This document shows, piece after piece, positions 1 through 64,000 of a stretch of 64,000 nucleotides of DNA. Source of the DNA: a virus; the IMG/VR virus record IMGVR_UViG_3300027747_001183; one strand, written 5' to 3'. Position numbers and translations under genes: made by a program. The notes beneath the pieces were generated by a model. It saw only the letters and a list, made by a program, of their open reading frames with translations, did no database searches and was not told the DNA's origin. Each line of letters opens with the position of its first letter. Position 1 is the first letter of the stretch.

Positions 1-399
1 GTCCGAGTGGTCTGCAAAGCTGATCTGACCAACATACATAGTATTGCTGGCAGAGCTGTTTACAGTCAGTACCCTGAAAGTAGAGTTACCTCCCTGTATG
101 GCTACGTTTGCAGGCAGACCGAGGTTGGTTCTAGCTCCAGTCATAGTAACGTTTGCGCTGAAAGTAGTATTCGTTACTACTGCCAGTGGAGCCGCTACTG
201 TATTGTTTCCACCAGAGATATTGTTTGCGTATACGTTGGCGGCAGAGAATGAACCAGTTATAGCAGCGTTGCCAGTCGCAGTGTTTGAGTTTACCGTAAC
301 AACCTTGTTGGACATAGCGTCCGAAAGCACGTTCGTCTTCGTGATCCACTGACCAAAGCTGTCTGTCGTTACGTCGATGTTTGCTACTAATACAGTCAT
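1..399 (-). CDS. Tail fibre/whisker-like structural protein (5' part; runs off the window)
   Basis: Not in the ORF track. ATG at 399 overlaps the upstream stop and the frame is open to base 1: MTVLVANIDVTTDSFGQWITKTNVLSD... The DxFxxWxxKTN N-terminus is typical of T4-like fibre proteins; Asn/Thr/Ser-rich. Confidence 0.7.
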   Translation of the reverse strand, partial: MTVLVANIDVTTDSFGQWITKTNVLSDAMSNKVVTVNSNTATGNAAITGSFSAANVYANNISGGNNTVAAPLAVVTNTTFSANVTMTGARTNLGLPANVAIQGGNSTFRVLTVNSSASNTMYVGQISFADHSD

Positions 400-590
400 T
401 TATTCAGCTTCTCTAGTATCTGTGACATCATTTCTTTAAGCTCAGAAACGTCGTTCTTCATCTGCTCGAACTGCTTCTTCTCTTCTGTGAGCTTAGACCT
501 AGCTTCTCTGTATAGTTTGAGCCCAGTATTATCCGTGTTGACGATGGCGCCGGGATTTGACTGGAGTCTCTTTATACTCTCGTTATTCAT
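396..590 (-). CDS. Small coiled-coil hypothetical protein
   Basis: 64-aa ORF tightly coupled to both neighbours; C-terminal heptad pattern. Confidence 0.7.
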   Translation of the reverse strand: MNNESIKRLQSNPGAIVNTDNTGLKLYREARSKLTEEKKQFEQMKNDVSELKEMMSQILEKLNK

Positions 591-592
591 AT

Positions 593-3500
593 TTATACCT
601 GCAGCGCAATGGCTCTGATGTCGTTGATCAACGGCACCTTGACTGCATTAGAAGACAGAAGGACTATCTTTACTGCAAACATCTTGAAACCTACGAACTT
701 AGAACCGGCCGCATTAACGTAGGTGAGTATGCTTGAGTTGGTAGCGTCTAGGTATGCATCGTTGGTATTAGTCGCAGTAGACGGTATACCGAGCTCGTAT
801 TCATACATGTTAGACCTGTCAGTTGGGCTGCTGTATACTAGGTCGGTATTGTTTAGGTAGTTCAGCAGTGTCCAGTTCTTTGACTCAAACGTTTCTGGGT
901 CTGAGCTGTTCCAGAACTTGATGTACACTTTTACGTCAGTATTGAGAGGCCTATAGGCAGTCATTGCAAAGCTGATGTCTTCGGCTTCTTGCCCGTCCGC
1001 TAGAACTACTCTCTTAGAAACGTACTTAGTAGACGCGCTCCCGTATCTAGTGTATTCATTAGTCGCATCGTTGTTGATGATGTTCTTGACAAACAGAGAC
1101 GACTTCTGAGTAAGACTTATTACCGGCGATGCGTATGAAGAACCAGTATTTAACTTGATCCTAAACGTAGACGACTTGCTGCCGGACATCGCAGATACTT
1201 CGTTAGACTTACTTACGGCGTACCTAGGCTTATCGAGGTACTCATACTCAGTATCGCCGTGGACAGTAGTATAAGAAGTGTCTTTAACATACGAACCGTC
1301 TGTACCCTTGAATTCATAGTTGATAGAAGTCAATATCGGCTGGATAGTAGCGTACTTAGGAACTACTGCATGATACTCAAGGTTGTCTACGCTAGAGATA
1401 GTAGCAGTGGCAACTAGCTTGGAGCTGGTTATATAAGAAGTATTCGCCGGGTCTGGAGTCCTATAGATGCTTATGTTGTTTGCAGCTGCAAACTTCCCGT
1501 TCGTTGAGCTGTCTAGGTAGATAGCGTTTCTTGCTTCGTCGACGGACTGCACTGTCGCGAATGCCGCGGCATTTGTAGTGTTAGCCCCAAACGTAGAATT
1601 AGACGTGTAGACGACGTCGCCTACTTCGATCGCAGTGTTTGCATTTATTCTTGTAAATCCAGAGGTGGTGATGTACTCGTCGTCTTCATTGTTGAAGTAC
1701 GCGTAGTAGTCGCCGATGCTGAACGACGCCCTGTAGACGTTGAACTTGATGTCTTCTTTTTGGATTGCTGTCCATGCCTGCATGTTAGCAGATACGAACA
1801 TTATACCGCTGTATGGGTTGCTGAATACGTTCTCTCCAGTAGCTACGTCGGTACCGCCAGTCTCTGCAGTCCAGATCAGCCACTCAGGTGAGTTGCCGTC
1901 AGGTGCCATGATGAAGGCATAGCTCTTGCCGGCAGTAGCCATGAAAGGTTGGTCGAGAGCGATCTGAGTCTCTACTGCACCGGTAGCGCTGGTAGTAACT
2001 GCAGACGAGAGGATGTAACCCTTGCCTACTACGTTTGATATGTCTGGGTATCCATTATTAAGCTCAGCAACGTATACTGTAATACCATTGTTTGCGTTTG
2101 AATCTTTTGCAAAGAAGTATACGCCGATCTTAGTTACGTAGATACCGGATGAACCGTCTTCAGGTACCGATATACTGAACGACTGGGCGATAGGATCCCT
2201 AGCATCGGATACACTTATTGAAGTTGAACTAGAAGTAAGTGTCTGCGTCTGAGTATTGCTCGTATAAGATATCTTTGGCTGAGTAACGTTCAGGGTAGTG
2301 CTCTGCTTAGTCACCGAGATATTCTGACCGGTATAAGTTCCAGTCGCGCTCGTGATGATAGCGTCTGCTCCAGCAACAAGGTCGCTCACGTTTACTATGC
2401 GGAGTACCCTGTCGCCTGTCCTGAATGTACCTTCTGGAAGCTTGAACAGTCCATAGAGCTTTCCGTCTGCAGAAGTTACTAGAGCTGCTCCGTAGTTTCC
2501 ATTCTGATTTACGACTTCGTTCTCTTTACCTTCTGAAGTAGTAGTAACGCCTGATGGCAGACCCGGTGCGCAGTAAGCATCGACGTTCTTACCGTCAAAG
2601 AATACGTGCATAGTAGTATTTGGCTTGAGATTCTTAGCAACAAAGGCTACTACTCGACTTCTTAAGTATGGGTTGATAGAGAAGTCTGATACGTAGTTAC
2701 CCATATTGTACTTATCAGTAGTAGTATCTACTTTTATCTGAGATACAGTTCTCTGCTGAGTAGTCTGGGTTATTGTAGTAGTAGCTCTATTAAACGCGAT
2801 CCCACCGCCACCTGTCGAACCGTCACCACCGAACGCACTTATAATTGAACTACTAGAACTTGAAGACGTTCCAGTAGTTCTCCAGTCACCGTAGTTGGTA
2901 CCGAACGGTGAGTTGGCATAGTCTTTCCAAGCTGCTGAGTTGTCGATGTTAACGTTGACGTTTGCCGCTTGCTTCTCATCGCGAGCAAAGTCGAATGACG
3001 GGAACAGCTCTACGTTGCCGTTCCACTGCCATACTGACTCGGTGCAGTTTCTATACTTAGTGGCGTACGGCTGACGAATATACTGGACATGGGAGTACGG
3101 TATCATTACCGAAGAGCCAGTCCTTACAGTAGTCGACGTGCCCGAATCGTACATGAAGTCTACAGTGCTGTTAGAATAGTACGGTCTTAATACTGTCTGA
3201 TCGATATCTATAGCTGCCCTGTTTTCAATGTCGGATACGTCTGTAGAGTCTTTTGAGTTGAATGGATCTGCAAAGATGCCGTTCTTGAATCTGTTTAGGG
3301 CTGGGTTTGAAGCAGAAGGGATGTTTAGATCTTTTGCCTGCTGCTCTAGCGCGTTTAAGACTACGTAGTACTCTAGCCTCTTGATACGGTTATCAAACTG
3401 AGTGATGTCGGCCATAGTGTAGCGCTTAGTAGTCTTGATAGAGATAGACATAGAAAGGTCTCTTCTATTGTAAGTCTCTGCTTCTTTGACGGTAAGCGAT

Positions 3501-6373
3501 GGATACGGAGGTACGAATACCTCAGCTATAGGCATAACGTCGTTTTCAATGAAAGGTATCTTAGGAATGACTGCAGACTCGCCCTTCTTAGGTACGATAG
3601 TTCCTTCTTTGCTCATTGTAATGATATCATACCTAGGCAGATAGTATTCAAAGTCGGCAGTAAAAGTAGTGTCTGGGTCTGCAATGTACTGGTTAGTTGA
3701 ACCGATGTTGAACGAAGTGTTAGAAACTACTGGATTGATAGTAGCAGACGAGATCGTTGAAGTGACGACTGCAGTATTATACTTCACAGGCCTAAAGTCA
3801 ATAGCGTTTCTAAGATCGATATATCCCTTGTTTGAGTTAAAAGTAGGGATCTGCGCAGTAGTGATAGCAGTAGTATTAGAAGTATTTGCATCGTCGATAG
3901 GGTAGGAATCGACAGTAAAGAAGCCGACACCTGCAGCAGTGTTTGCAGTAAAGTGGTCTAGCTCTACGAGCAGCTTTGAAGACGCTGAGATCTGGCTTGA
4001 GTATATCGGCTTGATGTATAGCTTACCGTGATCGTATAGGTCGTCTCTCTGACCATTATCTACGTAGAACCAAGTGCTTCTTTCTGGATTCGTATTTGCG
4101 TATGAAGTGCCGACGTATATGTTTCTGACTCTCATGATGTCGATTAGACCAAGATCCCATGGTCCGACGGTACCGGCTGCGTTGTTTGAGCAGTCGATCT
4201 TTACGAAAGTGCTCTCATGAATTTCTTTCTTCGCTGCTACTGCAGTAGCCTTGCTTACTGGATAAGAAGCATACACAGTAAGAGTAGTAGGCAGGGTCAG
4301 ACCGGTGTTGACCTTGAACGATATTCCACCGGCTATCGCGTTGATTGACGTGATATTAAAGATATGACCTTCTGGATAGTAGTGGGCTACGTTGTAAGTA
4401 GCGTAAGACGCTCCAGGTGTAGTCGCGAGAGTCAGCGAAGTAGCATTTGATACTGCGTTGATCTGGTATAAGACCGACGTAGAAGAGTTTGCTACCCTGA
4501 TAAGCTCACCGTTTGCAAATACAGTACTGAATGAAGTCGACGTGCCTGTAACTACTGTACAGCCGCTAGTTATAGATACTGAACCTGCTACGTTAGACGA
4601 GTAGGTAGCAGAAGCTGCAGTGACGTTGAACTTATTGAGTACAGATGCGCTGGCATAGTCGCCTACGCTGATTCCAAGCCTCTCAGTACCGCCGGCTGCA
4701 GCAGTATCTAGGTTAAACGTCGCAGTACCGTTTGCAGCCATAGTAGTGCTGCTGATCTGACGATAGTAGAAAGTCGAGTCTGTAGCAGAAGCACCGTTGA
4801 CTACTAGAGACTTAATAGCTCCGAAGCCAGTAGGGAATACTGCAGCTGAAGTAGTAGAGTCCTTGAGTACCGCTACTCCGCTCTCAAGTATGGCGTCTGC
4901 CTTTGCATAGCCGGAGCCGCTGACGTTCTGATAGAAGCTTCTTACCTGTGAGAAGCTCTTTCCAGAGTTCATGCGAACGTTGAAGATATAGAGAGCGTAC
5001 TGAGTAGTATACAGGCCCTTAGTTCCGGAATAGTACTGCATGCCCCTTACGTTGGCGTATCCAATAATGTTTCCAGAAGGAGCTGCAGATGCCTGTTCAC
5101 GATCAGACATTGAAGTCTGAGCAGTGTCGTATAGAGTTACTTCGGACAGAGTCTCGTTGTTGAATAGACCCTCTACTTCTTGTACGATGACGTAGTTGCC
5201 AAAGTTGGCAGTCACGCCGATGTTCTGCTCGATGTTAGTGTTTACCGCGCGCGCACCGTCTACGTATACAGTATCGATCTTTTCGACCGCGTATCCCTTT
5301 ACGTAGGCTAGACCCGGAGAGACCTTATAGTAGAATGAACCAGTATTTGCTGAGTTGGCTTCTGAGTCGATAAAGAACGGACGAACGACGTAGTCTCCAG
5401 ACTCGTCATAGGTTCTCTTTGCCATCGAGTCCATGAGCTGTGCTGTAGGATCGTTAGTCGCCTTCTGCGTGACTTTATTTGAGTTCTCAAACTCGGCGAT
5501 AGCAAAGAAGTTGTTCGATACCTCAGTCCTTAGCTTGCCTACTAGTGTAGGAGTCATCTTTAGGCGATGGGCACCTGGAGCGTTGTAGTTAGTAGATCCA
5601 TTGGCGTTGTCGTTTAGAGAGTAGTCTTGATTCTCAGTAACTACAGACTCTTCAGTCTCAAAGCCGATTACGTAGTTGTTGACTTGCTGGTCGTAGTTTC
5701 TAACCACGATAGTCTGCGTACCTACAGTAGAAAAGAATCCTTTCTGGTAGATAATACCATCGGATACGGTAATGCCGTATCCATAGCCAGTAGAGTCGAC
5801 TGATGAATTTGATGTTATTACAGAGATGCTGTCGATTAGCTTACCGGCGTCCAGCGCTGCAGACTTAGTCTGAGAAGTATTGTAGACGTACAGCGTATCT
5901 CCAGAAGCAAACTCATGAATGTCGTTGTTAGAACCGTCTTTACCGGTAGAGATATAGTCTAGATACCAGCGGTTTGTATCTGGGTAGTTAGCCTTGTAGC
6001 CGCGCGCCGAATAAGCGATATACGCCTTTACGGCAGTAGTATTGTTCGCGCTGTTTGTAATCAGGTACTCGTTGTTGAATTCTGTTACGGCTCTTGAAGT
6101 ATTCGAGGTGAAGGTATCAGCTAGTCTTACGAATGGAAGCTTTGATCTGTAAGTAATGTGAACGCCGTCTACGATAGAACCGTCTTTAAAGCTGTAGTCG
6201 CTGAGACGGGAGATCTGGTTCTGAAGGATAGTCTGGAGCTGATTTAACTCTCTTGCCTGAACGGCGACTGATGGTCTGAAGAGAATCCTGTAGTATCCAT
6301 TGCCCTCGTCAAAGTCATCTAGGTAGGTAGTCTGCAGAACAGTTGCTATGTTATTACTAAGAGAAGTTGGCAT
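593..6373 (-). CDS. Large virion structural protein, VrlC/DUF4815-like
   Basis: N-terminal YxDDFD..YYRILFRP..AVQARELNQLQ motif; DPIAQSF and QxEDIKF motifs; position next to gp8. Confidence 0.85.
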   Translation of the reverse strand: MPTSLSNNIATVLQTTYLDDFDEGNGYYRILFRPSVAVQARELNQLQTILQNQISRLSDYSFKDGSIVDGVHITYRSKLPFVRLADTFTSNTSRAVTEFNNEYLITNSANNTTAVKAYIAYSARGYKANYPDTNRWYLDYISTGKDGSNNDIHEFASGDTLYVYNTSQTKSAALDAGKLIDSISVITSNSSVDSTGYGYGITVSDGIIYQKGFFSTVGTQTIVVRNYDQQVNNYVIGFETEESVVTENQDYSLNDNANGSTNYNAPGAHRLKMTPTLVGKLRTEVSNNFFAIAEFENSNKVTQKATNDPTAQLMDSMAKRTYDESGDYVVRPFFIDSEANSANTGSFYYKVSPGLAYVKGYAVEKIDTVYVDGARAVNTNIEQNIGVTANFGNYVIVQEVEGLFNNETLSEVTLYDTAQTSMSDREQASAAPSGNIIGYANVRGMQYYSGTKGLYTTQYALYIFNVRMNSGKSFSQVRSFYQNVSGSGYAKADAILESGVAVLKDSTTSAAVFPTGFGAIKSLVVNGASATDSTFYYRQISSTTMAANGTATFNLDTAAAGGTERLGISVGDYASASVLNKFNVTAASATYSSNVAGSVSITSGCTVVTGTSTSFSTVFANGELIRVANSSTSVLYQINAVSNATSLTLATTPGASYATYNVAHYYPEGHIFNITSINAIAGGISFKVNTGLTLPTTLTVYASYPVSKATAVAAKKEIHESTFVKIDCSNNAAGTVGPWDLGLIDIMRVRNIYVGTSYANTNPERSTWFYVDNGQRDDLYDHGKLYIKPIYSSQISASSKLLVELDHFTANTAAGVGFFTVDSYPIDDANTSNTTAITTAQIPTFNSNKGYIDLRNAIDFRPVKYNTAVVTSTISSATINPVVSNTSFNIGSTNQYIADPDTTFTADFEYYLPRYDIITMSKEGTIVPKKGESAVIPKIPFIENDVMPIAEVFVPPYPSLTVKEAETYNRRDLSMSISIKTTKRYTMADITQFDNRIKRLEYYVVLNALEQQAKDLNIPSASNPALNRFKNGIFADPFNSKDSTDVSDIENRAAIDIDQTVLRPYYSNSTVDFMYDSGTSTTVRTGSSVMIPYSHVQYIRQPYATKYRNCTESVWQWNGNVELFPSFDFARDEKQAANVNVNIDNSAAWKDYANSPFGTNYGDWRTTGTSSSSSSSIISAFGGDGSTGGGGIAFNRATTTITQTTQQRTVSQIKVDTTTDKYNMGNYVSDFSINPYLRSRVVAFVAKNLKPNTTMHVFFDGKNVDAYCAPGLPSGVTTTSEGKENEVVNQNGNYGAALVTSADGKLYGLFKLPEGTFRTGDRVLRIVNVSDLVAGADAIITSATGTYTGQNISVTKQSTTLNVTQPKISYTSNTQTQTLTSSSTSISVSDARDPIAQSFSISVPEDGSSGIYVTKIGVYFFAKDSNANNGITVYVAELNNGYPDISNVVGKGYILSSAVTTSATGAVETQIALDQPFMATAGKSYAFIMAPDGNSPEWLIWTAETGGTDVATGENVFSNPYSGIMFVSANMQAWTAIQKEDIKFNVYRASFSIGDYYAYFNNEDDEYITTSGFTRINANTAIEVGDVVYTSNSTFGANTTNAAAFATVQSVDEARNAIYLDSSTNGKFAAANNISIYRTPDPANTSYITSSKLVATATISSVDNLEYHAVVPKYATIQPILTSINYEFKGTDGSYVKDTSYTTVHGDTEYEYLDKPRYAVSKSNEVSAMSGSKSSTFRIKLNTGSSYASPVISLTQKSSLFVKNIINNDATNEYTRYGSASTKYVSKRVVLADGQEAEDISFAMTAYRPLNTDVKVYIKFWNSSDPETFESKNWTLLNYLNNTDLVYSSPTDRSNMYEYELGIPSTATNTNDAYLDATNSSILTYVNAAGSKFVGFKMFAVKIVLLSSNAVKVPLINDIRAIALQV

Positions 6374-6382
6374 CTCGGTTCC

Positions 6383-8182
6383 TTAAAGTGTGACTATCAG
6401 ATAACCCTGCTCGTTGTCCGTGTTCGAGCGCTGGATATATTCAACATTGTCAATGTGCATCACCCTGAAGTCGAGTGGCGCGATGTCTGGATTATTTATA
6501 CCATTAGGATTGATAGTCGCTGCTACCGATGAAGAAGTTCCAGTAATTGTTTCACCGTATGTGCTGTTTGTAGAGAACGTTCTCTGATTGAGTATCGATA
6601 CCTTAGCAACGGTCGAGTTTGCAAATCCAACGTATGCCAGCGTGCCGCTGCTTGCTCCGACGATGAGTTCATTCTTAGAAAACGTCGAAGCGCCGGTAGT
6701 GATACTCAGTACTGTAAGCGCGTTGAAGGTATTTGAAGAGAAAGTAGCGTTCGAGTAGAGAGTGTGGCCAGTCTCCGATGCACCAGACGTCAGGTTGATA
6801 ACTGCGCCGTCTAGCGTGTTAGAGAGCTGTACTGTAGTCGAGTTAGAAGCAGCCACGAAGTAGTACTGACCGTTTGCCAGACCAGACACTGAGGTGTTTC
6901 CAGTAGATACTACGTACCTGACCAGGTCCCCGCCCCTGAAAGTAGTATTGGCGTTTACTATAGATATGGTGTCGTAGGTGTTCGAGATGCCGGTATTAGA
7001 GTTGAACGTGAGGCTGGCAGACGGCGTCGTATACTTTTGAGGTGCAGTGATGATGCCGCCCTGCCTGAATGAAACTTCAGAAGATATTGAGCCGCTCTCG
7101 CTGTTGTTGAAGAACACCGACATGCCGATGTGCTTAGAACCAAGCTCAGTCGCTACGTCTGCTCCATGACCGCCGAACGGCGGTATGACTGCCCTCGCAG
7201 TACCGCCTGAACCGTAGGTAGGATTAGATATGATTGATACGTTGGCGTATGTGTAGCCGCTGCCGTTGCTTAGGACGGTGATCCTGTTTATAGAGTAAGA
7301 TGCAGTGTTGACTGTGCAGAATGCCTTTGCACCGGTGCCGTCTCCCGCTATCGATATCTGAGGAGCGATCCTGAACTCAGAAGTCACGTCTAGAACTGGA
7401 GAAGTAAGTGGGTTGGTAGTGTACACGAAGTGTCCGGAGCTGTTTACTATATAGTTAGATACGGTAGTAAGCTGACCCTCACCAGTTCCCTGAGTGATGT
7501 AGAATCCAGATGTATTGTAGTAGAAGTTATCTACTGACAGAATGCCGGGAGACTCTACCTGAAATATGGTATTGGATATGACGCTCTTGACAGAGCCAGA
7601 TATGTAACCAGTGTATCCAGAACCCGGATTGGTTACGAGTAAGACGTCTATTGAGCCGTTTGACGCAGCAGAAGATACCGCAGTATTCGGCTCAATCGGC
7701 ATGAAGCTGCTGGTAGAGAACTTACTGTTGTTTGCAGAGCTTATGGTATACATGTACTTCCAGATATAGCCGTCGGATGTCTGAAAGCTAGAAGTCTGGA
7801 CTAGAGTAGGCTCAGTAGTAGAAGGGGTGCCGTTGTTGTTGAAAAGACACTTATATACGTTGTTGTACGAGTTGAGCACGTAGAAGGGTTTAGTGTACAT
7901 AAGCTCGTCAGAGTCGTCGTACTGTGTGAATACAGTACCGCTCTGCCAGAAGTGTCTCTCTACGAGTCCAATGATAGCGTCTGGCTTTATCCTCTTTCCG
8001 AAAAGGATATTTCTCTTGAATTCATTGATGGCCTTAGTAGTGTCTATGGCAGCATCTGGGTTGTTCTCGTCACCCCATGGCAGGAACCTACTAGCCGCAA
8101 AGTAATAGACGTTTCCACTGATCTCGCTAATGAAAGACTGCGCTACTTTTTTACTGAAGAACTTCGTAGTTATATTAGACAT
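6383..8182 (-). CDS. gp8: Baseplate wedge subunit gp8-like
   Basis: FYVLNSYNNVYKCLFNN and SDGYIWKYMYTI motifs; PPFGGHG; synteny. Confidence 0.85.
   Translation of the reverse strand: MSNITTKFFSKKVAQSFISEISGNVYYFAASRFLPWGDENNPDAAIDTTKAINEFKRNILFGKRIKPDAIIGLVERHFWQSGTVFTQYDDSDELMYTKPFYVLNSYNNVYKCLFNNNGTPSTTEPTLVQTSSFQTSDGYIWKYMYTISSANNSKFSTSSFMPIEPNTAVSSAASNGSIDVLLVTNPGSGYTGYISGSVKSVISNTIFQVESPGILSVDNFYYNTSGFYITQGTGEGQLTTVSNYIVNSSGHFVYTTNPLTSPVLDVTSEFRIAPQISIAGDGTGAKAFCTVNTASYSINRITVLSNGSGYTYANVSIISNPTYGSGGTARAVIPPFGGHGADVATELGSKHIGMSVFFNNSESGSISSEVSFRQGGIITAPQKYTTPSASLTFNSNTGISNTYDTISIVNANTTFRGGDLVRYVVSTGNTSVSGLANGQYYFVAASNSTTVQLSNTLDGAVINLTSGASETGHTLYSNATFSSNTFNALTVLSITTGASTFSKNELIVGASSGTLAYVGFANSTVAKVSILNQRTFSTNSTYGETITGTSSSVAATINPNGINNPDIAPLDFRVMHIDNVEYIQRSNTDNEQGYLIVTL
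6493..6500 (-). promoter_or_regulatory. Possible T4-type late promoter for the VrlC-like gene
   Basis: TATAAATA on the minus strand about 120 nt upstream of the VrlC-like start, inside gp8. Confidence 0.4.
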
Positions 8183-8190
8183 AGTCTACC

Positions 8191-10779
8191 TTATGGGAAT
8201 GCTTGTGTGCCGTTTGCGTAGTAGACCTTCAGGGCAGTAGCCTGAGTCACTACGTTAGATCCATTCAGCGTGATCTGATTAGCCGTGACGTATGTATTTA
8301 CAGTAGTGTTTCCAAGCGTCATCGAAGTAGCGTTGATAGTGTTAGCTAGGATCGACGTGCTGAATGTGATGGTGTTCTGGAATGTCTGAGTGTTGGACCA
8401 AGTATACTGAGCAGCAGTATTTGTACCGACGATAGTAGACCAGTAGATGGCAGAGCCGTTGGTAGTAAGCGCTTGACCGGCAGAACCAAACCCACCGTTT
8501 GCCCAGATACCCGTAGTGCTCGAGAATCCTATGTTAGCTCCAGTATGATACAAGTTACCAGACAGAGTGCGAGAGTCTGTATTCTGTACGAAGTAGTATC
8601 CATTTGAGCCGACGAGGTTTAGAGTGTTGTTAGCCGCAAACGCTCCCCAGTACATGGAAGAGCCGTTTGATATGAGTACCTGGTCTTGAGTACCAAAGCC
8701 GCCGTTTGCTATGAGTACGTTTCCATTTGCAAACACTACGTTCGCCGTGTGTGTACGTACACCTGAGATGGTAAACGCGCCGGTATTTGTCAGGTAGTTG
8801 GCTGCAGCCGTCCCGCCGAGATACGCTGAGTTGTTAGCAGTATTCGAAGTAGAAGAGTTGTTGACGTTTAGGTTAGACTCAGTCTTGCCATTTAAGTAGC
8901 CGGCTGCGTTGGCAGTAAGCGTAGCCACGTTTGCCGATAGGCCAGCAGTAGTCTGGTATCCCGAAGCTGCAAGTCCGCCGAGATAAGAAGAGTTGTTCGC
9001 AGTATAAGACAGACCAGTAAAGACGCTTGAGTTTACTGTCTGTCCAGAAAGACTTATCTGACCTGCAGTAATGTTTGTGTTTACAGTTGAGTTGCCTACG
9101 AAGTGCGAAGTGGCGTTGATGTATACGTTAGCGCCTGCAGCTACAGCCGAGGTGTTTACCGTTACACCAGTAGTAGTGAAAGAGTTGGCATTTGCAGTGG
9201 CAGTATGGTACATGCCAGAAGTATTGGCGATGAAGTTAGCGCCCACCGTGATAAGTGCAGAGTTTACACTCGTAGACAGGTTAGCAGTAACGCCTGAGAT
9301 GCTGCCGGTCACGTTTAAGTTTGAAGTGATCGATGTATTTGTACCAGCAAGTGTGGTATTAGAAGCGAAAGCAGTATTTGTAGTATTGACGTAGAGGTTA
9401 GCACCGCTGAAGCTTGAGTTTACAGTCTTAGATGCAGAAGTAGAGTTGACTGTAAAGTATGACGCGATATTCGCCGACGTAGCTGCGTACAGGGTAGCAG
9501 TGTTTACCTGACCGGTGATGTTTACCGCTGCTGCGTTTACGAGTGTAGAGTTGGCAGTAAATGTTGCCGATGCCTGTATAGTCGCGCCGTTGACTATGCC
9601 AGATGCATACACGCCAGAGTTGTTCGCTACTACAGCGCCGTTGACGCTGAGAGTGCCGGCTTGAATATTCGTGTTTACTGTAGAGTTTCCTACGAAGAAG
9701 TTCGTAGTGTTCATGTAGACGTTGGCTCCGACGTACATAGAAGTCGAAGCGTTGGCGGTACCTGTAATGTCTGCTCCTGCAGACCCAGTAATCAGGCCCG
9801 AAGAGTTGATAGTATTCGCGTTAATGACCCAGCGATTGGTAGCAGAACCGAGAGCAGTACCTACTGTATTGGACGCTGGGTAAGATCCAGAAGTATTGGC
9901 TACGTTATTTGCGATCTGTACTGCGGTAGACGTGATCACTGTATTCACGGTACCGTTACCTACAGTGAGCGACGTCGCTCCGGACTTAGTGTTGCCGATG
10001 TTGACGTTTGACCCAGCATCGATGCGCATGGCTTCATCGGATACCATCTGTCCGTTCGAGAAGAACTTGATGACAGACCTGCCGGCAACGCCGATCGCTA
10101 GGTTAGAAGCCCCAGTATATAGGTAGCCTTCGTTTGGCCCAGTAATCGTCCATGTGGCATTTGAGTATGCCGAGCTGTCGATGCCGATGCCGATGAAGTT
10201 GTTTGAGCTGGTTCCAGCATCGTTGTACAGTGCAAGGTCAGAGGAGGCATTGATGCCAGAGTTGCTGTTGTATATGTATACCTGGAAGTAGTTGTTTACG
10301 TTTCCAAGGAACTGGCCGCCAGCTAGAGAAGTAGAACTGTATCCGAATACGGTGTTGACAGACGAGTTGCCGATGCTCAAGATCCTGTCGAGCACCATGT
10401 TATTGGAAGTGTCGTCGTAGTAGAAGTTAACGTTTGCGCCGCCGATGTTGAATCCACCACCGTTTGCCTGCGCGCTGTTAGCTGCACCGTACGCGATCTG
10501 TATGTTAGTGTCTTTGATCTCAAGGACGTTTGTATTAACGTATGTAGTAGTACCAGATACCGTTAAGTTGCCGGTAAAGACTGCATCCCTGAACTGAACG
10601 TTACTCGTAGTAGAGACGTTCTGATCCATAGTGTATGGAAGTCTTGCTACCGGGAGTGTGCCTGTATTCGCGTTACTTGAGTCTGCAGCAAAGGCTACAG
10701 TCTGGGCAAATACGCCGTTGAGGTCTACGGCCGTTAATATCTGACCCGCTGAGAAGCTGTATGTTGAATTCGCTGGCAT
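8191..10779 (-). CDS. Tail fibre / baseplate-associated beta-rich structural protein
   Basis: GNLTVSGTTTYVN and GSAGQALTTNGSAIYW fibre motifs; N/S/T/G/A-rich; lies between gp7 and gp8. Confidence 0.7.
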   Translation of the reverse strand: MPANSTYSFSAGQILTAVDLNGVFAQTVAFAADSSNANTGTLPVARLPYTMDQNVSTTSNVQFRDAVFTGNLTVSGTTTYVNTNVLEIKDTNIQIAYGAANSAQANGGGFNIGGANVNFYYDDTSNNMVLDRILSIGNSSVNTVFGYSSTSLAGGQFLGNVNNYFQVYIYNSNSGINASSDLALYNDAGTSSNNFIGIGIDSSAYSNATWTITGPNEGYLYTGASNLAIGVAGRSVIKFFSNGQMVSDEAMRIDAGSNVNIGNTKSGATSLTVGNGTVNTVITSTAVQIANNVANTSGSYPASNTVGTALGSATNRWVINANTINSSGLITGSAGADITGTANASTSMYVGANVYMNTTNFFVGNSTVNTNIQAGTLSVNGAVVANNSGVYASGIVNGATIQASATFTANSTLVNAAAVNITGQVNTATLYAATSANIASYFTVNSTSASKTVNSSFSGANLYVNTTNTAFASNTTLAGTNTSITSNLNVTGSISGVTANLSTSVNSALITVGANFIANTSGMYHTATANANSFTTTGVTVNTSAVAAGANVYINATSHFVGNSTVNTNITAGQISLSGQTVNSSVFTGLSYTANNSSYLGGLAASGYQTTAGLSANVATLTANAAGYLNGKTESNLNVNNSSTSNTANNSAYLGGTAAANYLTNTGAFTISGVRTHTANVVFANGNVLIANGGFGTQDQVLISNGSSMYWGAFAANNTLNLVGSNGYYFVQNTDSRTLSGNLYHTGANIGFSSTTGIWANGGFGSAGQALTTNGSAIYWSTIVGTNTAAQYTWSNTQTFQNTITFSTSILANTINATSMTLGNTTVNTYVTANQITLNGSNVVTQATALKVYYANGTQAFP

Positions 10780-10782
10780 CTG

Positions 10783-12738
10783 TTATACTAACCTTGATAC
10801 GTTAAGTGTAAATGTGTCTACGCCTACAGTATACACAGGAGCCAAGCCAGCTCCGCGAATTCTATAGACTGTTGGACTAGTCGCAACGTCTACTCTTTCT
10901 GTGTCATTCTTGGCATAGACGAATGTCTTTCCAAAGACTTTATTTCCGGCAGGGTGTACGAGCTCTTTCAGAATATCAATATATTTATTGATTGATTTCG
11001 TAAACTTGATCTCGTACGAGTACTCTTGATAGTAGTTGCTGTCTTGAATGTATTTATTGCTGTCTAGGAATCCCTGAGTAGTAGTCCAGTATCCTTCCTT
11101 AGTTCCTACGGCTCCAAGGTTTACTATGCCGACAGTAGTCTGGTCCGTATTGCCCTGAGTGCTGTTGTACAAAGTTATGCTCTCGTTCTTGGTATGGTAC
11201 CCAGTACCCGAGTCTTTTACTGCGAGGTTAGATACTAGGCCGACGCCGAGCACTACGTTAGCGTTTACTACGGCGTCTCTGCCAAGAATTCCACCGTTGT
11301 CGTCAGGGATCCCGTATCCTGCTATTTTAGGCTCAGTGATCGATACGTTCAGGTAGCCGTCGTAGGCGTCACCAGTAGCTATACCTGTAAGGGACGCGAT
11401 GCTTCCAATAGTTATGATCTGACTGCTTAGAGCGTACTGCAGTACCGTCGAGAGAGACGAGTTGTTTATAGTAGACCCGTAGCTTACAGAGTTGAGTGCT
11501 AGACTCGTAATAGGTACTATATACAGGTGATGTCCGTTCTGAGTGGGTCCTGCGGTAATGTTAATAGGAGACGTATTGTACGTAGTCGTGTTTCCAGTGG
11601 CCAGCTTTATACCCGTAGAGTTAGCGCCGACGATGAAGTAGTATGCGTTGTTAGACAGGCCGGAGACTACGGTATTTCCAGAATCTACGTAGTACTTCAC
11701 GTAGTCGCCGTTCGCGAGCATGTTGTTAGATACGGTAATGAACTCAGAAGTACTGTTTACCGAAGTATTACCGTTGAAGCTGTAAGTATTTGCTCGTACT
11801 AGGGTGTTGTTTATGTAGCTCGTAGAGTAGCTGAACGTCCTAGTATTCGACAGAGTAACTCCGCTGAACGTAGCTCCAGAACCAGATGAATTAGAACCCG
11901 CAGTAATGGAGATGACTGGGTTGGCAGTATACCCGTCTCCACCGTTGATTATCTTGAACTGTATAGAACCGTTAGCCGACCCTGCAATCCTAGTATTCGA
12001 CACCAGTACCTTTAGGCCGGAACCGGAACCGTATTGTTCAGACAGAAGGTCGCCGACAACGTTGTTGGGAGTAGTAGTGTCTACTGTAATTGATACTGGA
12101 GAACCGATGATCTTCGGCGCTAGGTTATAGTCGAGACCCTCGTAGCCAATTCTCTCCCCTACTATAAAGTTACCGGATATGTTGCTCAGGAAGAACTGGT
12201 AGATCAGCTTTCCAGAATTGATAGACGATATGTAGGACTCGACGTATGCAGTTGCTCCGGACTGTGAGCCAGTAATGAGCTCATTTTCAAAGTTGAAGTT
12301 ATAGTCAGTATACGTTACTTCCATATACTTCTTTTCTACCCAGGTACCGCTAGACGGTTTGAGCATGTCTACGGATGGTAGGTATACTTCAGAGTCTTCG
12401 TTGTACAAGAGTCTAAAGAAAAGCTTTAGTCCGTCTATTGAACCCTTTGACCTGTAGATGTCAAGGACGTGCTTCTGCAGGAATCTCTCGTCTCCAGCGA
12501 TCTTCTTTGGAATGATGTATGAGTACTTGTTCTTAAAGTACTGAAAGAAGTTCTCTGCAGTCTGGTCGATGTCTCTAGTCGAGAATAGATTCCTGCTTAC
12601 GTTGTTCGTCTTCTCTTCTTCTTCTAGCCACTCGTAGTACGCCTTCACGAGCGCGATGAAGTTCTGCCCGTCTTCTCTGTAGAACTCAGGAAACTGGTTC
12701 TGTACTAGGTTGGATATGTATTCTGCCGTAGGAAGCAT
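10783..12738 (-). CDS. gp7: Baseplate wedge initiator gp7-like
   Basis: QFPEFYRED..F..AYYEWLE; YRSKGS; IQDSNYYQEYSYEI; HPAG motifs. Confidence 0.8.
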   Translation of the reverse strand: MLPTAEYISNLVQNQFPEFYREDGQNFIALVKAYYEWLEEEEKTNNVSRNLFSTRDIDQTAENFFQYFKNKYSYIIPKKIAGDERFLQKHVLDIYRSKGSIDGLKLFFRLLYNEDSEVYLPSVDMLKPSSGTWVEKKYMEVTYTDYNFNFENELITGSQSGATAYVESYISSINSGKLIYQFFLSNISGNFIVGERIGYEGLDYNLAPKIIGSPVSITVDTTTPNNVVGDLLSEQYGSGSGLKVLVSNTRIAGSANGSIQFKIINGGDGYTANPVISITAGSNSSGSGATFSGVTLSNTRTFSYSTSYINNTLVRANTYSFNGNTSVNSTSEFITVSNNMLANGDYVKYYVDSGNTVVSGLSNNAYYFIVGANSTGIKLATGNTTTYNTSPINITAGPTQNGHHLYIVPITSLALNSVSYGSTINNSSLSTVLQYALSSQIITIGSIASLTGIATGDAYDGYLNVSITEPKIAGYGIPDDNGGILGRDAVVNANVVLGVGLVSNLAVKDSGTGYHTKNESITLYNSTQGNTDQTTVGIVNLGAVGTKEGYWTTTQGFLDSNKYIQDSNYYQEYSYEIKFTKSINKYIDILKELVHPAGNKVFGKTFVYAKNDTERVDVATSPTVYRIRGAGLAPVYTVGVDTFTLNVSRLV

Positions 12739-14543
12739 TAAGCAGTTACCGGATTAATGGTGATAGAGATGTCAGAAGCCTCTATTAGTAGAAACTTGTT
12801 GGTGATCGAATAGATGTCTGCATTTTCCAGCCTGCCATAGATCGATATGTAGCTGCCGGTATATTCAGAGATGTTGGCTGATATGGTTACAGTTCCCGTA
12901 GAATAGTCGACTGTGCCCACGGTGTCTGCTAGGATCGAGCGAGTCACCCCTGAATCAGTCGATACGTTCGTATAGATATTTACGATACCGAGACCGTTGT
13001 CTGCAAAGAATGCACTGTATACTGTACCGTCTGCAGTAGTGTAGCTGAAGTTAGAAGAATACAGGGTAAGGGCATGGCCCTGAGGAAGGGAATAGAGAAT
13101 AGTCTCTGCATGGAGTGGATTGTTGAAAGAGAAAGACGTCGTGCTCGTAGTACCTACGGTTGGAGACCACCTCTTGATCATCTTCAGCTGAGTGTCGTTG
13201 CTTACTATTGAGCTGTCGGCAGAATCGATTACTCCGATAAGCTTAGAGTATCTAAGGTCAGAGCCAAAGTCAGTAAGGTAAGACGTGCCGTAGTTCAAGA
13301 TGGCAGACTGTACGAGTGCAGATATCTGGGCAGCGCTGTTGAGTGTTACTGATGAGTTGTACGTGATGGTAGAGTCTACCTTGACGTAGTAGTATTCTGG
13401 GTCGATGACTATCGTCTGAGTAGTGATGCTCTTGTTGTTTAGGTACGAGACGATCTCTGACTTGAGACTGTCAGAGATGAGCCCAGCAGTACCGTACGGC
13501 TTTACTGATACTCCTACTCTTCCGTACTGCGGAGGGTTCAGCTCTTCTCCACCGTACGCTATGACCGACTGCAGCTGTGGGAACTTAGCCTTGGTCAGGT
13601 TAGCGTAGTCTACAGCAGTTACTGCCCTCTCCTGAGTAGTAAAGAAGCGTGTGCCGTTGAACTTTATAGAGTCGTTGCTCTCGCGCTCAGATCCCTCTAC
13701 AGCGCTGGTCACCGTAGTGATAGTGATGTTTGAGTATCCCTGGATTGCAGAACCCTTAGAGAATCTATAAGCGCCGTTGCCCTTTTCTCCTATGGTGTCT
13801 CTGTACCTTACCTTGACGATGTTTCCAGTACTCAGTGACTTTCCAGTGACGTCGTTTCCAAATACTAGCTCGTACTGGTTAGCAGAATAGCCCTGAAGGA
13901 AGTATACGTTAGAAGTAGGACTGAGTCCGTATAGGTTCTCTGATAGAGACCATACGCTGTTGCTGCTGTCTACGTTTGAGTTTATTACCGTGACCTCGAT
14001 AGAGTTGGTATCGATGTTCTCAGACTGCATCCTGTACTTTGCAGTATTTAACGCGGTAAAGTACTCAGTGACCACTGAGCCTTCGTATATTGAAACGTTT
14101 GAAGCAACGTATCCGTTTGCAGTAGGGTACAGTATGTGCTCTGAGTCAGTAGAGAAAGTTATAGTCGTGTTGTCGATGCTCGTAGTGACCTGATAGAACT
14201 TAGGTATGATTATGTAAGAAGGGTTGTCTGTAGGTACTAGCCTGATATTGACCTGAGCTTTCGCAGAAGTCCTAGACCTAGGAATGTAGTTTAGCTCCTT
14301 GGCGTGCGAGACGATAGACTCTCTAAGCTGCGCCGTATCTAGGAACATCTCAGAACCTACCATGTTTAGGTAGAAGTTGCTGAGGTACGTATTGTACGTC
14401 AATAGGTCGATGAGGACGCTCATGTTTGAAGCGTCGAAGTTGTAGTCTGCGAACTGCTGTTGGCCGGAAAGGTACTGCTTAAGGTTGTTCTTAAGTGAGT
14501 TAAAGTCCAGCTCGGTAGCGGTTAAGAAGTTATTAGACATCAT
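12738..14543 (-). CDS. gp6: Baseplate wedge subunit gp6
   Basis: ELDFNSLKNNLKQYL..FADYNF; FLDTAQLRESIVSHAKELNYIP; QERAVTAVDY. Confidence 0.92.
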   Translation of the reverse strand: MMSNNFLTATELDFNSLKNNLKQYLSGQQQFADYNFDASNMSVLIDLLTYNTYLSNFYLNMVGSEMFLDTAQLRESIVSHAKELNYIPRSRTSAKAQVNIRLVPTDNPSYIIIPKFYQVTTSIDNTTITFSTDSEHILYPTANGYVASNVSIYEGSVVTEYFTALNTAKYRMQSENIDTNSIEVTVINSNVDSSNSVWSLSENLYGLSPTSNVYFLQGYSANQYELVFGNDVTGKSLSTGNIVKVRYRDTIGEKGNGAYRFSKGSAIQGYSNITITTVTSAVEGSERESNDSIKFNGTRFFTTQERAVTAVDYANLTKAKFPQLQSVIAYGGEELNPPQYGRVGVSVKPYGTAGLISDSLKSEIVSYLNNKSITTQTIVIDPEYYYVKVDSTITYNSSVTLNSAAQISALVQSAILNYGTSYLTDFGSDLRYSKLIGVIDSADSSIVSNDTQLKMIKRWSPTVGTTSTTSFSFNNPLHAETILYSLPQGHALTLYSSNFSYTTADGTVYSAFFADNGLGIVNIYTNVSTDSGVTRSILADTVGTVDYSTGTVTISANISEYTGSYISIYGRLENADIYSITNKFLLIEASDISITINPVTA

Positions 14544-14944
14544 CTTACTCTATTGAGAATTAAGCTTAGTTGCTGTAGCTGCGGATTATTAGTCAGCGAG
14601 AAGACGATGGATAGGTAGTATCCATTCTCGTCCGGAATAGCGTTAACGTATACTTCTAGTGTATTTACTCTCGGCTCAAAGTTACGTATAGCCCTTATGA
14701 CTTCACTCTGAATAATGTACTCAGTCTGCGGCCCGATGTTCTCAAAGAGAGTCTTCTTTATACCGGCGCCGAAGTAAGGGTTAAAGAACCTCTCGTTCGG
14801 GTCAGTAAAGATAATGTTCTTTATAGCAGTCTTTACTGAGTCGGCGTCAGTAAGAACGAACAGGTCTTTTCTAACCGGGTGCGAGTCCAGGTTAGTATAG
14901 AAGTCCTTGTATACTGGATCTAGTCTCGTTGTCTGTATGGCCAT
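14540..14944 (-). CDS. gp25: Baseplate wedge subunit gp25
   Basis: KNIIFT..ERFFNP.FG; FEPRV motif; adjacent to gp6. Confidence 0.9.
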   Translation of the reverse strand: MAIQTTRLDPVYKDFYTNLDSHPVRKDLFVLTDADSVKTAIKNIIFTDPNERFFNPYFGAGIKKTLFENIGPQTEYIIQSEVIRAIRNFEPRVNTLEVYVNAIPDENGYYLSIVFSLTNNPQLQQLSLILNRVR

Positions 14945-14949
14945 AGTCT

Positions 14950-14957
14950 TATTTATA
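14950..14957 (-). promoter_or_regulatory. T4-type late promoter for gp25 (probably leaderless transcript)
   Basis: TATAAATA 5 nt upstream of the gp25 ATG; no Shine-Dalgarno sequence. Confidence 0.6.
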
Positions 14958-16899
14958 GTGATGTACTTGCGGTAGCAAGGAAGTTAGGCGCGTATTTCTG
15001 TACATCGTTACCTACTGCAGACGCTACCTTCCATCCCGTAGAGAATACTGAAGTAGAGAATGGAGACTTAGTGTCTCCAGTAAGCGCTGCAGAAGTAGCT
15101 ATCATTAAGGGTATCGCGTTGTCGCTTCTTCTTGGGTCTATTATAGACCCAACTTGACCACCCATCATGCTAGCAACGTTTCCTGCTAGAGAAGCTATCT
15201 GGGATCCAAGGGCGCCGCCGGTAGGTGCGACTGGAGTTCCTAGAGTTATGAGTGACATCATGCTTGATATGCTGAGCCCACCGCCGCCGAACGAGCCAAA
15301 GTTCTGCATCTGGAAAGACATTAGTCCAGACCCGGCCGGGTTCGTAGGGAACGTAGCGATCCTCCTGCAGAACATCTGGTCTACTGACATTCTAGGAGTC
15401 ATGCCCTCTCCAAAGAAAGCCCTTCCCGCGTATGACGGCGGCTGCATCATCGGGTTCCTGCACACGACTGAAGGAGGTACCGACTGCCCTAGTACTATCT
15501 GCGATATGACCCCGGAAGTAGCAAAGCCTCCGACTCTCTGCAGCATTCCTGCAGCGCCTGCAATGTTTCCAGGTCCAGTAATTGCTCCCAGTGCAGACGT
15601 GATAGATCCAACGCTGACGACTAACCCAGCAGTCATAGTGTTAACCTTTGACAGCTGGTTGACTACGTCACCACACTTTCCAGCAGTGCTAGGAAGAGTG
15701 GTGACTACTGAGAGCTGGTTCGTATGATTAGACACGCTCCTGATCTGCTTGGACAGCGTCATCATCGATGCCGCTATAGGAGCTGCAGATGCTATTCCCT
15801 GACTAGATATTACTCTACTTGCGCTCAGCGTCTGCGAAGCTACAGACGAGAGCTGAGAAGCGACTCCTCCGAGCTGTGCTATCTGACCCGCCGTCCCACC
15901 GAATCCAGAAGGACTACCAAGAAGAGCCGTGATGCCGGCAGTAACTCCAAGCTGCTGAGATATGCCACCTACTAGGTCTGAGATTATGTTTATACCTGGA
16001 AACTGGGATATGCTACCAGCAGCGAGTATTCCTGCTGCTGCAGCAGTAGCCGCGTCTCCCTTTAGACCAAGGGCACTCGCTGCAGCCTGAGCACCGTATA
16101 CGTTGGCGAGCGCTCCAAGAGGAGAGCTAGAGAAAGCAGCTACTCCGAGCAGCGCGCCGTTTATAGAAGATGCATGGTCTGCAGCGTGAGTAGAGCTGTG
16201 ATAGTCTGCGCTGAACTGCCTAGTTATTGAGGTGACTCCGTTTGCTAGGTAACCTACTTTATACAAGTCGTTTATCTGCAAGATTCCCATAGGGTTCCTT
16301 ACCAGTCTCCTGTCGTCTAGGTCTGGAATGCCAGTCACGTGAGATATGTACGATAGGTCTTCGTATTCGCTGACTGTTACTAGCACGTAGAGAAAGTCTT
16401 CCAGCGCGTCGTATGGTACTATACCTGGAGCTGCAAACTGCGAAGCTTTCTGCCTCAGTAGGTTCTGCTCGTATGAAGTAAGGTAGTAGTTATCTACTGT
16501 GTGTCTAGGATTACTGTTTGGCAGTAAGCTCTTGATTATCATAGCCGCGCCCATTATTCCAGCAGCCGTGCCGACAGCGTTCTTGAAAGCGGTGACGCTG
16601 TTCTTTAGGTCTGGGTCTCCAGACTCTCCATTCTCATGGAAGCTACCCTTGTGCTTGAGCGCAGTAGTATCCTTGTTGATAGGCACTGAACCAGAAGAGC
16701 TTGCGGGTGCAACCGATCCGTCGTCGTTGAAGCTGCGAGTAAGAGGTACCGGAACGTTAGTAGATACCGTATTCGCTACTGAAGTAGCACTCGCGTCTGC
16801 TGGAGTTGGAGTAAGGCTAGCAGTATCTATCTTTGCATTCCTTACGCCTTGGTCTGTACGGTCTTCTGTATACGGTGCAATGTCAGCCATGTTATGCAA
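14953..16899 (-). CDS. Gly/Ala/Ser-rich hypothetical baseplate-region protein
   Basis: 648-aa ORF (start may be the ATG at 16890) between the gp5 C-terminal gene and gp25; long hydrophobic small-residue tracts. Confidence 0.7.
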   Translation of the reverse strand: MHNMADIAPYTEDRTDQGVRNAKIDTASLTPTPADASATSVANTVSTNVPVPLTRSFNDDGSVAPASSSGSVPINKDTTALKHKGSFHENGESGDPDLKNSVTAFKNAVGTAAGIMGAAMIIKSLLPNSNPRHTVDNYYLTSYEQNLLRQKASQFAAPGIVPYDALEDFLYVLVTVSEYEDLSYISHVTGIPDLDDRRLVRNPMGILQINDLYKVGYLANGVTSITRQFSADYHSSTHAADHASSINGALLGVAAFSSSPLGALANVYGAQAAASALGLKGDAATAAAAGILAAGSISQFPGINIISDLVGGISQQLGVTAGITALLGSPSGFGGTAGQIAQLGGVASQLSSVASQTLSASRVISSQGIASAAPIAASMMTLSKQIRSVSNHTNQLSVVTTLPSTAGKCGDVVNQLSKVNTMTAGLVVSVGSITSALGAITGPGNIAGAAGMLQRVGGFATSGVISQIVLGQSVPPSVVCRNPMMQPPSYAGRAFFGEGMTPRMSVDQMFCRRIATFPTNPAGSGLMSFQMQNFGSFGGGGLSISSMMSLITLGTPVAPTGGALGSQIASLAGNVASMMGGQVGSIIDPRRSDNAIPLMIATSAALTGDTKSPFSTSVFSTGWKVASAVGNDVQKYAPNFLATASTSL

Positions 16900-18865
16900 A
16901 TCCCATGTTTCTTAGTCCCTGCTGAGCGAACGACAGCTGGATTCCGTCTACCTTTGAAGAGCACCTAGGGTCAGCGCATGTCCATACCGTACGAGCTCCG
17001 GAGCTTCCTTCCGGCGCAGCCTCTACGTGGCAGTGTATTGTACCCTGCGCGTTTGCCTCTAAGAAGCAGCGGTCGTACGGTAGGTTCTCTACTATCCACT
17101 TGGCTATCATTGCGGTCTCTACGTGGTCCCTGCCTGAAGACCTGATGTCGATCGCCTTACCTATGTAGTGACGAGAACCTCCCTGACCGAGACGAATACC
17201 GTGCAGTAGCTGGACTGAGCTGCCGAACCTATCGAGTACAGGGTCGATGATGTTGTAGGATAGGTGTCGAACGTTCTCTAGGATCTCTTTTCTAGAGTAT
17301 CCCATCTGGTTTAGAGGCAGGCTTCCAAGACCCGGAAAGCCGCCGACTGTCAAGTGACGCGACAGCTTCTCAGATCCATTGTCTATTGATATAGGTGCAG
17401 GTACCGGCGATGATTCTGCCTTAGTGTTGTTGCTAGAGCCGTCATACCCTACGTTGCCGCTGCTGCCTACGGTGCCGGCCGAGTCTCCCTTGGAGTAAGG
17501 AGTTCCACCAGACGCGTTTCCACTGGCAGTAGCCTTGGCGTTCGCGTCGGGAGTGTCTCCCTCGTTCTCATAGAGTGACATCTCGTTCTGAGACATCTTC
17601 TTTGCGTTGAGTGGGAATGTTGGAGATATCCTCTCGGTAGTCATAGTGTCGATGATTGTGTTTGTGTCTGGCCACTCTGCTGCAGGCGGCGTCTCGATGT
17701 CTGGAACAGCCCTCTGAGACGTAACCTCTACCGGACGTACTGACTGCGCAGAAGAAGCAGCTTTGTTTAGGTCGATAGTAGATCCTCGAATATCGATGGC
17801 ACCTGTAGCGTTGAAGTTGAATGCGCCGGTAGTACTCTGATTCATTGAACCCGAAACGAAGTTCATCTCTCCAGTAGAGCTGAGCTTAGTTACGCTGGAC
17901 CTGACGTCTGCTAGGTTAGTAGCGTCTACGTATACCGTGTCAGAAGCAGAAGTTACTACGTTTGCGCCCCTGATAGCTAGAGTCTGCGCTGCCTCTACGG
18001 ATACGTCGTGTAGGCCGCTGACGTACAGCGCACCCTTAGATGCGAGAGTAGTATCGTCGTTTGACAGAAGAGAGAGCTTTCCAGAAGTAACTTCAAAAAA
18101 AGAATCCTCGATGCTGTTTACGAGCATGCTCTTTGATGCGTATAGCTTGATATCGTGGTCTGCTCTAGCCTCGATAGAATGTCCGGTATCAAACCTTATA
18201 TCCCCTACAGACTGTACTCTCTTGCTTCCTGCAATCGTCTCGCGAGACACGCCGCCGATAGTCTGCGAGTAGTCCTTGACTACCTCGACAGTCTTGGCAC
18301 CGTCTACAGACTCCGAGAAAGAACCACCAACGTCGAGTACGAAGTCCTTGCCGACGTTCATGAACATGTTCTGACCAACGTTGAAGGTCATAGAACCCTC
18401 AGTCTCGATGGTGATGTCAGAGTGTCCCTTTAGTATGAGTCTTCCCTGCGCCGAGACGACGCCGTCGCCCCTGTTAGAGTGAAGGCCGAATCCCTTACGA
18501 CTAGTAGGCATCAGGAATATAGACCCGTCTACGTCTATCATTATCTGAGCGCCAGAGTGGTGTACAATCTCGATACTCTCAGAGCCCGGAGTGCCGTGAA
18601 TCGCTATCTTGTTTCCAGTTGCAGTGATGAATCCCTTACTGTCTTCTGGAGTACCGACACCCCTCTCGACGCCGGTGCCCGGACCTGAAAAGACCTGAGT
18701 AGTATCAGACGCCTTGCCACCCTTCTTTACAGATACCTCGTATGTAGACTCTGGTGCAGAGTTGAGAGTAGTAAAGCTGTAGCCAGACGACAGGCCGTCT
18801 CCCTCGGGATTGGTTACTCCCTTGGTCTCAGCCCTGTTACTGTTGAATCCATCTTCTGTAGACAT
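16892..18865 (-). CDS. gp5-like spike (beta-helix region) with C-terminal peptidase M15-like domain
   Basis: TPGSESIEIVHHSG followed by gp5-type 8-residue repeats; C-terminal SRHYIGKAIDI and HCH zinc motifs. Confidence 0.75.
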   Translation of the reverse strand: MSTEDGFNSNRAETKGVTNPEGDGLSSGYSFTTLNSAPESTYEVSVKKGGKASDTTQVFSGPGTGVERGVGTPEDSKGFITATGNKIAIHGTPGSESIEIVHHSGAQIMIDVDGSIFLMPTSRKGFGLHSNRGDGVVSAQGRLILKGHSDITIETEGSMTFNVGQNMFMNVGKDFVLDVGGSFSESVDGAKTVEVVKDYSQTIGGVSRETIAGSKRVQSVGDIRFDTGHSIEARADHDIKLYASKSMLVNSIEDSFFEVTSGKLSLLSNDDTTLASKGALYVSGLHDVSVEAAQTLAIRGANVVTSASDTVYVDATNLADVRSSVTKLSSTGEMNFVSGSMNQSTTGAFNFNATGAIDIRGSTIDLNKAASSAQSVRPVEVTSQRAVPDIETPPAAEWPDTNTIIDTMTTERISPTFPLNAKKMSQNEMSLYENEGDTPDANAKATASGNASGGTPYSKGDSAGTVGSSGNVGYDGSSNNTKAESSPVPAPISIDNGSEKLSRHLTVGGFPGLGSLPLNQMGYSRKEILENVRHLSYNIIDPVLDRFGSSVQLLHGIRLGQGGSRHYIGKAIDIRSSGRDHVETAMIAKWIVENLPYDRCFLEANAQGTIHCHVEAAPEGSSGARTVWTCADPRCSSKVDGIQLSFAQQGLRNMGFA

Positions 18866-18869
18866 TCAG

Positions 18870-19244
18870 TCACCCTAGATAGTTAATGTATGTTGCGCGC
18901 GCTATTTGGTTTAGAGTAGAGTTGTCAGAAGTTACGCTTGCAGTAGAAGTCCTGTTGGCGAGAGATCTCAGTATCGAGTAGATGGCCAGCTTCTGTCTCT
19001 CAGTCATGTAGAACATAGGATACCTAGGACTCTTCTCGTTGATGAAAGTGTCTAAGCCGCCTTCTAGCATGACTGTAGCCTGCGTAGGTATAGAAGACTT
19101 TAGACTGTATATAGTACCGTCTATGCTTATGACGAAGTCTGCATTGAGAGAAGATAGATCTACTGCCTCGTCCCTCAGACTCTGGCTCGTAGTAAAGCTG
19201 AGAGTGTTTATCTTAGATACCGTGCCGGGTCCAACGATCTGCAT
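18870..19244 (-). CDS. Degenerate Amidase_2 (T7 lysozyme-fold)-like protein
   Basis: FVISIDGTI, MLEGG and TERQKLAI align by eye with amidase motifs, but the Zn-binding His residues are absent. Confidence 0.5.
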   Translation of the reverse strand: MQIVGPGTVSKINTLSFTTSQSLRDEAVDLSSLNADFVISIDGTIYSLKSSIPTQATVMLEGGLDTFINEKSPRYPMFYMTERQKLAIYSILRSLANRTSTASVTSDNSTLNQIARATYINYLG

Positions 19245-20134
19245 TATCTACCTCTCGAGGTGTCTCTAGGTGTATATTTATAGCTGCTGTACACCTTCTC
19301 GGCATAAGAGAGTCTCGGCTTAAATGTAGAGTCGTTGGTGTCGATGTAGCTTCCCTTATAGCACTGCGGCCTCTCAAAGAAGCACATTGCCATGGTAGCC
19401 TCAGTGAAGTTCTTCGCTACCATTATTCTCTTGAATGCATGGTTCTCTGATCCCATGAACTCATCCCACATGTGAGATACCTGCTGGGCCAGGTCCGGCG
19501 AGTTTCCGTACTTACGCTTGAGTGCAGTAAGTCTGTCGAGTCTCCACTGACACAGGCCATATGCAGCCGCACCCTTGTCGTTTGGGTTTCCAGAATTAGG
19601 GTTTGCGTTGCTCTCTGCGAGGATGTTTCCAAGTATGCCAGACACCTGCGCGTGTATGTTGCCTCCGGACTGACCGCTCTTCTCTATCAACTCATAGACC
19701 ATGTTGTATATCTTCTCTGCGTTAGTGTTCCCCTGAACGTTCAAAGAACTAGAAGACACAGTAGAAGATGCAGATCCGTCGGCAGGTGAACCCGGCGTCG
19801 TCGTCCTAGGCATGTCGGTATTGTTTGAGCTGTTGACGCCGCCGTTCATCACTCCTACGATTACAGGCTGCTGACAGTCGTCGCCGTCGGCAAAGAATCC
19901 CATGACCCACGTTCCGGGCGTAAGGCCGTGAGAGAGGTTGCCTCCTGAAGTCTGACCTCCAGTAGTAGGGTACAGCACGACTGCTTCTGGCAGGTCACCG
20001 TTCGATACGTCTAGGGTATCGTCCATCCTGTGAATTCCAAATATCCTTACCCTGACGCGGTTCTTGTCGGTGCCCTTATCCCTGACGACGCCGACGAACC
20101 ACTTGAACTTATCACCATAGTAGTCAAGATGCAT
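19244..20134 (-). CDS. gp5: gp5 N-terminal OB-fold fused to phage tail lysozyme (Phage_lysozyme2-like)
   Basis: WFVGVV..RVRVRIFGIH, GTWVMGFFADG..QQP (gp5 OB fold); GILGNILAES, YGLCQW, FERP (tail lysozyme). Confidence 0.85.
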   Translation of the reverse strand: MHLDYYGDKFKWFVGVVRDKGTDKNRVRVRIFGIHRMDDTLDVSNGDLPEAVVLYPTTGGQTSGGNLSHGLTPGTWVMGFFADGDDCQQPVIVGVMNGGVNSSNNTDMPRTTTPGSPADGSASSTVSSSSLNVQGNTNAEKIYNMVYELIEKSGQSGGNIHAQVSGILGNILAESNANPNSGNPNDKGAAAYGLCQWRLDRLTALKRKYGNSPDLAQQVSHMWDEFMGSENHAFKRIMVAKNFTEATMAMCFFERPQCYKGSYIDTNDSTFKPRLSYAEKVYSSYKYTPRDTSRGR

Positions 20135-20135
20135 G

Positions 20136-21551
20136 TTAGGCCCCGTTGCTCTCTCTTATATTGCCAGCACCTGGATTGAACAGAGACTTGGTGTCAACCG
20201 ACTGCGCGTAGGAGTCCTTATTGATCCTGAGAGTAGTAGAGGTGACGCCGTCCAGCCTGATGTTGTTCTTTATCTCGGTTATGACGTAGTATCCAGAGAG
20301 GTACGGGTTCTCAAGTGCTTGGTTGAATCCGTGGAATTCTGGAAAGTGCACGAATATCAAGTCGCCGGGTCTGTGCTTCAAGTCTGTGTACACGACTATA
20401 GAGATGTCAGTCTGCATGTACGCTACAGAAGATGAGGCGCTCCTGCCGAACCTATTTCTCAGACTCGGCTGAGACAGGTCATCGTAGTTGTTGACTATGT
20501 ACTTGACTCGCGCGTTCTTCTCGTTCCTGTTATCGTCCGACACTACGTCTTCTATGTACTTCTTAGTATTGAGTGGCGAGGTCTCGAGCGGGTTGAACTC
20601 ATTGTCCCTTATGTTGAACTTAGTAAGCCTGTGATCTTTCTGATGCATGCTTACCTCGACGTACTCGTTGTTGAAGTATCCCGACATGATCTTTTCAAGC
20701 GCAGCGTATCTCTTGTTGTACTTGAAGTTCAGTATGAGTCTGTCTTCAGAGAAGCCTCTCTGTACTAGACTCTGAAAGTAGTTCCTATCGTTGAGCATCG
20801 CCCTGTCGGCTATGTAGAAGTAAGGGTTTAGCTTTGCGGTCTCTCTAGCCTGATCGTCGAGAAGTCCTCTCCACGATGGTCTCTGTAGAGCCTTGTAGGT
20901 AAAGCCCGGCTTGTAGTGAGTCTCATCGTCAGATATACTTCCGGAAGCGAGAGTCTCGTAGAACAAGAAAGTATAGTACTTCTTGTCATCTGCAGATACG
21001 CAGTACTTAGTCAGCCACTCAATTGCCGCGAACGGCGGTATGTTGGGGATGATGAGGTTTCTGTTTATCATGCTGTTCGAGAATACGTTGAAGTCTTTAT
21101 TCGACTTCAGTGTATTTGACACGATGTCTTTTATCATGTTCTCGATATTGTCTTTATAGCACCTGGATATGCGCTTCTTGGCGTTGACGTACGCCTCGGT
21201 AGATACTAGGTCGATAGTATACGCGCTCATTCTGTTGGTTGAATCTACTAGAACGTCGGTGATAGCAGATATGACGAACTCTATCTGAAACAAGTCTGTA
21301 CCGTTCGGCTCATCGTTGTTCTGTCTTAGATATACAGTTATCGTCTCTTCGCCGGTAATCGGGTAGTTAGTAAGCAGGTCGACAGGGTCGTTGAGTGTTA
21401 TCGCTCCCTTCAGTACAGGAGAGAATACTGACTGATAGATGTTTACCTCGAGCACCTGGGGCTTGATGCTCATGGGGTCGCTGCCATCGAACTTCTTTAT
21501 AGTGATGTCGTAGAAGCCGGCAAAGAATGGATTTGAACTTACGTCACTCAT
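20136..21551 (-). CDS. Probable baseplate hub protein (gp27-like)
   Basis: Size and position between gp53 and gp5; N-terminal IYQSVFSP..G...D; C-terminal LSGYYVITEI. Confidence 0.6.
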   Translation of the reverse strand: MSDVSSNPFFAGFYDITIKKFDGSDPMSIKPQVLEVNIYQSVFSPVLKGAITLNDPVDLLTNYPITGEETITVYLRQNNDEPNGTDLFQIEFVISAITDVLVDSTNRMSAYTIDLVSTEAYVNAKKRISRCYKDNIENMIKDIVSNTLKSNKDFNVFSNSMINRNLIIPNIPPFAAIEWLTKYCVSADDKKYYTFLFYETLASGSISDDETHYKPGFTYKALQRPSWRGLLDDQARETAKLNPYFYIADRAMLNDRNYFQSLVQRGFSEDRLILNFKYNKRYAALEKIMSGYFNNEYVEVSMHQKDHRLTKFNIRDNEFNPLETSPLNTKKYIEDVVSDDNRNEKNARVKYIVNNYDDLSQPSLRNRFGRSASSSVAYMQTDISIVVYTDLKHRPGDLIFVHFPEFHGFNQALENPYLSGYYVITEIKNNIRLDGVTSTTLRINKDSYAQSVDTKSLFNPGAGNIRESNGA

Positions 21552-22093
21552 TTATTAAATATGCTACCTAGCTCGGTCTCGATCTGTCCAAGGTATATCG
21601 GCGAGAGCAGCTGTATAGACCTCTTTGAATCGTTAACCCTTACTTCTTCGTCGTAGATAGTGACTGCAGACCAGCCAGCAGTATTGTCTATCATTGCGTG
21701 CGTGTCAGGCGACATCTTCCAGCTCTTCCTCGCGACGTCTTCTCTACTGTCAGAAGTGATGCCGGTATACTCATAGTAAGATATGGTATTCATCAGCTCG
21801 TACTTAGTCTTACCGTACTTCTTCTGCATGAACAGGTCTAGATCGTTGCTGCTGAGTGGCCAGTCATAGTACGGGTCGACTATAGAGTTGCTGAAGTACA
21901 CGACCCAGTCATAGAACGGCGATCCATAGACTTCGCCTGCCACCATGTCGGGTCTGTATGCATCCTGCACGATGTAGGGATAGAAAGCGTTCTTCTTTGC
22001 AAACACTTCTGCCACTATAGCGGACTTCAGAAGAAGGTTTCTAGCAGTGATGCCGTTGTAGCTTATCTTTGGAAAGTTCTTAAAGTAAGCCAT
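21548..22093 (-). CDS. gp53: Baseplate wedge subunit gp53
   Basis: MAYFKNFPKI; RPDMVA..YG...DWVV...N.I.DPYYDWPLS. Confidence 0.9.
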   Translation of the reverse strand: MAYFKNFPKISYNGITARNLLLKSAIVAEVFAKKNAFYPYIVQDAYRPDMVAGEVYGSPFYDWVVYFSNSIVDPYYDWPLSSNDLDLFMQKKYGKTKYELMNTISYYEYTGITSDSREDVARKSWKMSPDTHAMIDNTAGWSAVTIYDEEVRVNDSKRSIQLLSPIYLGQIETELGSIFNK

Positions 22094-22115
22094 TAGTTAT
22101 CCATTATTCAAAAGA

Positions 22116-23051
22116 TTAGTCATCTTGACCGCCATGTAGTATGTTTATAGTAGGTGTATTTGTATCTCTTTGAAAGCCACCTTCGTATGTCTCGCGAGTA
22201 GCCATATCGATCTCAGCAAATGTCATCATTAAGTCGACTACTACTGGCATTCCATTCTTATAGAAAGCAACACCATTTGGAGAAGCATTGACTTGAAAGT
22301 CAGTCAAGAAAGAAGGACCTACTTTTGGGTATCCAAGAGCAGAATTTAATTTAGAATCATATCCGACAGTAAATAGTTTTGGGTAGTCTAGAGCAAAAGA
22401 ATTCAGTGTCTTGTTGTAAGTTGGGTGCATATCTAGTCTTAATCTATTAATATACTTATTAAGTAAATCGCTCTCTGCAGCATTCCTTGGAGACACCCTG
22501 AATATGAATGAGAACGTTCTGAGATTCATTCCATTGAATAGAAGTACAGTCTTTGGGTTCTTTACTACACCACCAAAAGCTCCTATGTAGGGTTCGGCTG
22601 TGTTTAGTGCACCCAACGCAGCTGCTCCAACTCCAGCAGCATTTCTTAGTCCATTTCTAACTGCATCTCCAAGTGAAAGTTCAGATCCGCCTGAAGTTTT
22701 ATTTGAAACTGCTTTTAGTGAAAGAAAAAGACTACCTATCGTAGTAAGTGCTGCAGCTGTTGCAATACCAGCAGTAATTCTTCTGTCTCTATAGTCTGAA
22801 CCATCCCAATTCATAACAGTTTCAATCATATTTCCAGCTATATCTAGATTATCGTGACTAGTAACTGAAGAATAGTGATCCGATGGAAACTGAATCGGAA
22901 GCGGCATAGTATAATGTGAGGCATTTACTGTTTTTGGCTGATCACCGGGTCTAGTCCTAGTATAATCAAAAGAAGTCAATACAGTATAGTAATCTCCATT
23001 AGTAAGTGAAGGTGTTGACACATAAATTGGAATGGTGATATTGAGTGTCAT
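22116..23051 (-). CDS. gp48: Baseplate tail tube cap gp48-like
   Basis: NP..LLFNGMNLRTFSFIF..SPRNAAES; G.PV..DL..TFAEI; visibly lower GC than neighbours. Confidence 0.8.
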   Translation of the reverse strand: MTLNITIPIYVSTPSLTNGDYYTVLTSFDYTRTRPGDQPKTVNASHYTMPLPIQFPSDHYSSVTSHDNLDIAGNMIETVMNWDGSDYRDRRITAGIATAAALTTIGSLFLSLKAVSNKTSGGSELSLGDAVRNGLRNAAGVGAAALGALNTAEPYIGAFGGVVKNPKTVLLFNGMNLRTFSFIFRVSPRNAAESDLLNKYINRLRLDMHPTYNKTLNSFALDYPKLFTVGYDSKLNSALGYPKVGPSFLTDFQVNASPNGVAFYKNGMPVVVDLMMTFAEIDMATRETYEGGFQRDTNTPTINILHGGQDD

Positions 23052-23055
23052 CTAA

Positions 23056-23096
23056 GATTCCTCTATAAATATTTCAATAGTATTTATAGAGGAATC
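23056..23096. promoter_or_regulatory. Bidirectional late-promoter palindrome
   Basis: Perfect 16-bp inverted repeat GATTCCTCTATAAATA-N9-TATTTATAGAGGAATC; TATAAATA at 23064-23071 (+) and 23081-23088 (-); AGAGGA RBS in each arm. Confidence 0.85.
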
Positions 23097-23098
23097 GT

Positions 23099-23536
23099 AT
23101 GTCTTATAAGGGAAAGTTCAGCCCGAAGTACCCAGCAAAGTACATCGGTGACCCAACTAACGTGATATACCGGAGCCTATGGGAGCTCCGCCTGATGAGG
23201 TACTTTGACCAGCACCCAGCAGTACTCAAGTGGGGTTCTGAGGAGATAGTCATACCGTACAGGTCACCAGTAGACAACAGGATTCACAGGTACTTTCCAG
23301 ACTTCATAGTAAAGATGAGGGAGGCTACCGGCGCGGTAAGTACGCTCATCATCGAGGTAAAGCCGGATGCTCAGACCAAGGAGCCGGTCAAGAAGACGCA
23401 GAAGTCCAGAAGGTACATCAACGAGGTACTCACCTACGGAGTCAACCAAGCCAAGTGGAAAGCTGCCGAGGAGTTCTGCGCAGACAGGAACTGGAAGTTT
23501 AAGATCATGACCGAACACGACATCGGAGTCAAGTAA
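23099..23536 (+). CDS. gp4: Head completion nuclease gp4
   Basis: KY.GDPTN..YRSLWE; WGSEE..IPY; HRYFPDF; IEVKP; NQAKWKAA. Confidence 0.95.
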   Translation: MSYKGKFSPKYPAKYIGDPTNVIYRSLWELRLMRYFDQHPAVLKWGSEEIVIPYRSPVDNRIHRYFPDFIVKMREATGAVSTLIIEVKPDAQTKEPVKKTQKSRRYINEVLTYGVNQAKWKAAEEFCADRNWKFKIMTEHDIGVK

Positions 23537-24120
23537 TGCCGGTATTTACAGACATTCTAGAGCAGGGAAGGCAGAACTTCCAGAAGCCTGGGTTTGCAGA
23601 CTCTCGAGACTGGTACCGCGAGAAGGCTCGCGAGGTTAGAAACATCAATACCACTAAGCTGATAAACTCGAACCCAGAGTACCGCACGGGCAGAATAAAA
23701 CCTGGATTCATGTACATGTTTGCGTACGATGCCCTCCATAAAGATACGCTGCCGTACTACGATAGGTTTCCTCTAATATTCCCGTTTTCTGCAGACTCAA
23801 CCGGCTTCATGGGAATCAACCTTCACTACCTGCCTCACCTGCTCAGGGCGCGACTCATGGACGCGCTCTATAACTTAGTATCAAACGCTAAGTTCGACGA
23901 CAGGACTAGGCTGAGAATGTCGTACGATATCCTGAACGGCTCTGCCAAGTATAAATACTTTAAACCGTGCGTGAAGAGATACCTATTCTCACAGATGCAG
24001 ACTAAGTTCTTGATGATACCGTCGAGTGAGTGGGACATCGCCCTGTTCCTACCACTGGAGAGATTCACAGTAAACAAGGCCGTAGTCTATAAAGACTCAA
24101 CTAACCTGGTAAAGCGATAA
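23536..24120 (+). CDS. gp2: DNA end protector gp2
   Basis: YDA.HKDTLPYYDRFPLI; GINLHYLP; PCVKRYL. Confidence 0.93.
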   Translation: MPVFTDILEQGRQNFQKPGFADSRDWYREKAREVRNINTTKLINSNPEYRTGRIKPGFMYMFAYDALHKDTLPYYDRFPLIFPFSADSTGFMGINLHYLPHLLRARLMDALYNLVSNAKFDDRTRLRMSYDILNGSAKYKYFKPCVKRYLFSQMQTKFLMIPSSEWDIALFLPLERFTVNKAVVYKDSTNLVKR

Positions 24121-24878
24121 TGGCATACCCAAACATCACAGCGATAACCTCGGCACTGAACGCGAGGGGCGGACTGGCTAAGTCTAACTTCTTCTTCGTC
24201 AACATCGTAAAGGTGCCTGCCGCGATGAAGTACGCCAGCTATCAAGACGAGGCGATGTTCTTCTGCGAGACCACGGTGCTTCCGGGCTACCAGCTAGACA
24301 CTACTAACATCAAGCCACTCGGATACGGTACTTCTGAGATGAGGGCCCACGACGGCACTTTCAACCCAGTCGACATGATATTCTACATCGACGGCGACGG
24401 CAAGGTACTCGACTTCTTTCAGAAGTGGATCTCGATGGTATACAACTTCAGCAAGGACACTACCGGCGTAATGCAGGGATCTAACCTAGCATATGGTGAG
24501 TTCGGCTATCCAGAAGACTACGAGGGCATAGTCGAGATCTACCTTACAAATCCCGCATCGAACAAAGAGATCATCAAGTATACGCTGTACAACGCGTTTC
24601 CAAACATCATAGGAAACGTAAGCGTAAGCTGGGAACAGAACGACCAGATAGCCAGACTACCTATATCGTTCGCCTACAAGAACTGGGACACGAAGGCTAT
24701 CCCAGAATCTTCTATGGACTCAGCAGAAGCTCAGAGGATGATGGCCTCCTACTACGCCTCTACGAGAATGAACATCGGCGCCATGTACGCGTACGGTCTC
24801 AACCTAGTACAGAACGGCGGAAGAAGCCCGTTCACACTTCTATCATCAGTGTCTGCCTTTGCATCAAACCTTAGATAA
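24120..24878 (+). CDS. gp54: Baseplate tail tube initiator gp54-like (tail-tube fold)
   Basis: GGLAKSN.F; CETTVLPG; LYNAFP..I; synteny gp2-gp54-gp26. Confidence 0.75.
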   Translation: MAYPNITAITSALNARGGLAKSNFFFVNIVKVPAAMKYASYQDEAMFFCETTVLPGYQLDTTNIKPLGYGTSEMRAHDGTFNPVDMIFYIDGDGKVLDFFQKWISMVYNFSKDTTGVMQGSNLAYGEFGYPEDYEGIVEIYLTNPASNKEIIKYTLYNAFPNIIGNVSVSWEQNDQIARLPISFAYKNWDTKAIPESSMDSAEAQRMMASYYASTRMNIGAMYAYGLNLVQNGGRSPFTLLSSVSAFASNLR

Positions 24879-24890
24879 TGGAGCTACATA

Positions 24891-25604
24891 ATGCCGCTAC
24901 CTAGTATCAAGCACCCAGTGTTCAAGCTGGTCCTCCCTTCCACGCAGAAGACTATATCATACCGTCCATACACCGTACAGGAAGAGAAGCTGCTGCTCAT
25001 AGTACGCCTATCCGATACGATCGACGAGATCATCGACACAATCAAGCAGATCATCAAGAACTGCGTGCTCGACGACATCGACGTAGACTCACTCGCGATG
25101 TTCGACATCGAGTTTATCTTCCTGAACATACGCAAGGTGTCGGTGAGCAACGTGATCGAACTCAACTACAACGAGGACAATGTCAGGATCCCGTTCGAGG
25201 TAGACCTAGACCAGGTCAAGGTAAAGTTCGACCCAGCACATACCAATACTATCAAGGTAGACGAGTCCATCGGAATGCAGATGCGCTACCCTAACGTCTC
25301 TGAGATTCTAAAGCTGGAATACCTCATCGAGAAGGACGAGGCCGAGTCAAAGATCGACGACTACATATTCGACATCTTCCTCCAGTGCGTCGACAAGGTA
25401 TACGACAGCGACGCGGTCTACACTGACTTTACAAAAGAAGAGATGAACGACTTCGTAGCAAACCTCCCATCTAGCATGATGAAGCAGATCAAGAGCTTCT
25501 TTGAGACGATGCCGGTTCTAGAACACGTAGTCGATATCAAGATGCCGGACGGTACTACTAGACCGGTGAAGCTGAAGGGACTCAAGGATTTTTTTATATT
25601 TTGA
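24891..25604 (+). CDS. gp26: Baseplate hub subunit gp26-like
   Basis: MPLP.I..P...LPST...YRPYTVQEEKLLL; FDIEFIFLNIR; ends GLKDFF. Confidence 0.9.
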   Translation: MPLPSIKHPVFKLVLPSTQKTISYRPYTVQEEKLLLIVRLSDTIDEIIDTIKQIIKNCVLDDIDVDSLAMFDIEFIFLNIRKVSVSNVIELNYNEDNVRIPFEVDLDQVKVKFDPAHTNTIKVDESIGMQMRYPNVSEILKLEYLIEKDEAESKIDDYIFDIFLQCVDKVYDSDAVYTDFTKEEMNDFVANLPSSMMKQIKSFFETMPVLEHVVDIKMPDGTTRPVKLKGLKDFFIF

Positions 25605-25768
25605 CCGGGTACAGCAGTATACCGGTCTACTATAAGACCCTTCATTCTTTGATGTTTCATCATAAATATACCATGACTGAACTCAATGAGATGTACCCTT
25701 ACGAGAGAGACATCTTCGTCGATATGATAGCGGACTTTATCGAGCAGCAGAATAAAAAGAATCAGTAA
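25601..25768 (+). CDS. gp51: gp51-like hub assembly peptide (in the -1 frame of gp26)
   Basis: Not in the ORF track. (L)TGYSSIPVYYKTLHSLMFHHKYTMTELNEMYPYERDIFVDMIADFIEQQNKKNQ; stop overlaps the next ATG. Confidence 0.8.
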   Translation: MTGYSSIPVYYKTLHSLMFHHKYTMTELNEMYPYERDIFVDMIADFIEQQNKKNQ

Positions 25769-27744
25769 TGGCTAAGCAAACTACAAAGAGCATCTTAGAC
25801 GACATCATAAAGAATTCAAAGAACCCTCTGGCCGTGGCTCAGGCTCAAGAAGCCATGGACTCTCTAAAGTCAGACATGGCGCGCTCCATGAAGGAGAACC
25901 TGTCTGCGATAAACGCGTCTAGTGTAATTACGAAGAAGGGCGTGGACTCTCAGAAAGAGACTCTTCAGCTTACCAAGTCAGTAGCAGCAGACATCAAGAG
26001 AATGAAGAAGGGTCAGGACGAGCTTATCAAGATTGCCGGAAAGACCAACGGACTCCTTGGGACTATCCTTAAGACTAACCAGAGCTACTACGAGACCAAC
26101 AACGAGCTTATCCAGAACCTTCTCGCAGAGAACGGACTAAATGCCACTCGCTCTCAAGAGCTGTTCAAGCAGATGGCAAATCATTCTAAGACTGGTGGTG
26201 AGAAGGTTCAGGCTGGACCATCGCTAACGCCTGCAAGTACCTCACCAAGTAGCTCAATGAGTCTTGCAGACCTCATAGAAGACGCGCTCGGTCTCGTTGC
26301 TGCAGGTAAAGCTGCAAAGAGTAGAGTATCCGGCAACGCTGAGACAAAGCCACCAAAGCCTGAATCTAAAGTAGCAGATGCAGATACTAAGCCACCAAAG
26401 CCTGAATCTAAAGTCGCTGATGCAGATACTAAGCCTCCTAGAGTAGAGTCTAAAGTCGCTGATGCAGATACTAAGCCTCCTAGAGTAGAGTCTAAAGTCG
26501 CTGATGCAGATACTAAGCCTACTGGAAAAGTAGAGGGTGGCAACAGATCAGAATCAAAGCCTACTGCAAAGACTCCGAGTGGAAATGATAGAGTAGAGCC
26601 AAAGCTTTCTACTGAACCAGAACGACGAGTTGAGGCTAAAGATGACTTTAGGCCAAAACCATCTGAACGTATAGGTGCAGACTCAGGAGCGCCAGAGAGT
26701 TATGAAGATCTATCGGACAGGGTGCGAAGAGCGAACAATGCTAAGAAGTCTCTTGGTATGCCAGAGAGGGGGAGGGTAGAACCAACAGTAGAGCCGTTAG
26801 AGCCGCCTAAGATAACTCCACCCGAAGTAAAGCCTGCCGAGGTAAAAAGTTCTGACTTTAGAGCAGACCCATCTGAACGTATAAATGGTCGCCCCAGTAT
26901 CGGAGAATCTGCTGTTCCAAAGAATGCTAAAGGTAGTAATCGTACGATTAATCGTAGTAAGGTAGGAAGAGGTTTAGGTAGGCTTCTGATGCTCTATGGA
27001 GCATACCAAGAGGTGACTCAAGGAAAAGAAGAGTACGCAGCAGCTGAGCAAGATCTCTTAGAAGGAAAGATCAAGCAGGACGAGGCTAATAAGAGAAAAG
27101 CAGAGGCTGTAACTGGAACAGCTGGCAGTATCACCGGCATGGTAGCAGGAGCTGAAGCTGGAGCATTAGTAGGTGGAACCATAGGAGCTTTTGGTGGTCC
27201 GGCTGCACCTTTAACAGTGCCAGCAGGCATGGTTATAGGTGGATACTTTGGCGCCGGCTATGGCTCTGAGTATGGTAGGGAAGGTGGAAAGCGCTTAGTA
27301 GAACTAGCAGGCGTGCAGACTGAAGACGAGAAGAAGAAGAACCTAGAAGAATACGAGAGAGAAAAGAAAAAGATCGCTCAGGATAATGCTAAGCAGGCCG
27401 GCGTAAAGTATGAAGAAAACAGAGTAAAGAAAAGACCAGCAGACTCTATAGCAGCTCAGGCATGGGACTATAAGTACGGACAGCAGTACAATCCAGATGG
27501 CTCGATGAAGAACCTAGAGCCTGCTCAGAAGACGCCCATGTCTCACGTAGAGAGACTTGAGCAGGGTGGTACTAACTCAGCGCCGATCACTATCATCAAT
27601 CAAGGTGACACGATCAACAACAACTCTAGTGGTAGAGGCGGAAACGCCGGGTCTACACCCGTAGGTGCGCCCGGCGTCGCCAGTCCATCAGCTCCTAGGA
27701 ACCCTTGGGATCTCCGTCTCTACGGATACCCAGCCTCAGACTAA
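25768..27744 (+). CDS. Probable tape measure / gp29-like protein
   Basis: Follows gp26/gp51; helical N-terminus; GG-rich hydrophobic segment; C-terminal APITIINQG..NNN typical of T4-like tape measure proteins. Confidence 0.65.
   Translation: MAKQTTKSILDDIIKNSKNPLAVAQAQEAMDSLKSDMARSMKENLSAINASSVITKKGVDSQKETLQLTKSVAADIKRMKKGQDELIKIAGKTNGLLGTILKTNQSYYETNNELIQNLLAENGLNATRSQELFKQMANHSKTGGEKVQAGPSLTPASTSPSSSMSLADLIEDALGLVAAGKAAKSRVSGNAETKPPKPESKVADADTKPPKPESKVADADTKPPRVESKVADADTKPPRVESKVADADTKPTGKVEGGNRSESKPTAKTPSGNDRVEPKLSTEPERRVEAKDDFRPKPSERIGADSGAPESYEDLSDRVRRANNAKKSLGMPERGRVEPTVEPLEPPKITPPEVKPAEVKSSDFRADPSERINGRPSIGESAVPKNAKGSNRTINRSKVGRGLGRLLMLYGAYQEVTQGKEEYAAAEQDLLEGKIKQDEANKRKAEAVTGTAGSITGMVAGAEAGALVGGTIGAFGGPAAPLTVPAGMVIGGYFGAGYGSEYGREGGKRLVELAGVQTEDEKKKNLEEYEREKKKIAQDNAKQAGVKYEENRVKKRPADSIAAQAWDYKYGQQYNPDGSMKNLEPAQKTPMSHVERLEQGGTNSAPITIINQGDTINNNSSGRGGNAGSTPVGAPGVASPSAPRNPWDLRLYGYPASD
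26344..26520 (+). repeat. 42-bp tandem repeat (about 4.2 copies)
   Basis: Encodes TKPP(K/R)(P/V)ESKVADAD four times. Confidence 0.95.
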
Positions 27745-28647
27745 TCAGTCCTTAGCGAGGTTCTTGAAGAAGCTAAGGTCGTCGTCCTCGTCGTCGCTCC
27801 ATGGAGCAGACGCAGTAGCTGCTGCTGGTGGTGCGGCAGTCTTAGCAGGGGTCGGGAAAGCTTCCTCGTCCCTGATAGGTGCGGCAGACGCGCGGGCAGA
27901 CTCAACACCCACTCCGAGAGCGCGCGCTAGGCGAGCCTTCAACTCATCGTACGACTTGAAGTTCTTAGGATCGATCAGCTCACTCAGCGAGTGCTCTGAC
28001 TTCCAGATCTCCTCGAGCTTGTTGTCGTCGTCGAGAAGGGCCTCGGGCGCAGCGAACTCAGACTTATCGTAGTTGCGATAGCCCTCGACGTTGCGGATCT
28101 TCAAGATGAAGTTCGCACCTTCCCAGAGATCGAAAGGGTTGACCGCCTTCTCACCCGGAAACTGCGGGTGCATCGCCTCGTTGACCTTGTCGAAGATCTT
28201 CTTGCCGTACTTGTACAGGAACACCTTGCCCTCGTTGGAAGGGTTGGCAGTGTCCTTTACGACGTAGATGTTGGAGTGGTAAGAAAGACGACGTTTTTGC
28301 TTACGTGCGATTTCTTTATCCGACTCGACTCCGGAGTTCCAGAGCTTCGAGTTGTACTCGCCGACTGGGTCGGCTTGGTTGAGGGTGGTAAGTGACTTCT
28401 CGATATACCAACCGCCATCACCTTGGAACCCATGGTCCCAAATGCGAACAAAGGGAACGTCCTCCCCAGCTGGAGCGGGAAGAAAACGAATGATCGCATA
28501 ACCGTTTCCGGCCTTGTCGACTTCTGGTTTCCAGTAGTTGTCATCTGAAGAGCTCTCGTTTGGGTTGCCCATCTTATTCATCTCTGAAGCGAGCTTGTCA
28601 AAGGCAGACTTACGAGACTGGCGAAGAGCGTCGAATGATGTAGCCAT
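27745..28647 (-). CDS. gp32: Single-stranded DNA-binding protein gp32
   Basis: WKPEVDKAGNGYAIIRFLP; WYIEKSLTT; YGKKIFDK; FKSYDELKARL; acidic tail. Confidence 0.97.
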   Translation of the reverse strand: MATSFDALRQSRKSAFDKLASEMNKMGNPNESSSDDNYWKPEVDKAGNGYAIIRFLPAPAGEDVPFVRIWDHGFQGDGGWYIEKSLTTLNQADPVGEYNSKLWNSGVESDKEIARKQKRRLSYHSNIYVVKDTANPSNEGKVFLYKYGKKIFDKVNEAMHPQFPGEKAVNPFDLWEGANFILKIRNVEGYRNYDKSEFAAPEALLDDDNKLEEIWKSEHSLSELIDPKNFKSYDELKARLARALGVGVESARASAAPIRDEEAFPTPAKTAAPPAAATASAPWSDDEDDDLSFFKNLAKD

Positions 28648-28664
28648 AGTAGTATTCTCCTGTA

Positions 28665-29261
28665 TTACGATGTATGTTGCGATGTGTGACCATCCTTGAT
28701 CTTGTTTTTAAGGATGGCGTTGTATTTATCCTTTTCATATTTTAGAAACGGATAAAGCTTCTTGCAGTTCATGGCGATAGACGGCCATAGAACCGTGTCG
28801 TTGATCTGCTTGTTCCAGGTACCGAAGAACCGGATGCAGTCTTGAAGTATGATGAAGGTCTCCTTAGAGACTTTCTTTCTGTTCAAGAGCTTGAGCAGGT
28901 GTGGATAGTCTCCGTTGGGTACTCGAAAGTTCTCCTCGAAGTCGTCCATTAGATTATCTATATCACACTGGAACAGATATGTCAACGACTGTTGTCGACG
29001 AAGGAACTCGTTGTATGCGATCTCTTTATCGTTGCTAAACAGGTCACCGACCCAGACTTTCTTTCCCTCTGAGAAGTTAGCCACGAGAAACGTGAGCGGG
29101 TCCTCGTGCTTTGAGAGCTTGTGAAACATGTACTTGTCTCTGCGCGAGTCGAACGTCGACTCAGACACGCGAGTCTTACCGTTGTACTTGAAGAAGTCAT
29201 AGTCAGTCGTGAAGTGCATGCTCATAGCGTTGTACAGCTGGTATGCCTCGAAAGCATTCAT
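28665..29261 (-). CDS. gp59: Helicase loader gp59
   Basis: AYQLY.AM..HF...YDFFKYNGK; RRDKY.F.KL; synteny. Confidence 0.9.
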   Translation of the reverse strand: MNAFEAYQLYNAMSMHFTTDYDFFKYNGKTRVSESTFDSRRDKYMFHKLSKHEDPLTFLVANFSEGKKVWVGDLFSNDKEIAYNEFLRRQQSLTYLFQCDIDNLMDDFEENFRVPNGDYPHLLKLLNRKKVSKETFIILQDCIRFFGTWNKQINDTVLWPSIAMNCKKLYPFLKYEKDKYNAILKNKIKDGHTSQHTS

Positions 29262-29494
29262 ATCGGTAGGCGCGCCGATGACTTCTTAAGCATCTTTAGG
29301 TTCTCAGCCTCGATCTGGATCTTAGACTTTAGAGCCGAGTTCTGCTTTACTACCGACGCGATAGTCTCTACTTCGATGTCGTTCTTCTCGCAGTATAGAA
29401 GTACTGCCTCGAAGTACTCGATGTTCTTTTCCTTGACCATCTTCTCTATCTCTTTAAAGAAGTCAGCCGATGACTTTACGTTCTCAACTTGCAT
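29258..29494 (-). CDS. gp33: Late transcription coactivator gp33
   Basis: IEKMVKEKNIEYFEAVL.YCE.N.IE.E; LKSKIQ.EAE.L; LPI end. Confidence 0.9.
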   Translation of the reverse strand: MQVENVKSSADFFKEIEKMVKEKNIEYFEAVLLYCEKNDIEVETIASVVKQNSALKSKIQIEAENLKMLKKSSARLPI

Positions 29495-30659
29495 ATCTGT
29501 CTAGTCCCATTTCTTTAAATGATTCTCTCCAGCTTATCTTTCGAGAAGCGTCGAGATCGTCTAGGTAGTTGATGAGCGTCTTCCCATGTTCCGGCCATAG
29601 GTCTCTTTCCATCATGTGCTTTGTATAGAATTCTACGTTTTCATAGTTAGACCCAAAGTCATGACGTCTTAGCCGGCTTTTTATCTCTTTCTTTATCTCT
29701 ATAGGTAGGTTCTGAGCCGACATGTGTACCGGCCACTCTACAAAGTCACAGAAGTCAAATGCAAAGTTATATCTCTTTGCCGTTAGGTCGTAGGTCTCCG
29801 AGAGATAGAACATACTTACGTTGCTGCATGTCCACTGAAACTTAATTAAGAAGTTACCGTATGCCGAGTACTCTCTGAGCATTTCAAGCTGAGACACGTA
29901 GTGGTCCCATTTCATGGGAAACCTAAAGTACTCACCTGCAGCTCTTGGAGCGTCGACAGATACCTGCATCTGCACCATCTTAAAATTAGCTAGCTTTTCA
30001 AGCATGTCTCTAGTAAGAAGTGTTAGGTTAGTCACGTAGAATAGTGTTATATTCTTACTATACTCTGATTCTGATATTTTGTCAATAAATTTGTTGTGTT
30101 GCTTGTTTGCAAATGGTTCGCCGCCGAGGAATCTAAGACGTTCTGTCTTGTCTATGTTCTCGAGTATAGAGTCCCATATATAAGAGTCTTGCTCTATCCA
30201 CTTGTTGTCTACTGTATACTTCTCAGTGTTAGAGTACTTGTCGAGCATGTCTTTGTCTTCTTGCCACTTGGAAGAAGCACCAGTTCCACAGTGTATACAC
30301 TTGAGGTTGCAGATAGTGCCGACCCTCATATCAATGTGTGGAGGGTAGTATGGTACTGAACCGTCGGTGTCAGTTAGAGTTATTAATTTCTCGTACAGCG
30401 GATACACGTATTGGTTTTCATATATTTTCTTTGACTTACCTCCCATGCTCTCGACATACTCACACTTACTGCAGTTGCTCGGCCACTTACCGGCTAAGAA
30501 GTCGCGACGCATCTCCTTGAAGTACTCAGAGTTCCACTCTTCTTCTATAGAAGAGTCTTTCAGCTTGACGTCGGACTTATTCTGAGAGTACCCACACGCC
30601 CTGACTCGCCCAAAGGGATTAGTGCCAAAGTTTACCCATGGCAGTATGCACGGCTTCAT
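29484..30659 (-). CDS. Radical SAM protein with N-terminal Twitch/SPASM-like Cys domain
   Basis: CILPW...C, CSKC, CNLKCIHC (CxxxCxxC), GGEP. Confidence 0.9.
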   Translation of the reverse strand: MKPCILPWVNFGTNPFGRVRACGYSQNKSDVKLKDSSIEEEWNSEYFKEMRRDFLAGKWPSNCSKCEYVESMGGKSKKIYENQYVYPLYEKLITLTDTDGSVPYYPPHIDMRVGTICNLKCIHCGTGASSKWQEDKDMLDKYSNTEKYTVDNKWIEQDSYIWDSILENIDKTERLRFLGGEPFANKQHNKFIDKISESEYSKNITLFYVTNLTLLTRDMLEKLANFKMVQMQVSVDAPRAAGEYFRFPMKWDHYVSQLEMLREYSAYGNFLIKFQWTCSNVSMFYLSETYDLTAKRYNFAFDFCDFVEWPVHMSAQNLPIEIKKEIKSRLRRHDFGSNYENVEFYTKHMMERDLWPEHGKTLINYLDDLDASRKISWRESFKEMGLDRYAS

Positions 30660-31522
30660 GGTTCTGCCCTAAGTAGAGATCTAACTCCTACGGGCCAACC
30701 ATCTCTGTCTTTTGCTAGGTGTATGGCTTTAGTCGGCGTAAGGTCAAAGTCCTTGCAGACTTGATAGTACTTCTTCTCATATTTCTTCCAGAAGTACTCA
30801 GGCCCAAGCTTGTCCATGAACTGGATACCCATGGACATTAGAGCCTGTGTATTCATATTAAAGTCGTTCATGATGCTTACTGCCCCTTCAGGACGACTTC
30901 TAGCTAGTCGTATACCTATACGGTTAGATCCCATTCCTCCCTTTGATAGGGAGAAGCCTATAGTCTGAATTGCAGGGTGATCAAAATCAAATTCTATGTC
31001 GCGGATGCAGGAGATCCAGGCCCCGTCAATGTGTACGGGTATGTCATATACATGACACTTGTCTAGTATCTCCTGCATCCGCGGGTGCTTGTCTCCATTA
31101 TACGGGAACGGCATGGAGATCAAGAGTTCAGGTCTATATGGTTGCAGTGGGAATACGTGCTCTGAGTCGTCTACATCAAAGTAGACGATGTTTGGATTTA
31201 ATCTGAGATGATACTTATAGTCGCTCTCGAGAGTCTTTAAGTTATTACCGAGTCTCTGGTAGAGATCGTCTATATACTGCGTGCATCCATGTATGACGTC
31301 GACTCTAGGAAAAGCGTCGAGACCCTTGAAAGTACTAAGCGTATGCTTGCTGAGCCAGAATAGAAAGAAGTCTTTGTAGTGCCGGTCAATGTCTGGCATA
31401 TGAACTGGACTGTTCTTATAGAAGCCGTCATAGAACTCGTTGATGCTAGCATCGTACATCGGTTGAGGCCTCTTGTATTGAAGCCATTCACGAGTGTATT
31501 CTCTATCTGCACTGTCTCTCAT
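30656..31522 (-). CDS. PLP-dependent transferase-fold protein
   Basis: VHIDGAW (Asp contacting the pyridine N) and FSLSKG (Schiff-base Lys) followed by RIG. Confidence 0.65.
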   Translation of the reverse strand: MRDSADREYTREWLQYKRPQPMYDASINEFYDGFYKNSPVHMPDIDRHYKDFFLFWLSKHTLSTFKGLDAFPRVDVIHGCTQYIDDLYQRLGNNLKTLESDYKYHLRLNPNIVYFDVDDSEHVFPLQPYRPELLISMPFPYNGDKHPRMQEILDKCHVYDIPVHIDGAWISCIRDIEFDFDHPAIQTIGFSLSKGGMGSNRIGIRLARSRPEGAVSIMNDFNMNTQALMSMGIQFMDKLGPEYFWKKYEKKYYQVCKDFDLTPTKAIHLAKDRDGWPVGVRSLLRAEP

Positions 31523-31530
31523 ACTATATC

Positions 31531-31725
31531 CTAAGGGGAAAGGTGGGGAGCTTCTGTTGCCAAGTGCTCCCCGAACTCCGATTTGCCCGCATTATATGGC
31601 GCGCCGTCTTTCTTTCTCAAGATACCTTGGTTCTTAGTATATGAGTTAGCGTTACAGCAGATCCTGAGATCGCCGTTGTTGCGTATGGAGACGCCGTTCC
31701 AAGGAAGCGGGCAGAATGTTTTCAC
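31531..31725 (-). pseudogene. Truncated radical SAM N-terminus fused to a tmRNA-hairpin copy
   Basis: FCPLPW..IRNNGDLRICCNAN..GILRKKDG resembles the start of 58357-59745, then runs into the 43-bp duplicated element. Confidence 0.75.
31540..31582 (-). repeat. Second copy of the tmRNA 3' hairpin
   Basis: 39/43 identical to 31962-32004; the four differences form two compensatory base pairs. Confidence 0.9.
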
Positions 31726-31931
31726 TTGCGATCAACGAAGCTCTTGAGTTCTTCTGCTAGAAGAAAGATTTCGGTCTTCGTGGGGTACTGGAGCTTTGAG
31801 ATTACAGTCTCGCGCTCAGCTTCATCTCGAATTTCTCGTGCTCTTTCGAGAGATGCGTAGTAGTCGCTCGTCAGCTGGTTCTGAGCGAAGTTAAGAAGAT
31901 CAAACCTGATCTCAAATGCTGTCTTAGTCAT
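31722..31931 (-). CDS. Conserved small T4-like hypothetical protein
   Basis: GGAG RBS before the ATG at 31931; MTKTAFEIRFDLL...YP..EI...AEEL.SFV. Confidence 0.75.
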   Translation of the reverse strand: MTKTAFEIRFDLLNFAQNQLTSDYYASLERAREIRDEAERETVISKLQYPTKTEIFLLAEELKSFVDRK

Positions 31932-31961
31932 AGTAGTCTCCTGTGTGTTGTGTGCTGTGTT

Positions 31962-32275
31962 AAGGTGGGGGGATTCTGTTGCCAAGTTCCCCCCGAACTC
32001 CGATCAAGCCGCGAAGGCTAGATCATATGCATTGTTGTCGTTTGCATTTACGATTTTGCGTCAGTCTCGATCTCGTCTTTACTGCACCCGTCGATCCTAT
32101 TTCGCCCCCATCAAAGATACACAAATAAAACAAGTATTAGTTGCTGTTCTATTTCTTGTCACCCTACCCTAAAGCAACAATCTCGCAGGGTGTTTGTGTA
32201 TCCATGGTGGAGGCGGCGGGTACTGCCCCCGCGTCCAGCATGCCTATTCCACTAGATGTCAACGACATCAGCAAT
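31962..32275 (-). ncRNA. ssrA: Circularly permuted two-piece tmRNA, tag peptide ANDNNAYDLAFAA
   Basis: Acceptor piece ends GCGGGGGCAGTACCCGCCGCCTCCACCA (CCA ends at 32205); intervening segment; coding piece starts GGGGGCGAAATAGGATCGAC at 32109; G3.U70 pair; tag ORF 32045-32004; terminal hairpin. The 5' boundary is approximate. Confidence 0.95.
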
Positions 32276-32277
32276 TC

Positions 32278-32308
32278 TATTTATACACTACTAGACGTTA
32301 TATGTCAA
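32278..32308 (-). promoter_or_regulatory. Overlapping sigma70-type and late promoter for the tmRNA
   Basis: TTGACA-N17-TATAAA whose -10 box is also TATAAATA (32278-32285). Confidence 0.7.
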
Positions 32309-32986
32309 CCGGTATTTTTCGCGGATGTCTAGTAGGTCCTTGACATAGTCATTCCGCTTCTTTACGAAGATCTGGGGTTCCTCGTCGTCGACCATTATCA
32401 TGATGACGATCTGCGGTACTGGGATTCCAGTGAGTTCTTCATACATGATCGCGTATGCAGTGGCTTGACAGAAGTAGTTCAGGATCCACTTCTCTTCTTT
32501 CAGCTTCTTGGAAGTCTTGAAGTCGATGATCGAGAGCCTACCGTTGTACTCTGCTACGAGGTCGACCGTACCTGCGAGCTTCAGGTAGTCAGAGTAGAGA
32601 CGTACTTCTTGCATGTGCACGTTGTCGACGCACGCATCGAGGTGCCTGCGAAGCATCTTGAACTGGAACTGGTCATTCCAGTCGTATTCCGATGGATTGA
32701 TTGGGTCGCCGTTGATGTAGTCCTCGCAGAGCGTATGCATGCGAGTACCTCGAGTAGCAGCTTTGTTCGAGATGCGCTCGGCTTCTTCTGCGCCGACTCG
32801 CTTCTTCCACTTCTCGATTGCTTCCTTACCGAGAAAGCCGACTACCGTAGTAGCCGATGGATATAGAGCTCCGGCAGGAGTCTTGTAGTACCTGCCGGAG
32901 TCCGTATTGATCTGCTCTAGTTCTGATATCTCATGGTTCCTAAGAACCTTAGTGAAAGACTTTCGGCTGTCTAACCATTCCGCCAT
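32291..32986 (-). CDS. PD-(D/E)XK exonuclease of T4-like phages
   Basis: YPSATTV; RGTRMH; LAGTVD; IIDFKTS; YFCQ..AYA.M..E. Confidence 0.85.
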   Translation of the reverse strand: MAEWLDSRKSFTKVLRNHEISELEQINTDSGRYYKTPAGALYPSATTVVGFLGKEAIEKWKKRVGAEEAERISNKAATRGTRMHTLCEDYINGDPINPSEYDWNDQFQFKMLRRHLDACVDNVHMQEVRLYSDYLKLAGTVDLVAEYNGRLSIIDFKTSKKLKEEKWILNYFCQATAYAIMYEELTGIPVPQIVIMIMVDDEEPQIFVKKRNDYVKDLLDIREKYRLTYNV

Positions 32987-33737
32987 CGCTCTGTACCACC
33001 ATCACTTTAGGATTTTCATAGTTTTCTTTGCGGATGATGAACTCCTTCACCAGTCCGGATCTAACGATGTCGTCGACCATCATCTCTACGCTAGAGAAGT
33101 AGCGCTTCATACTTGCAATGATCTTCATGAAGTGGAAGATACCGGAGCGCTCGTCGTCGTACTTAAGGTCAGTCTGCCTGTAGTCACCGCAGAAGATTAC
33201 CTTTGAGTTCTTGCCCATGCGAGTAACGATTGTGCAGAGCTCGTGGTATGTCATGTTCTGGCACTCGTCGACTATCACTATGGTATTGTCGATTGTAATG
33301 CCGCGAAGAAACGAGGATGTCTCAAAGCTGATGACTCCTTTCTGCTTTAAGATCTCATAGGCGTCTGCACGACCATACAGCTCAGCGCAGATGCCTGCAT
33401 ATGGTGCCTCGTATACCTTTGATTTTTCCTTGATAGATCCGGGCAGGAAGCCCATGTCTCTTGATGGTACCACCGACCTAATGATCATGATACTGTGGTG
33501 TTCTTTGAACTTCTCAATCTCATTCAGAGAGAGGTATAGCGAAAGGAATGACTTTCCGGTCCCTGGTAGACCGTGAATTAGAAGGTTCTTGCCGTTTACG
33601 AATTCCTTGAAGATCTGCTCTTGATTGTTTGTCTTAGGGGATATACTCTTTAGGACTAAGTTGTTCTTTTGTTGTTGTGACTCCTGACGCTTGCTCTGCT
33701 TGTTTTGTCTTTTTTCAGCGCGGGTTAGCTTGTCCAT
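32949..33737 (-). CDS. phoH: PhoH-like ATPase
   Basis: GLPGTGKS Walker A; MGFLPG; FLRG; IVDECQN; GDYRQTDL; DIVRSGLV. Confidence 0.95.
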   Translation of the reverse strand: MDKLTRAEKRQNKQSKRQESQQQKNNLVLKSISPKTNNQEQIFKEFVNGKNLLIHGLPGTGKSFLSLYLSLNEIEKFKEHHSIMIIRSVVPSRDMGFLPGSIKEKSKVYEAPYAGICAELYGRADAYEILKQKGVISFETSSFLRGITIDNTIVIVDECQNMTYHELCTIVTRMGKNSKVIFCGDYRQTDLKYDDERSGIFHFMKIIASMKRYFSSVEMMVDDIVRSGLVKEFIIRKENYENPKVMVVQSDGGMVRQPKVFH

Positions 33738-33754
33738 GAGGGTTCCTTTATGGG

Positions 33755-33994
33755 TTACCAGGTATTGATCTTATTCGACCTCCCACTTGCCTTCTTCACT
33801 CTTTTCAAAACATCACGAAACCCCGCATCAGGCTTACGAAGGCCCAATCGGGTCGGGTCCGCCATAGCGGGAGCTCTTGATATGAATTGTTCTAGATGAG
33901 GGTTCTCAGCCTTGTATGCGTCGAGCTGAGATATAGGCATGTCCACTTCGAACTCTCTGTTCGTCTTAGTATCTCTGAATGAATAGTTAGCCAT
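33755..33994 (-). CDS. FmdB-like small regulator
   Basis: Y.F.D..T..EFE..M.IS.LD.Y..ENP; KPDAGFRDVL; usual neighbour of phoH. Confidence 0.6.
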   Translation of the reverse strand: MANYSFRDTKTNREFEVDMPISQLDAYKAENPHLEQFISRAPAMADPTRLGLRKPDAGFRDVLKRVKKASGRSNKINTW

Positions 33995-34181
33995 TCGTGT
34001 CTATGCCCTTAGACATCCAGTAAGCTGTGATGTCGTCTTTATTTATAGGATTAAAGCCTTGTAGAACCATCTCAGCTTTTACGTAGTCGCTTAGGTAGAC
34101 TGGACCGTCCATCTTGCCTTTCAGACTCTCCATCATCTCGTCGAACTGTTCCTTGTCGGTCTCAGTTAGCATTCGTTCCAT
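33987..34181 (-). CDS. Hypothetical protein
   Basis: Overlaps both neighbours within an operon. Confidence 0.6.
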   Translation of the reverse strand: MERMLTETDKEQFDEMMESLKGKMDGPVYLSDYVKAEMVLQGFNPINKDDITAYWMSKGIDTNG

Positions 34182-34356
34182 TGACTATTTCCTTTAGTTT
34201 TGGGTGCATCCTTACCAGCGCTTCTGGCTCAAACAAGTGGAACACGTATACTGTCTCCCTGACGCCAGCCTCACGGCCGGTCAGATAGTAGTACACCGCG
34301 ACTGGTATAAGTAAGGCAGTATAGAAGATAGCAAACAGTACCGTTTCAGTCGTCAT
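34162..34356 (-). CDS. Small membrane protein
   Basis: N-terminal hydrophobic helix. Confidence 0.6.
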   Translation of the reverse strand: MTTETVLFAIFYTALLIPVAVYYYLTGREAGVRETVYVFHLFEPEALVRMHPKLKEIVNGTNAN

Positions 34357-34525
34357 ATGAGAGGAGCCTGTCTAGGTTCTTTGCCCTTAGTGCGTTGTCG
34401 TAGTTTCTAAGCTTCTTGCTGGATCTTTCTCTCTTTATTTCTTTGAAAGAAACTTGATTCTCATCAACAAAATTCTTCTTCTTATTCTTAGTAACCAACT
34501 TTTGAAGGTTAGCGTAGCGAGTCAT
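34346..34525 (-). CDS. Small basic hypothetical protein
   Basis: Not in the ORF track. MTRYANLQKLVTKNKKKNF...LLSYDD (59 aa); ATGA overlap with the upstream gene; fills the operon gap. Confidence 0.65.
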   Translation of the reverse strand: MTRYANLQKLVTKNKKKNFVDENQVSFKEIKRERSSKKLRNYDNALRAKNLDRLLSYDD

Positions 34526-34935
34526 GCTGGAAATAGCTCCGGAAATGCTGCTACTGCGACGTCCTTGGTGAGACCCTTGTATGGACTCTTCTTGTCCTTC
34601 ATCGATAATAAGAGGTCTGCATCTTCTGGATGTATTGCCTCTAAGATCTGGATGAACAGAGACTCGCGCTTGAGCGGGTTCATGTCTGGGCTAAGACCCT
34701 CGATAAAGAGATAGAGCTTGCGAGCCTCGCGGTGCAGCATGTTGTGCTCGTCGAACTGCGAGTACTTGAACGGAGGCTTACCTTCTGGAAGAAGGAACTT
34801 AGCGTCCGGGTGAAACATGTACTGAAGGATGATCTTGCAGGGTTCGTTGCAGTTCTGGCGAAGGGCTTCTACGCGCTCTTCCTTCTTCTTGAACTCACTG
34901 CACTTCTTTAAGATCTCTGATACGCTCATTACCAT
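34522..34935 (-). CDS. Conserved T4-like hypothetical protein (RNase H neighbour)
   Basis: LPEGKPPF; KRE.LFIQILEAIHPEDA.LL..MKDK. Confidence 0.8.
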   Translation of the reverse strand: MVMSVSEILKKCSEFKKKEERVEALRQNCNEPCKIILQYMFHPDAKFLLPEGKPPFKYSQFDEHNMLHREARKLYLFIEGLSPDMNPLKRESLFIQILEAIHPEDADLLLSMKDKKSPYKGLTKDVAVAAFPELFPA

Positions 34936-35774
34936 TAAAAGTCTCCCACGCTTTCCATCATGTTCTTTAGCTTGTACGATATGAAGTAGTTGAACAGCTT
35001 GCTCCTGTCCTTGCCACCCTCTTCATGGTATTTATCGATGACCGCTTTTCTGATGTCCTGTGGGATGAACCCAAGATCGATCAGCTGCTGGTTACGGTTC
35101 CAGTTGCGCTGCATCGCGATGGCCGACCGGTCAAAGAAGAACTCGTCCATCTTCTTCTGTGTCATAGGCTTCTGACGCTTGTCAGTGACGAAAGTATCGT
35201 CGTCTGACAAGATGTTAGGTACACCGTCGCCGGCATCACCCTTGAGGATGTGCTCAAAGAGGTAGCGGTTTGGATCGTCGCTTTGTATCATCTTCTTGCG
35301 TACTGGATCGTACTGCTTTACGTTAGGGTAGCGATGGAGCTGTATGAAGTCCTTATCGCCGGACAAGATAACGATTTCTTCAGTGCGGTCTTCGCTGAAC
35401 TCTACTACTAGAGTTGCAATGATGTCGTCTGCCTCGGCAGTGTCGATCTGGATCATGCGGTACGGGAAGTTCTCTCGGATCTCAGCCTTGAGCTTTCCGA
35501 AGTACTCAAAGATAGTCGTCCAGTCGAGCTCTGACTTGTCGCGAGCTTTCTTGCGATTTGCCTTATAGTACGGGAATACCTGACGACGCCAGAAGTTCTT
35601 GTCGTCGCATGCAATGACCATCTCACCGTAGTCCTTAAACTTAGTGCGGTACCCACGGAGTGAGTTGATGACCATGTGACGGAATAGGCTCTCTTCGATC
35701 TGGATGTTTGTATGGTTACCAATCTGAGCCATAAGATTGGAGATCATGACTTGCTGAAAGTCCACGATAATCAT
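34935..35774 (-). CDS. rnh: RNase H / 5'-3' exonuclease
   Basis: IIVDF; WRR..FPYYKANR; EADDIIA; SGDKDFIQL; GDAGDGVPN. Confidence 0.95.
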   Translation of the reverse strand: MIIVDFQQVMISNLMAQIGNHTNIQIEESLFRHMVINSLRGYRTKFKDYGEMVIACDDKNFWRRQVFPYYKANRKKARDKSELDWTTIFEYFGKLKAEIRENFPYRMIQIDTAEADDIIATLVVEFSEDRTEEIVILSGDKDFIQLHRYPNVKQYDPVRKKMIQSDDPNRYLFEHILKGDAGDGVPNILSDDDTFVTDKRQKPMTQKKMDEFFFDRSAIAMQRNWNRNQQLIDLGFIPQDIRKAVIDKYHEEGGKDRSKLFNYFISYKLKNMMESVGDF

Positions 35775-35803
35775 TGTAAGGTTTCCACGTTTCTGATATA
35801 TGT

Positions 35804-35832
35804 ATTATATATCTTTCAACTATAATGTCAAC
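35804..35832 (-). promoter_or_regulatory. Sigma70-type promoter upstream of rnh
   Basis: TTGACA...TATAAT on the minus strand. Confidence 0.6.
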
Positions 35833-36178
35833 TTATATTGTCTTCTAGATTTTCAAGGTGCTTCTTTGCGGCGTCTGTGATGGTGATAGTCTGGTCTATG
35901 ATCGGGTGAAGCGAGTGCTCTAGGCCCTTGAACCTGTATGTGAACGCCTTGAGCGCTTCTTCTACGAAGACGATGTCCTTTATAGACTCCTGAGTAACAG
36001 CTCCGTTGAAGCCGAAGCTGGCTACTACTGCAGTGACTGCGTCCATCACGTCAGACACTACCTCGTCGCAGAAGTCCTGTCGGACCTGCATGAGATGCTC
36101 TTCCGTATCTGGAAATACGCCGTCGAAGCCCGTTCTGTTTGGGAATTGAATGATATTGGTCATGAAGACTCCTTTCAA
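35828..36178 (-). CDS. Hypothetical protein
   Basis: Likely start at ATG 36163 (AAGGAG RBS; NIIQFP motif); TATAAATA at 36185-36192 upstream. Confidence 0.7.
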   Translation of the reverse strand: MKGVFMTNIIQFPNRTGFDGVFPDTEEHLMQVRQDFCDEVVSDVMDAVTAVVASFGFNGAVTQESIKDIVFVEEALKAFTYRFKGLEHSLHPIIDQTITITDAAKKHLENLEDNIS

Positions 36179-36207
36179 GCTACCTATTTATAGCTATCTT
36201 GAGTCTA

Positions 36208-37299
36208 TCACTTGCTCGCCTTGAGTAGGATGGTATTCTCGTTGATCCTGCCGTTAGCCTCACCTTTCATCTCTTCGATTAGGCGCTTCTGCACGATCTT
36301 TCCGCCGGTAAGTACCGCCTGAAGCTTCTCGGCTGTTTTACGGCCGATCTTCATGGACTTAGAGGCTTCAGTATTAATACCGACCAAAGTAGTACCTCTA
36401 ATGCTAAGACCGCTAGGACCGTCAGCAACAAAGACGCTGAGAGTGCTGTACTTAGTGTTGAAAGTCCATAGGGTCTGTGCTCCGAGGACTGACTGCGGTG
36501 AGACTGACGTGAGCTTGTGTTCATTGCTGTCTTTCTGATACTTGAAGTTCTTTAGGATCTTGTCTGCAGAAGGTGCCTTGGTCTTGCGAGGTGCGCGTGC
36601 CTTCTTGACGTTGCCGCCGTACCGCAGCGCGTCATCGACTATCTTCTGGAGCATGGCTACCTTTGCGGCCAGCTGCTTCTTGGTGTAGTCAGAGTAGCCC
36701 TCGACCTTGCCGGCAGCTGCGAGCTGCATCTCTTCTAGGATCGGCTTATAGTACTCCACGATCTTAGAGGTGTACATGGCTGGGATCTCTTTTTTCTGCA
36801 GCCATGAGTACAGGTCAGTTGGCATATCAGCGTCGTAGAGGCACTCGATGTCACCGATGATGTCATAGCCGCGCTCTCTAATGCGGTCTTGGATAGAAGG
36901 CTTGTCAGCCTTTGGCTTCTCCTTTGGCTCGTCTGGAGTTGCCATCTTGATGGCCTCATGGATCATCTCCAGTGACCGCTGGTCGATCTTCTTTCCAAGG
37001 TTGGTGGCTATCCGACAGTTCCAAGCTGAGGTGAACGGGATCCAGTTGTCGGGAATGCGGGCCACCGGCTTAAGCAGCGATGGCTCGTTGACTGTAAGGT
37101 AGTCCTTGAGGTACTCGCGGGCCTCGTCCTTAGAGGCCATAGCGCCGTACCAAGAGTACGCCTTTGCAAAGTCAGAAACAGTCTTGAGCTTCTTAGAGTC
37201 AGGCTCGTCGCCGAGGTACTTGAAGTTTACGAGGTACGCCTCTGATCGAGTTACGCGCTGCTTCTTCTTTGTCTTGATGCTCAGTAGGGACTTAGCCAT
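36208..37299 (-). CDS. Conserved T4-like hypothetical protein
   Basis: GAGG RBS before MAKSLL; YLGDEP; LWTFNTKY; GRINENTILLK. Confidence 0.8.
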   Translation of the reverse strand: MAKSLLSIKTKKKQRVTRSEAYLVNFKYLGDEPDSKKLKTVSDFAKAYSWYGAMASKDEAREYLKDYLTVNEPSLLKPVARIPDNWIPFTSAWNCRIATNLGKKIDQRSLEMIHEAIKMATPDEPKEKPKADKPSIQDRIRERGYDIIGDIECLYDADMPTDLYSWLQKKEIPAMYTSKIVEYYKPILEEMQLAAAGKVEGYSDYTKKQLAAKVAMLQKIVDDALRYGGNVKKARAPRKTKAPSADKILKNFKYQKDSNEHKLTSVSPQSVLGAQTLWTFNTKYSTLSVFVADGPSGLSIRGTTLVGINTEASKSMKIGRKTAEKLQAVLTGGKIVQKRLIEEMKGEANGRINENTILLKASK

Positions 37300-37301
37300 T
37301 C

Positions 37302-37445
37302 TTACCTCTTTACCATTGTGATAGTGGTGCCGCCGTCCGGATGACGGTGCTGCTTGGATACGACGTACCCGAGCGACCTCCATTTGGCGATCGACTTATT
37401 TAAGTGTGTCTGAGACTTGCCCGTGAATGCGATTTTATCAGACAT
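37302..37445 (-). CDS. Small early hypothetical protein
   Basis: MSDKIAFTGKSQTH... 47 aa, coupled to its neighbours. Confidence 0.55.
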   Translation of the reverse strand: MSDKIAFTGKSQTHLNKSIAKWRSLGYVVSKQHRHPDGGTTITMVKR

Positions 37446-37653
37446 CGACGTTACTCTCAAAGAACCGTACGTCTGCCGCCGTGGTGTAGTGGTCGAAGCG
37501 GTGTGCCAGCTCATCGGCAAGGCCGGTGATCTTGTCAAGGAAAGCGTTAGCCAATCCATAAGCCCTGCAGTCCATAGCTGCAGAGTAGTTGGCCTCCATG
37601 TGATCAAGAGCCGAGCGGATCTGATCGATGGTAAGGTAGTCGTACTTAGACAT
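37438..37653 (-). CDS. Small early hypothetical protein
   Basis: GGAG RBS before MSKYDY; first gene of the leftward early unit. Confidence 0.65.
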   Translation of the reverse strand: MSKYDYLTIDQIRSALDHMEANYSAAMDCRAYGLANAFLDKITGLADELAHRFDHYTTAADVRFFESNVDV

Positions 37654-37659
37654 GATGAT

Positions 37660-37874
37660 CTCCATTGCTTATATTATTAATATAAGCTTTTTTGATAAAA
37701 AAGTACACAAAAAAGTGAGCGGAATAAGAAAAAAAATTATGTAATCTTTTCAATGGCTTATAGAAACTTGCTCTAAGCCATTGAAAAGATTGACAAAAAA
37801 AAGTTCTTATTTTTTGAAAAAAACTGTGTACTTTTATTCGTAAATGTCGTATATTAATAATATAAGGAATGGAG
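37660..37874. promoter_or_regulatory. Back-to-back early promoter cassette (long inverted repeat)
   Basis: Two inverted ~100-bp modules TAAGCCATTGAAAAGATT..TTCTTATT..TGTGTACTTTT..TATATTAATAATATAAG.AATGGAG; perfect 18-bp IR at 37743-37760/37774-37791. Confidence 0.85.
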
Positions 37875-37881
37875 TTAATCA

Positions 37882-38067
37882 ATGACTGATTTGGAACAGA
37901 CCCTCGAGTCTATCGAGTTTATCCAGCACAAGCTGGAACGAGACGTCGAGTGGATCCTGACGGAAAGCCTTCCCTACGAGGATGTCCGTCGCAAGGTAGT
38001 GGCAGCGCAGGTGGCCCTGAACGACCTGTATATCTACATCATGGACCAACAAAAGGAGAATGTCTAA
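37882..38067 (+). CDS. Small early hypothetical protein
   Basis: GGAG RBS; first gene of the rightward early unit. Confidence 0.7.
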   Translation: MTDLEQTLESIEFIQHKLERDVEWILTESLPYEDVRRKVVAAQVALNDLYIYIMDQQKENV

Positions 38068-38525
38068 TGATTACTTTCGCTAACTTTGCCGAAGCCACCA
38101 AGGACCTCGGTACCGCAGTAGAGCAGTCGAAGTCGGTGTACTTCATCAAGGCTGGCAAAGCTGGCCACGTGGAGTTCCACTCTAAGGATAACTACTTTGT
38201 GGCTGGTGCACGTGCTGGTAAGAACACAGCATCGGTAACTCAGGCCGCTAAAGAAGCCGGCTTCAAGGTCCTCCGCGAGCGGAAGGGCTGGACGGTGTTC
38301 GAGGGTGGATCTCTCGACGAGTACCGCAAGTTCTTCGGTGCGGTATCCTCGGCTTCGGTCTCCACTAAGACCGTCAAGATGTCCGACGTCGTCAAGCGCG
38401 TCGGTAAGGCTTTCGCCGAGAAGAAGACTGCCAAGGCAGCAGTCGACTCTGGTCTGATCAAGGCTAAGAACCTCGACACGATCAAGTCAGTAGCTGCTAA
38501 GCGCGCTGCCGCTCTGGTAGCTTAA
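38067..38525 (+). CDS. Basic Ala/Lys-rich early protein
   Basis: AAGGAG RBS and TAATG overlap; ends KRAAALVA. Confidence 0.75.
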   Translation: MITFANFAEATKDLGTAVEQSKSVYFIKAGKAGHVEFHSKDNYFVAGARAGKNTASVTQAAKEAGFKVLRERKGWTVFEGGSLDEYRKFFGAVSSASVSTKTVKMSDVVKRVGKAFAEKKTAKAAVDSGLIKAKNLDTIKSVAAKRAAALVA

Positions 38526-38670
38526 ATCCCCGAGAGGCTCGGGTCGCTGGTGGTCGAGTTCTGTGACTTAAAGAGTCTGGATCTCGACCATTACATCGAG
38601 GGTCTTACGTCGAGTGGACCGCTTGAGCCTTTCATAGTGGACAAGCTAGTCAAGTACCACCAAGAGTGGA

Positions 38671-39606
38671 TCAGGTAAGTAAGTTCCTCAGCAGGAACTC
38701 CCACTTAGTTGAGACGTTGCTGTCCCAGTTATAGGTGATATCAGTCCAAGTCTTCTGGAGTGCTAGGCGAGAGTCTGGCACTCCGTTCTTTGTTATGTGC
38801 TCGACTGTACCGTCCAGTACGCTGAAGAAGCGACTAGCATGATCGTTGTTGTCTTCTGACCACTGGTACATATTGGCAAAGTTACCGGTCGTCTCTGGCA
38901 GCGCAGCGTAGTTCGGGCAGACTACTATGTTCATGGCCGACATCGCCTCGATGGCTGCTAGGCAGCTGGTCTCAGGCCAAATGCTTGGATAAGCAAAGAC
39001 GTGGCTTCTCTTGAGCTCTTCTCTAATTCGCTCATTAGAGACGGCTCCATGGTAGTTAATCTTTGGGTGATTTCTGCAGCGTTCAAAAAGGTGTTCATAG
39101 GGAGCATCACGCTGGCTCCAGCCGTATATGCTAAAGCTCGAGAATACGTCCAGTACGACGTTGTCATGCCTTTCAGCAAGAGCCTCAAAAACTGGGACGA
39201 GGACTTCGAGTCCTCTGTGAGGCGTGGTGTGGTAGATGAAGCGGACTGTTCCATCGAACTCTTTCTTCTCAATGTCAATAGGAGTTATGGCATTCTTGAT
39301 GACGATCGACTCTTGGTAAGGTAGGCCGACGATTAGGTTGTACATCTGCATCTGCCAGTCAGACACGGCTACGATCTTCTTGAATCGCTTGCGAAGCTCT
39401 GGCTCTCTGAGGTGCTGGGACTCTGGGTCGTTTGGGAGGTCGTGAAGCCAGAGGATTGGAATTCGGTCGGGATCGATGTCCCTTACGCGACTCGGTATGA
39501 TCTGGAACTTATCCAGAAGGTCTGCAGGCAGCGTACCGTGGAGACGCTCGAGCATAAGCTCAGTGCCACCCCTTGAGTTCTTACTCAGCTCATTCACTTC
39601 AACCAT
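38671..39606 (-). CDS. Glycosyltransferase, GT-B fold (GT4-like)
   Basis: GGTE; LWLHD; VSDWQ; STP/HRGL-like motif; YPSIWPETSCLAAIEAM. Confidence 0.9.
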   Translation of the reverse strand: MVEVNELSKNSRGGTELMLERLHGTLPADLLDKFQIIPSRVRDIDPDRIPILWLHDLPNDPESQHLREPELRKRFKKIVAVSDWQMQMYNLIVGLPYQESIVIKNAITPIDIEKKEFDGTVRFIYHTTPHRGLEVLVPVFEALAERHDNVVLDVFSSFSIYGWSQRDAPYEHLFERCRNHPKINYHGAVSNERIREELKRSHVFAYPSIWPETSCLAAIEAMSAMNIVVCPNYAALPETTGNFANMYQWSEDNNDHASRFFSVLDGTVEHITKNGVPDSRLALQKTWTDITYNWDSNVSTKWEFLLRNLLT

Positions 39607-39622
39607 AATAAAAAATCCTATT

Positions 39623-39958
39623 TCACTTCTTTGATTCTAAAAATCCAGGTAGCTTTATATTTACCTTCTCGTCTTGTACTCTCATGAGGAACCTAGCCGC
39701 TAGTGATAGGATACTCCATGAGCAGAAACCAAGCACTACTGAAGCAGCCATTTGGTTATCAGCAGTGCTTGTTATCTGAAAGTATTCGATGACGATTGGA
39801 GAGAAGACGATGGCCGCTGTAACGCTTAGACCAGATCTTATAGAAGCATCCCAGACGTTGCAGGGTCTATAAAAAGCCATGAAGGCAGCTCCACCGATTA
39901 GACCACCAAGTCCTGATAAAAGCTTTGCCATAAGTGGCGTAGTTAAAGGGTCAGACAT
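39623..39958 (-). CDS. Membrane protein, possible holin
   Basis: Three hydrophobic segments and a basic C-terminus. Confidence 0.5.
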   Translation of the reverse strand: MSDPLTTPLMAKLLSGLGGLIGGAAFMAFYRPCNVWDASIRSGLSVTAAIVFSPIVIEYFQITSTADNQMAASVVLGFCSWSILSLAARFLMRVQDEKVNIKLPGFLESKK

Positions 39959-40066
39959 TGCACTCTCTTTTTTTGTTATTATTCTTATATATCAAAAAAA
40001 GTTACTCAGGCTTGTCAATATATTGACATTACTCTATGTGCCGAGTGTCAATTCCATTACAGTTAT

Positions 40067-40324
40067 TTATTGGATCTCAATTATCGAGTCCAGTCTGAAT
40101 GATCTCCAGCCCTCAGCCTCTACGTCCCACGCAGCTACTACTGAATCGTTCTCTCTGCGTTCCTTGACTGTATTGTTTGTCTCAGCCACAGTCTTAGTAG
40201 TCTGAGGTATCATCGACTGCATCAGCGTGCACTTCATTACTCGCTCAGAGCCGTCTGCTTTCTTGAACTTAACCGTCACGATCCTCTCGGAAAGCATATC
40301 GGTGATCTCAGCCTTAGATGTCAT
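40067..40324 (-). CDS. SH3/WYL-like beta-barrel protein
   Basis: V.F.KADGSER.M.CTL; WDVEAEGWRSFR. Confidence 0.8.
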   Translation of the reverse strand: MTSKAEITDMLSERIVTVKFKKADGSERVMKCTLMQSMIPQTTKTVAETNNTVKERRENDSVVAAWDVEAEGWRSFRLDSIIEIQ

Positions 40325-40562
40325 GCGCGTATCCTCCAGAAGTCTCTTCAACGTATTCTAACAACTCACCATATCCACCGACTTTCATGCCGTGTGCCAC
40401 CACGAGCGGTACCGTCTTCTGGTCTGGAAACTGCTCTAGAAACTCGTCCTTAGTAATGTCGATACCTAGCTGGATGTAGTTGTATGGGATCTTCCTGTAG
40501 TCTAGAAGCTGCTGAGCCTTTGTGCAGTACTCGCAGCCAGACCTACCGTATACGTCAATCAT
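40314..40562 (-). CDS. nrdC: Glutaredoxin
   Basis: CEYC; TVP; GGY. Confidence 0.9.
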   Translation of the reverse strand: MIDVYGRSGCEYCTKAQQLLDYRKIPYNYIQLGIDITKDEFLEQFPDQKTVPLVVAHGMKVGGYGELLEYVEETSGGYAHDI

Positions 40563-40839
40563 TTACTGTCGTCCTGTTCTTGCGATCATCTTGACGCTTC
40601 CATGGACCAAACGCACCAGAGTGGTTGCCTTCTACCTTAATAAAGCGCCTGTTAGTCTCATTCTTGTTTGGGTTTGGAATGGTTACCACCGTGCGCTTTC
40701 CGCGAGACCAGAACTTTAGCTGGTCCATTATCTTGTCGACTGCCGTACGGTCTTGACGTACTGACTTGAGAGTCTCTTTGCTGACACTCGGGTACTTACC
40801 CTTAGATACGTACTTAGCGCGCTTTGATTTACCTGCCAT
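40555..40839 (-). CDS. Basic hypothetical protein
   Basis: YVSKG; TIPNPNKNETNRRFIKV. Confidence 0.7.
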   Translation of the reverse strand: MAGKSKRAKYVSKGKYPSVSKETLKSVRQDRTAVDKIMDQLKFWSRGKRTVVTIPNPNKNETNRRFIKVEGNHSGAFGPWKRQDDRKNRTTVND

Positions 40840-40842
40840 GAT

Positions 40843-41052
40843 CTAGTCCTCTGTTACATTATTAATGTTTGTCTGCCAGACGCCTACGCACTGTATACAC
40901 TTCATGTATATGGTGCTCTTGTCTGGGTGAACGGGGTTGTTTACGTAGTCTATTAAGACTAGACCTCTATTGCCGTTCTTACACCTTGGACACTCCCCGA
41001 CGATAACTGGAACGCTACCGTCGAGGTATACCCTTATATCGCCTTCACTCAT
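40843..41052 (-). CDS. Small zinc-ribbon protein
   Basis: CPRC...CIQC. Confidence 0.65.
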   Translation of the reverse strand: MSEGDIRVYLDGSVPVIVGECPRCKNGNRGLVLIDYVNNPVHPDKSTIYMKCIQCVGVWQTNINNVTED

Positions 41053-41375
41053 TTTTTCTTTCGATTAACGATCTTGGTGGCGAGCTTCTTTGTAGCTTCT
41101 TTCTTATCCTTAACAGCCTTCACTGCCATGGTCTCGACAGTATTGACCATGTCAGCAGTATCTTGATACGCCTTGCGAGCGCGCTTCTTTACTGCCGTTA
41201 CGTCTTTATCGATCTCAGCCTCGATCTTCTGACCGAGAGCCTCGATGTTCTCTAGAGACTGCTTGATAGCAGCGTCTGCTGCAGACGCTACTTTCTTCTC
41301 TGCTTCTTTCAAATCGGCGATCTCCTTAGCAGATGCGATGCCGATCCAGTCTTTAATTGCTTTCCACAATGACAT
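41049..41375 (-). CDS. Ala/Lys-rich helical hypothetical protein
   Basis: Operon-coupled ORF. Confidence 0.65.
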   Translation of the reverse strand: MSLWKAIKDWIGIASAKEIADLKEAEKKVASAADAAIKQSLENIEALGQKIEAEIDKDVTAVKKRARKAYQDTADMVNTVETMAVKAVKDKKEATKKLATKIVNRKKK

Positions 41376-41916
41376 TGTTTAACTCCTGTGTGTATCCATA
41401 CTTAGCTATATAATATGCGTCGATTACGTCAGACGATGGGTTCCACTGCTTCTCAGTCATATCCAGCATCTTCTTTACGTCTACTCCAGTCTCTTCTATG
41501 AAGCACTCCTGAAGTCTTTCTTTGTTCGCGTTTCCTTTGCCGGTAGCGAACTTCTTGATTACCGTGGGGGCGACTACGTGGTACTCGTTGCCCTTCATGA
41601 AGAGGTAGTGCTTCAGCAGGCCTGCATTCTCGGCAATGTTGAAGACCATGCCCGTAGAACCCATGGAGTACCCTTCCATGTAGACAACATCGCCTTCCTG
41701 TACCTTGAATAGCGCCCAGTTGGCGATGTTGTAGTACCTCTGCTCGTTCGACGTATAGTCTAAGTGGAGGTCGCCGTACATATTAGATATATCTATATCA
41801 TACTTCTTATTATTTGTCAAATAATAAAATTTGCACAGATCATACCTAAACTCTTCACCATCAAAGACACAGACGCACGGTGAACTCAGACTATAGTCGA
41901 CTCCAATGATCCTCAT
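41353..41916 (-). CDS. RuvC-like nuclease / resolvase
   Basis: IIGVDYS; MEGY; KKFATGKGNA.K; DVIDAY. Confidence 0.8.
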   Translation of the reverse strand: MRIIGVDYSLSSPCVCVFDGEEFRYDLCKFYYLTNNKKYDIDISNMYGDLHLDYTSNEQRYYNIANWALFKVQEGDVVYMEGYSMGSTGMVFNIAENAGLLKHYLFMKGNEYHVVAPTVIKKFATGKGNANKERLQECFIEETGVDVKKMLDMTEKQWNPSSDVIDAYYIAKYGYTQELNNVIVESN

Positions 41917-42173
41917 TCGGAGTCTGTAGAATTCCAGTCAGCAGAAGAGTCTTCGTCGTCATCGTCGTAGTCTTCATCTTCTTCGAACTCTTCTTCTTCC
42001 TCGTCCGAGTGCATGTCTTCTACGAGCGCGTCGAGAACAGGGTCTACACCCTCTTCGATCTCGCCGATGTCCCACTGGTCCATGTCTTCTAGAATGCGAG
42101 TGTAGATCTCAGTCCTTACAGAGTCGTCCTTGACGAGATCTGCGAGTACTTCTGCAATGTGATTGATATCCAT
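41913..42173 (-). CDS. Highly acidic small protein
   Basis: D/E-rich C-terminus; AGGAG RBS. Confidence 0.7.
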   Translation of the reverse strand: MDINHIAEVLADLVKDDSVRTEIYTRILEDMDQWDIGEIEEGVDPVLDALVEDMHSDEEEEEFEEDEDYDDDDEDSSADWNSTDSE

Positions 42174-42186
42174 GATCGTCTCCTGA

Positions 42187-42984
42187 TTAAAAAAAACTAC
42201 TGGCTATACCTAAAAGATCATCACTTGCAACATTGTCCAATCTATGGTCGAGATTAAATTCTCTCAATATTTCTAAGTTGGATTCCGAATTCTGCTTGAT
42301 TATAGGATATAGAGTCTCATTAAAAAAAAGATTGCTTCCAGTCAAGAGGTCATAGCAATCTATCATTATATATCTATCGCTGTAGCTCTCGTTTATGTTC
42401 CAGTTAAAGTCCCAAAAGTCAATCAACCCACGCTTGAGTCTCTCTCTATTGTTATCTAGACTCTTCTTATAGAAGTAAAGGAACTTAAATATCCATCGCT
42501 TCTCAGGTGGGCAGAATACGCTGTATATAGTAGAGTCCGGAAAGTATTCCTCTATCTTTATTTTATGAAAGTTATGGATTCTAGTTATAAAGTCATATTC
42601 CGGTTCTGAAGATTCTAGATATACGTTTTCATATCCACCTTTAAAGTATAAGTCATCTGCTCTTTCTTGCGGGTAGACGTTTCTCAACTTAGTCATATGG
42701 CTAAAGATATTTCTAGTATCTTCAACTCTACCCTGCATCATACACTCATACGCGCAAGTTCCAAACAGTCTATTCTGTATCTTTACAGACTCTGCTACCC
42801 TGTAAGTATCATACAGTAGAGAGTCTAGAGAACCATCGTATGGCATAAAGTTGTAGCTGTTGAGTTCTTTTTTTCTATGCTGTAAGACTGGCTCATAGAA
42901 AGTAGAGTGCAGCATAAGAGAGATAAACTCACCCATGCTGCCTCTATCATACTGTACTATCTTTAGGTCTTTATAGGTCGACAA
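42187..42984 (-). CDS. Low-GC hypothetical protein (possible paralog of 55493-56221)
   Basis: Probable TTG start overlapping the nrdJ end; IVQYDRGSMGEFI motif. Confidence 0.6.
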   Translation of the reverse strand: MSTYKDLKIVQYDRGSMGEFISLMLHSTFYEPVLQHRKKELNSYNFMPYDGSLDSLLYDTYRVAESVKIQNRLFGTCAYECMMQGRVEDTRNIFSHMTKLRNVYPQERADDLYFKGGYENVYLESSEPEYDFITRIHNFHKIKIEEYFPDSTIYSVFCPPEKRWIFKFLYFYKKSLDNNRERLKRGLIDFWDFNWNINESYSDRYIMIDCYDLLTGSNLFFNETLYPIIKQNSESNLEILREFNLDHRLDNVASDDLLGIASSFF

Positions 42985-44896
42985 TCTCACACCCGTCAGC
43001 AGCGCAGGCAAGCGTCTGGGATCCCTTAGTATTGTCTTCCTGCTCATACTCTGCTAGCTTAGACCAGTCAATCTCTTTAGGCATTAGAGACGCGAGCATT
43101 TCATAGTCATTCTTTCCACAGTCTTGGTACGGTGCCTGACGGTACACGTGGTCGAAGTGCGGAAGGAACGAGATTCCAGAGATCTCATCGAAGTTGTTGT
43201 AGACAAAAGCTCCGACATCCATCCACTCATTCTCCTTGACCGAGATGGTAACCGATGGCTTGTGCTCACACCAGTTCTGCTGGTAGATCATCCACATCTT
43301 TAGCTGCTCGATCGCAGACATCTCGTTTCTTGTAATTGCACCGTCCGGTGACTTTACTGGGAAAGAGAATACAGTAGTGGCGTCCGGCTTCATCACGTCC
43401 GGCTCATTAGGGAATCCCATGTCCTTCATGAGCTTAGTGAGTGGGTCCTTGTTGTCTCCACGTACCGTGCGGATGTAGTATGGGTTGTGGCGAGCATGGA
43501 TGCCGGAAGCAGTATCAGTGAGCTGAGACACGGTACCAGACGGCTTGACGCAGGTCACTGCAGCCGACTGCGGAATGCCGATCTTCTCAGCGTATTCTTT
43601 ATTGGCAGAGACTGCTACTTCGCGCAGTGTGTTGAGCGCCTCGACGAGCTTGTCCTCGCCGTCTTTTCCATTTGTTAAGGTGTTGTCCATAATGCCAGTC
43701 ATAGACACGCCAAGTAGTCTCTCTTCTTCAGTGTTTACCGTCCATGACTTGCGGAGATAAGGGAAGCGAGTCAGCGTTGACTGAAGCGTCCCGAGACGAG
43801 CTGCTAGTCTTACTTTACGAGTTAAGTCACCCAGACTGTCTGTACCGCGCACGACTACCTCAGTCAGGTTGCAGAACTGATTAGGGCGAAGGATGATCTC
43901 AGAGCATGGGTTCGTGCCAAACTCAAAGTCTGGATTACGACGACCGTACTTCTTTGCCTGCTTCTGAGAAGCAACGCGAGAGAAGATACCGCGCTCACCT
44001 GACTTGGAGTCGTAGAGTGACAGCCACTCTCTCATGAACGTGCCCATCTCTGGCTTCTCGGTGTATGCTGCCGAGTTGTTCGAGAGCGCGCGCTGTGGGT
44101 TGGTCTCCCACCATGAGCCGTTCTTCGCACCGCGCATGCGCTCGTCAGTGAGATTAGATAGCGAGATCATAGCTGAACGACGAACGCCGCCTACTACGAC
44201 TACCTCTCCGATCTTGCACATGATGTCGTGACACTCGAGTGAGTTGAGCTTGCGACCTGCCGCAGACTTGAACATCTTGACCGTGAACTTGAATAGGTCG
44301 TCGAGTGGGCCCGGGCCAGAAGAGCGGCCGCCGAAGGTCTTGAGGCGAGCACCGGCTGGACGAAGAAGCGAGAGGTCCCACTTTGGAATCTCACCCGAGT
44401 AGAGGAGCGCGATGAGCTGGCGGAATCCCTTTGCCCAGCCTTCCTTTGAGTCCTTGACTGTGATAGTCATCTCGTTGTCGAAAAGCTTCTCTGGTACTTC
44501 TGGAAGCTTATTGACGTACTGACGCTCTACCGAGAAGCCGACGCCGGTTCCGTTCATGAGGATGAGCAGCGTCTCATCGAACGCCTTTGCATCGTCTACT
44601 ACCACGTACGAGCAGTTGTAGGCGCAGGTATTGTCGCGCTCGAGTGCAGGACCCGCAGTCATGAGTGCACGCATGGAAGGCATGACTTCTAGTGCTAGTA
44701 CTGCGTCTTCTAGTTCCTTACGCTCTTCTTTAGAAAGGGTGTAGTCGTTGTTCTTCTGAAGAGAATTCTGCATGAAGTCAAAGTAACGGGCGACAGTCTC
44801 GTTCCAGTTCTCGCGGCGACCCTCCTTGTCGAGGAACTTAGCGTAGCGGCTCTTGTAGATGAATTCTTGGTATAGCGTTGGTAGGAAGTTGCTCAT
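42971..44896 (-). CDS. nrdJ: Class II (B12-dependent) ribonucleotide reductase
   Basis: MPSMRALMTAG; YNCSY; GVGFS; GGVRRSA; GTNPCSEI; TCVKPSGT; C-terminal ACAADGCE; start MSNFLPT. Confidence 0.95.
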   Translation of the reverse strand: MSNFLPTLYQEFIYKSRYAKFLDKEGRRENWNETVARYFDFMQNSLQKNNDYTLSKEERKELEDAVLALEVMPSMRALMTAGPALERDNTCAYNCSYVVVDDAKAFDETLLILMNGTGVGFSVERQYVNKLPEVPEKLFDNEMTITVKDSKEGWAKGFRQLIALLYSGEIPKWDLSLLRPAGARLKTFGGRSSGPGPLDDLFKFTVKMFKSAAGRKLNSLECHDIMCKIGEVVVVGGVRRSAMISLSNLTDERMRGAKNGSWWETNPQRALSNNSAAYTEKPEMGTFMREWLSLYDSKSGERGIFSRVASQKQAKKYGRRNPDFEFGTNPCSEIILRPNQFCNLTEVVVRGTDSLGDLTRKVRLAARLGTLQSTLTRFPYLRKSWTVNTEEERLLGVSMTGIMDNTLTNGKDGEDKLVEALNTLREVAVSANKEYAEKIGIPQSAAVTCVKPSGTVSQLTDTASGIHARHNPYYIRTVRGDNKDPLTKLMKDMGFPNEPDVMKPDATTVFSFPVKSPDGAITRNEMSAIEQLKMWMIYQQNWCEHKPSVTISVKENEWMDVGAFVYNNFDEISGISFLPHFDHVYRQAPYQDCGKNDYEMLASLMPKEIDWSKLAEYEQEDNTKGSQTLACAADGCEIVDL

Positions 44897-45051
44897 TTCT
44901 CTTCTTCTTTCTTCTTTAAGATTATTGTCTTGCCCTGTACAATCCACTCGAGATCGGTGTACACTGTCCACCCAAGCTCATCTATAATGTTCTCTGGTAA
45001 CTCAATATAGAACTCACCGTCAATGTCCTGCTTTACTTCTAGTATGTTCAT
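44893..45051 (-). CDS. AbrB/MazE/SpoVT-like small DNA-binding protein
   Basis: Not in the ORF track. MNILEVKQDIDGEFYIELPENIIDELGWTVYTDLEWIVQGKTIILKK; ATGA overlaps on both sides. Confidence 0.75.
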   Translation of the reverse strand: MNILEVKQDIDGEFYIELPENIIDELGWTVYTDLEWIVQGKTIILKKKEEEK

Positions 45052-46121
45052 GCCTTACTCCATGTAGCGAGTCTCATCTTTGCAGAGAGGCCACTGAACG
45101 TATTTTGATCAATAATAGCTTGGACAACTGGTCCAGAAGAACCAGCCATCACCATGCCGTTAATGTCTTTCTCTTCTACGTGGTCTGGCCAGATGCAGAC
45201 GCTGTAGCCTCTATCAATGCATCGGGTGATCCGCTTGATGATCTCTTTGTTTCTCGGCTCGTTGTCGTATACCACGACGACGTTGCTTGGGTCTCCAAGG
45301 ACAGAAAAGTCCACGTCCGCTCCGGCCATCGCCGCGCAGTTTTCTAGGAATAGACTGTCTATTGGTCCCTCGACGATGTAGGTTCTCTTCTTCTTGTCGA
45401 CTGTGTCGAGCCCGAAGATCTTGTCCTTTGAGTCGTCGAGTATGATAGTAGCATATCGCACTTTAGAAGCTGGGCTGATGGAGCGCCCGGTAAAGCCAAA
45501 CACGTAGCCGTTGCTGTCGATGAATGGGAGTACGATTCTCGGTTCATCGTTCTTAAGCGCGTTCTCACTGAACTTGTTGGGTACCATGGAGTTAACCCAT
45601 GTGTAATATATATCGGAATAGTAGATTCGCCAGTGAGCGTTAGATGGTATCTTTCGAGATACCACGTATCTCTTTGCTGGATGGTTCTCCTTCAGCTGAG
45701 AGATCTTCGGCATGTCCTTGAACGGTTCGAACTTATCTATGCGTCGCTGAGAGAACTTAGAGATATCGGCTACGAAGGGCTGGGGAGCTTCCTGTCCGAG
45801 CTCTCGCATGACTTCTAGTCGATATTCAGTATATAGGGAGGGATTGTAGGTCTTGAGGAACTTCGAGAGTGAAGCCCCTGCTCCGCAGTTGAAGCACTTG
45901 AAGTTGATGTGACCGTTCTTCTCGTAGAAGTGACCTCTGGTCTTCAACTTGTTGTGGGCTGAGTCGCCACACACGTTACACCTGAACTTAGCATTGTACG
46001 GTGTAGACTTTACTACCTTGAACTGCTCCAGTTGGTTACCCATGATAGAAGCAAACTTTTGGTCAAGCCATAGAGTATTCATTAACATTACCCTTTTTAA
46101 GTTGGTAATACCATTATACAC
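45048..46121 (-). CDS. gp61: DNA primase gp61
   Basis: FRCNVCGDS..CFNC zinc ribbon; EGPIDSLFL; YDNEPRN; KDIN; true start probably MLMNTLW. Confidence 0.95.
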   Translation of the reverse strand: MYNGITNLKRVMLMNTLWLDQKFASIMGNQLEQFKVVKSTPYNAKFRCNVCGDSAHNKLKTRGHFYEKNGHINFKCFNCGAGASLSKFLKTYNPSLYTEYRLEVMRELGQEAPQPFVADISKFSQRRIDKFEPFKDMPKISQLKENHPAKRYVVSRKIPSNAHWRIYYSDIYYTWVNSMVPNKFSENALKNDEPRIVLPFIDSNGYVFGFTGRSISPASKVRYATIILDDSKDKIFGLDTVDKKKRTYIVEGPIDSLFLENCAAMAGADVDFSVLGDPSNVVVVYDNEPRNKEIIKRITRCIDRGYSVCIWPDHVEEKDINGMVMAGSSGPVVQAIIDQNTFSGLSAKMRLATWSKA

Positions 46122-46143
46122 ATTCTGGCAGAGATGTACACAG
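46114..46143 (-). promoter_or_regulatory. Promoter upstream of primase
   Basis: TGTGTACA..TGTGTATAAT; same GTGTAC -35 variant as the early modules. Confidence 0.55.
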
Positions 46144-46416
46144 TTATTTTGCTGCTACGGTCTTTTCTGCGTCATCATAGAATTTTTTTATTGAATCAAC
46201 GGAACTCTTGCAGGTAAGGTTGTTTCTCTGCAGCTTTAATATGAGTGTGCCGACTTCTTGGTCAGTCAGAGTCTCGTAGTTCGGGAATCTCTTGATTACT
46301 GGGCAGTCGTACATCTCGGCTGGAGCTTTTACTACCTTGTATTCAGCAGAGATTAAGTGAAGGGGTGTCTGGCAGCCGGCCAGAAGCAGACATGATAGTA
46401 TAAGTAGCTTCTTCAT
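46144..46416 (-). CDS. o-spanin (Rz1-like lipoprotein)
   Basis: Lipobox LLLAGC; follows the i-spanin. Confidence 0.8.
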   Translation of the reverse strand: MKKLLILSCLLLAGCQTPLHLISAEYKVVKAPAEMYDCPVIKRFPNYETLTDQEVGTLILKLQRNNLTCKSSVDSIKKFYDDAEKTVAAK

Positions 46417-46793
46417 TTCTTTTCACCGTATGCTTGATTCAGCTGCTTGACGATACTCTTTAGATAATCAGAAGACGGCGCTGAAGCCCTTCCCTCTGCT
46501 CCGTGCATTATGTCTACCAGAGTCTCGTGTGTGTCTTTCTTCGAGTCTGCTATTACTGCTCGAATCCTAGCAGCGCTGTCTTCTATCTCAGCAGACTTCT
46601 TTTCAAACTCTTGTTTCTGCTGCTGTACTATGGCGTCCTGCTTTGCATTGAACTCTTCTGTAGCCTTGTTCCAGACTTCATGGTCGTGTATCGCAAGCCA
46701 GCTAAAGAACGCTATTCCTGCAGCCACTACTCCGCCGATGAGCCATGGGATAGAAGAACCGCCCGTGAAGAGTGCGAGTACGAATCTTATCAT
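46413..46793 (-). CDS. i-spanin (Rz-like)
   Basis: N-terminal TM segment followed by coiled coil. Confidence 0.75.
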   Translation of the reverse strand: MIRFVLALFTGGSSIPWLIGGVVAAGIAFFSWLAIHDHEVWNKATEEFNAKQDAIVQQQKQEFEKKSAEIEDSAARIRAVIADSKKDTHETLVDIMHGAEGRASAPSSDYLKSIVKQLNQAYGEKK

Positions 46794-48022
46794 GACAGAG
46801 ACAGTGCCTTGTCTCTGCGAGACTTCTGGTAGTCATCCATCTTGTCTAGGTATCCAGCATTTCTGAGATCTTTAAAGACTAGGTTACCGAAAGCAAACTC
46901 CCCATCTTTTCCAATAGAGTCGCCGCGCATGGTCTTTATCTTCTTCTTTATAGCGTCTATCGCGTCATCGTCTGCATTTGTCGATATTAAGTGATCGATC
47001 ATGTCTTTGTAGAACTGCACCTTGTCTTCTAGATGCTCGTCATTAGCAAACTCGAGTTCTAGATGCTGAGGCTCTTGAATCCATGCATTGTTTAAGATTG
47101 AGTATACTCCCTGATCCCTATGAGGAGCTTCCTGTATGTCTTGCGCGTATAGCTCTACTGGGTACCCATAGATGCTGATGTCTGGGTGAGTCAGAGTCCA
47201 TAGAATCTTCTTGTCTTGAAGGTACTCGTCTACTAGCTCACGGTCTGGGTTCATAGCGTCTCTAGATATTACGAGGTGCAGGTCTATGTCAGACATAGGT
47301 GTATAGTTGAAGTTTACGTTACCACCGGTAATGATGATGTCATGTACCATGGCGCGATCGATCTTTGCAAACTTCATCCACGTATCTGCTATCTGCATGA
47401 GTTTTCCGCGGACTTCTGTCTTTAGTCTGTTCTCTTGCCAGAGCTTCGAGTTTAGCTGGTCATGATACTCTAGACTGGTCTCTTTTAGTCCAGTCTGCGC
47501 TACGTGCTTGAGCGGCGTAAGCTTAGACCTTCTAAGAAGACCGGTAGAGTAATTCATGTTACTGCGCCTGTACTTGCGAGCAGCTTCTGGGTTGACTATC
47601 GGGATCTCGCCAGCTCTTGATCCCAGTGCGATTCCTGCGCCTGAAGTTGAGTTTGAAGGAGCGTCTTCGTATAGGTCGTAAACTTCGTTGAGTGTCTTCT
47701 GAAACTCTTCTTCTAGGTTGAAGAGCACGTTGTGTGGGTTCTGCTGGTATGACTCGTACGTCCTCGTAAGGAAGAGGGCTGCAGCGTAGCTAGCGAGCTT
47801 GCTCTTTCCACCTGGAACGAGCGCGATAAGACGCTTTAGGTTGATGACTAGGATGTCGAAGTATGTGCAGATGTTCTGCTCAGCTGGAGTAAACTGCGAC
47901 CTCTGCTTTAGGAACTTTCCGTTTCCATTTATGAGTCCTGCATGATATGCCGGCATCTCTGTGAACGGCGTCACCAGCTTCTTGATAAACTGGTATATCA
48001 TATAGATGTCCATGACTGCCAT
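46790..48022 (-). CDS. Two-domain protein with C-terminal Pol-beta-type nucleotidyltransferase
   Basis: N-domain YQFIKKLVTPF...AY..G.I...G; C-domain ITGGNVNFNYT..SDIDLH and PVELYAQD. Confidence 0.75.
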   Translation of the reverse strand: MAVMDIYMIYQFIKKLVTPFTEMPAYHAGLINGNGKFLKQRSQFTPAEQNICTYFDILVINLKRLIALVPGGKSKLASYAAALFLTRTYESYQQNPHNVLFNLEEEFQKTLNEVYDLYEDAPSNSTSGAGIALGSRAGEIPIVNPEAARKYRRSNMNYSTGLLRRSKLTPLKHVAQTGLKETSLEYHDQLNSKLWQENRLKTEVRGKLMQIADTWMKFAKIDRAMVHDIIITGGNVNFNYTPMSDIDLHLVISRDAMNPDRELVDEYLQDKKILWTLTHPDISIYGYPVELYAQDIQEAPHRDQGVYSILNNAWIQEPQHLELEFANDEHLEDKVQFYKDMIDHLISTNADDDAIDAIKKKIKTMRGDSIGKDGEFAFGNLVFKDLRNAGYLDKMDDYQKSRRDKALSLS

Positions 48023-48023
48023 C

Positions 48024-48416
48024 TTAGATGTTCCTTAGTGCTCTTACTACGTTCTGGTCGATCTCTATGTCTGAAGTAAGTATAGTCCTGTTGTCTATAC
48101 CAATGCTCTCGACACGATCTGGTAGATTATTTAATGCAATTAAGAACGGGGCTAGACACTTTTCTAGCCCTTGGCACTTAAAAAATAGCATCCGCACAGA
48201 AGCCTGTACACCAAAGAGGTTGAACAGTACTACTATATGGTTTAGAATAAGACGCTCTTTCAGGTCCCCGTCTTCGACGTACCTGTTGAGCAGTCTCTTT
48301 ATGTACTTGAATCTCTTGAGGTCCTCATAGAACTCGATAGTGTCAAAGCACTGCGGATTGTCATAGTGCTTTGCCGCGTAGAGGAGGAAGTTTGATGCGT
48401 CCAGCTTTTCAATCAT
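48024..48416 (-). CDS. Conserved T4-like hypothetical protein
   Basis: NFLLYAAKHYDNPQC...EFYEDLKRFKYIKRL..LILNH. Confidence 0.85.
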   Translation of the reverse strand: MIEKLDASNFLLYAAKHYDNPQCFDTIEFYEDLKRFKYIKRLLNRYVEDGDLKERLILNHIVVLFNLFGVQASVRMLFFKCQGLEKCLAPFLIALNNLPDRVESIGIDNRTILTSDIEIDQNVVRALRNI

Positions 48417-48417
48417 G

Positions 48418-48768
48418 TTAGAAAGCTGTCAGCGCGACTCTCTTGATGGTATTGTTTGCCGTAGCAACGTAGATGTAGTTTGAGTCGAACCAGATCTTAC
48501 CACGAGTAACAGTATCCCCAGAAGTGGAAGGGGTAGTGTTGTATATTAAAAATAGATTGTTCGCCGTAAAGTTTTGAGACGCTACAGCGTTAGCTGCAAG
48601 AGTAACTGTATTAGAGAATCTAGCGCTGACCACTACGTTAGCGTAGAAGTTAGTCAGCGTTATCTTGACTGTAGTAGGTGAGCCAGCTGGGTCATGGACT
48701 ATTGGAATCACGTCGTTTGCAGATATATAACTTATTGCGTTTAGTCCAGTTATCTTAGTCGCAGTCAT
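48418..48768 (-). CDS. Small structural/fibre-like protein
   Basis: KIT.L N-terminus; G.IWFDSNYIYVATANN..KRVAL C-terminus. Confidence 0.7.
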   Translation of the reverse strand: MTATKITGLNAISYISANDVIPIVHDPAGSPTTVKITLTNFYANVVVSARFSNTVTLAANAVASQNFTANNLFLIYNTTPSTSGDTVTRGKIWFDSNYIYVATANNTIKRVALTAF

Positions 48769-48790
48769 GCTGGCTCACCTTTACTCGTTA

Positions 48791-49804
48791 TTATGCGTCT
48801 GGGAAGACGTTGTCGTCGTTAGCGTCGCCGGAGATCGAACCCATAGCTACGAGAGTCTCGTAGGTTACGCGTCCTGCGCGGCCGCCGGTGCCTATGGTCC
48901 TCTTTATCCAACCAGCATGAGTACTTGTATGCACGCCGGAAAGGAAAGGTACCGCAGCTGCAGTCACACCGGTAATTGAGTGTCCAGTCTCAGAAACACT
49001 CGCAGTAAGGTCGATGTTAGCGCCACCGCTAGTTGCTGCTAGAGCGATAGTGGTAGTGTTTGCAAACGAGACGTAGTAGCTGGTGTTGTTAGCAAGACCG
49101 CCGACGGCTGTGTTGCCTGTAGCAACTAGATAAGTTAGGCGATCACCGACTGCCCATGTAGTGTTGGCAGTAGAGATCGAGATGGTGTCGTTTGTGTTCG
49201 ATACTGCAGTCAGAGCGTTGAAAGTGATCGCAGTAGGTGCCGAGATAGATAGCGTAGGAGGAGTCAAGAAGCCTGCGCCGTTGTTGGCGAACAGGATCGC
49301 GTCTACCTTACCTGCAGTCACGTGAGCGTTTCCAGATACCGCCACCGTGTTGCCAGTGCCGCCGGTAAATGTAGCAGTAGCATTTGCAGTGTAGCCAGTA
49401 CCGTAGCTGGTGAATGTTACTTCACGTACGGCACCATTAGCTACAGAAGCCTCAGTCGTGTCTAGGCCGTATACAGTGTTTGAGTAGTTGTCGTACAGGT
49501 CAGAAGCATACGCCGCGTTGGAATTGTAGTTTGCGTCCATCACGTAGAACCTAGGCTTCTCGCTGAGAACGTATGCTGCGTTTGCCTGTGCAGTAACAGT
49601 AGTATTCTGGTACTGTCCGACTACCTGAGCAGCCGTGTTTGAAGTGATCGAGCGGATCATGTAGTCGTTGTTGGCCATAAGAATGAAGTCGCCAACCTTT
49701 GCTTCTGTCTGAAATGATGTCGATGTTCCGTTGACAAAGCCGTTCGAACTGATGTTCGCGTAGCCAGAAGCTGTCTTGGAATCTGCATTGCCCCAAAGTG
49801 CCAT
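48791..49804 (-). CDS. Virion structural protein (MALWG family)
   Basis: MALWG start; HAGW..R..G.GGRAGRV..ETLVAM end. Confidence 0.75.
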   Translation of the reverse strand: MALWGNADSKTASGYANISSNGFVNGTSTSFQTEAKVGDFILMANNDYMIRSITSNTAAQVVGQYQNTTVTAQANAAYVLSEKPRFYVMDANYNSNAAYASDLYDNYSNTVYGLDTTEASVANGAVREVTFTSYGTGYTANATATFTGGTGNTVAVSGNAHVTAGKVDAILFANNGAGFLTPPTLSISAPTAITFNALTAVSNTNDTISISTANTTWAVGDRLTYLVATGNTAVGGLANNTSYYVSFANTTTIALAATSGGANIDLTASVSETGHSITGVTAAAVPFLSGVHTSTHAGWIKRTIGTGGRAGRVTYETLVAMGSISGDANDDNVFPDA

Positions 49805-49805
49805 T

Positions 49806-50291
49806 TTATTTTTCCTCTCCTATAAGGTCTTTAAGATACCCAGATAATTTGTAAAGAATATGCTCACTCTTGATGTGACTAGGTCTGATAGTATCTTTAT
49901 TTATATTCTTGCCGACAGTAGGAGCTGGAAATGCCTTTTCTACTACTTCTGGAAGCGTCTTCAGCTCATTCTTCTTTTGCTTTATGGTCTTTTCAGTCAG
50001 AGAATCTCTAATGTCTGCAAAAGATGTACCTTCTTCAGGCTCGATTGTGGCTACTTCGTTCTTTACTATCAGTCTGCTCTGCTGCTTTATCTCAGTATCA
50101 TGAACTGAGTTTCTCAGATCTGCAAAGGAGACTCCCTCATCTTTTACCTGTTCTTCTACTTTATTTACTACGAGTCTAGACGTCTGCTTTACCACTGTGT
50201 CCGTGACAGACCTGCGCAGGTCTGCAAACGAGACTCCCTCTTCTCTTTCTGAATCTTCAGTCTTGGTGACTTGGTTCTTTACAAGAAGCAT
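49806..50291 (-). CDS. Hypothetical protein with three ~35-aa repeats
   Basis: EG(V/T)SFAD(L/I)R..V....KQ three times; TAATG overlap with dps. Confidence 0.7.
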   Translation of the reverse strand: MLLVKNQVTKTEDSEREEGVSFADLRRSVTDTVVKQTSRLVVNKVEEQVKDEGVSFADLRNSVHDTEIKQQSRLIVKNEVATIEPEEGTSFADIRDSLTEKTIKQKKNELKTLPEVVEKAFPAPTVGKNINKDTIRPSHIKSEHILYKLSGYLKDLIGEEK

Positions 50292-50725
50292 TACTTGCTC
50301 GTAGCCCTCAGCATCCAACCATGCTTCTTGTGAATATCAGTACGGTCTTGAAGGAAGTTCGACAGCCCGATCTCGCCTGCAGCCTCGGCCGCATCGTATG
50401 CGGTCTTGATGGCTGCAAGTAGAATATTATTATCTGCTAGAGCCATCTTGATCATCTCCGGAGCTGGGATCGGCTCCACCTGATCTTTAATCTTGGTCAT
50501 GTCTAGATAGCGGCTGAGTGAGCCGGGTGCGTACCCCTCGATGGCCCTGATATGCTCAGCGATTGCGTCGTGCGCTTCCCATACCTCGTTGTATAGGGTA
50601 TCTAGGAAACCATGATACTGAGGAAAGTCAGACCCCTCGATGTTCCAGTGAAAGAAGTGCAGCTTTAGGTAAAACGAGAAGTTCGTCGCTAGGTATACTT
50701 TCATAGCGTCCATTAGGTTAGCCAT
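50291..50725 (-). CDS. dps: Dps / ferritin-like protein
   Basis: HFFHWNIEG..F..YH; D.IAEHIR; H.KHGWMLR. Confidence 0.93.
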   Translation of the reverse strand: MANLMDAMKVYLATNFSFYLKLHFFHWNIEGSDFPQYHGFLDTLYNEVWEAHDAIAEHIRAIEGYAPGSLSRYLDMTKIKDQVEPIPAPEMIKMALADNNILLAAIKTAYDAAEAAGEIGLSNFLQDRTDIHKKHGWMLRATSK

Positions 50726-50765
50726 TATGCCCCTCCAGCTGACTTAGTGTACAATATATTAATCA

Positions 50766-51107
50766 TTAGCAGTTCCACTTTCTTAGTGCTTTATTGATTC
50801 TTGAGTCCGGGTCATGTGCTGTCTTAGAAGAAGTCAGTCTCTTCTTCATCCCACCCATGCGCGCGCAGAATGACTTGCGGCGATTGGCTGCCTTAGAGCC
50901 CTTCTTAAGCTTCGACGGCTTAGTAGTAACTGGTGCCTTGAGGTGGCTTCCAGTAGTATGGTTGTAGTGGTCGCGACCCTTCTGAGTCAGCCCACCAGTA
51001 GAGCTCTTGAAACCCTTGGAGTCTACTGCAGCCTCGTCGATCGACGATTGAATGCAGGTGCATCCCTCTCCACAACCCACTTCTCTAAATTCTCTGAAAG
51101 TCTTCAT
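50766..51107 (-). CDS. Basic putative internal head protein
   Basis: MKTFREFRE N-terminus; GGLTQKGR; RRKSFCARM; SRINKALRKWNC. Confidence 0.75.
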   Translation of the reverse strand: MKTFREFREVGCGEGCTCIQSSIDEAAVDSKGFKSSTGGLTQKGRDHYNHTTGSHLKAPVTTKPSKLKKGSKAANRRKSFCARMGGMKKRLTSSKTAHDPDSRINKALRKWNC

Positions 51108-51328
51108 GGCCTTAGCTCCGGATACTTTTTATGAAGCTCTTCTTTAGGAAGCTCATGAATGTCTTTCCACATGTTAGCTTCTTTTTTAGTCTTAGTCGAG
51201 CGTATGTGTCTGCCGTTCTCATCGTGAACGTGCCATTCAGTATCGCCTGTAGTATTCCCGCGATAGCTCACGTTCTTAGTGATTACGGCTTTCTTTTCTT
51301 CACCCATGAATTCTTTGAAAGTCTTCAT
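51104..51328 (-). CDS. Small putative internal head protein
   Basis: MKTFKEFMGEE N-terminus. Confidence 0.7.
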   Translation of the reverse strand: MKTFKEFMGEEKKAVITKNVSYRGNTTGDTEWHVHDENGRHIRSTKTKKEANMWKDIHELPKEELHKKYPELRP

Positions 51329-53190
51329 TGTGAGTCCTTAAAGTCTTTATTAGTAGGGGCGCCCTTGGAACCCGGCTTTCTCATGTGCTCGCCAGAACCA
51401 TTCTTGATTCTCTTGCGCTTTGCCCAGATGTTGTCCCATAGACCGCGCTTTTCCTGTACTACTTCTTCTTTCATATTCTCGTGGCATGCACCGCAGTTCA
51501 TGCCCTTCTTCTCTACCGGAGCACCACACTCCGGACACTTGTACATCTTCTTGTCTTCTTTTAATTTTGCACGAACAGCTTTCTGAGCGCCATCGAGCGT
51601 CCTATACTTTACCGGGTCACGATCATTACCGTGCATTATTGTATATGATTTGCTGTCTCCACCGTAATGAATTGAAGAATCGCCAGTGTGATGCCTCCAC
51701 ATTCCTGGTCTAACGAGTTTAAATTCTTCTTCATCCCATTTTGGTGCTTTTGCTTCAGTCCTAACGTTATCTTCTTTCATACCAATGCCAGGAGGTACTT
51801 TATCAACGTCAGGAAGCACATAAGGTCCTGGTTTTTTTATACCTGCAGCTTTTCTGACAGCATTTTTTACTGTGTTATAAGCAGCTTTAGATTTGTATGG
51901 AACATTATCTATTTCATGGCGTCTATGTACAGCACCAACTAATCGTGGCGAGAGTTCAAATAGTTGTTCAAAATCTTCATTAGTTTTCTTTTTAATTGCA
52001 TCATATGCAGCAGAATTTTTTTCCATCTCTTGGCGATATTTGTCGCTAGAGTTAGGCTCTACGCCTTTTGCTTTCATAGCTTTTTTAATTTTAGAAGCAG
52101 CAGAAACATATCCTTTACCGTATTTTTCATCAATAACTTTCTTTACGATTGATTGCTGACGATATGGTCTATCATCTTTTTTACGATCTTTATCATTACG
52201 AACAGTTAAATCGATAGTGTGTCTATCTTGACCTGAGCGAGGTACCGCCTCGCGGTGCTTTCCAAACTTCTCACCGGGAGTATCACCCCTGTATGTCTTG
52301 GTAAGTGAAGTAGTACCCCACTCGCGCTTGCTTGTGTCTGCTCTATTGTAAGCTTCTTCTATCGCGTCGAGTAGACTGTGGGTGTCGTCTGTGTCGATCA
52401 TCATGGCAGCACTGAAGAGGTCGTCTATGTCTTCCTTTACCTTCTTCTTGCTTGCCTTGTTGATGTCGCTCATCATCTCTTCGGCGTGCTTGTGAAGCTC
52501 AGTCGGAAGACCCGACTTGAACGCGGAGATGTTTCCATTCTTTGCATGCTCGCGCATCTTGGTGCCAGAAATACCCTTTGTACCTTCAGCGTCTGGGTCG
52601 CGATCGATCTTCTTTACTGTAATAGACTTAAAGTTGTAGTGGATCTTACCGCTCTTATCCGGCTTTCCGTTGTACCTATGAAGCAGCTTCTCATATTCAT
52701 CAGCCCTGTCAGCTCCAGCCACGACAACTAAGTGGTGGGCGTGTCTGTTAAGCCTAGCAGCAGTATCTATGATGCTGGGGGCTTCCCTAGAAGTGGATGA
52801 AACGTGAGTACTAGGTAAAGCTACTTTCTTTAGGTACTCAACTTTCTTTGACGTTGGAATCGGATTCTTTTCGTCTTCCTCAGAGTGTGATGTCACGACG
52901 TGTGCAGAACCACCGACTCTCTTGGCCTCGGCTTCTACCGCCCTGATGACCTTTACGTGACCCTTGTGGACCGGCTGCGCCCTCATGTTAAGGTTGGTCA
53001 CGGCAGTGTGCTCTGCGGCTTCCTGTACTGGGTTCATCTCGATCTTGTCGATAGGTGACCCAGTCATGGCAACTCCGCCCTTGACGATCTCATCGTTGAC
53101 CTTGGTGTTCTTAAGTCTCTTCTTCGAGACTCCGACCTTGTTCTCGTCGGCTGCAGTAGTGTTGCTCGTGGTATTATTGGTCTCTGCCAT
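51325..53190 (-). CDS. HxGH nucleotidyltransferase (cytidylyltransferase/NMNAT-like) with modular C-terminal tail
   Basis: RAQPVHKGH; KNP; VVAGADR; RDPDAEG..GISGTKMR. Confidence 0.8.
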   Translation of the reverse strand: MAETNNTTSNTTAADENKVGVSKKRLKNTKVNDEIVKGGVAMTGSPIDKIEMNPVQEAAEHTAVTNLNMRAQPVHKGHVKVIRAVEAEAKRVGGSAHVVTSHSEEDEKNPIPTSKKVEYLKKVALPSTHVSSTSREAPSIIDTAARLNRHAHHLVVVAGADRADEYEKLLHRYNGKPDKSGKIHYNFKSITVKKIDRDPDAEGTKGISGTKMREHAKNGNISAFKSGLPTELHKHAEEMMSDINKASKKKVKEDIDDLFSAAMMIDTDDTHSLLDAIEEAYNRADTSKREWGTTSLTKTYRGDTPGEKFGKHREAVPRSGQDRHTIDLTVRNDKDRKKDDRPYRQQSIVKKVIDEKYGKGYVSAASKIKKAMKAKGVEPNSSDKYRQEMEKNSAAYDAIKKKTNEDFEQLFELSPRLVGAVHRRHEIDNVPYKSKAAYNTVKNAVRKAAGIKKPGPYVLPDVDKVPPGIGMKEDNVRTEAKAPKWDEEEFKLVRPGMWRHHTGDSSIHYGGDSKSYTIMHGNDRDPVKYRTLDGAQKAVRAKLKEDKKMYKCPECGAPVEKKGMNCGACHENMKEEVVQEKRGLWDNIWAKRKRIKNGSGEHMRKPGSKGAPTNKDFKDSQ

Positions 53191-53211
53191 CTGAATCTCT
53201 TCTTTTATTTT

Positions 53212-53219
53212 TATTTATA
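53212..53219 (-). promoter_or_regulatory. T4-type late promoter
   Basis: TATAAATA 21 nt upstream of the 53190 start. Confidence 0.7.
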
Positions 53220-53850
53220 AAGGCTTCATTACTGTGTCTGCACCAGATCGAGCGACTACGTGGTACTCAAAGTCGGCTAGGTAGTTGATAGGACCAGCAT
53301 GCGCGTTCTCGCATATGATGACTGGCTTATGCTTCTTGATACTATTTATTAGACCCATGAGTGCAAAGTGCTCTCCGCCCTCGATGTCTAGATATATCAA
53401 GTCCAGCTTCTCGTACTCAAAGGTGTCTCCACGCATCATTATAGAGTCACCGCCGTACGTCCTCTCGAAGGCTACGCTTCCAGTCCCGCGGTTATTGTTT
53501 GCTGGGTGGTTGAACGTGCACCACTTGTTCTCGTTCCCGAGTGCAGCATTGAACTTGATGATCCTCTTAGACTCACAGTTCTGCGCTAGGCAGAAGAAGT
53601 TTACTGGGTCCGGCTCAAACGTCACTACTCTCTCAAAGATGTCAGACAGCAGTCTCGGGTACATACCCGCCCCTCCGCCTGCCTGTATGACGGTATGTCG
53701 TGACTTGCAATGGTCGAGTATGATGTCCCTTATAGCTCCCCACTCTTGACTCGGGCCTGCCCACAGACCTGAGTCTTCCCACGGCCATACCCAGTCCCCT
53801 ACGCCGTCTATAGTACGCGCTTCTATCTTAGTCTCGAAACCTGGCTTCAT
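53215..53850 (-). CDS. FkbM-family SAM-dependent methyltransferase
   Basis: VIQAGG.AG; TFEPDP.NF; NAALG; LDIEGGE; PVIICE. Confidence 0.88.
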   Translation of the reverse strand: MKPGFETKIEARTIDGVGDWVWPWEDSGLWAGPSQEWGAIRDIILDHCKSRHTVIQAGGGAGMYPRLLSDIFERVVTFEPDPVNFFCLAQNCESKRIIKFNAALGNENKWCTFNHPANNNRGTGSVAFERTYGGDSIMMRGDTFEYEKLDLIYLDIEGGEHFALMGLINSIKKHKPVIICENAHAGPINYLADFEYHVVARSGADTVMKPL

Positions 53851-54968
53851 GCTACTACTCCTCTAGACTTTGGTATCTTAGAGTCTGCAGATGATACGCA
53901 CGACTTAGATATGCATACCGTAGGCTTATCAAACAGCTTGAAGCCAGTCTCTATGTTTCCGAGCGGCTTGTCCGAGCAGCTGTAGCTTCTCTTGATGTTG
54001 CCGTCTGGTTCTCTGATAACGATGCTCTGGTAACCGGAGTTACAGGACCAACCTTTGAACTGGTTGAAGTTGAAAGCATTGAATCTTTCAGCCTGATCCA
54101 TATACCACTTTTTACCCGTGTTATCTTCAAGCTCGACATTGAACTGCTGAGGAACATTTGCGCCATCCTTTTCTAGGTCTAGTATAGGCTCTAAGTCTAT
54201 CGGCCTGATTATCTTTGTCTTTGACTCCGTATACGCTCTCTGGGGCATGCCGTTATGGAGCTTAGACATCATCTCTTCTGTATATCCAGAGACTACGTAG
54301 GAAGCCTTTGGGTCTGACTGAGGCTTGAGCGTGACATTGATTCCACGGTCGTGAAAGTACAGCGCTTCTTCATAGAGCATGTCAAACCACTCTGGAACCA
54401 TTACCATGTTGATAGTAACGCTTACGCCGTATGTCTGTAGAAACTCAAGCTTGTCTGCAAATAGAGACATCTTCTCCGGAGTGTTGATGTACTCACGGTG
54501 ATAGCTAGCCGTGATCATTGCCTTGCTGAACTTTACAGATAAGTCCACATACTTCTGAAACCACTTCATGTTCTGAGACAGATTAGTAGTCATATGTATC
54601 GAAGTGTAGTTTGTATTTTGAACGTCGTCTGCTAGGTGCTGAAGTATGTCCAGATAGCCTGGATGAAAAGTAGGCTCTCCACCACTAAGGCTAAAGTGAA
54701 AGCTGTTGAATCCATTTTCCCTCGCTTGTCTCTTTATCTCGTCTACAGTTCTAAGGCATAGCTCTGTCGGTCTATGATCTTTCTGTTGACTGTGAGCATA
54801 CGGCCAGCAGTATGAGCAGTTGTAGTTGCAGAATCTTCCTAGAATCCAGCTTACTGTAAACATGTCGCGATAGAGCATAGACATCTGGCCGATCTTTACT
54901 ATTCGGTCAAACGGTATCTTAGAGAAGTCGTAGCTGCTTAGTTCAAGTTCATTCATGCCACATGTCAC
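53847..54968 (-). CDS. Radical SAM protein with C-terminal Cys cluster
   Basis: CNYNCSYC; SGGEPT; C-terminal WSC..YSC..C...C. Confidence 0.9.
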   Translation of the reverse strand: MTCGMNELELSSYDFSKIPFDRIVKIGQMSMLYRDMFTVSWILGRFCNYNCSYCWPYAHSQQKDHRPTELCLRTVDEIKRQARENGFNSFHFSLSGGEPTFHPGYLDILQHLADDVQNTNYTSIHMTTNLSQNMKWFQKYVDLSVKFSKAMITASYHREYINTPEKMSLFADKLEFLQTYGVSVTINMVMVPEWFDMLYEEALYFHDRGINVTLKPQSDPKASYVVSGYTEEMMSKLHNGMPQRAYTESKTKIIRPIDLEPILDLEKDGANVPQQFNVELEDNTGKKWYMDQAERFNAFNFNQFKGWSCNSGYQSIVIREPDGNIKRSYSCSDKPLGNIETGFKLFDKPTVCISKSCVSSADSKIPKSRGVVA

Positions 54969-55515
54969 CCTGCATCGGGTCGATGCTTAACTCATTGATG
55001 TTTAAGTGTCTAGGTTGTTCTATAACCCACTTAATATATAAAGCGATCTCGTCTATAGGTATACACTTTCTAGTAGGGTGCTTTTCTTGATTGTTTGACA
55101 GCGTACCAAAGCTTATGTAAGAAACCTTACAAGGGGGTGCAGAAGACCAAACGGACGATCTAGTTATATCGTTGCTCAGGTCCCTTAGTGCCCTCTTCTC
55201 AGAACCGTATAGCCATACTCTACCACCGGCAACCCTGTCTATAGTACTACCAATGTTTATTATGTGGGTCTCAGCGTTCCACTCCATGCACTTAGCGTAC
55301 ATTTCCTGCAGCATCAGCGTCTGGTTAAAGTTATGAAGCGCGGAGTTGTTTATAAACACGTCATGCTGGCACGCTTCCTGCGCTACCCTCTCGCGATCTT
55401 TCTTAGTCGTAAGATCGTATCCGCTGCTCTTACTAAAGAAAGTAGCTTCAGGGTATATCTTGTATATAGAAGCTGCGAGACCTTTCTTTGGATTACCAGT
55501 CAAACATAGTTTCAT
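54949..55515 (-). CDS. Short-chain dehydrogenase/reductase-like protein
   Basis: LTGNPKKGLA; FINNS; INIGS; YGSEK (YxxxK). Confidence 0.8.
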   Translation of the reverse strand: MKLCLTGNPKKGLAASIYKIYPEATFFSKSSGYDLTTKKDRERVAQEACQHDVFINNSALHNFNQTLMLQEMYAKCMEWNAETHIINIGSTIDRVAGGRVWLYGSEKRALRDLSNDITRSSVWSSAPPCKVSYISFGTLSNNQEKHPTRKCIPIDEIALYIKWVIEQPRHLNINELSIDPMQGDMWHE

Positions 55516-56221
55516 ATCTTAATCCATTATCTATTAGTAGCTTCTTGTGAAATTCTCTATATGAGTCTATATCAGATAGTCTAAATTCAACGCCAAACAT
55601 ATCTTCTAGTTCGTGCACATATCTATAGCCGTTCTCAAATAGAAGTCTATCCATGTAGACTATAGTCTCATTATTCATGTACTCAGGAGATCGATTCCTA
55701 TAGAAACTATATACAGACGTATTATTATAGTGATCGAGTGCTTTCTTCTTTAGTAAGAACTTATATATCTTCTCGTTGTCGCGATTGTCTATGTCAAGCG
55801 CTATGTTTATAGACCCGGGAAATATATCATGCAGTGGAAGAAAAAGCTGGTTTCCATACGTATGGTGAGTGTTAAAGACTGCGAGAGTCTCTCTGAGATG
55901 ATTCATCTGGCCACGAAGATCGTCTACTATGTTTCTCTTGAATTGAGTCTCTTCATTGTCAAATACTATCTCAAAGTACTTTATCTGCCTTCTTGCAAAC
56001 AGCGTATTTTCATTAAAAAAGTGAGCCCTGTAAAGCTCACTTCTCCAGAGTCCAACTATTATGTCTAGATTCTTTACGCCATGAGAAGAGGTAATACCCG
56101 GAGTAGTATACGTGGTAGTCAGACCCTCGGATATGACCATATCATTTCTCATTATAAGATTAGCTAGAAAGTCACCACCATAGGAGTGTGGATAGTTTAT
56201 AGTAATGAGCTTATCGAACAT
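55493..56221 (-). CDS. Low-GC hypothetical protein
   Basis: ITINYPHSYGGDFLANLI motif shared with 42187-42984. Confidence 0.65.
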   Translation of the reverse strand: MFDKLITINYPHSYGGDFLANLIMRNDMVISEGLTTTYTTPGITSSHGVKNLDIIVGLWRSELYRAHFFNENTLFARRQIKYFEIVFDNEETQFKRNIVDDLRGQMNHLRETLAVFNTHHTYGNQLFLPLHDIFPGSINIALDIDNRDNEKIYKFLLKKKALDHYNNTSVYSFYRNRSPEYMNNETIVYMDRLLFENGYRYVHELEDMFGVEFRLSDIDSYREFHKKLLIDNGLRYETMFDW

Positions 56222-57360
56222 TACTCCGGCTTCTTGAACCTCGTGTTATTCAAGATAGCGTTTGATACTTTCTTGGGTACTAGCTTCGCGATAGGACGAT
56301 TATTCCTCTGTAGAACTATTCCCTCACCCGGCGACTTCTTACCGTCGATGCTGGTGTGCATGTCTGGATGCTCTACACCCCTGAGTACGTGCTCAGTAGC
56401 CTGCTCAAGGTGGTGATGGATATCGAGCGACCTCTGGAAGTGATGGGCGTGCTTGTCGACGTGCGCAATGAGGGCAGCGTGCTCGGCTACTTTTCTCTCT
56501 TTTGCAGCAGGAGTCTTTACCTTGCTAGCAGCCTTGGCACCCTCGCTCTCTAGGTGCTTCTTGTATCCCTCGACAGACGGCGTCTCACCCTTGCGAGTGG
56601 TACGGTTAATGTAGGTAGCGAAGTGAACTTGATGCTCTGGAGTCAGGTGATGGGACGTATGACCGGCCAGCAGAGCCTTGGCCGCGTTTAGGTGGTGTTC
56701 AGTAGCAGCCCTGTCTTTCTCAGAGTAGGTGCTCGGATCTGGATGGTACTCGTGCTCAGGAGTAAAGATCTTAGAAGACTTCTTGGTAGCACCCTTTGAG
56801 AGCGCCTGAGCCTTTCCACCCTTGTACTCAGTATGGAGTGCAACTCCGAGAGGAGCCCTAGTCCTAGCCTTGTACGTGATCCTGTTAGGGGTCATCGAGG
56901 TGTTCTCACCGCTCTTCTTAGTCTCATCTGAAGGTGTATACAGCATGTCGCCCTGTACGTGGTGACCCCTGTTGACTACCTCGTGTCCGTGCGCAAGTAC
57001 GTGCTTGAGTGCGGCCGCGTAGCCCGGTGCGTGCCCGAAGTGCTTGTCGACTTCTTCTGGAGTACGAGCGACTACACCCCTAGCAAACCTGTGCTTATCA
57101 GACACCGCCACGCCGTGCTCGTCGTGGATGATGTGAATGGAAGCTCCGCCGTCGGTCTTCAGCGAGGCCTTGATCGGACTGGACTTACCCATCCTAGAAT
57201 TATGGAACTGACGGATCAAGTCGTGTCCTAGGTTGGCGTGCTCCGGAGACTCGTGAGCTATAGCTTTAGCGTGAGTAAGGTGACCGAGCTGCTCAGTATC
57301 GATCGAAGTTCCTACAGCTTTAGTCTTGGCTTCTGTGATGAATGATGCGAATGTTAACAT
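56221..57360 (-). CDS. His-rich RNA-ligase-like nucleotidyltransferase, putative internal protein
   Basis: MLTFASFITE N-terminus; ligase motifs I KTDG, III QGD, IV EGIVL, V AK. Confidence 0.65.
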   Translation of the reverse strand: MLTFASFITEAKTKAVGTSIDTEQLGHLTHAKAIAHESPEHANLGHDLIRQFHNSRMGKSSPIKASLKTDGGASIHIIHDEHGVAVSDKHRFARGVVARTPEEVDKHFGHAPGYAAALKHVLAHGHEVVNRGHHVQGDMLYTPSDETKKSGENTSMTPNRITYKARTRAPLGVALHTEYKGGKAQALSKGATKKSSKIFTPEHEYHPDPSTYSEKDRAATEHHLNAAKALLAGHTSHHLTPEHQVHFATYINRTTRKGETPSVEGYKKHLESEGAKAASKVKTPAAKERKVAEHAALIAHVDKHAHHFQRSLDIHHHLEQATEHVLRGVEHPDMHTSIDGKKSPGEGIVLQRNNRPIAKLVPKKVSNAILNNTRFKKPE

Positions 57361-57361
57361 G

Positions 57362-58336
57362 TTAATTCTTTGTCTCGTAGTCCATCTTTACATTGCCTGG
57401 ACGATTTTCGTCGCTTTTTTTCTTGTTTTTCTTGCCTTTTGGAAGTGCAATTCTAGGTATTCCTACCTTGATCGGCTGATTGTTAGTCTCAGTATCGTGG
57501 ATGTGCGGTGCCTGACCAGCAATAGTAGTTACTAGGTGAGTAGCAGTACCAGTCTCACCGTGGCCAAACTTACCGTGACCAGTGGCAGCCTCGTGCGCTA
57601 CGTGCTGTAGTAGACCCGGGTGCTTCTCATGTATATCATTCATGTGCTGCTGAGCTTCGTCTCTCAGCCTATGCAATTCATTCCTGTCATTAGTATACTG
57701 CATGGCATTTAGATTTGACTGGATCTTTTCTACGTGACCCATCACTTCTCTATGATGCTGAGCAGTAAATCCCCTGTTAGCTTTTGCGTGCTGAGCAAGT
57801 GCGTGGGAATACGTAGCACGAAATTCATTTGGCTCTGCCGACATCAGCTGCGAATCACCCTTCTTAAGCGAAATTGATATTCTCTCTTTGGGGTTTTTCG
57901 GGTGAGACAGCACTATGTCTGCCTTAGATGTCTTATTTGTTGCACCAGAACTCTTCCACGTATCAGAAAGTTTTCCTGTTTCTCTACCAGCCACATGAGC
58001 CTGATACTTCTGAGCTACTGCCTTTTTGAAAGAAGGATGATTGGCCATGCCGTGCACTGCATGAGCAGCGTGACGTAGCTCATTGTAGTATGCAGCTTCA
58101 TGTTCTGGCTTCTTTCCGCCAGTAAATCCGTCCTGGGCGTTTGCAAAGTTTAGTGGATGATTCTTGTCTTTCTTTGCAGCCTCTATCTCTCTGTGAAGGT
58201 GCTCTGGACTGGATAGTAGTCTAGAAGCTTCTGGGTGTTTTACTGCATGGTTCCACAGTGATGACAGTGCATATTCGTCACTGTATCCAGACTTAGTAGC
58301 TTCTTGTAGGGATTGGTAGTCGCTGAAGGTTAGCAT
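57362..58336 (-). CDS. His-rich putative internal protein, PD-(D/E)XK-like
   Basis: MLTFSDYQSLQE N-terminus; TSKADIVL...ISLKK. Confidence 0.55.
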   Translation of the reverse strand: MLTFSDYQSLQEATKSGYSDEYALSSLWNHAVKHPEASRLLSSPEHLHREIEAAKKDKNHPLNFANAQDGFTGGKKPEHEAAYYNELRHAAHAVHGMANHPSFKKAVAQKYQAHVAGRETGKLSDTWKSSGATNKTSKADIVLSHPKNPKERISISLKKGDSQLMSAEPNEFRATYSHALAQHAKANRGFTAQHHREVMGHVEKIQSNLNAMQYTNDRNELHRLRDEAQQHMNDIHEKHPGLLQHVAHEAATGHGKFGHGETGTATHLVTTIAGQAPHIHDTETNNQPIKVGIPRIALPKGKKNKKKSDENRPGNVKMDYETKN

Positions 58337-58356
58337 ATCTGATCTCCGCTTTTCTT

Positions 58357-59745
58357 TTATTTATTAAATATGCTCTGCATCTCTGGGAATGTTTCGTAGA
58401 AGCTGTTGCCTCGAGTCTTGTCGCAGAGCTCTAGGAACTCTTTCATCTCAGGAAGTCGTACAGACCAGTCTTCAGACTCCATGAACTGCACCATTCCCAT
58501 GAGCCTGTCGATCCCGTACTCAGCCCTGCGCCAGTTGTCGTAGCTGACCTTACCGCCGGCCATCTTCTCCCAGTTCTCTTCTAGCCAAGGGATAAACTCC
58601 TCGTACTTCTTTCTGACCTCGGCCTTGAACCACTTGGGTAGCACTTTTACGTTGAGGTGCGCCGGATAGTAGACAAAGTGGAAGCTGACCATTCCGCCGC
58701 CGTGTGGCCATACATTGATCTTCTTGAAGTTCTGCTCAACCTTCCACTTGATAAAGTCAGGTATGTAGAAAATGTTGAGCGCCTGCACTGCACATGCGAT
58801 CGTCACCTCGACATTGTCTGTCGTCTGGGTATCTAGTATGCGCATGACTTCGGCTGTGCGTTGCCACTTAGACGGGTATCTAATGTATTCGTTGCGCTCA
58901 AAGACATCGTCTACCGAATAGTGAAAGCGTACGAACTTAAAATGAGACCAGAGCTCAAACAGGTCTTCTCTCCACTCAACGCCGTTTGAGTTGTAGCGCA
59001 GCTCTAGGTTCTTAGCATACCCAAGCTCTATACACTTCTCTAATATGTCGTAGTGCTCTTCGATAATGAGGCTCTCGCCACCGGCAAAGTATATCTGCTG
59101 CATGTTGGGTATCTGGTCATAGAACTGCTCCCAGAACTTTGGGTTGTTCTTGTGCCAGTTATACGAAGAACCATTATTGCTTCCTTTGTTATCCCACTTA
59201 GAATTCTCTCTTAGATTGGCGTTCTTGATCTGAGGGAATATCTCTTTCCATTCTTTTAACCAACCGGAGCTATCGTGAGGGCTGCACATTACGCATGCCA
59301 GCTGACACTTAGTTCCAAAGCGAAGGTCGATGTATGGAAGATATGGAGGAACTGTACCATCCCATTCAGTGTTTTCTATGAGCTTATCTACGTCTACTCT
59401 CTGAGACCAATATGCGGTCTCCCACATTCTCTTGCTCTTATGTCCAGCTGCTTCTTCTTTGAAGCACTTTATGCAGCTTAGAGGTTTCTCTCCGTCAAGC
59501 ATCTGAGTGCGAACGTTCTTCATGTACTTCGAGTTCCAACTCGAGAGTAGGTCAGAAACGTTTAGGTTATTAGGCTTGCCATCATCAGTCTTTAATATGC
59601 CAACCTGACCACCCTTGCTGCTGTCTTGAGTTGGGCCTACACCAGATGCATTAGCAGTACAGCAAACGCGCATGGATCCATCTGGGCGAGTGCTCAGATG
59701 GATCCATGGCAGTATGCACCAAGTATCTGATGGTGGGTTGTTCAC
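58357..59745 (-). CDS. Radical SAM protein with N-terminal Twitch/SPASM-like Cys domain
   Basis: CILPW..CC; CIKC; CQLACVMC; GGES; YIRYPSKW. Confidence 0.9.
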   Translation of the reverse strand: MNNPPSDTWCILPWIHLSTRPDGSMRVCCTANASGVGPTQDSSKGGQVGILKTDDGKPNNLNVSDLLSSWNSKYMKNVRTQMLDGEKPLSCIKCFKEEAAGHKSKRMWETAYWSQRVDVDKLIENTEWDGTVPPYLPYIDLRFGTKCQLACVMCSPHDSSGWLKEWKEIFPQIKNANLRENSKWDNKGSNNGSSYNWHKNNPKFWEQFYDQIPNMQQIYFAGGESLIIEEHYDILEKCIELGYAKNLELRYNSNGVEWREDLFELWSHFKFVRFHYSVDDVFERNEYIRYPSKWQRTAEVMRILDTQTTDNVEVTIACAVQALNIFYIPDFIKWKVEQNFKKINVWPHGGGMVSFHFVYYPAHLNVKVLPKWFKAEVRKKYEEFIPWLEENWEKMAGGKVSYDNWRRAEYGIDRLMGMVQFMESEDWSVRLPEMKEFLELCDKTRGNSFYETFPEMQSIFNK

Positions 59746-60399
59746 TTAGAACTTTACAGTGAACGAGCCAGTTACAGAGTCACCGGTAGTGACGTACGCA
59801 GAGTCGAAGCTCCGAGCGATCTTTGCAGATACGCTGTACGCAGGGGTGATGTCGTACGTAATGCCGGTTGAGAGCTGGTGGCTCTGGTAGCTGTACGTAG
59901 AAGCGTCGATCGCGTTGCGGAAGCGGTACCCAACGGCGTTGATCGTTAGGCCGTTGCCTACTGCGTAGTCAGCGTTACCGTACGCTGCGTAGTATGGGAA
60001 GTTACCCGAGTCTACGAAGCGCTCACCGACGCCGACTTTACCAGAAAGCGTAATGCCGTAGACTGCTGGAAGTGCGTATCCAGCCTGTACTTCAAGGTTC
60101 TGCTTGAGGTTTGCGCCGGAAACCTGAGTCGTAGCGGCTAGACCGCCGACCGAGAATCCTGCACCGAGGCTGTGCTTGTAAGATACCTGATACGCGTCGT
60201 CTACCTTTGCGCCGAAGTTGGTGCCGAGGTCTTGACCGTACTGCACTGAAAGACTGTCGGCTGAAGCAGGAGCAGCAGGTGCTGCAGCTACTGGAGCTGG
60301 AGTCGGCAGTGGAGCCTTCTTCTTGTTTGGCAAGTCAGTTGCGAAAGCGCTGGTAGCAAGCAGTGCTGCAGCCGCAGTCGTGATAAGTAGCTTATTCAT
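59746..60399 (-). CDS. Outer-membrane beta-barrel protein (Rhizobiales Omp/porin-like)
   Basis: Signal peptide; DLP.KKAP Pro/Ala linker; alternating beta strands; terminal Phe. Confidence 0.8.
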   Translation of the reverse strand: MNKLLITTAAAALLATSAFATDLPNKKKAPLPTPAPVAAAPAAPASADSLSVQYGQDLGTNFGAKVDDAYQVSYKHSLGAGFSVGGLAATTQVSGANLKQNLEVQAGYALPAVYGITLSGKVGVGERFVDSGNFPYYAAYGNADYAVGNGLTINAVGYRFRNAIDASTYSYQSHQLSTGITYDITPAYSVSAKIARSFDSAYVTTGDSVTGSFTVKF

Positions 60400-60422
60400 T
60401 TTCTTCTCCTAGTTATAGATGA

Positions 60423-60911
60423 CTAGCCTTCCACCACGAGGTTCTCGTGAGTGAGCTTATTCTTTTGTGCCCACTGGACGACTAGTCCGATTGCACGCCC
60501 ATGGGCTTCTATCTCCCACGGCGTATCCCAATAGTCAACCTTCGACGTATCAAAGCGCTGACCGTTAAACTTGTACACTTTCCGCTCACGCTGAAGCTCA
60601 AAGATCTCACCCTTAGCCCACTGCTTCACGTGAACGAGCTCATGCGCTAAGCTATTTAACAAGAGGTTAAGGCGCTGGTCTGGATCGATCTGGATCGTAA
60701 ACTCTTTAGGACGGTAGTGATTGTCCTCCCAGATGCAGTTTGCATGCTGGTCCGTATTCTTAAAGAGATCTTTCTCGAAGTAGACGTCTATCTTCAGCTT
60801 GTCACGCTTTGGCTTTGTGAAGAACTTCTCAAGCACGAACTCGCCTAGGCTCTTCATGCGCTTGAGGTCCATCCTGTTCCAGACATGCTTAGTGCCGTGA
60901 TAGTGTATCAT
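60423..60911 (-). CDS. Zincin-like metallopeptidase
   Basis: LAHELVHVKQ and PWEIEA. Confidence 0.8.
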   Translation of the reverse strand: MIHYHGTKHVWNRMDLKRMKSLGEFVLEKFFTKPKRDKLKIDVYFEKDLFKNTDQHANCIWEDNHYRPKEFTIQIDPDQRLNLLLNSLAHELVHVKQWAKGEIFELQRERKVYKFNGQRFDTSKVDYWDTPWEIEAHGRAIGLVVQWAQKNKLTHENLVVEG

Positions 60912-61102
60912 GCTCGATATACCTTATTTGTCTCAAACACCGTGATCTTATGGTAGACTCCGCGGTCCTTCATGGACTCACTCAGTCGCGACTCCGTGAT
61001 CTTACGGGCATCAAAGGCAGCGTCTTCGCTATCAAAGACTGCCACGACATGAGACTCGCGATAGGTAGGATCTACCTCAATGATGACGTATGACTGCATC
61101 AT
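60908..61102 (-). CDS. Small early hypothetical protein
   Basis: Coupled ORF; VVAVFDSEDAA. Confidence 0.65.
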   Translation of the reverse strand: MMQSYVIIEVDPTYRESHVVAVFDSEDAAFDARKITESRLSESMKDRGVYHKITVFETNKVYRA

Positions 61103-61404
61103 GCTACTTCCCTTCCAACTGGACGACCTGCGTATTTTTCCATAGTATCATAGTACCAATCTTCGTTCTTATCGCGGAGAATTGCAAGAGGAGCTTTACC
61201 TTGGTCCAGAGCCATAAAGTAGCTTTCGACCGTGTGGTTAGCGATCAGCTCTTTCATGAATACAGCTTTAGTGAAAGCGCCTTTGTACTTAAAGCGAGCA
61301 ACGAACTTCTTACGCTTACCATTTTCTTCGCTACCATACATGAGATAGCCACCATGATACGAGAAGAGCTTCTTGTCGAAGCGGGTCGTGGGGATCAATT
61401 CCAT
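61099..61404 (-). CDS. Early hypothetical protein
   Basis: AAGGA RBS; first gene after the third early module; KFVARFKY. Confidence 0.7.
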   Translation of the reverse strand: MELIPTTRFDKKLFSYHGGYLMYGSEENGKRKKFVARFKYKGAFTKAVFMKELIANHTVESYFMALDQGKAPLAILRDKNEDWYYDTMEKYAGRPVGREVA

Positions 61405-61414
61405 GTTCGTTCCT

Positions 61415-61515
61415 TTCCATTCCTTATATTATTAATATAAGCTAGATCGGAATAAAAGTACACAGTTTTTTTGAAAAAATAAGAACTTTTTTTTCTCAAT
61501 CTTTTCAAGGACTTA
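61415..61515 (-). promoter_or_regulatory. Third copy of the early promoter module
   Basis: Near-identical to 37774-37873. Confidence 0.85.
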
Positions 61516-62170
61516 TCAGGTCTAGGTCTTTCAGGGATGGGAACTGGTCCATCAGGAGGTACCAGCAGTCGGTGGCTACCATCCGGTGCTCTTTCTGTGT
61601 CCCAGCGGTCATCCGAAGCTGACAGTAGTGGATCCAAGAGCGGAGGGATCCAGCCATGTACATTCTGGAGACTGTAAGGCCTTCTGGAAGAACTGCACGC
61701 GCTTGTTCTTTTGCAATACCGTTTCTAATAGCCCAATCATATTCTTTTTGTGCATATTCTATTACTATCTTTTGACGCTCATTCCACATGTGTTTGAGCT
61801 CTGGATCGTCTTCAACTTCAATTGAGTTTTGTCTGTTCTTTGTATCTTGGAGACGGGCTTCACGAGTGACGAATCCAAGGTCCTTCGTAGGGTCTGCGTA
61901 CCTCTGAGAGAACTCTTGGAACGAGAAGCTACGGTGGCGTAGGATCTGACGAGCGATGTCTCGAGTCGTATTGATCTCCATCGTCACATGGACCATCTCG
62001 AACGGTGACCAGTGCTTGTTCTTGATCAGGTACTTGAGCAGCTTAGAAGCCGTCTCTGAGTTGTTCTGGTTAGACGGGTTGGATACCCGCGCCACGTAAG
62101 CGATGAACTCGTCGATTGTCATCGACTCATCGGTTGGCTTGCTGACTGCTATGACTCTCGCTGCGCTCAT
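61505..62170 (-). CDS. thyX: Flavin-dependent thymidylate synthase
   Basis: HWSPFE; RHRSFSFQEFSQRY; EQARAVLP; start MSAARV after AAGGA. Confidence 0.95.
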   Translation of the reverse strand: MSAARVIAVSKPTDESMTIDEFIAYVARVSNPSNQNNSETASKLLKYLIKNKHWSPFEMVHVTMEINTTRDIARQILRHRSFSFQEFSQRYADPTKDLGFVTREARLQDTKNRQNSIEVEDDPELKHMWNERQKIVIEYAQKEYDWAIRNGIAKEQARAVLPEGLTVSRMYMAGSLRSWIHYCQLRMTAGTQKEHRMVATDCWYLLMDQFPSLKDLDLISP

Positions 62171-62188
62171 GATAATTCCTTGAAAAGA

Positions 62189-62265
62189 TGGTGCGCACGG
62201 TGGGACTCGAACCCACAACCTCCGAATTTTAAGTCCGGTGACTCTACCGATTGGCCCACGTGCTC
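62189..62265 (-). tRNA. trnL: tRNA-Leu(UAA), short variable loop
   Basis: Cloverleaf; anticodon arm CCGGA-CTTAAAA-TTCGG; GTTCGAGT T-loop; encoded CCA. Confidence 0.85.
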
Positions 62266-62269
62266 ATAG

Positions 62270-62346
62270 TGGCGATCCCAGGTCGACTCGAACGACCAAC
62301 CTGCTGCTTAGAAGGCAGCTGCTCTGTCCAGTTGAGCTATGGGACC
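62270..62346 (-). tRNA. trnR: tRNA-Arg(UCU)
   Basis: Cloverleaf; GCTGC-CTTCTAA-GCAGC; encoded CCA. Confidence 0.95.
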
Positions 62347-62386
62347 ATATTGATATATATTATAACCAGTCGCGAAAAATGTTAAC

Positions 62387-63088
62387 ATGTTTATAGATGA
62401 ACTAACTATAGTCAGTGCCTACTACTGTTTTTCACAGGATGAAGACACTTTCTTCTCAAAGCGAGTAAACGACTTTCTATTATTAAGAGATAAGTTCAAG
62501 CGACTTGAGATGATCGTGGTAGATGACGGCTCACCTTTTCCACTAGAGAATCCAAACATAGAAGGCGTAAGGATCTTTAGGGTAAAAGAAGACCTAGGAT
62601 TCAACTCACATGGATGCCGTAATCTAGGCATGAGTCAGATCAATACGGAATGGGGTCTACTAGTAGACCTTGATATTGACCTGATGTCACTCTATCCAGA
62701 GATAACTCAGATGGACTCTTCTAGAGACATCGTGCACCACTTTGCGCACAACGCTTTTTCTATACACATAGAAGCATTTAACAGCTGCCGTGGTTATGAC
62801 GAAGAGTTTGTCAACATGCACGACGGTGACAGGGTATTCATGGAGTACCTAAAGAAGAACTTTACATACAAGAGATCTAATGCGTCTACCGTCTTTATGA
62901 GAAACAAGAGAATGGTAGTTGCTATCGATATAGAAAAGACAAACTACGACGATCTTGAATACATATTTGAGCCGATAGAAAGAAGAAAGAGCTATAAGTT
63001 TTATGAGAGACTGGCCAAAGATAGATATGAAAAGAAAGACTTCTCTCAAAAGAAGACTATATGCTTTAAATGGGAAGAGGTGTTCTAG
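62387..63088 (+). CDS. Glycosyltransferase, GT-A fold (GT2-like)
   Basis: IVVDDGS; GCRNLG; DLD; GYDEEF. Confidence 0.85.
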   Translation: MFIDELTIVSAYYCFSQDEDTFFSKRVNDFLLLRDKFKRLEMIVVDDGSPFPLENPNIEGVRIFRVKEDLGFNSHGCRNLGMSQINTEWGLLVDLDIDLMSLYPEITQMDSSRDIVHHFAHNAFSIHIEAFNSCRGYDEEFVNMHDGDRVFMEYLKKNFTYKRSNASTVFMRNKRMVVAIDIEKTNYDDLEYIFEPIERRKSYKFYERLAKDRYEKKDFSQKKTICFKWEEVF

Positions 63089-63321
63089 TAAATACTAACA
63101 TCTAGATGTTCACGAAAGAACCTCTTTAGTTCTTTCTCAAAGAACTCAGGGGGCATAGTCTGATACGTCGTATACAATTCTCCTATAGTTGATTTAGGAG
63201 TGCTGACGTCTTCATCTTTACTATATACGATAAATCCACGATCTTCAAGTTCATTGATCAACTCATCGTCATCGCAGTCGCCTAGTTCTAGATCATCTAC
63301 CCAGACTTCTTGATACGGCAT
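63085..63321 (-). CDS. Small acidic hypothetical protein
   Basis: DDDELINELEDRG. Confidence 0.65.
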   Translation of the reverse strand: MPYQEVWVDDLELGDCDDDELINELEDRGFIVYSKDEDVSTPKSTIGELYTTYQTMPPEFFEKELKRFFREHLDVSIY

Positions 63322-63548
63322 TACTTATATCTCCTGTCGATCTCGCGTATCCTCTTTCTCAGGTACGCTACCACTACCTTGTCGACGAAGCCGTCCGGTG
63401 AGTGCAGGACGTTGTTTAGCTCGTCGGTGAACGCAGCTTTCTTGAGGGCATCTACTGAGTAGTTGTTAGTCCCAGAGTGCCTCGTAGTACTTACCAAAGA
63501 GTCTGAATCCATTAGACTTTCTAGCATTCCATTTCTCCCAACCCTCAT
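63321..63548 (-). CDS. Hypothetical protein (start uncertain)
   Basis: Fills the gap, with a TAATG overlap at its 3' end. Confidence 0.5.
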   Translation of the reverse strand: MRVGRNGMLESLMDSDSLVSTTRHSGTNNYSVDALKKAAFTDELNNVLHSPDGFVDKVVVAYLRKRIREIDRRYK

Positions 63549-63987
63549 GATCGAAGACGTGCGTATCGTTTGGTCCGCGCTTCATCTCAAACGCCTGCTT
63601 CTCTTCATCAGTCTCTTCTGGGTTCACTTTGACCCACTTGATGTCGTGCTCACCAGAATGGAACTGGTCCTCAGCTTTGTCGTCAAGCTTCTGCGCAAAC
63701 GCCCAGATCATCTCATCCAGTACCCACTTCCAGCGATCGTGATGAAGGGCATCTGTATCGTAGTCGTTTTCTTTAGGAGGTGCCGACGTTGAGCGGAACT
63801 CTTCAGGGACGTCCTCGTCGTCTACCCATGGAGAACCGTGCTTGTCTTCCTTGAGCTGCAGCAGGGCCGGATGGATAATGTAGGCGAGAGTATGGTCGAG
63901 AGACCACGTATCAAAGGGCTCGATCTTGACGGAGACCTTGCGCTCTCCGTTTATCTTCTTTGGGTACTTGCCGATGTTTACCTTCAT
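63466..63987 (-). CDS. Conserved phage hypothetical protein
   Basis: DTWSLDHTLA.II.P.L; RW.WVLDEMIWAF; GFRLFGKYY..LWD. Confidence 0.8.
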   Translation of the reverse strand: MKVNIGKYPKKINGERKVSVKIEPFDTWSLDHTLAYIIHPALLQLKEDKHGSPWVDDEDVPEEFRSTSAPPKENDYDTDALHHDRWKWVLDEMIWAFAQKLDDKAEDQFHSGEHDIKWVKVNPEETDEEKQAFEMKRGPNDTHVFDHEGWEKWNARKSNGFRLFGKYYEALWD

Positions 63988-64000
63988 TTGTAGAGCCTCG

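Follow-up and report, generated by a model that had tools for sequence, protein, structure and literature searches.

The internal proteins IPI, IPII and IPIII of bacteriophage T4 are small, basic, Lys-rich DNA binders or inhibitors (PMC3012670). Each begins with a leader, the capsid-targeting sequence (CTS), that ends in hydrophobic-x-Glu before Ala and is processed by the gp21 prohead protease, and in their plastic locus, which has late promoters, the cargo genes vary while the leader stays constant. T4 Alt, an ADP-ribosyltransferase, is also trimmed by gp21, and the leader alone co-packages a nuclease with the DNA (PMC9026906, PMC3012670). Engineered CTS fusions, among them staphylococcal nuclease, EcoRI and GFP, put foreign proteins, nuclease included, into T4 heads for delivery with the DNA (PMC3012670, PMC9026906). 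A close system is found in cyanophage S-SM1, with the virion proteins T4-GC190 (a cytidylyltransferase), 1453, 1454 and 1455 (Sullivan et al. 2010, PMC3037559). The 41 proteins detected by mass spectrometry in its purified virions include SSM1_188, SSM1_190, SSM1_191 and SSM1_192, which that paper lists as structural, with no leader or internal location noted (PMC3037559).

Here we analyse 64,000 nucleotides (the window) of an uncultured, distant T4-like myovirus that is very far removed from the T-even phages. The initial annotation had proposed a capsid-packaged kit made up of an RNA-ligase-like enzyme, two nucleotidyltransferases and a nuclease-like protein. All four enzyme assignments hold by motif and fold tests, and the packaging proposal is supported for the nuclease-like protein, the ligase-like protein and several small proteins, which carry the leader; it does not extend as simply to the two nucleotidyltransferases, both leaderless here. 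Since a T4 IP-type leader is found on the nuclease-like, ligase-like and small basic proteins, this phage probably injects ready-made enzymes with its DNA. We think there is a good chance that the leader genes make up an internal-protein locus in this distant T4-like myovirus, with cargo that includes enzyme folds. The features concerned are as follows.

38067..38525, plus strand: candidate fifth cargo gene, leader ending F-A-E then Ala (152 aa, pI 10.1)
46790..48022, minus strand: two-domain protein with a C-terminal Pol-beta-type nucleotidyltransferase (410 aa, pI 5.9), leaderless
50766..51107, minus strand: leader plus DUF6321 domain, very basic (113 aa, pI 10.1)
51104..51328, minus strand: basic protein with an N-terminus matching T4 IPI (74 aa, pI 9.3)
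51325..53190, minus strand: HxGH nucleotidyltransferase, leaderless here (from PHROG/Pfam and cyanophage homologs)
53212..53219, minus strand: T4-type late promoter TATAAATA, exact match
53215..56221, minus strand: four-gene island (FkbM methyltransferase, radical SAM, SDR-like, unknown)
56221..57360, minus strand: leader-tagged DUF6267 protein, ligase-type nucleotidyltransferase fold with an inserted helical domain (from Pfam and AF2)
57331..57360, minus strand: leader of the ligase-like protein, 10 residues, I-T-E then Ala (from the T4 match and homologs)
57362..58336, minus strand: leader-tagged basic nuclease-like protein, MspI/HinP1I-type restriction-endonuclease fold (from AF2 and structure comparison)
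58301..58336, minus strand: leader of the nuclease-like protein, 12 residues, L-Q-E then Ala (from homolog comparison)
58358..58365, minus strand: late-promoter-like octamer AATAAATA, one mismatch to the T4 late consensus

The four MKTF-type N-termini first reported are all present as described (starts at 51107, 51328, 57360 and 58336, minus strand), and a fifth leader gene was found at 38067-38525 on the plus strand. Among 82 N-termini, five T4-type capsid-targeting starts were seen against 0.05 expected (Poisson P about 3e-9), an enrichment of about 100-fold for a pattern that was defined post hoc, with the data already seen. The leaders of T4 ipI, ipII and ipIII (NC_000866) served for comparison. 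Residues 1-7 of the 51104-51328 product are identical to residues 1-7 of IPI, and the leader of the ligase-like protein has the IPII/IPIII pattern (aromatics at 4 and 7, Ile 8, Glu 10, then Ala), in agreement with these proteins at both the targeting (4, 7) and the processing (8, 10) positions. The T4 positions shared here are those found to be important in mutational work (PMC9026906). In three of the genes the leader ends M-G-E, F-R-E or F-A-E, the canonical ending being L/I-x-E.

The window genes share with those of T4 a plastic setting with late promoters, and variable cargo that is basic behind a constant leader. Unlike the T4 internal proteins, the cargo of the window includes large proteins with enzyme folds (312-369 mature residues), and, in contrast to the man-made nuclease fusions, these would be natural enzymes; no restriction-type nuclease or ligase-type enzyme naturally tagged with such a leader appeared in the literature searched. 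The nuclease-like protein (324 aa, pI 9.5, 9% His) was modelled by AF2 at pLDDT 91.9, with residues 1-14 below 50. In VIA-align its best matches are MspI (Z 10.1, 215 aligned residues), HinP1I (Z 8.8) and HhaI (Z 6.1), the next unrelated chain reaching only Z 5.4, and Foldseek returned the same top three, so that the earlier PD-(D/E)XK-like reading is upheld by the fold. MspI, HinP1I and HhaI are monomeric type IIP restriction endonucleases. They have the overall fold in common with the window protein over 190-215 residues, together with a conserved Asp...x-Lys strand pair and a Glu in the N-terminal helix, at a sequence identity of only 6-14%; they differ from it in that the window protein is basic, His-rich and leader-tagged. 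Five residues do not vary within the family (D140, S156, K158, G160, Q163), and E21 is almost invariant. Ser at the second catalytic position of the motif is unusual, the equivalent residue in MspI and HinP1I being Asn or Gln. No methyltransferase partner for this restriction-like nuclease was identified.

The ligase-like protein (379 aa, pI 9.6, 10.6% His) matches Pfam DUF6267 at 3.3e-30 and has no sequence-level match to ligase families or solved ligases. Its AF2 model (pLDDT 90.6, residues 1-16 of low confidence) shows a ligase-type nucleotidyltransferase fold. RNA or DNA ligases fill the twelve best VIA-align rows, with NgrRnl at Z 9.3, T4 Rnl2 at 7.6, REL1 at 7.4 and T4 Rnl1 at 7.2, and Foldseek gave DNA ligases at probability 0.97-0.98; Z-scores of 9-10, as seen for this and the nuclease-like protein, are moderate. 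The ligase motifs occur in the order initially given, and they correspond to positions that never vary in an alignment of 42 sequences (K68, D70, G71, Q136, E346, G347, V349, K359). As in ATP-dependent ligases, motif I K-x-D-G, motif IV E-G and the motif V Lys, the single invariant Lys kept there, lie on adjacent strands, and the adenylyltransferase-domain fold is common to NgrRnl/Rnl5 (Naegleria), T4 Rnl2, T4 Rnl1, REL1 and DUF6267. Unlike the known ligases, DUF6267 has about 110 helical residues inserted between motifs III and IV, has no OB or Rnl-specific C-terminal domain, and frequently occurs as a fusion with an HxGH nucleotidyltransferase.

The HxGH protein of the window (621 aa, pI 9.5, 13% Lys) has a nucleotidyltransferase domain spanning roughly residues 60-260, along with an extended basic region, a zinc ribbon and a C-terminal tail that is conserved. 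H-K-G-H at 74-77 and an I-S-x-T-x-x-R-type motif bear out its original assignment. It matches two cytidyltransferase families, PHROG 3041 (3.6e-44) and PHROG 395 (7.9e-29), and scores 19.8 bits against Pfam CTP_transf_like, slightly below the 21-bit cut-off. It is 37% identical to the T4-GC190 protein of S-MbCM7 (4e-32) and 29% identical to the C-terminal domain of S-PM2d138, a DUF6267 fusion; in relatives, a leader-tagged DUF6267 is fused with the HxGH domain, the two being separate genes in the window. Orthologs with a leader occur in S-SM1 and in G001, a 142.9 kb relative with a ligase-like protein 64% identical to that of the window. The HxGH protein is thus tied to the cargo indirectly, through these fusions and leader-bearing orthologs, a homolog in virions, its basic composition and its late promoter.

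These enzymes had been read as an injected kit for RNA repair, end-tailing or NAD resupply, directed against defences that deplete NAD and against anticodon nucleases. Structural comparison does place RNA ligases (NgrRnl, T4 Rnl2 and REL1) closest to DUF6267, which resembles them in having no OB domain; the phage carries a tmRNA and tRNAs, and NMNAT belongs to the HxGH superfamily. However, DNA ligases score nearly as high (Z about 7) and are ranked first by Foldseek, the matches of NMNAT models to the HxGH protein (E 0.004-0.0065) fall far short of the model cut-offs, a polynucleotide kinase was looked for in the window and not found, and there was no PADLOC match. Moreover, the partner nuclease is closest to DNA restriction enzymes, which makes DNA at least as likely a target as RNA. 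We therefore regard such a kit as unlikely, and RNA-repair or NAD-resupply roles for the cargo as speculation.

The leader itself behaves as a separable unit. In the nuclease and DUF6267 families, hydrophobic-x-Glu stands directly before the conserved core in homologs whose leaders range from 10 to about 130 residues: in 58/58 core-anchored nuclease homologs (leaders of about 10 to 35 residues) and in 91/97 anchored DUF6267 homologs, even after extensions of 50-130 residues, a length unlike that in the T4 internal proteins. Kept in place despite the varying leader length, this motif has the signature of a prohead-protease site, as judged from the alignments. In the AF2 models of both window proteins the leaders fall below pLDDT 50 and the cores above 90. 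Leader presence also goes together with basic composition, as all leader proteins and the HxGH protein have a pI of 9.3-10.1, and the leaderless neighbouring enzymes one of 4.8-7.7. Together these comparisons support the view that the leader has the form of a T4-type capsid-targeting sequence and is a detachable module, ending in a protease site and conserved in two protein families.

G001 encodes a Peptidase_S77 prohead protease (4e-34), and a leader-bearing ORF lies between this protease gene and the portal gene. S-SM1 (174 kb), which also encodes a prohead protease, has the same gene neighbourhood about a DUF6267 gene, and its T4-GC190 is homologous to the HxGH protein of the window. Its only genuine leader ORFs, SSM1_190 (the HxGH nucleotidyltransferase) and SSM1_192, have the same leader as the window proteins, and both are among the virion-detected proteins, which supports the leader as a capsid-targeting signal. 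Homology of SSM1_188 to the window nuclease (E 0.007 against 1312 ORFs) is only suggestive.

It could be argued instead that these are ordinary cytoplasmic replication or repair enzymes, and that the shared N-terminus reflects translation efficiency or a recombination cassette rather than targeting. The DUF6267 proteins of cyanophages begin right at the conserved core, whereas window-clade homologs carry a leader, and the leaderless S-SM1 protein is absent from the virion-table rows covered (PMC3037559), which indicates that the ligase-like protein may not be a virion component everywhere. The order nuclease-like, ligase-like, HxGH is conserved, as in a metabolic operon, and the first 21 nt of 50766..51107 and 51104-51328 are near-identical, as expected for a duplicated cassette. 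But a translation signal needs no hydrophobic-x-Glu exactly before the core behind leaders of variable length; nor would it match the functional CTS positions of T4, follow basic pI, or mark exactly those S-SM1 proteins detected in virions. We hold this explanation to be slightly less probable still. Least probable, in our judgement, is that the proteins are packaged as DNA-condensing structural components, or as decoys or inhibitors comparable to T4 IPI*, which is an inhibitor rather than an enzyme (PMC3012670), with exapted, catalytically silent folds: their very high Lys and His content and basic pI, as in DNA-binding internal proteins, the nuclease Ser in place of the usual Asp, Glu, Gln or Asn, and the reduced ligase motif V would suit such a role, but motif I Lys-x-Asp-Gly, motif IV Glu-Gly and the motif V Lys are invariant across 30-90% identity, the nuclease Asp...Ser-x-Lys strand pair and N-terminal Glu also stay invariant, and leaderless cyanophage orthologs keep the same positions, so that retained chemistry fits better than a scaffold role.

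Packaging of the leader proteins as internal proteins of this phage is thus well supported by comparison, and catalysis by the cargo is predicted from the folds and invariant residues. We can offer a rough proposal for how such a locus might work. The leader would act as the T4 capsid-targeting sequence does, binding the scaffolding core so that the protein is built into the prohead, and a gp21-type prohead protease would cut after hydrophobic-x-Glu. The mature basic, His- and Lys-rich proteins would be kept with the DNA in the capsid and pass into the host along with it. DUF6267 and the HxGH nucleotidyltransferase would form one functional unit, encoded by separate genes in the window but joined in one leader-tagged polypeptide in many relatives. 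The nuclease may then act on unmodified host DNA, and the ligase/nucleotidyltransferase pair may protect or mend phage nucleic acid. More tentatively, the likeliest use of this cargo would lie in cutting nucleic acid and sealing or adenylylating its ends in the first seconds of infection, before phage gene expression.

The 51104..51328 product found no match in family and profile searches and is kept at 100% identity in L008. The 50766..51107 product matches Pfam DUF6321 (6.2e-23), a domain that forms the C-terminal end of longer leader-bearing proteins in G001 and L009; since it is present in podoviruses too, which have no gp21-type system, the domain by itself is not head-specific. The gene at 38067-38525 has a strong Shine-Dalgarno sequence and a start that overlaps the upstream stop as TAATG, and its product likewise matched no family in these searches. 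It is the weakest cargo member because no late promoter lies nearby.

The Pol-beta domain of 46790-48022 was correctly recognized by the initial annotation: G-G-x13-D-x-D and a third carboxylate are invariant in 27 homologs, with G58, D70, D72 and E115 of the domain invariant or nearly so. A profile search gave weak matches, the best at E 0.026, to DrrA, MNT and further nucleotidyltransferases of the Pol-beta type, and the protein's atlas neighbours carry PF01909. Its inclusion among the packaged enzymes must be withdrawn, as the protein is leaderless and acidic and nothing connects it to the capsid. We also ruled out as cargo the island at 53215..56221, inserted between the ligase-like and HxGH genes, whose products are leaderless and acidic to neutral. 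L009, L010 and L011/G001 have no such island between these genes.

Two of the transcription units have a late-promoter octamer 21 nt upstream. The one noted earlier at 53212, TATAAATA, is exact and precedes the ATG at 53190; this octamer is found 12 times in the window, where 1.7 copies would be expected, and most of the copies precede baseplate genes. AATAAATA precedes the nuclease start with the same spacing, from which we infer that it may be the late promoter of that gene.

The head genes of this phage lie outside the window. Its baseplate gp6 is at most 43% identical to any phage-collection record and 35-39% identical to that of T4-like phages of Alphaproteobacteria, and the tmRNA type points to a probable alphaproteobacterial host.

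Five genes of the window begin with a leader of the kind carried by the T4-type internal head proteins that bear a capsid-targeting sequence (CTS). The four N-termini singled out by the initial annotation read in the window exactly as it gave them, and a scan of every ATG added a fifth gene, at 38067-38525, which has a strong ribosome-binding site and a start codon overlapping the stop of the upstream gene. The five leader genes, and two further genes that the initial annotation had brought into connection with them, are:

38067-38525, plus strand, leader gene found in the ATG scan
50766-51107, minus strand, DUF6321 protein with leader
51104-51328, minus strand, small protein with leader
56221-57360, minus strand, ligase-like DUF6267 protein with leader
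57362-58336, minus strand, nuclease-like protein with leader
51325-53190, HxGH protein
46790-48022, Pol-beta-type protein

The leader type tested was ~10-19 residues long, M-K-T-(Y/F)-x-E-F, with a hydrophobic or aromatic residue at positions 4 and 7, and the T4 ipI, ipII and ipIII genes used for comparison were taken from NC_000866. The small protein is identical to T4 IPI over residues 1-7, the DUF6321 protein differs from IPI by a single conservative change, and the leader of the ligase-like protein follows IPII and IPIII: an aromatic residue stands at both position 4 and position 7, Ile at position 8 and Glu at position 10, with Ala coming next. In the CTS, targeting was found to be sensitive to positions 4 and 7, and processing to positions 8 and 10 (Black laboratory, reviewed in PMC9026906). 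Five leader-type starts were seen among 82 gene starts where 0.05 would be expected; the pattern was chosen post hoc, but the margin is large. A cleavage site of the gp21 type, (L/I)-x-E followed by a small residue at the end of the leader, is canonical in the ligase-like and nuclease-like proteins, and the junctions of the three small leader proteins are looser and non-canonical (M/F-x-E).

Alignments of the homologs that we collected (138 for DUF6267, 61 for the nuclease-like protein) show a conserved core that starts after the leader. Both the length and the sequence of the leader are variable, yet a hydrophobic-x-Glu junction with a small residue behind it is kept in both families, and this site precedes the core in 91 of 97 anchored DUF6267 homologs and in all 58 anchored homologs of the nuclease family. 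The N-terminus is extended by 50-130 residues in some DUF6267 homologs, with the leader at the very start and the same junction directly before the core, and the DUF6267 proteins of the cyanophages S-PM2, S-MbCM7 and S-SM1 are leaderless and begin at the core. In AlphaFold models the leaders have pLDDT values below 50 and the cores above 90. A junction that is conserved where the folded domain starts, however long the leader before it, has the appearance of a processing site. It should be mentioned that a motif resembling Arg-Arg-Ser-Gly-Ser-Ser-Ala-Gly-Gly-Asp recurs in homologs P0057, P0062, P0068-P0074 and others of the ligase-like protein, where it sits in the long N-terminal extensions and in the C-terminal tails of DUF6267 proteins and DUF6267-HxGH fusions; it could be a further signal for targeting or processing.

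The leader proteins also share their composition. In all five, and in the HxGH protein, the pI is 9.3-10.1 and the Lys content 10-16%, compared with a pI of 4.8-7.7 in the radical-SAM, SDR, methyltransferase, Dps, RNR and Pol-beta proteins. His makes up 9.0% of the nuclease-like and 10.6% of the ligase-like protein, against 1-5% in neighbouring leaderless enzymes. Where the ligase-like protein is 78-100% identical, relatives keep the order ligase-like, HxGH, small protein, DUF6321 protein; in L009 and G001, two IMG/VR relatives with ~65% identity in the ligase-like protein, the separate gene for the small protein is missing. These two more distant relatives also lack the four genes at 53215-56221, between the ligase-like and HxGH genes, which are therefore an insertion. 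Together with 58357-59745, that stretch encodes two radical-SAM proteins, one of them of the twitch-domain type (NF033640, 4e-124), an SDR-like protein, an FkbM methyltransferase and one unknown protein; the four-gene insertion may act in DNA or glycan tailoring.

The T4 late-promoter octamer TATAAATA occurs in 12 exact copies in the window, with 1.7 expected. The late promoter that the initial annotation had placed at 53212 is indeed a perfect octamer, lying 21 nt before the start of the HxGH gene, and an octamer with one mismatch lies at the same distance of 21 nt from the start of the nuclease-like gene; no late promoter was seen for 38067-38525. The two small genes come directly after the HxGH gene, without gaps, and their first 21 nt are nearly identical. 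Other exact copies include those at 49898-49905, 36185-36192, 34040-34047 and 32278-32285. Several precede genes whose function is unknown; one such gene, 48791-49804, has weak similarity to tail and head-closure proteins. The genes behind such octamers are therefore probably late or structural.

Relatives of the phage, whose own head genes lie outside the window, provide evidence on packaging. G001 (142.9 kb; ligase-like protein 64% identical) encodes a prohead protease of the Peptidase_S77 family (4e-34) within a head module in T4 order: portal, small ORFs, protease, scaffold and major capsid protein. A leader stands at the start of an ORF between its portal and protease genes, and at the start of a 391-aa protein that ends in DUF6321. 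Cyanophage S-SM1 also encodes a Peptidase_S77-type prohead protease, and a proteomic study of its purified virions reports 41 proteins, among them a "cytidylyltransferase", T4-GC190, with 25 peptide counts, as well as T4-GCs 1453, 1454 and 1455 (Sullivan et al. 2010, PMC3037559). These four (T4-GC190, 1453, 1454 and 1455) correspond to SSM1_190, 188, 191 and 192, whose genes flank the S-SM1 DUF6267 gene (NC_015282 3447-8333). SSM1_190 and SSM1_192 begin with a T4-type leader, and in a scan of the whole 174-kb genome they were the sole genuine leader ORFs, two further matches to the pattern being a signal peptide and an internal Met. The detection of these leader-bearing homologs in S-SM1 virions is the one experimental, and indirect, piece of evidence for packaging. 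The 2010 study does not mention the leader, and the leaderless S-SM1 DUF6267 protein (T4-GC 71) is absent from 40 of its 41 tabulated virion proteins (PMC3037559). This absence fits with leader-dependent loading; it also means that, as far as those 40 go, not every lineage has the ligase-like protein in its virions. Cyanophages, too, seem to have a T4-style internal-protein locus.

We consider it probable that the leader genes of the window form an internal-protein locus in the T4 sense. The leader would direct each protein into the scaffold core, the prohead protease would remove it, and the mature proteins, which are basic, would sit within the DNA and be carried along at its delivery. The proteins that T4 pre-packages are small anti-restriction or DNA-binding proteins, plus Alt. 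To our knowledge, until expression of its first gene a phage has no tools other than its pre-packaged proteins. The roles of the cargo enzymes after delivery are inferred.

For the ligase-like protein, the fold is the main guide. Its AlphaFold model (pLDDT 90.6) was compared with representatives using VIA-align, and the best twelve rows were all RNA or DNA ligases, with Z-scores of 6.5-9.3 over 148-185 residues: Naegleria RNA ligase scored 9.3 (185 residues aligned), T4 Rnl2 7.6, REL1 7.4, T4 Rnl1 7.2 and DNA ligases about 7. Foldseek placed archaeal DNA ligases at the top (probability 0.97-0.98). Across 42 sequences the residues of motif I (K68-x-D70-G71), motif IV (E346-G347) and motif V (K359, the one invariant Lys of that motif) show no or almost no variation, and the cyanophage orthologs have them too; in the model they lie on an inter-strand loop and two adjacent strands. 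A helical insert of ~110 residues separates motifs III and IV, and the model has neither an OB domain nor a C-terminal domain after motif V. By fold and motifs the protein is, in this model, a member of the ligase/capping superfamily of covalent nucleotidyltransferases, with a correspondingly predicted activity. The description of an RNA-ligase-like enzyme in the initial annotation stands as regards ligase fold and motifs. It does not extend to membership in the Rnl1 or Rnl2 families: DUF6267 shares the fold of their adenylyltransferase domain but lacks their C-terminal domain, and searches of Pfam, NCBIfam and PHROG returned no ligase family at E values up to 0.1. A literature search found no paper on DUF6267 or DUF6321.

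The HxGH protein was proposed to be a nucleotidyltransferase, and we agree: both the H-x-G-H and the I-S-x-T-x-x-R-type motifs are present, and the protein matches PHROG 3041 (cytidyltransferase) at 3.6e-44. Its Pfam CTP_transf_like score of 19.8 bits is under the 21-bit cut-off, which the orthologs from G001, S-PM2 and S-SM1 pass, and its nucleotidyltransferase domain shares 37% identity with a protein of T4-GC190 (4e-32). An assignment as NMNAT was not supported, scores being well under the cut-offs of the NMNAT models (PHROG 3462, E 0.0038; NCBIfam PRK01153, 16 bits against a cut-off of 127). In S-PM2 the ligase-like and HxGH domains form one polypeptide, and DUF6267-HxGH fusions with the leader at the N-terminus are found in many homologs of the window's clade; several BFVD entries also join the two domains. 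This constant pairing and frequent fusion argues for a single pathway that activates a nucleotide and transfers it onto a nucleic-acid end, which could serve sealing or end-adenylylation.

The initial annotation had named RNA repair among the jobs of the cargo enzymes. This is conceivable, since RNA ligases are the closest folds to DUF6267, but we found no specific support for it: the window encodes no kinase, the HxGH protein has no credible NMNAT match, and PADLOC returned no relatives of defence systems and no defence-related match. The HxGH protein of G001 (11412-13295) bears a leader and has, after its nucleotidyltransferase domain, a Walker-A P-loop whose single match is a sub-threshold one to Zeta_toxin; if polynucleotide-kinase-like, this P-loop would favour an end-healing role. 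It is absent from the HxGH protein of the window.

The nuclease-like protein, whose PD-(D/E)XK-like character had been suspected from its sequence, matches in its model (pLDDT 91.9) the fold of the MspI/HinP1I group: MspI aligns with a Z-score of 10.1 (215 of 262 residues), HinP1I with 8.8 and HhaI with 6.1, with unrelated chains following from 5.4, and Foldseek gave the same order. The fold Z-scores of this and of the ligase-like protein are moderate, and for both proteins sequence and profile searches against PDB sequences gave nothing useful, the fold comparison alone being informative. Five residues, D140, S156, K158, G160 and Q163, do not vary among the homologs, and an N-terminal Glu hardly does; the motif D140 ... 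S156-x-K158 is atypical in having Ser in the middle position, against the usual Asp, Glu, Gln or Asn. The protein looks like a four-base-cutter restriction enzyme and is a putative nuclease.

The slot directly upstream of the ligase-like gene holds unrelated genes that differ between close relatives, some of them leader-tagged and some nuclease-like by motif alone.

Genes in the slot upstream of the ligase-like gene in close relatives
L005, 5413-6408: His-rich 331-aa leader protein with a D...E-x-K pattern
L008, 3712-4443: 243-aa protein with a D...E-x-K pattern
L007, 954-1388: 144-aa leader protein

None of the three has a family match, and those of L005 and L008 are PD-(D/E)XK-like by motif only. 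The position looks like a hyperplastic cargo slot. SSM1_188 is a weak candidate homolog of the window's nuclease-like protein. S-MbCM7_152 and S-PM2d140, which lie beside the cyanophage DUF6267 genes and were suspected by eye to be homologs, were not supported by hhalign. The family HMM also did not pick up a 408-aa protein of G001 whose D-I-V...I-S-L-K pattern is similar.

The putative Pol-beta-type protein had been counted with these enzymes, a grouping that we do not retain, as it has none of the links of composition, fusion and gene order. Its C-terminal domain contains an invariant G-G-x13-D-x-D and a Glu as third carboxylate. It does not match PF01909 at E values up to 0.1, a family that its atlas neighbours carry, and in a profile search of the PDB six of eight weak matches were Pol-beta nucleotidyltransferases (best E 0.026). 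These weak matches, with DrrA, MNT and an aminoglycoside nucleotidyltransferase among them, are thematically consistent.

A nuclease delivered to the T4 head as an engineered CTS fusion is harmless there until cations are supplied (PMC3012670), and by analogy it is plausible that the cargo nuclease would attack unmodified host DNA at entry. A broader scenario, which we regard as tentative and on balance unlikely, is that in T4-superfamily phages far beyond the T-evens (among them abundant freshwater and marine lineages and cyanophages) the conserved leader serves as a general address label for pre-loading exchangeable head enzymes. Here these would be an injected cut-and-seal kit acting at DNA entry, made up of a restriction-type endonuclease and a ligase/HxGH unit. 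The nuclease would destroy either host DNA that is unmodified or competing elements, the ligase unit would keep the phage genome or essential RNAs intact, and the nuclease slot would be swapped among families in an arms race.

The locus suggests that in environmentally abundant T4-like phages the T4 address label delivers proper enzymes, including a restriction-like nuclease and a ligase-type enzyme of DUF6267, a family without assigned function. It would give a testable function to two Pfam DUFs and to the "cytidylyltransferase" that has been an unexplained cyanophage virion protein since 2010. Moreover, the leader followed by hydrophobic-x-Glu offers a sequence rule for predicting ejected proteins from metagenomes, and natural leaders and cargos could add to the T4-style vectors used for protein delivery.

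The phage is a T4-like myovirus whose baseplate genes, of the gp6, gp7, gp5 and gp48 types, occupy 6-23 kb of the window. No isolate in the phage collection exceeds 43% identity to its gp6 homolog, the nearest being T4-like phages of Stenotrophomonas, Rhizobium, Caulobacter and Sinorhizobium. In DNA sequence nothing among 50,697 phage records is close: a megablast search with the region gave no match. A permuted tmRNA of the alphaproteobacterial type at 31964-32312 (Rfam RF01849, 136 bits; RF04321, 108 bits) hints at the class of the host, and the window also encodes two tRNAs.

Two minor observations concern proteins encoded in the window. Over 500 records of cyanophages and pelagiphages, podoviruses included, contain DUF6321; in ACG-2014f (L024 514-3324) it forms the C-terminus of a 936-aa Lys/Glu-rich protein, whose gene lies two genes upstream of the large terminase gene. 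The gene at 59746-60399 encodes a 217-aa phage protein with a signal peptide, beta-barrel-like and of porin/Omp25-like composition, which has no family match among PHROGs and is kept in the relatives L008 and L013.
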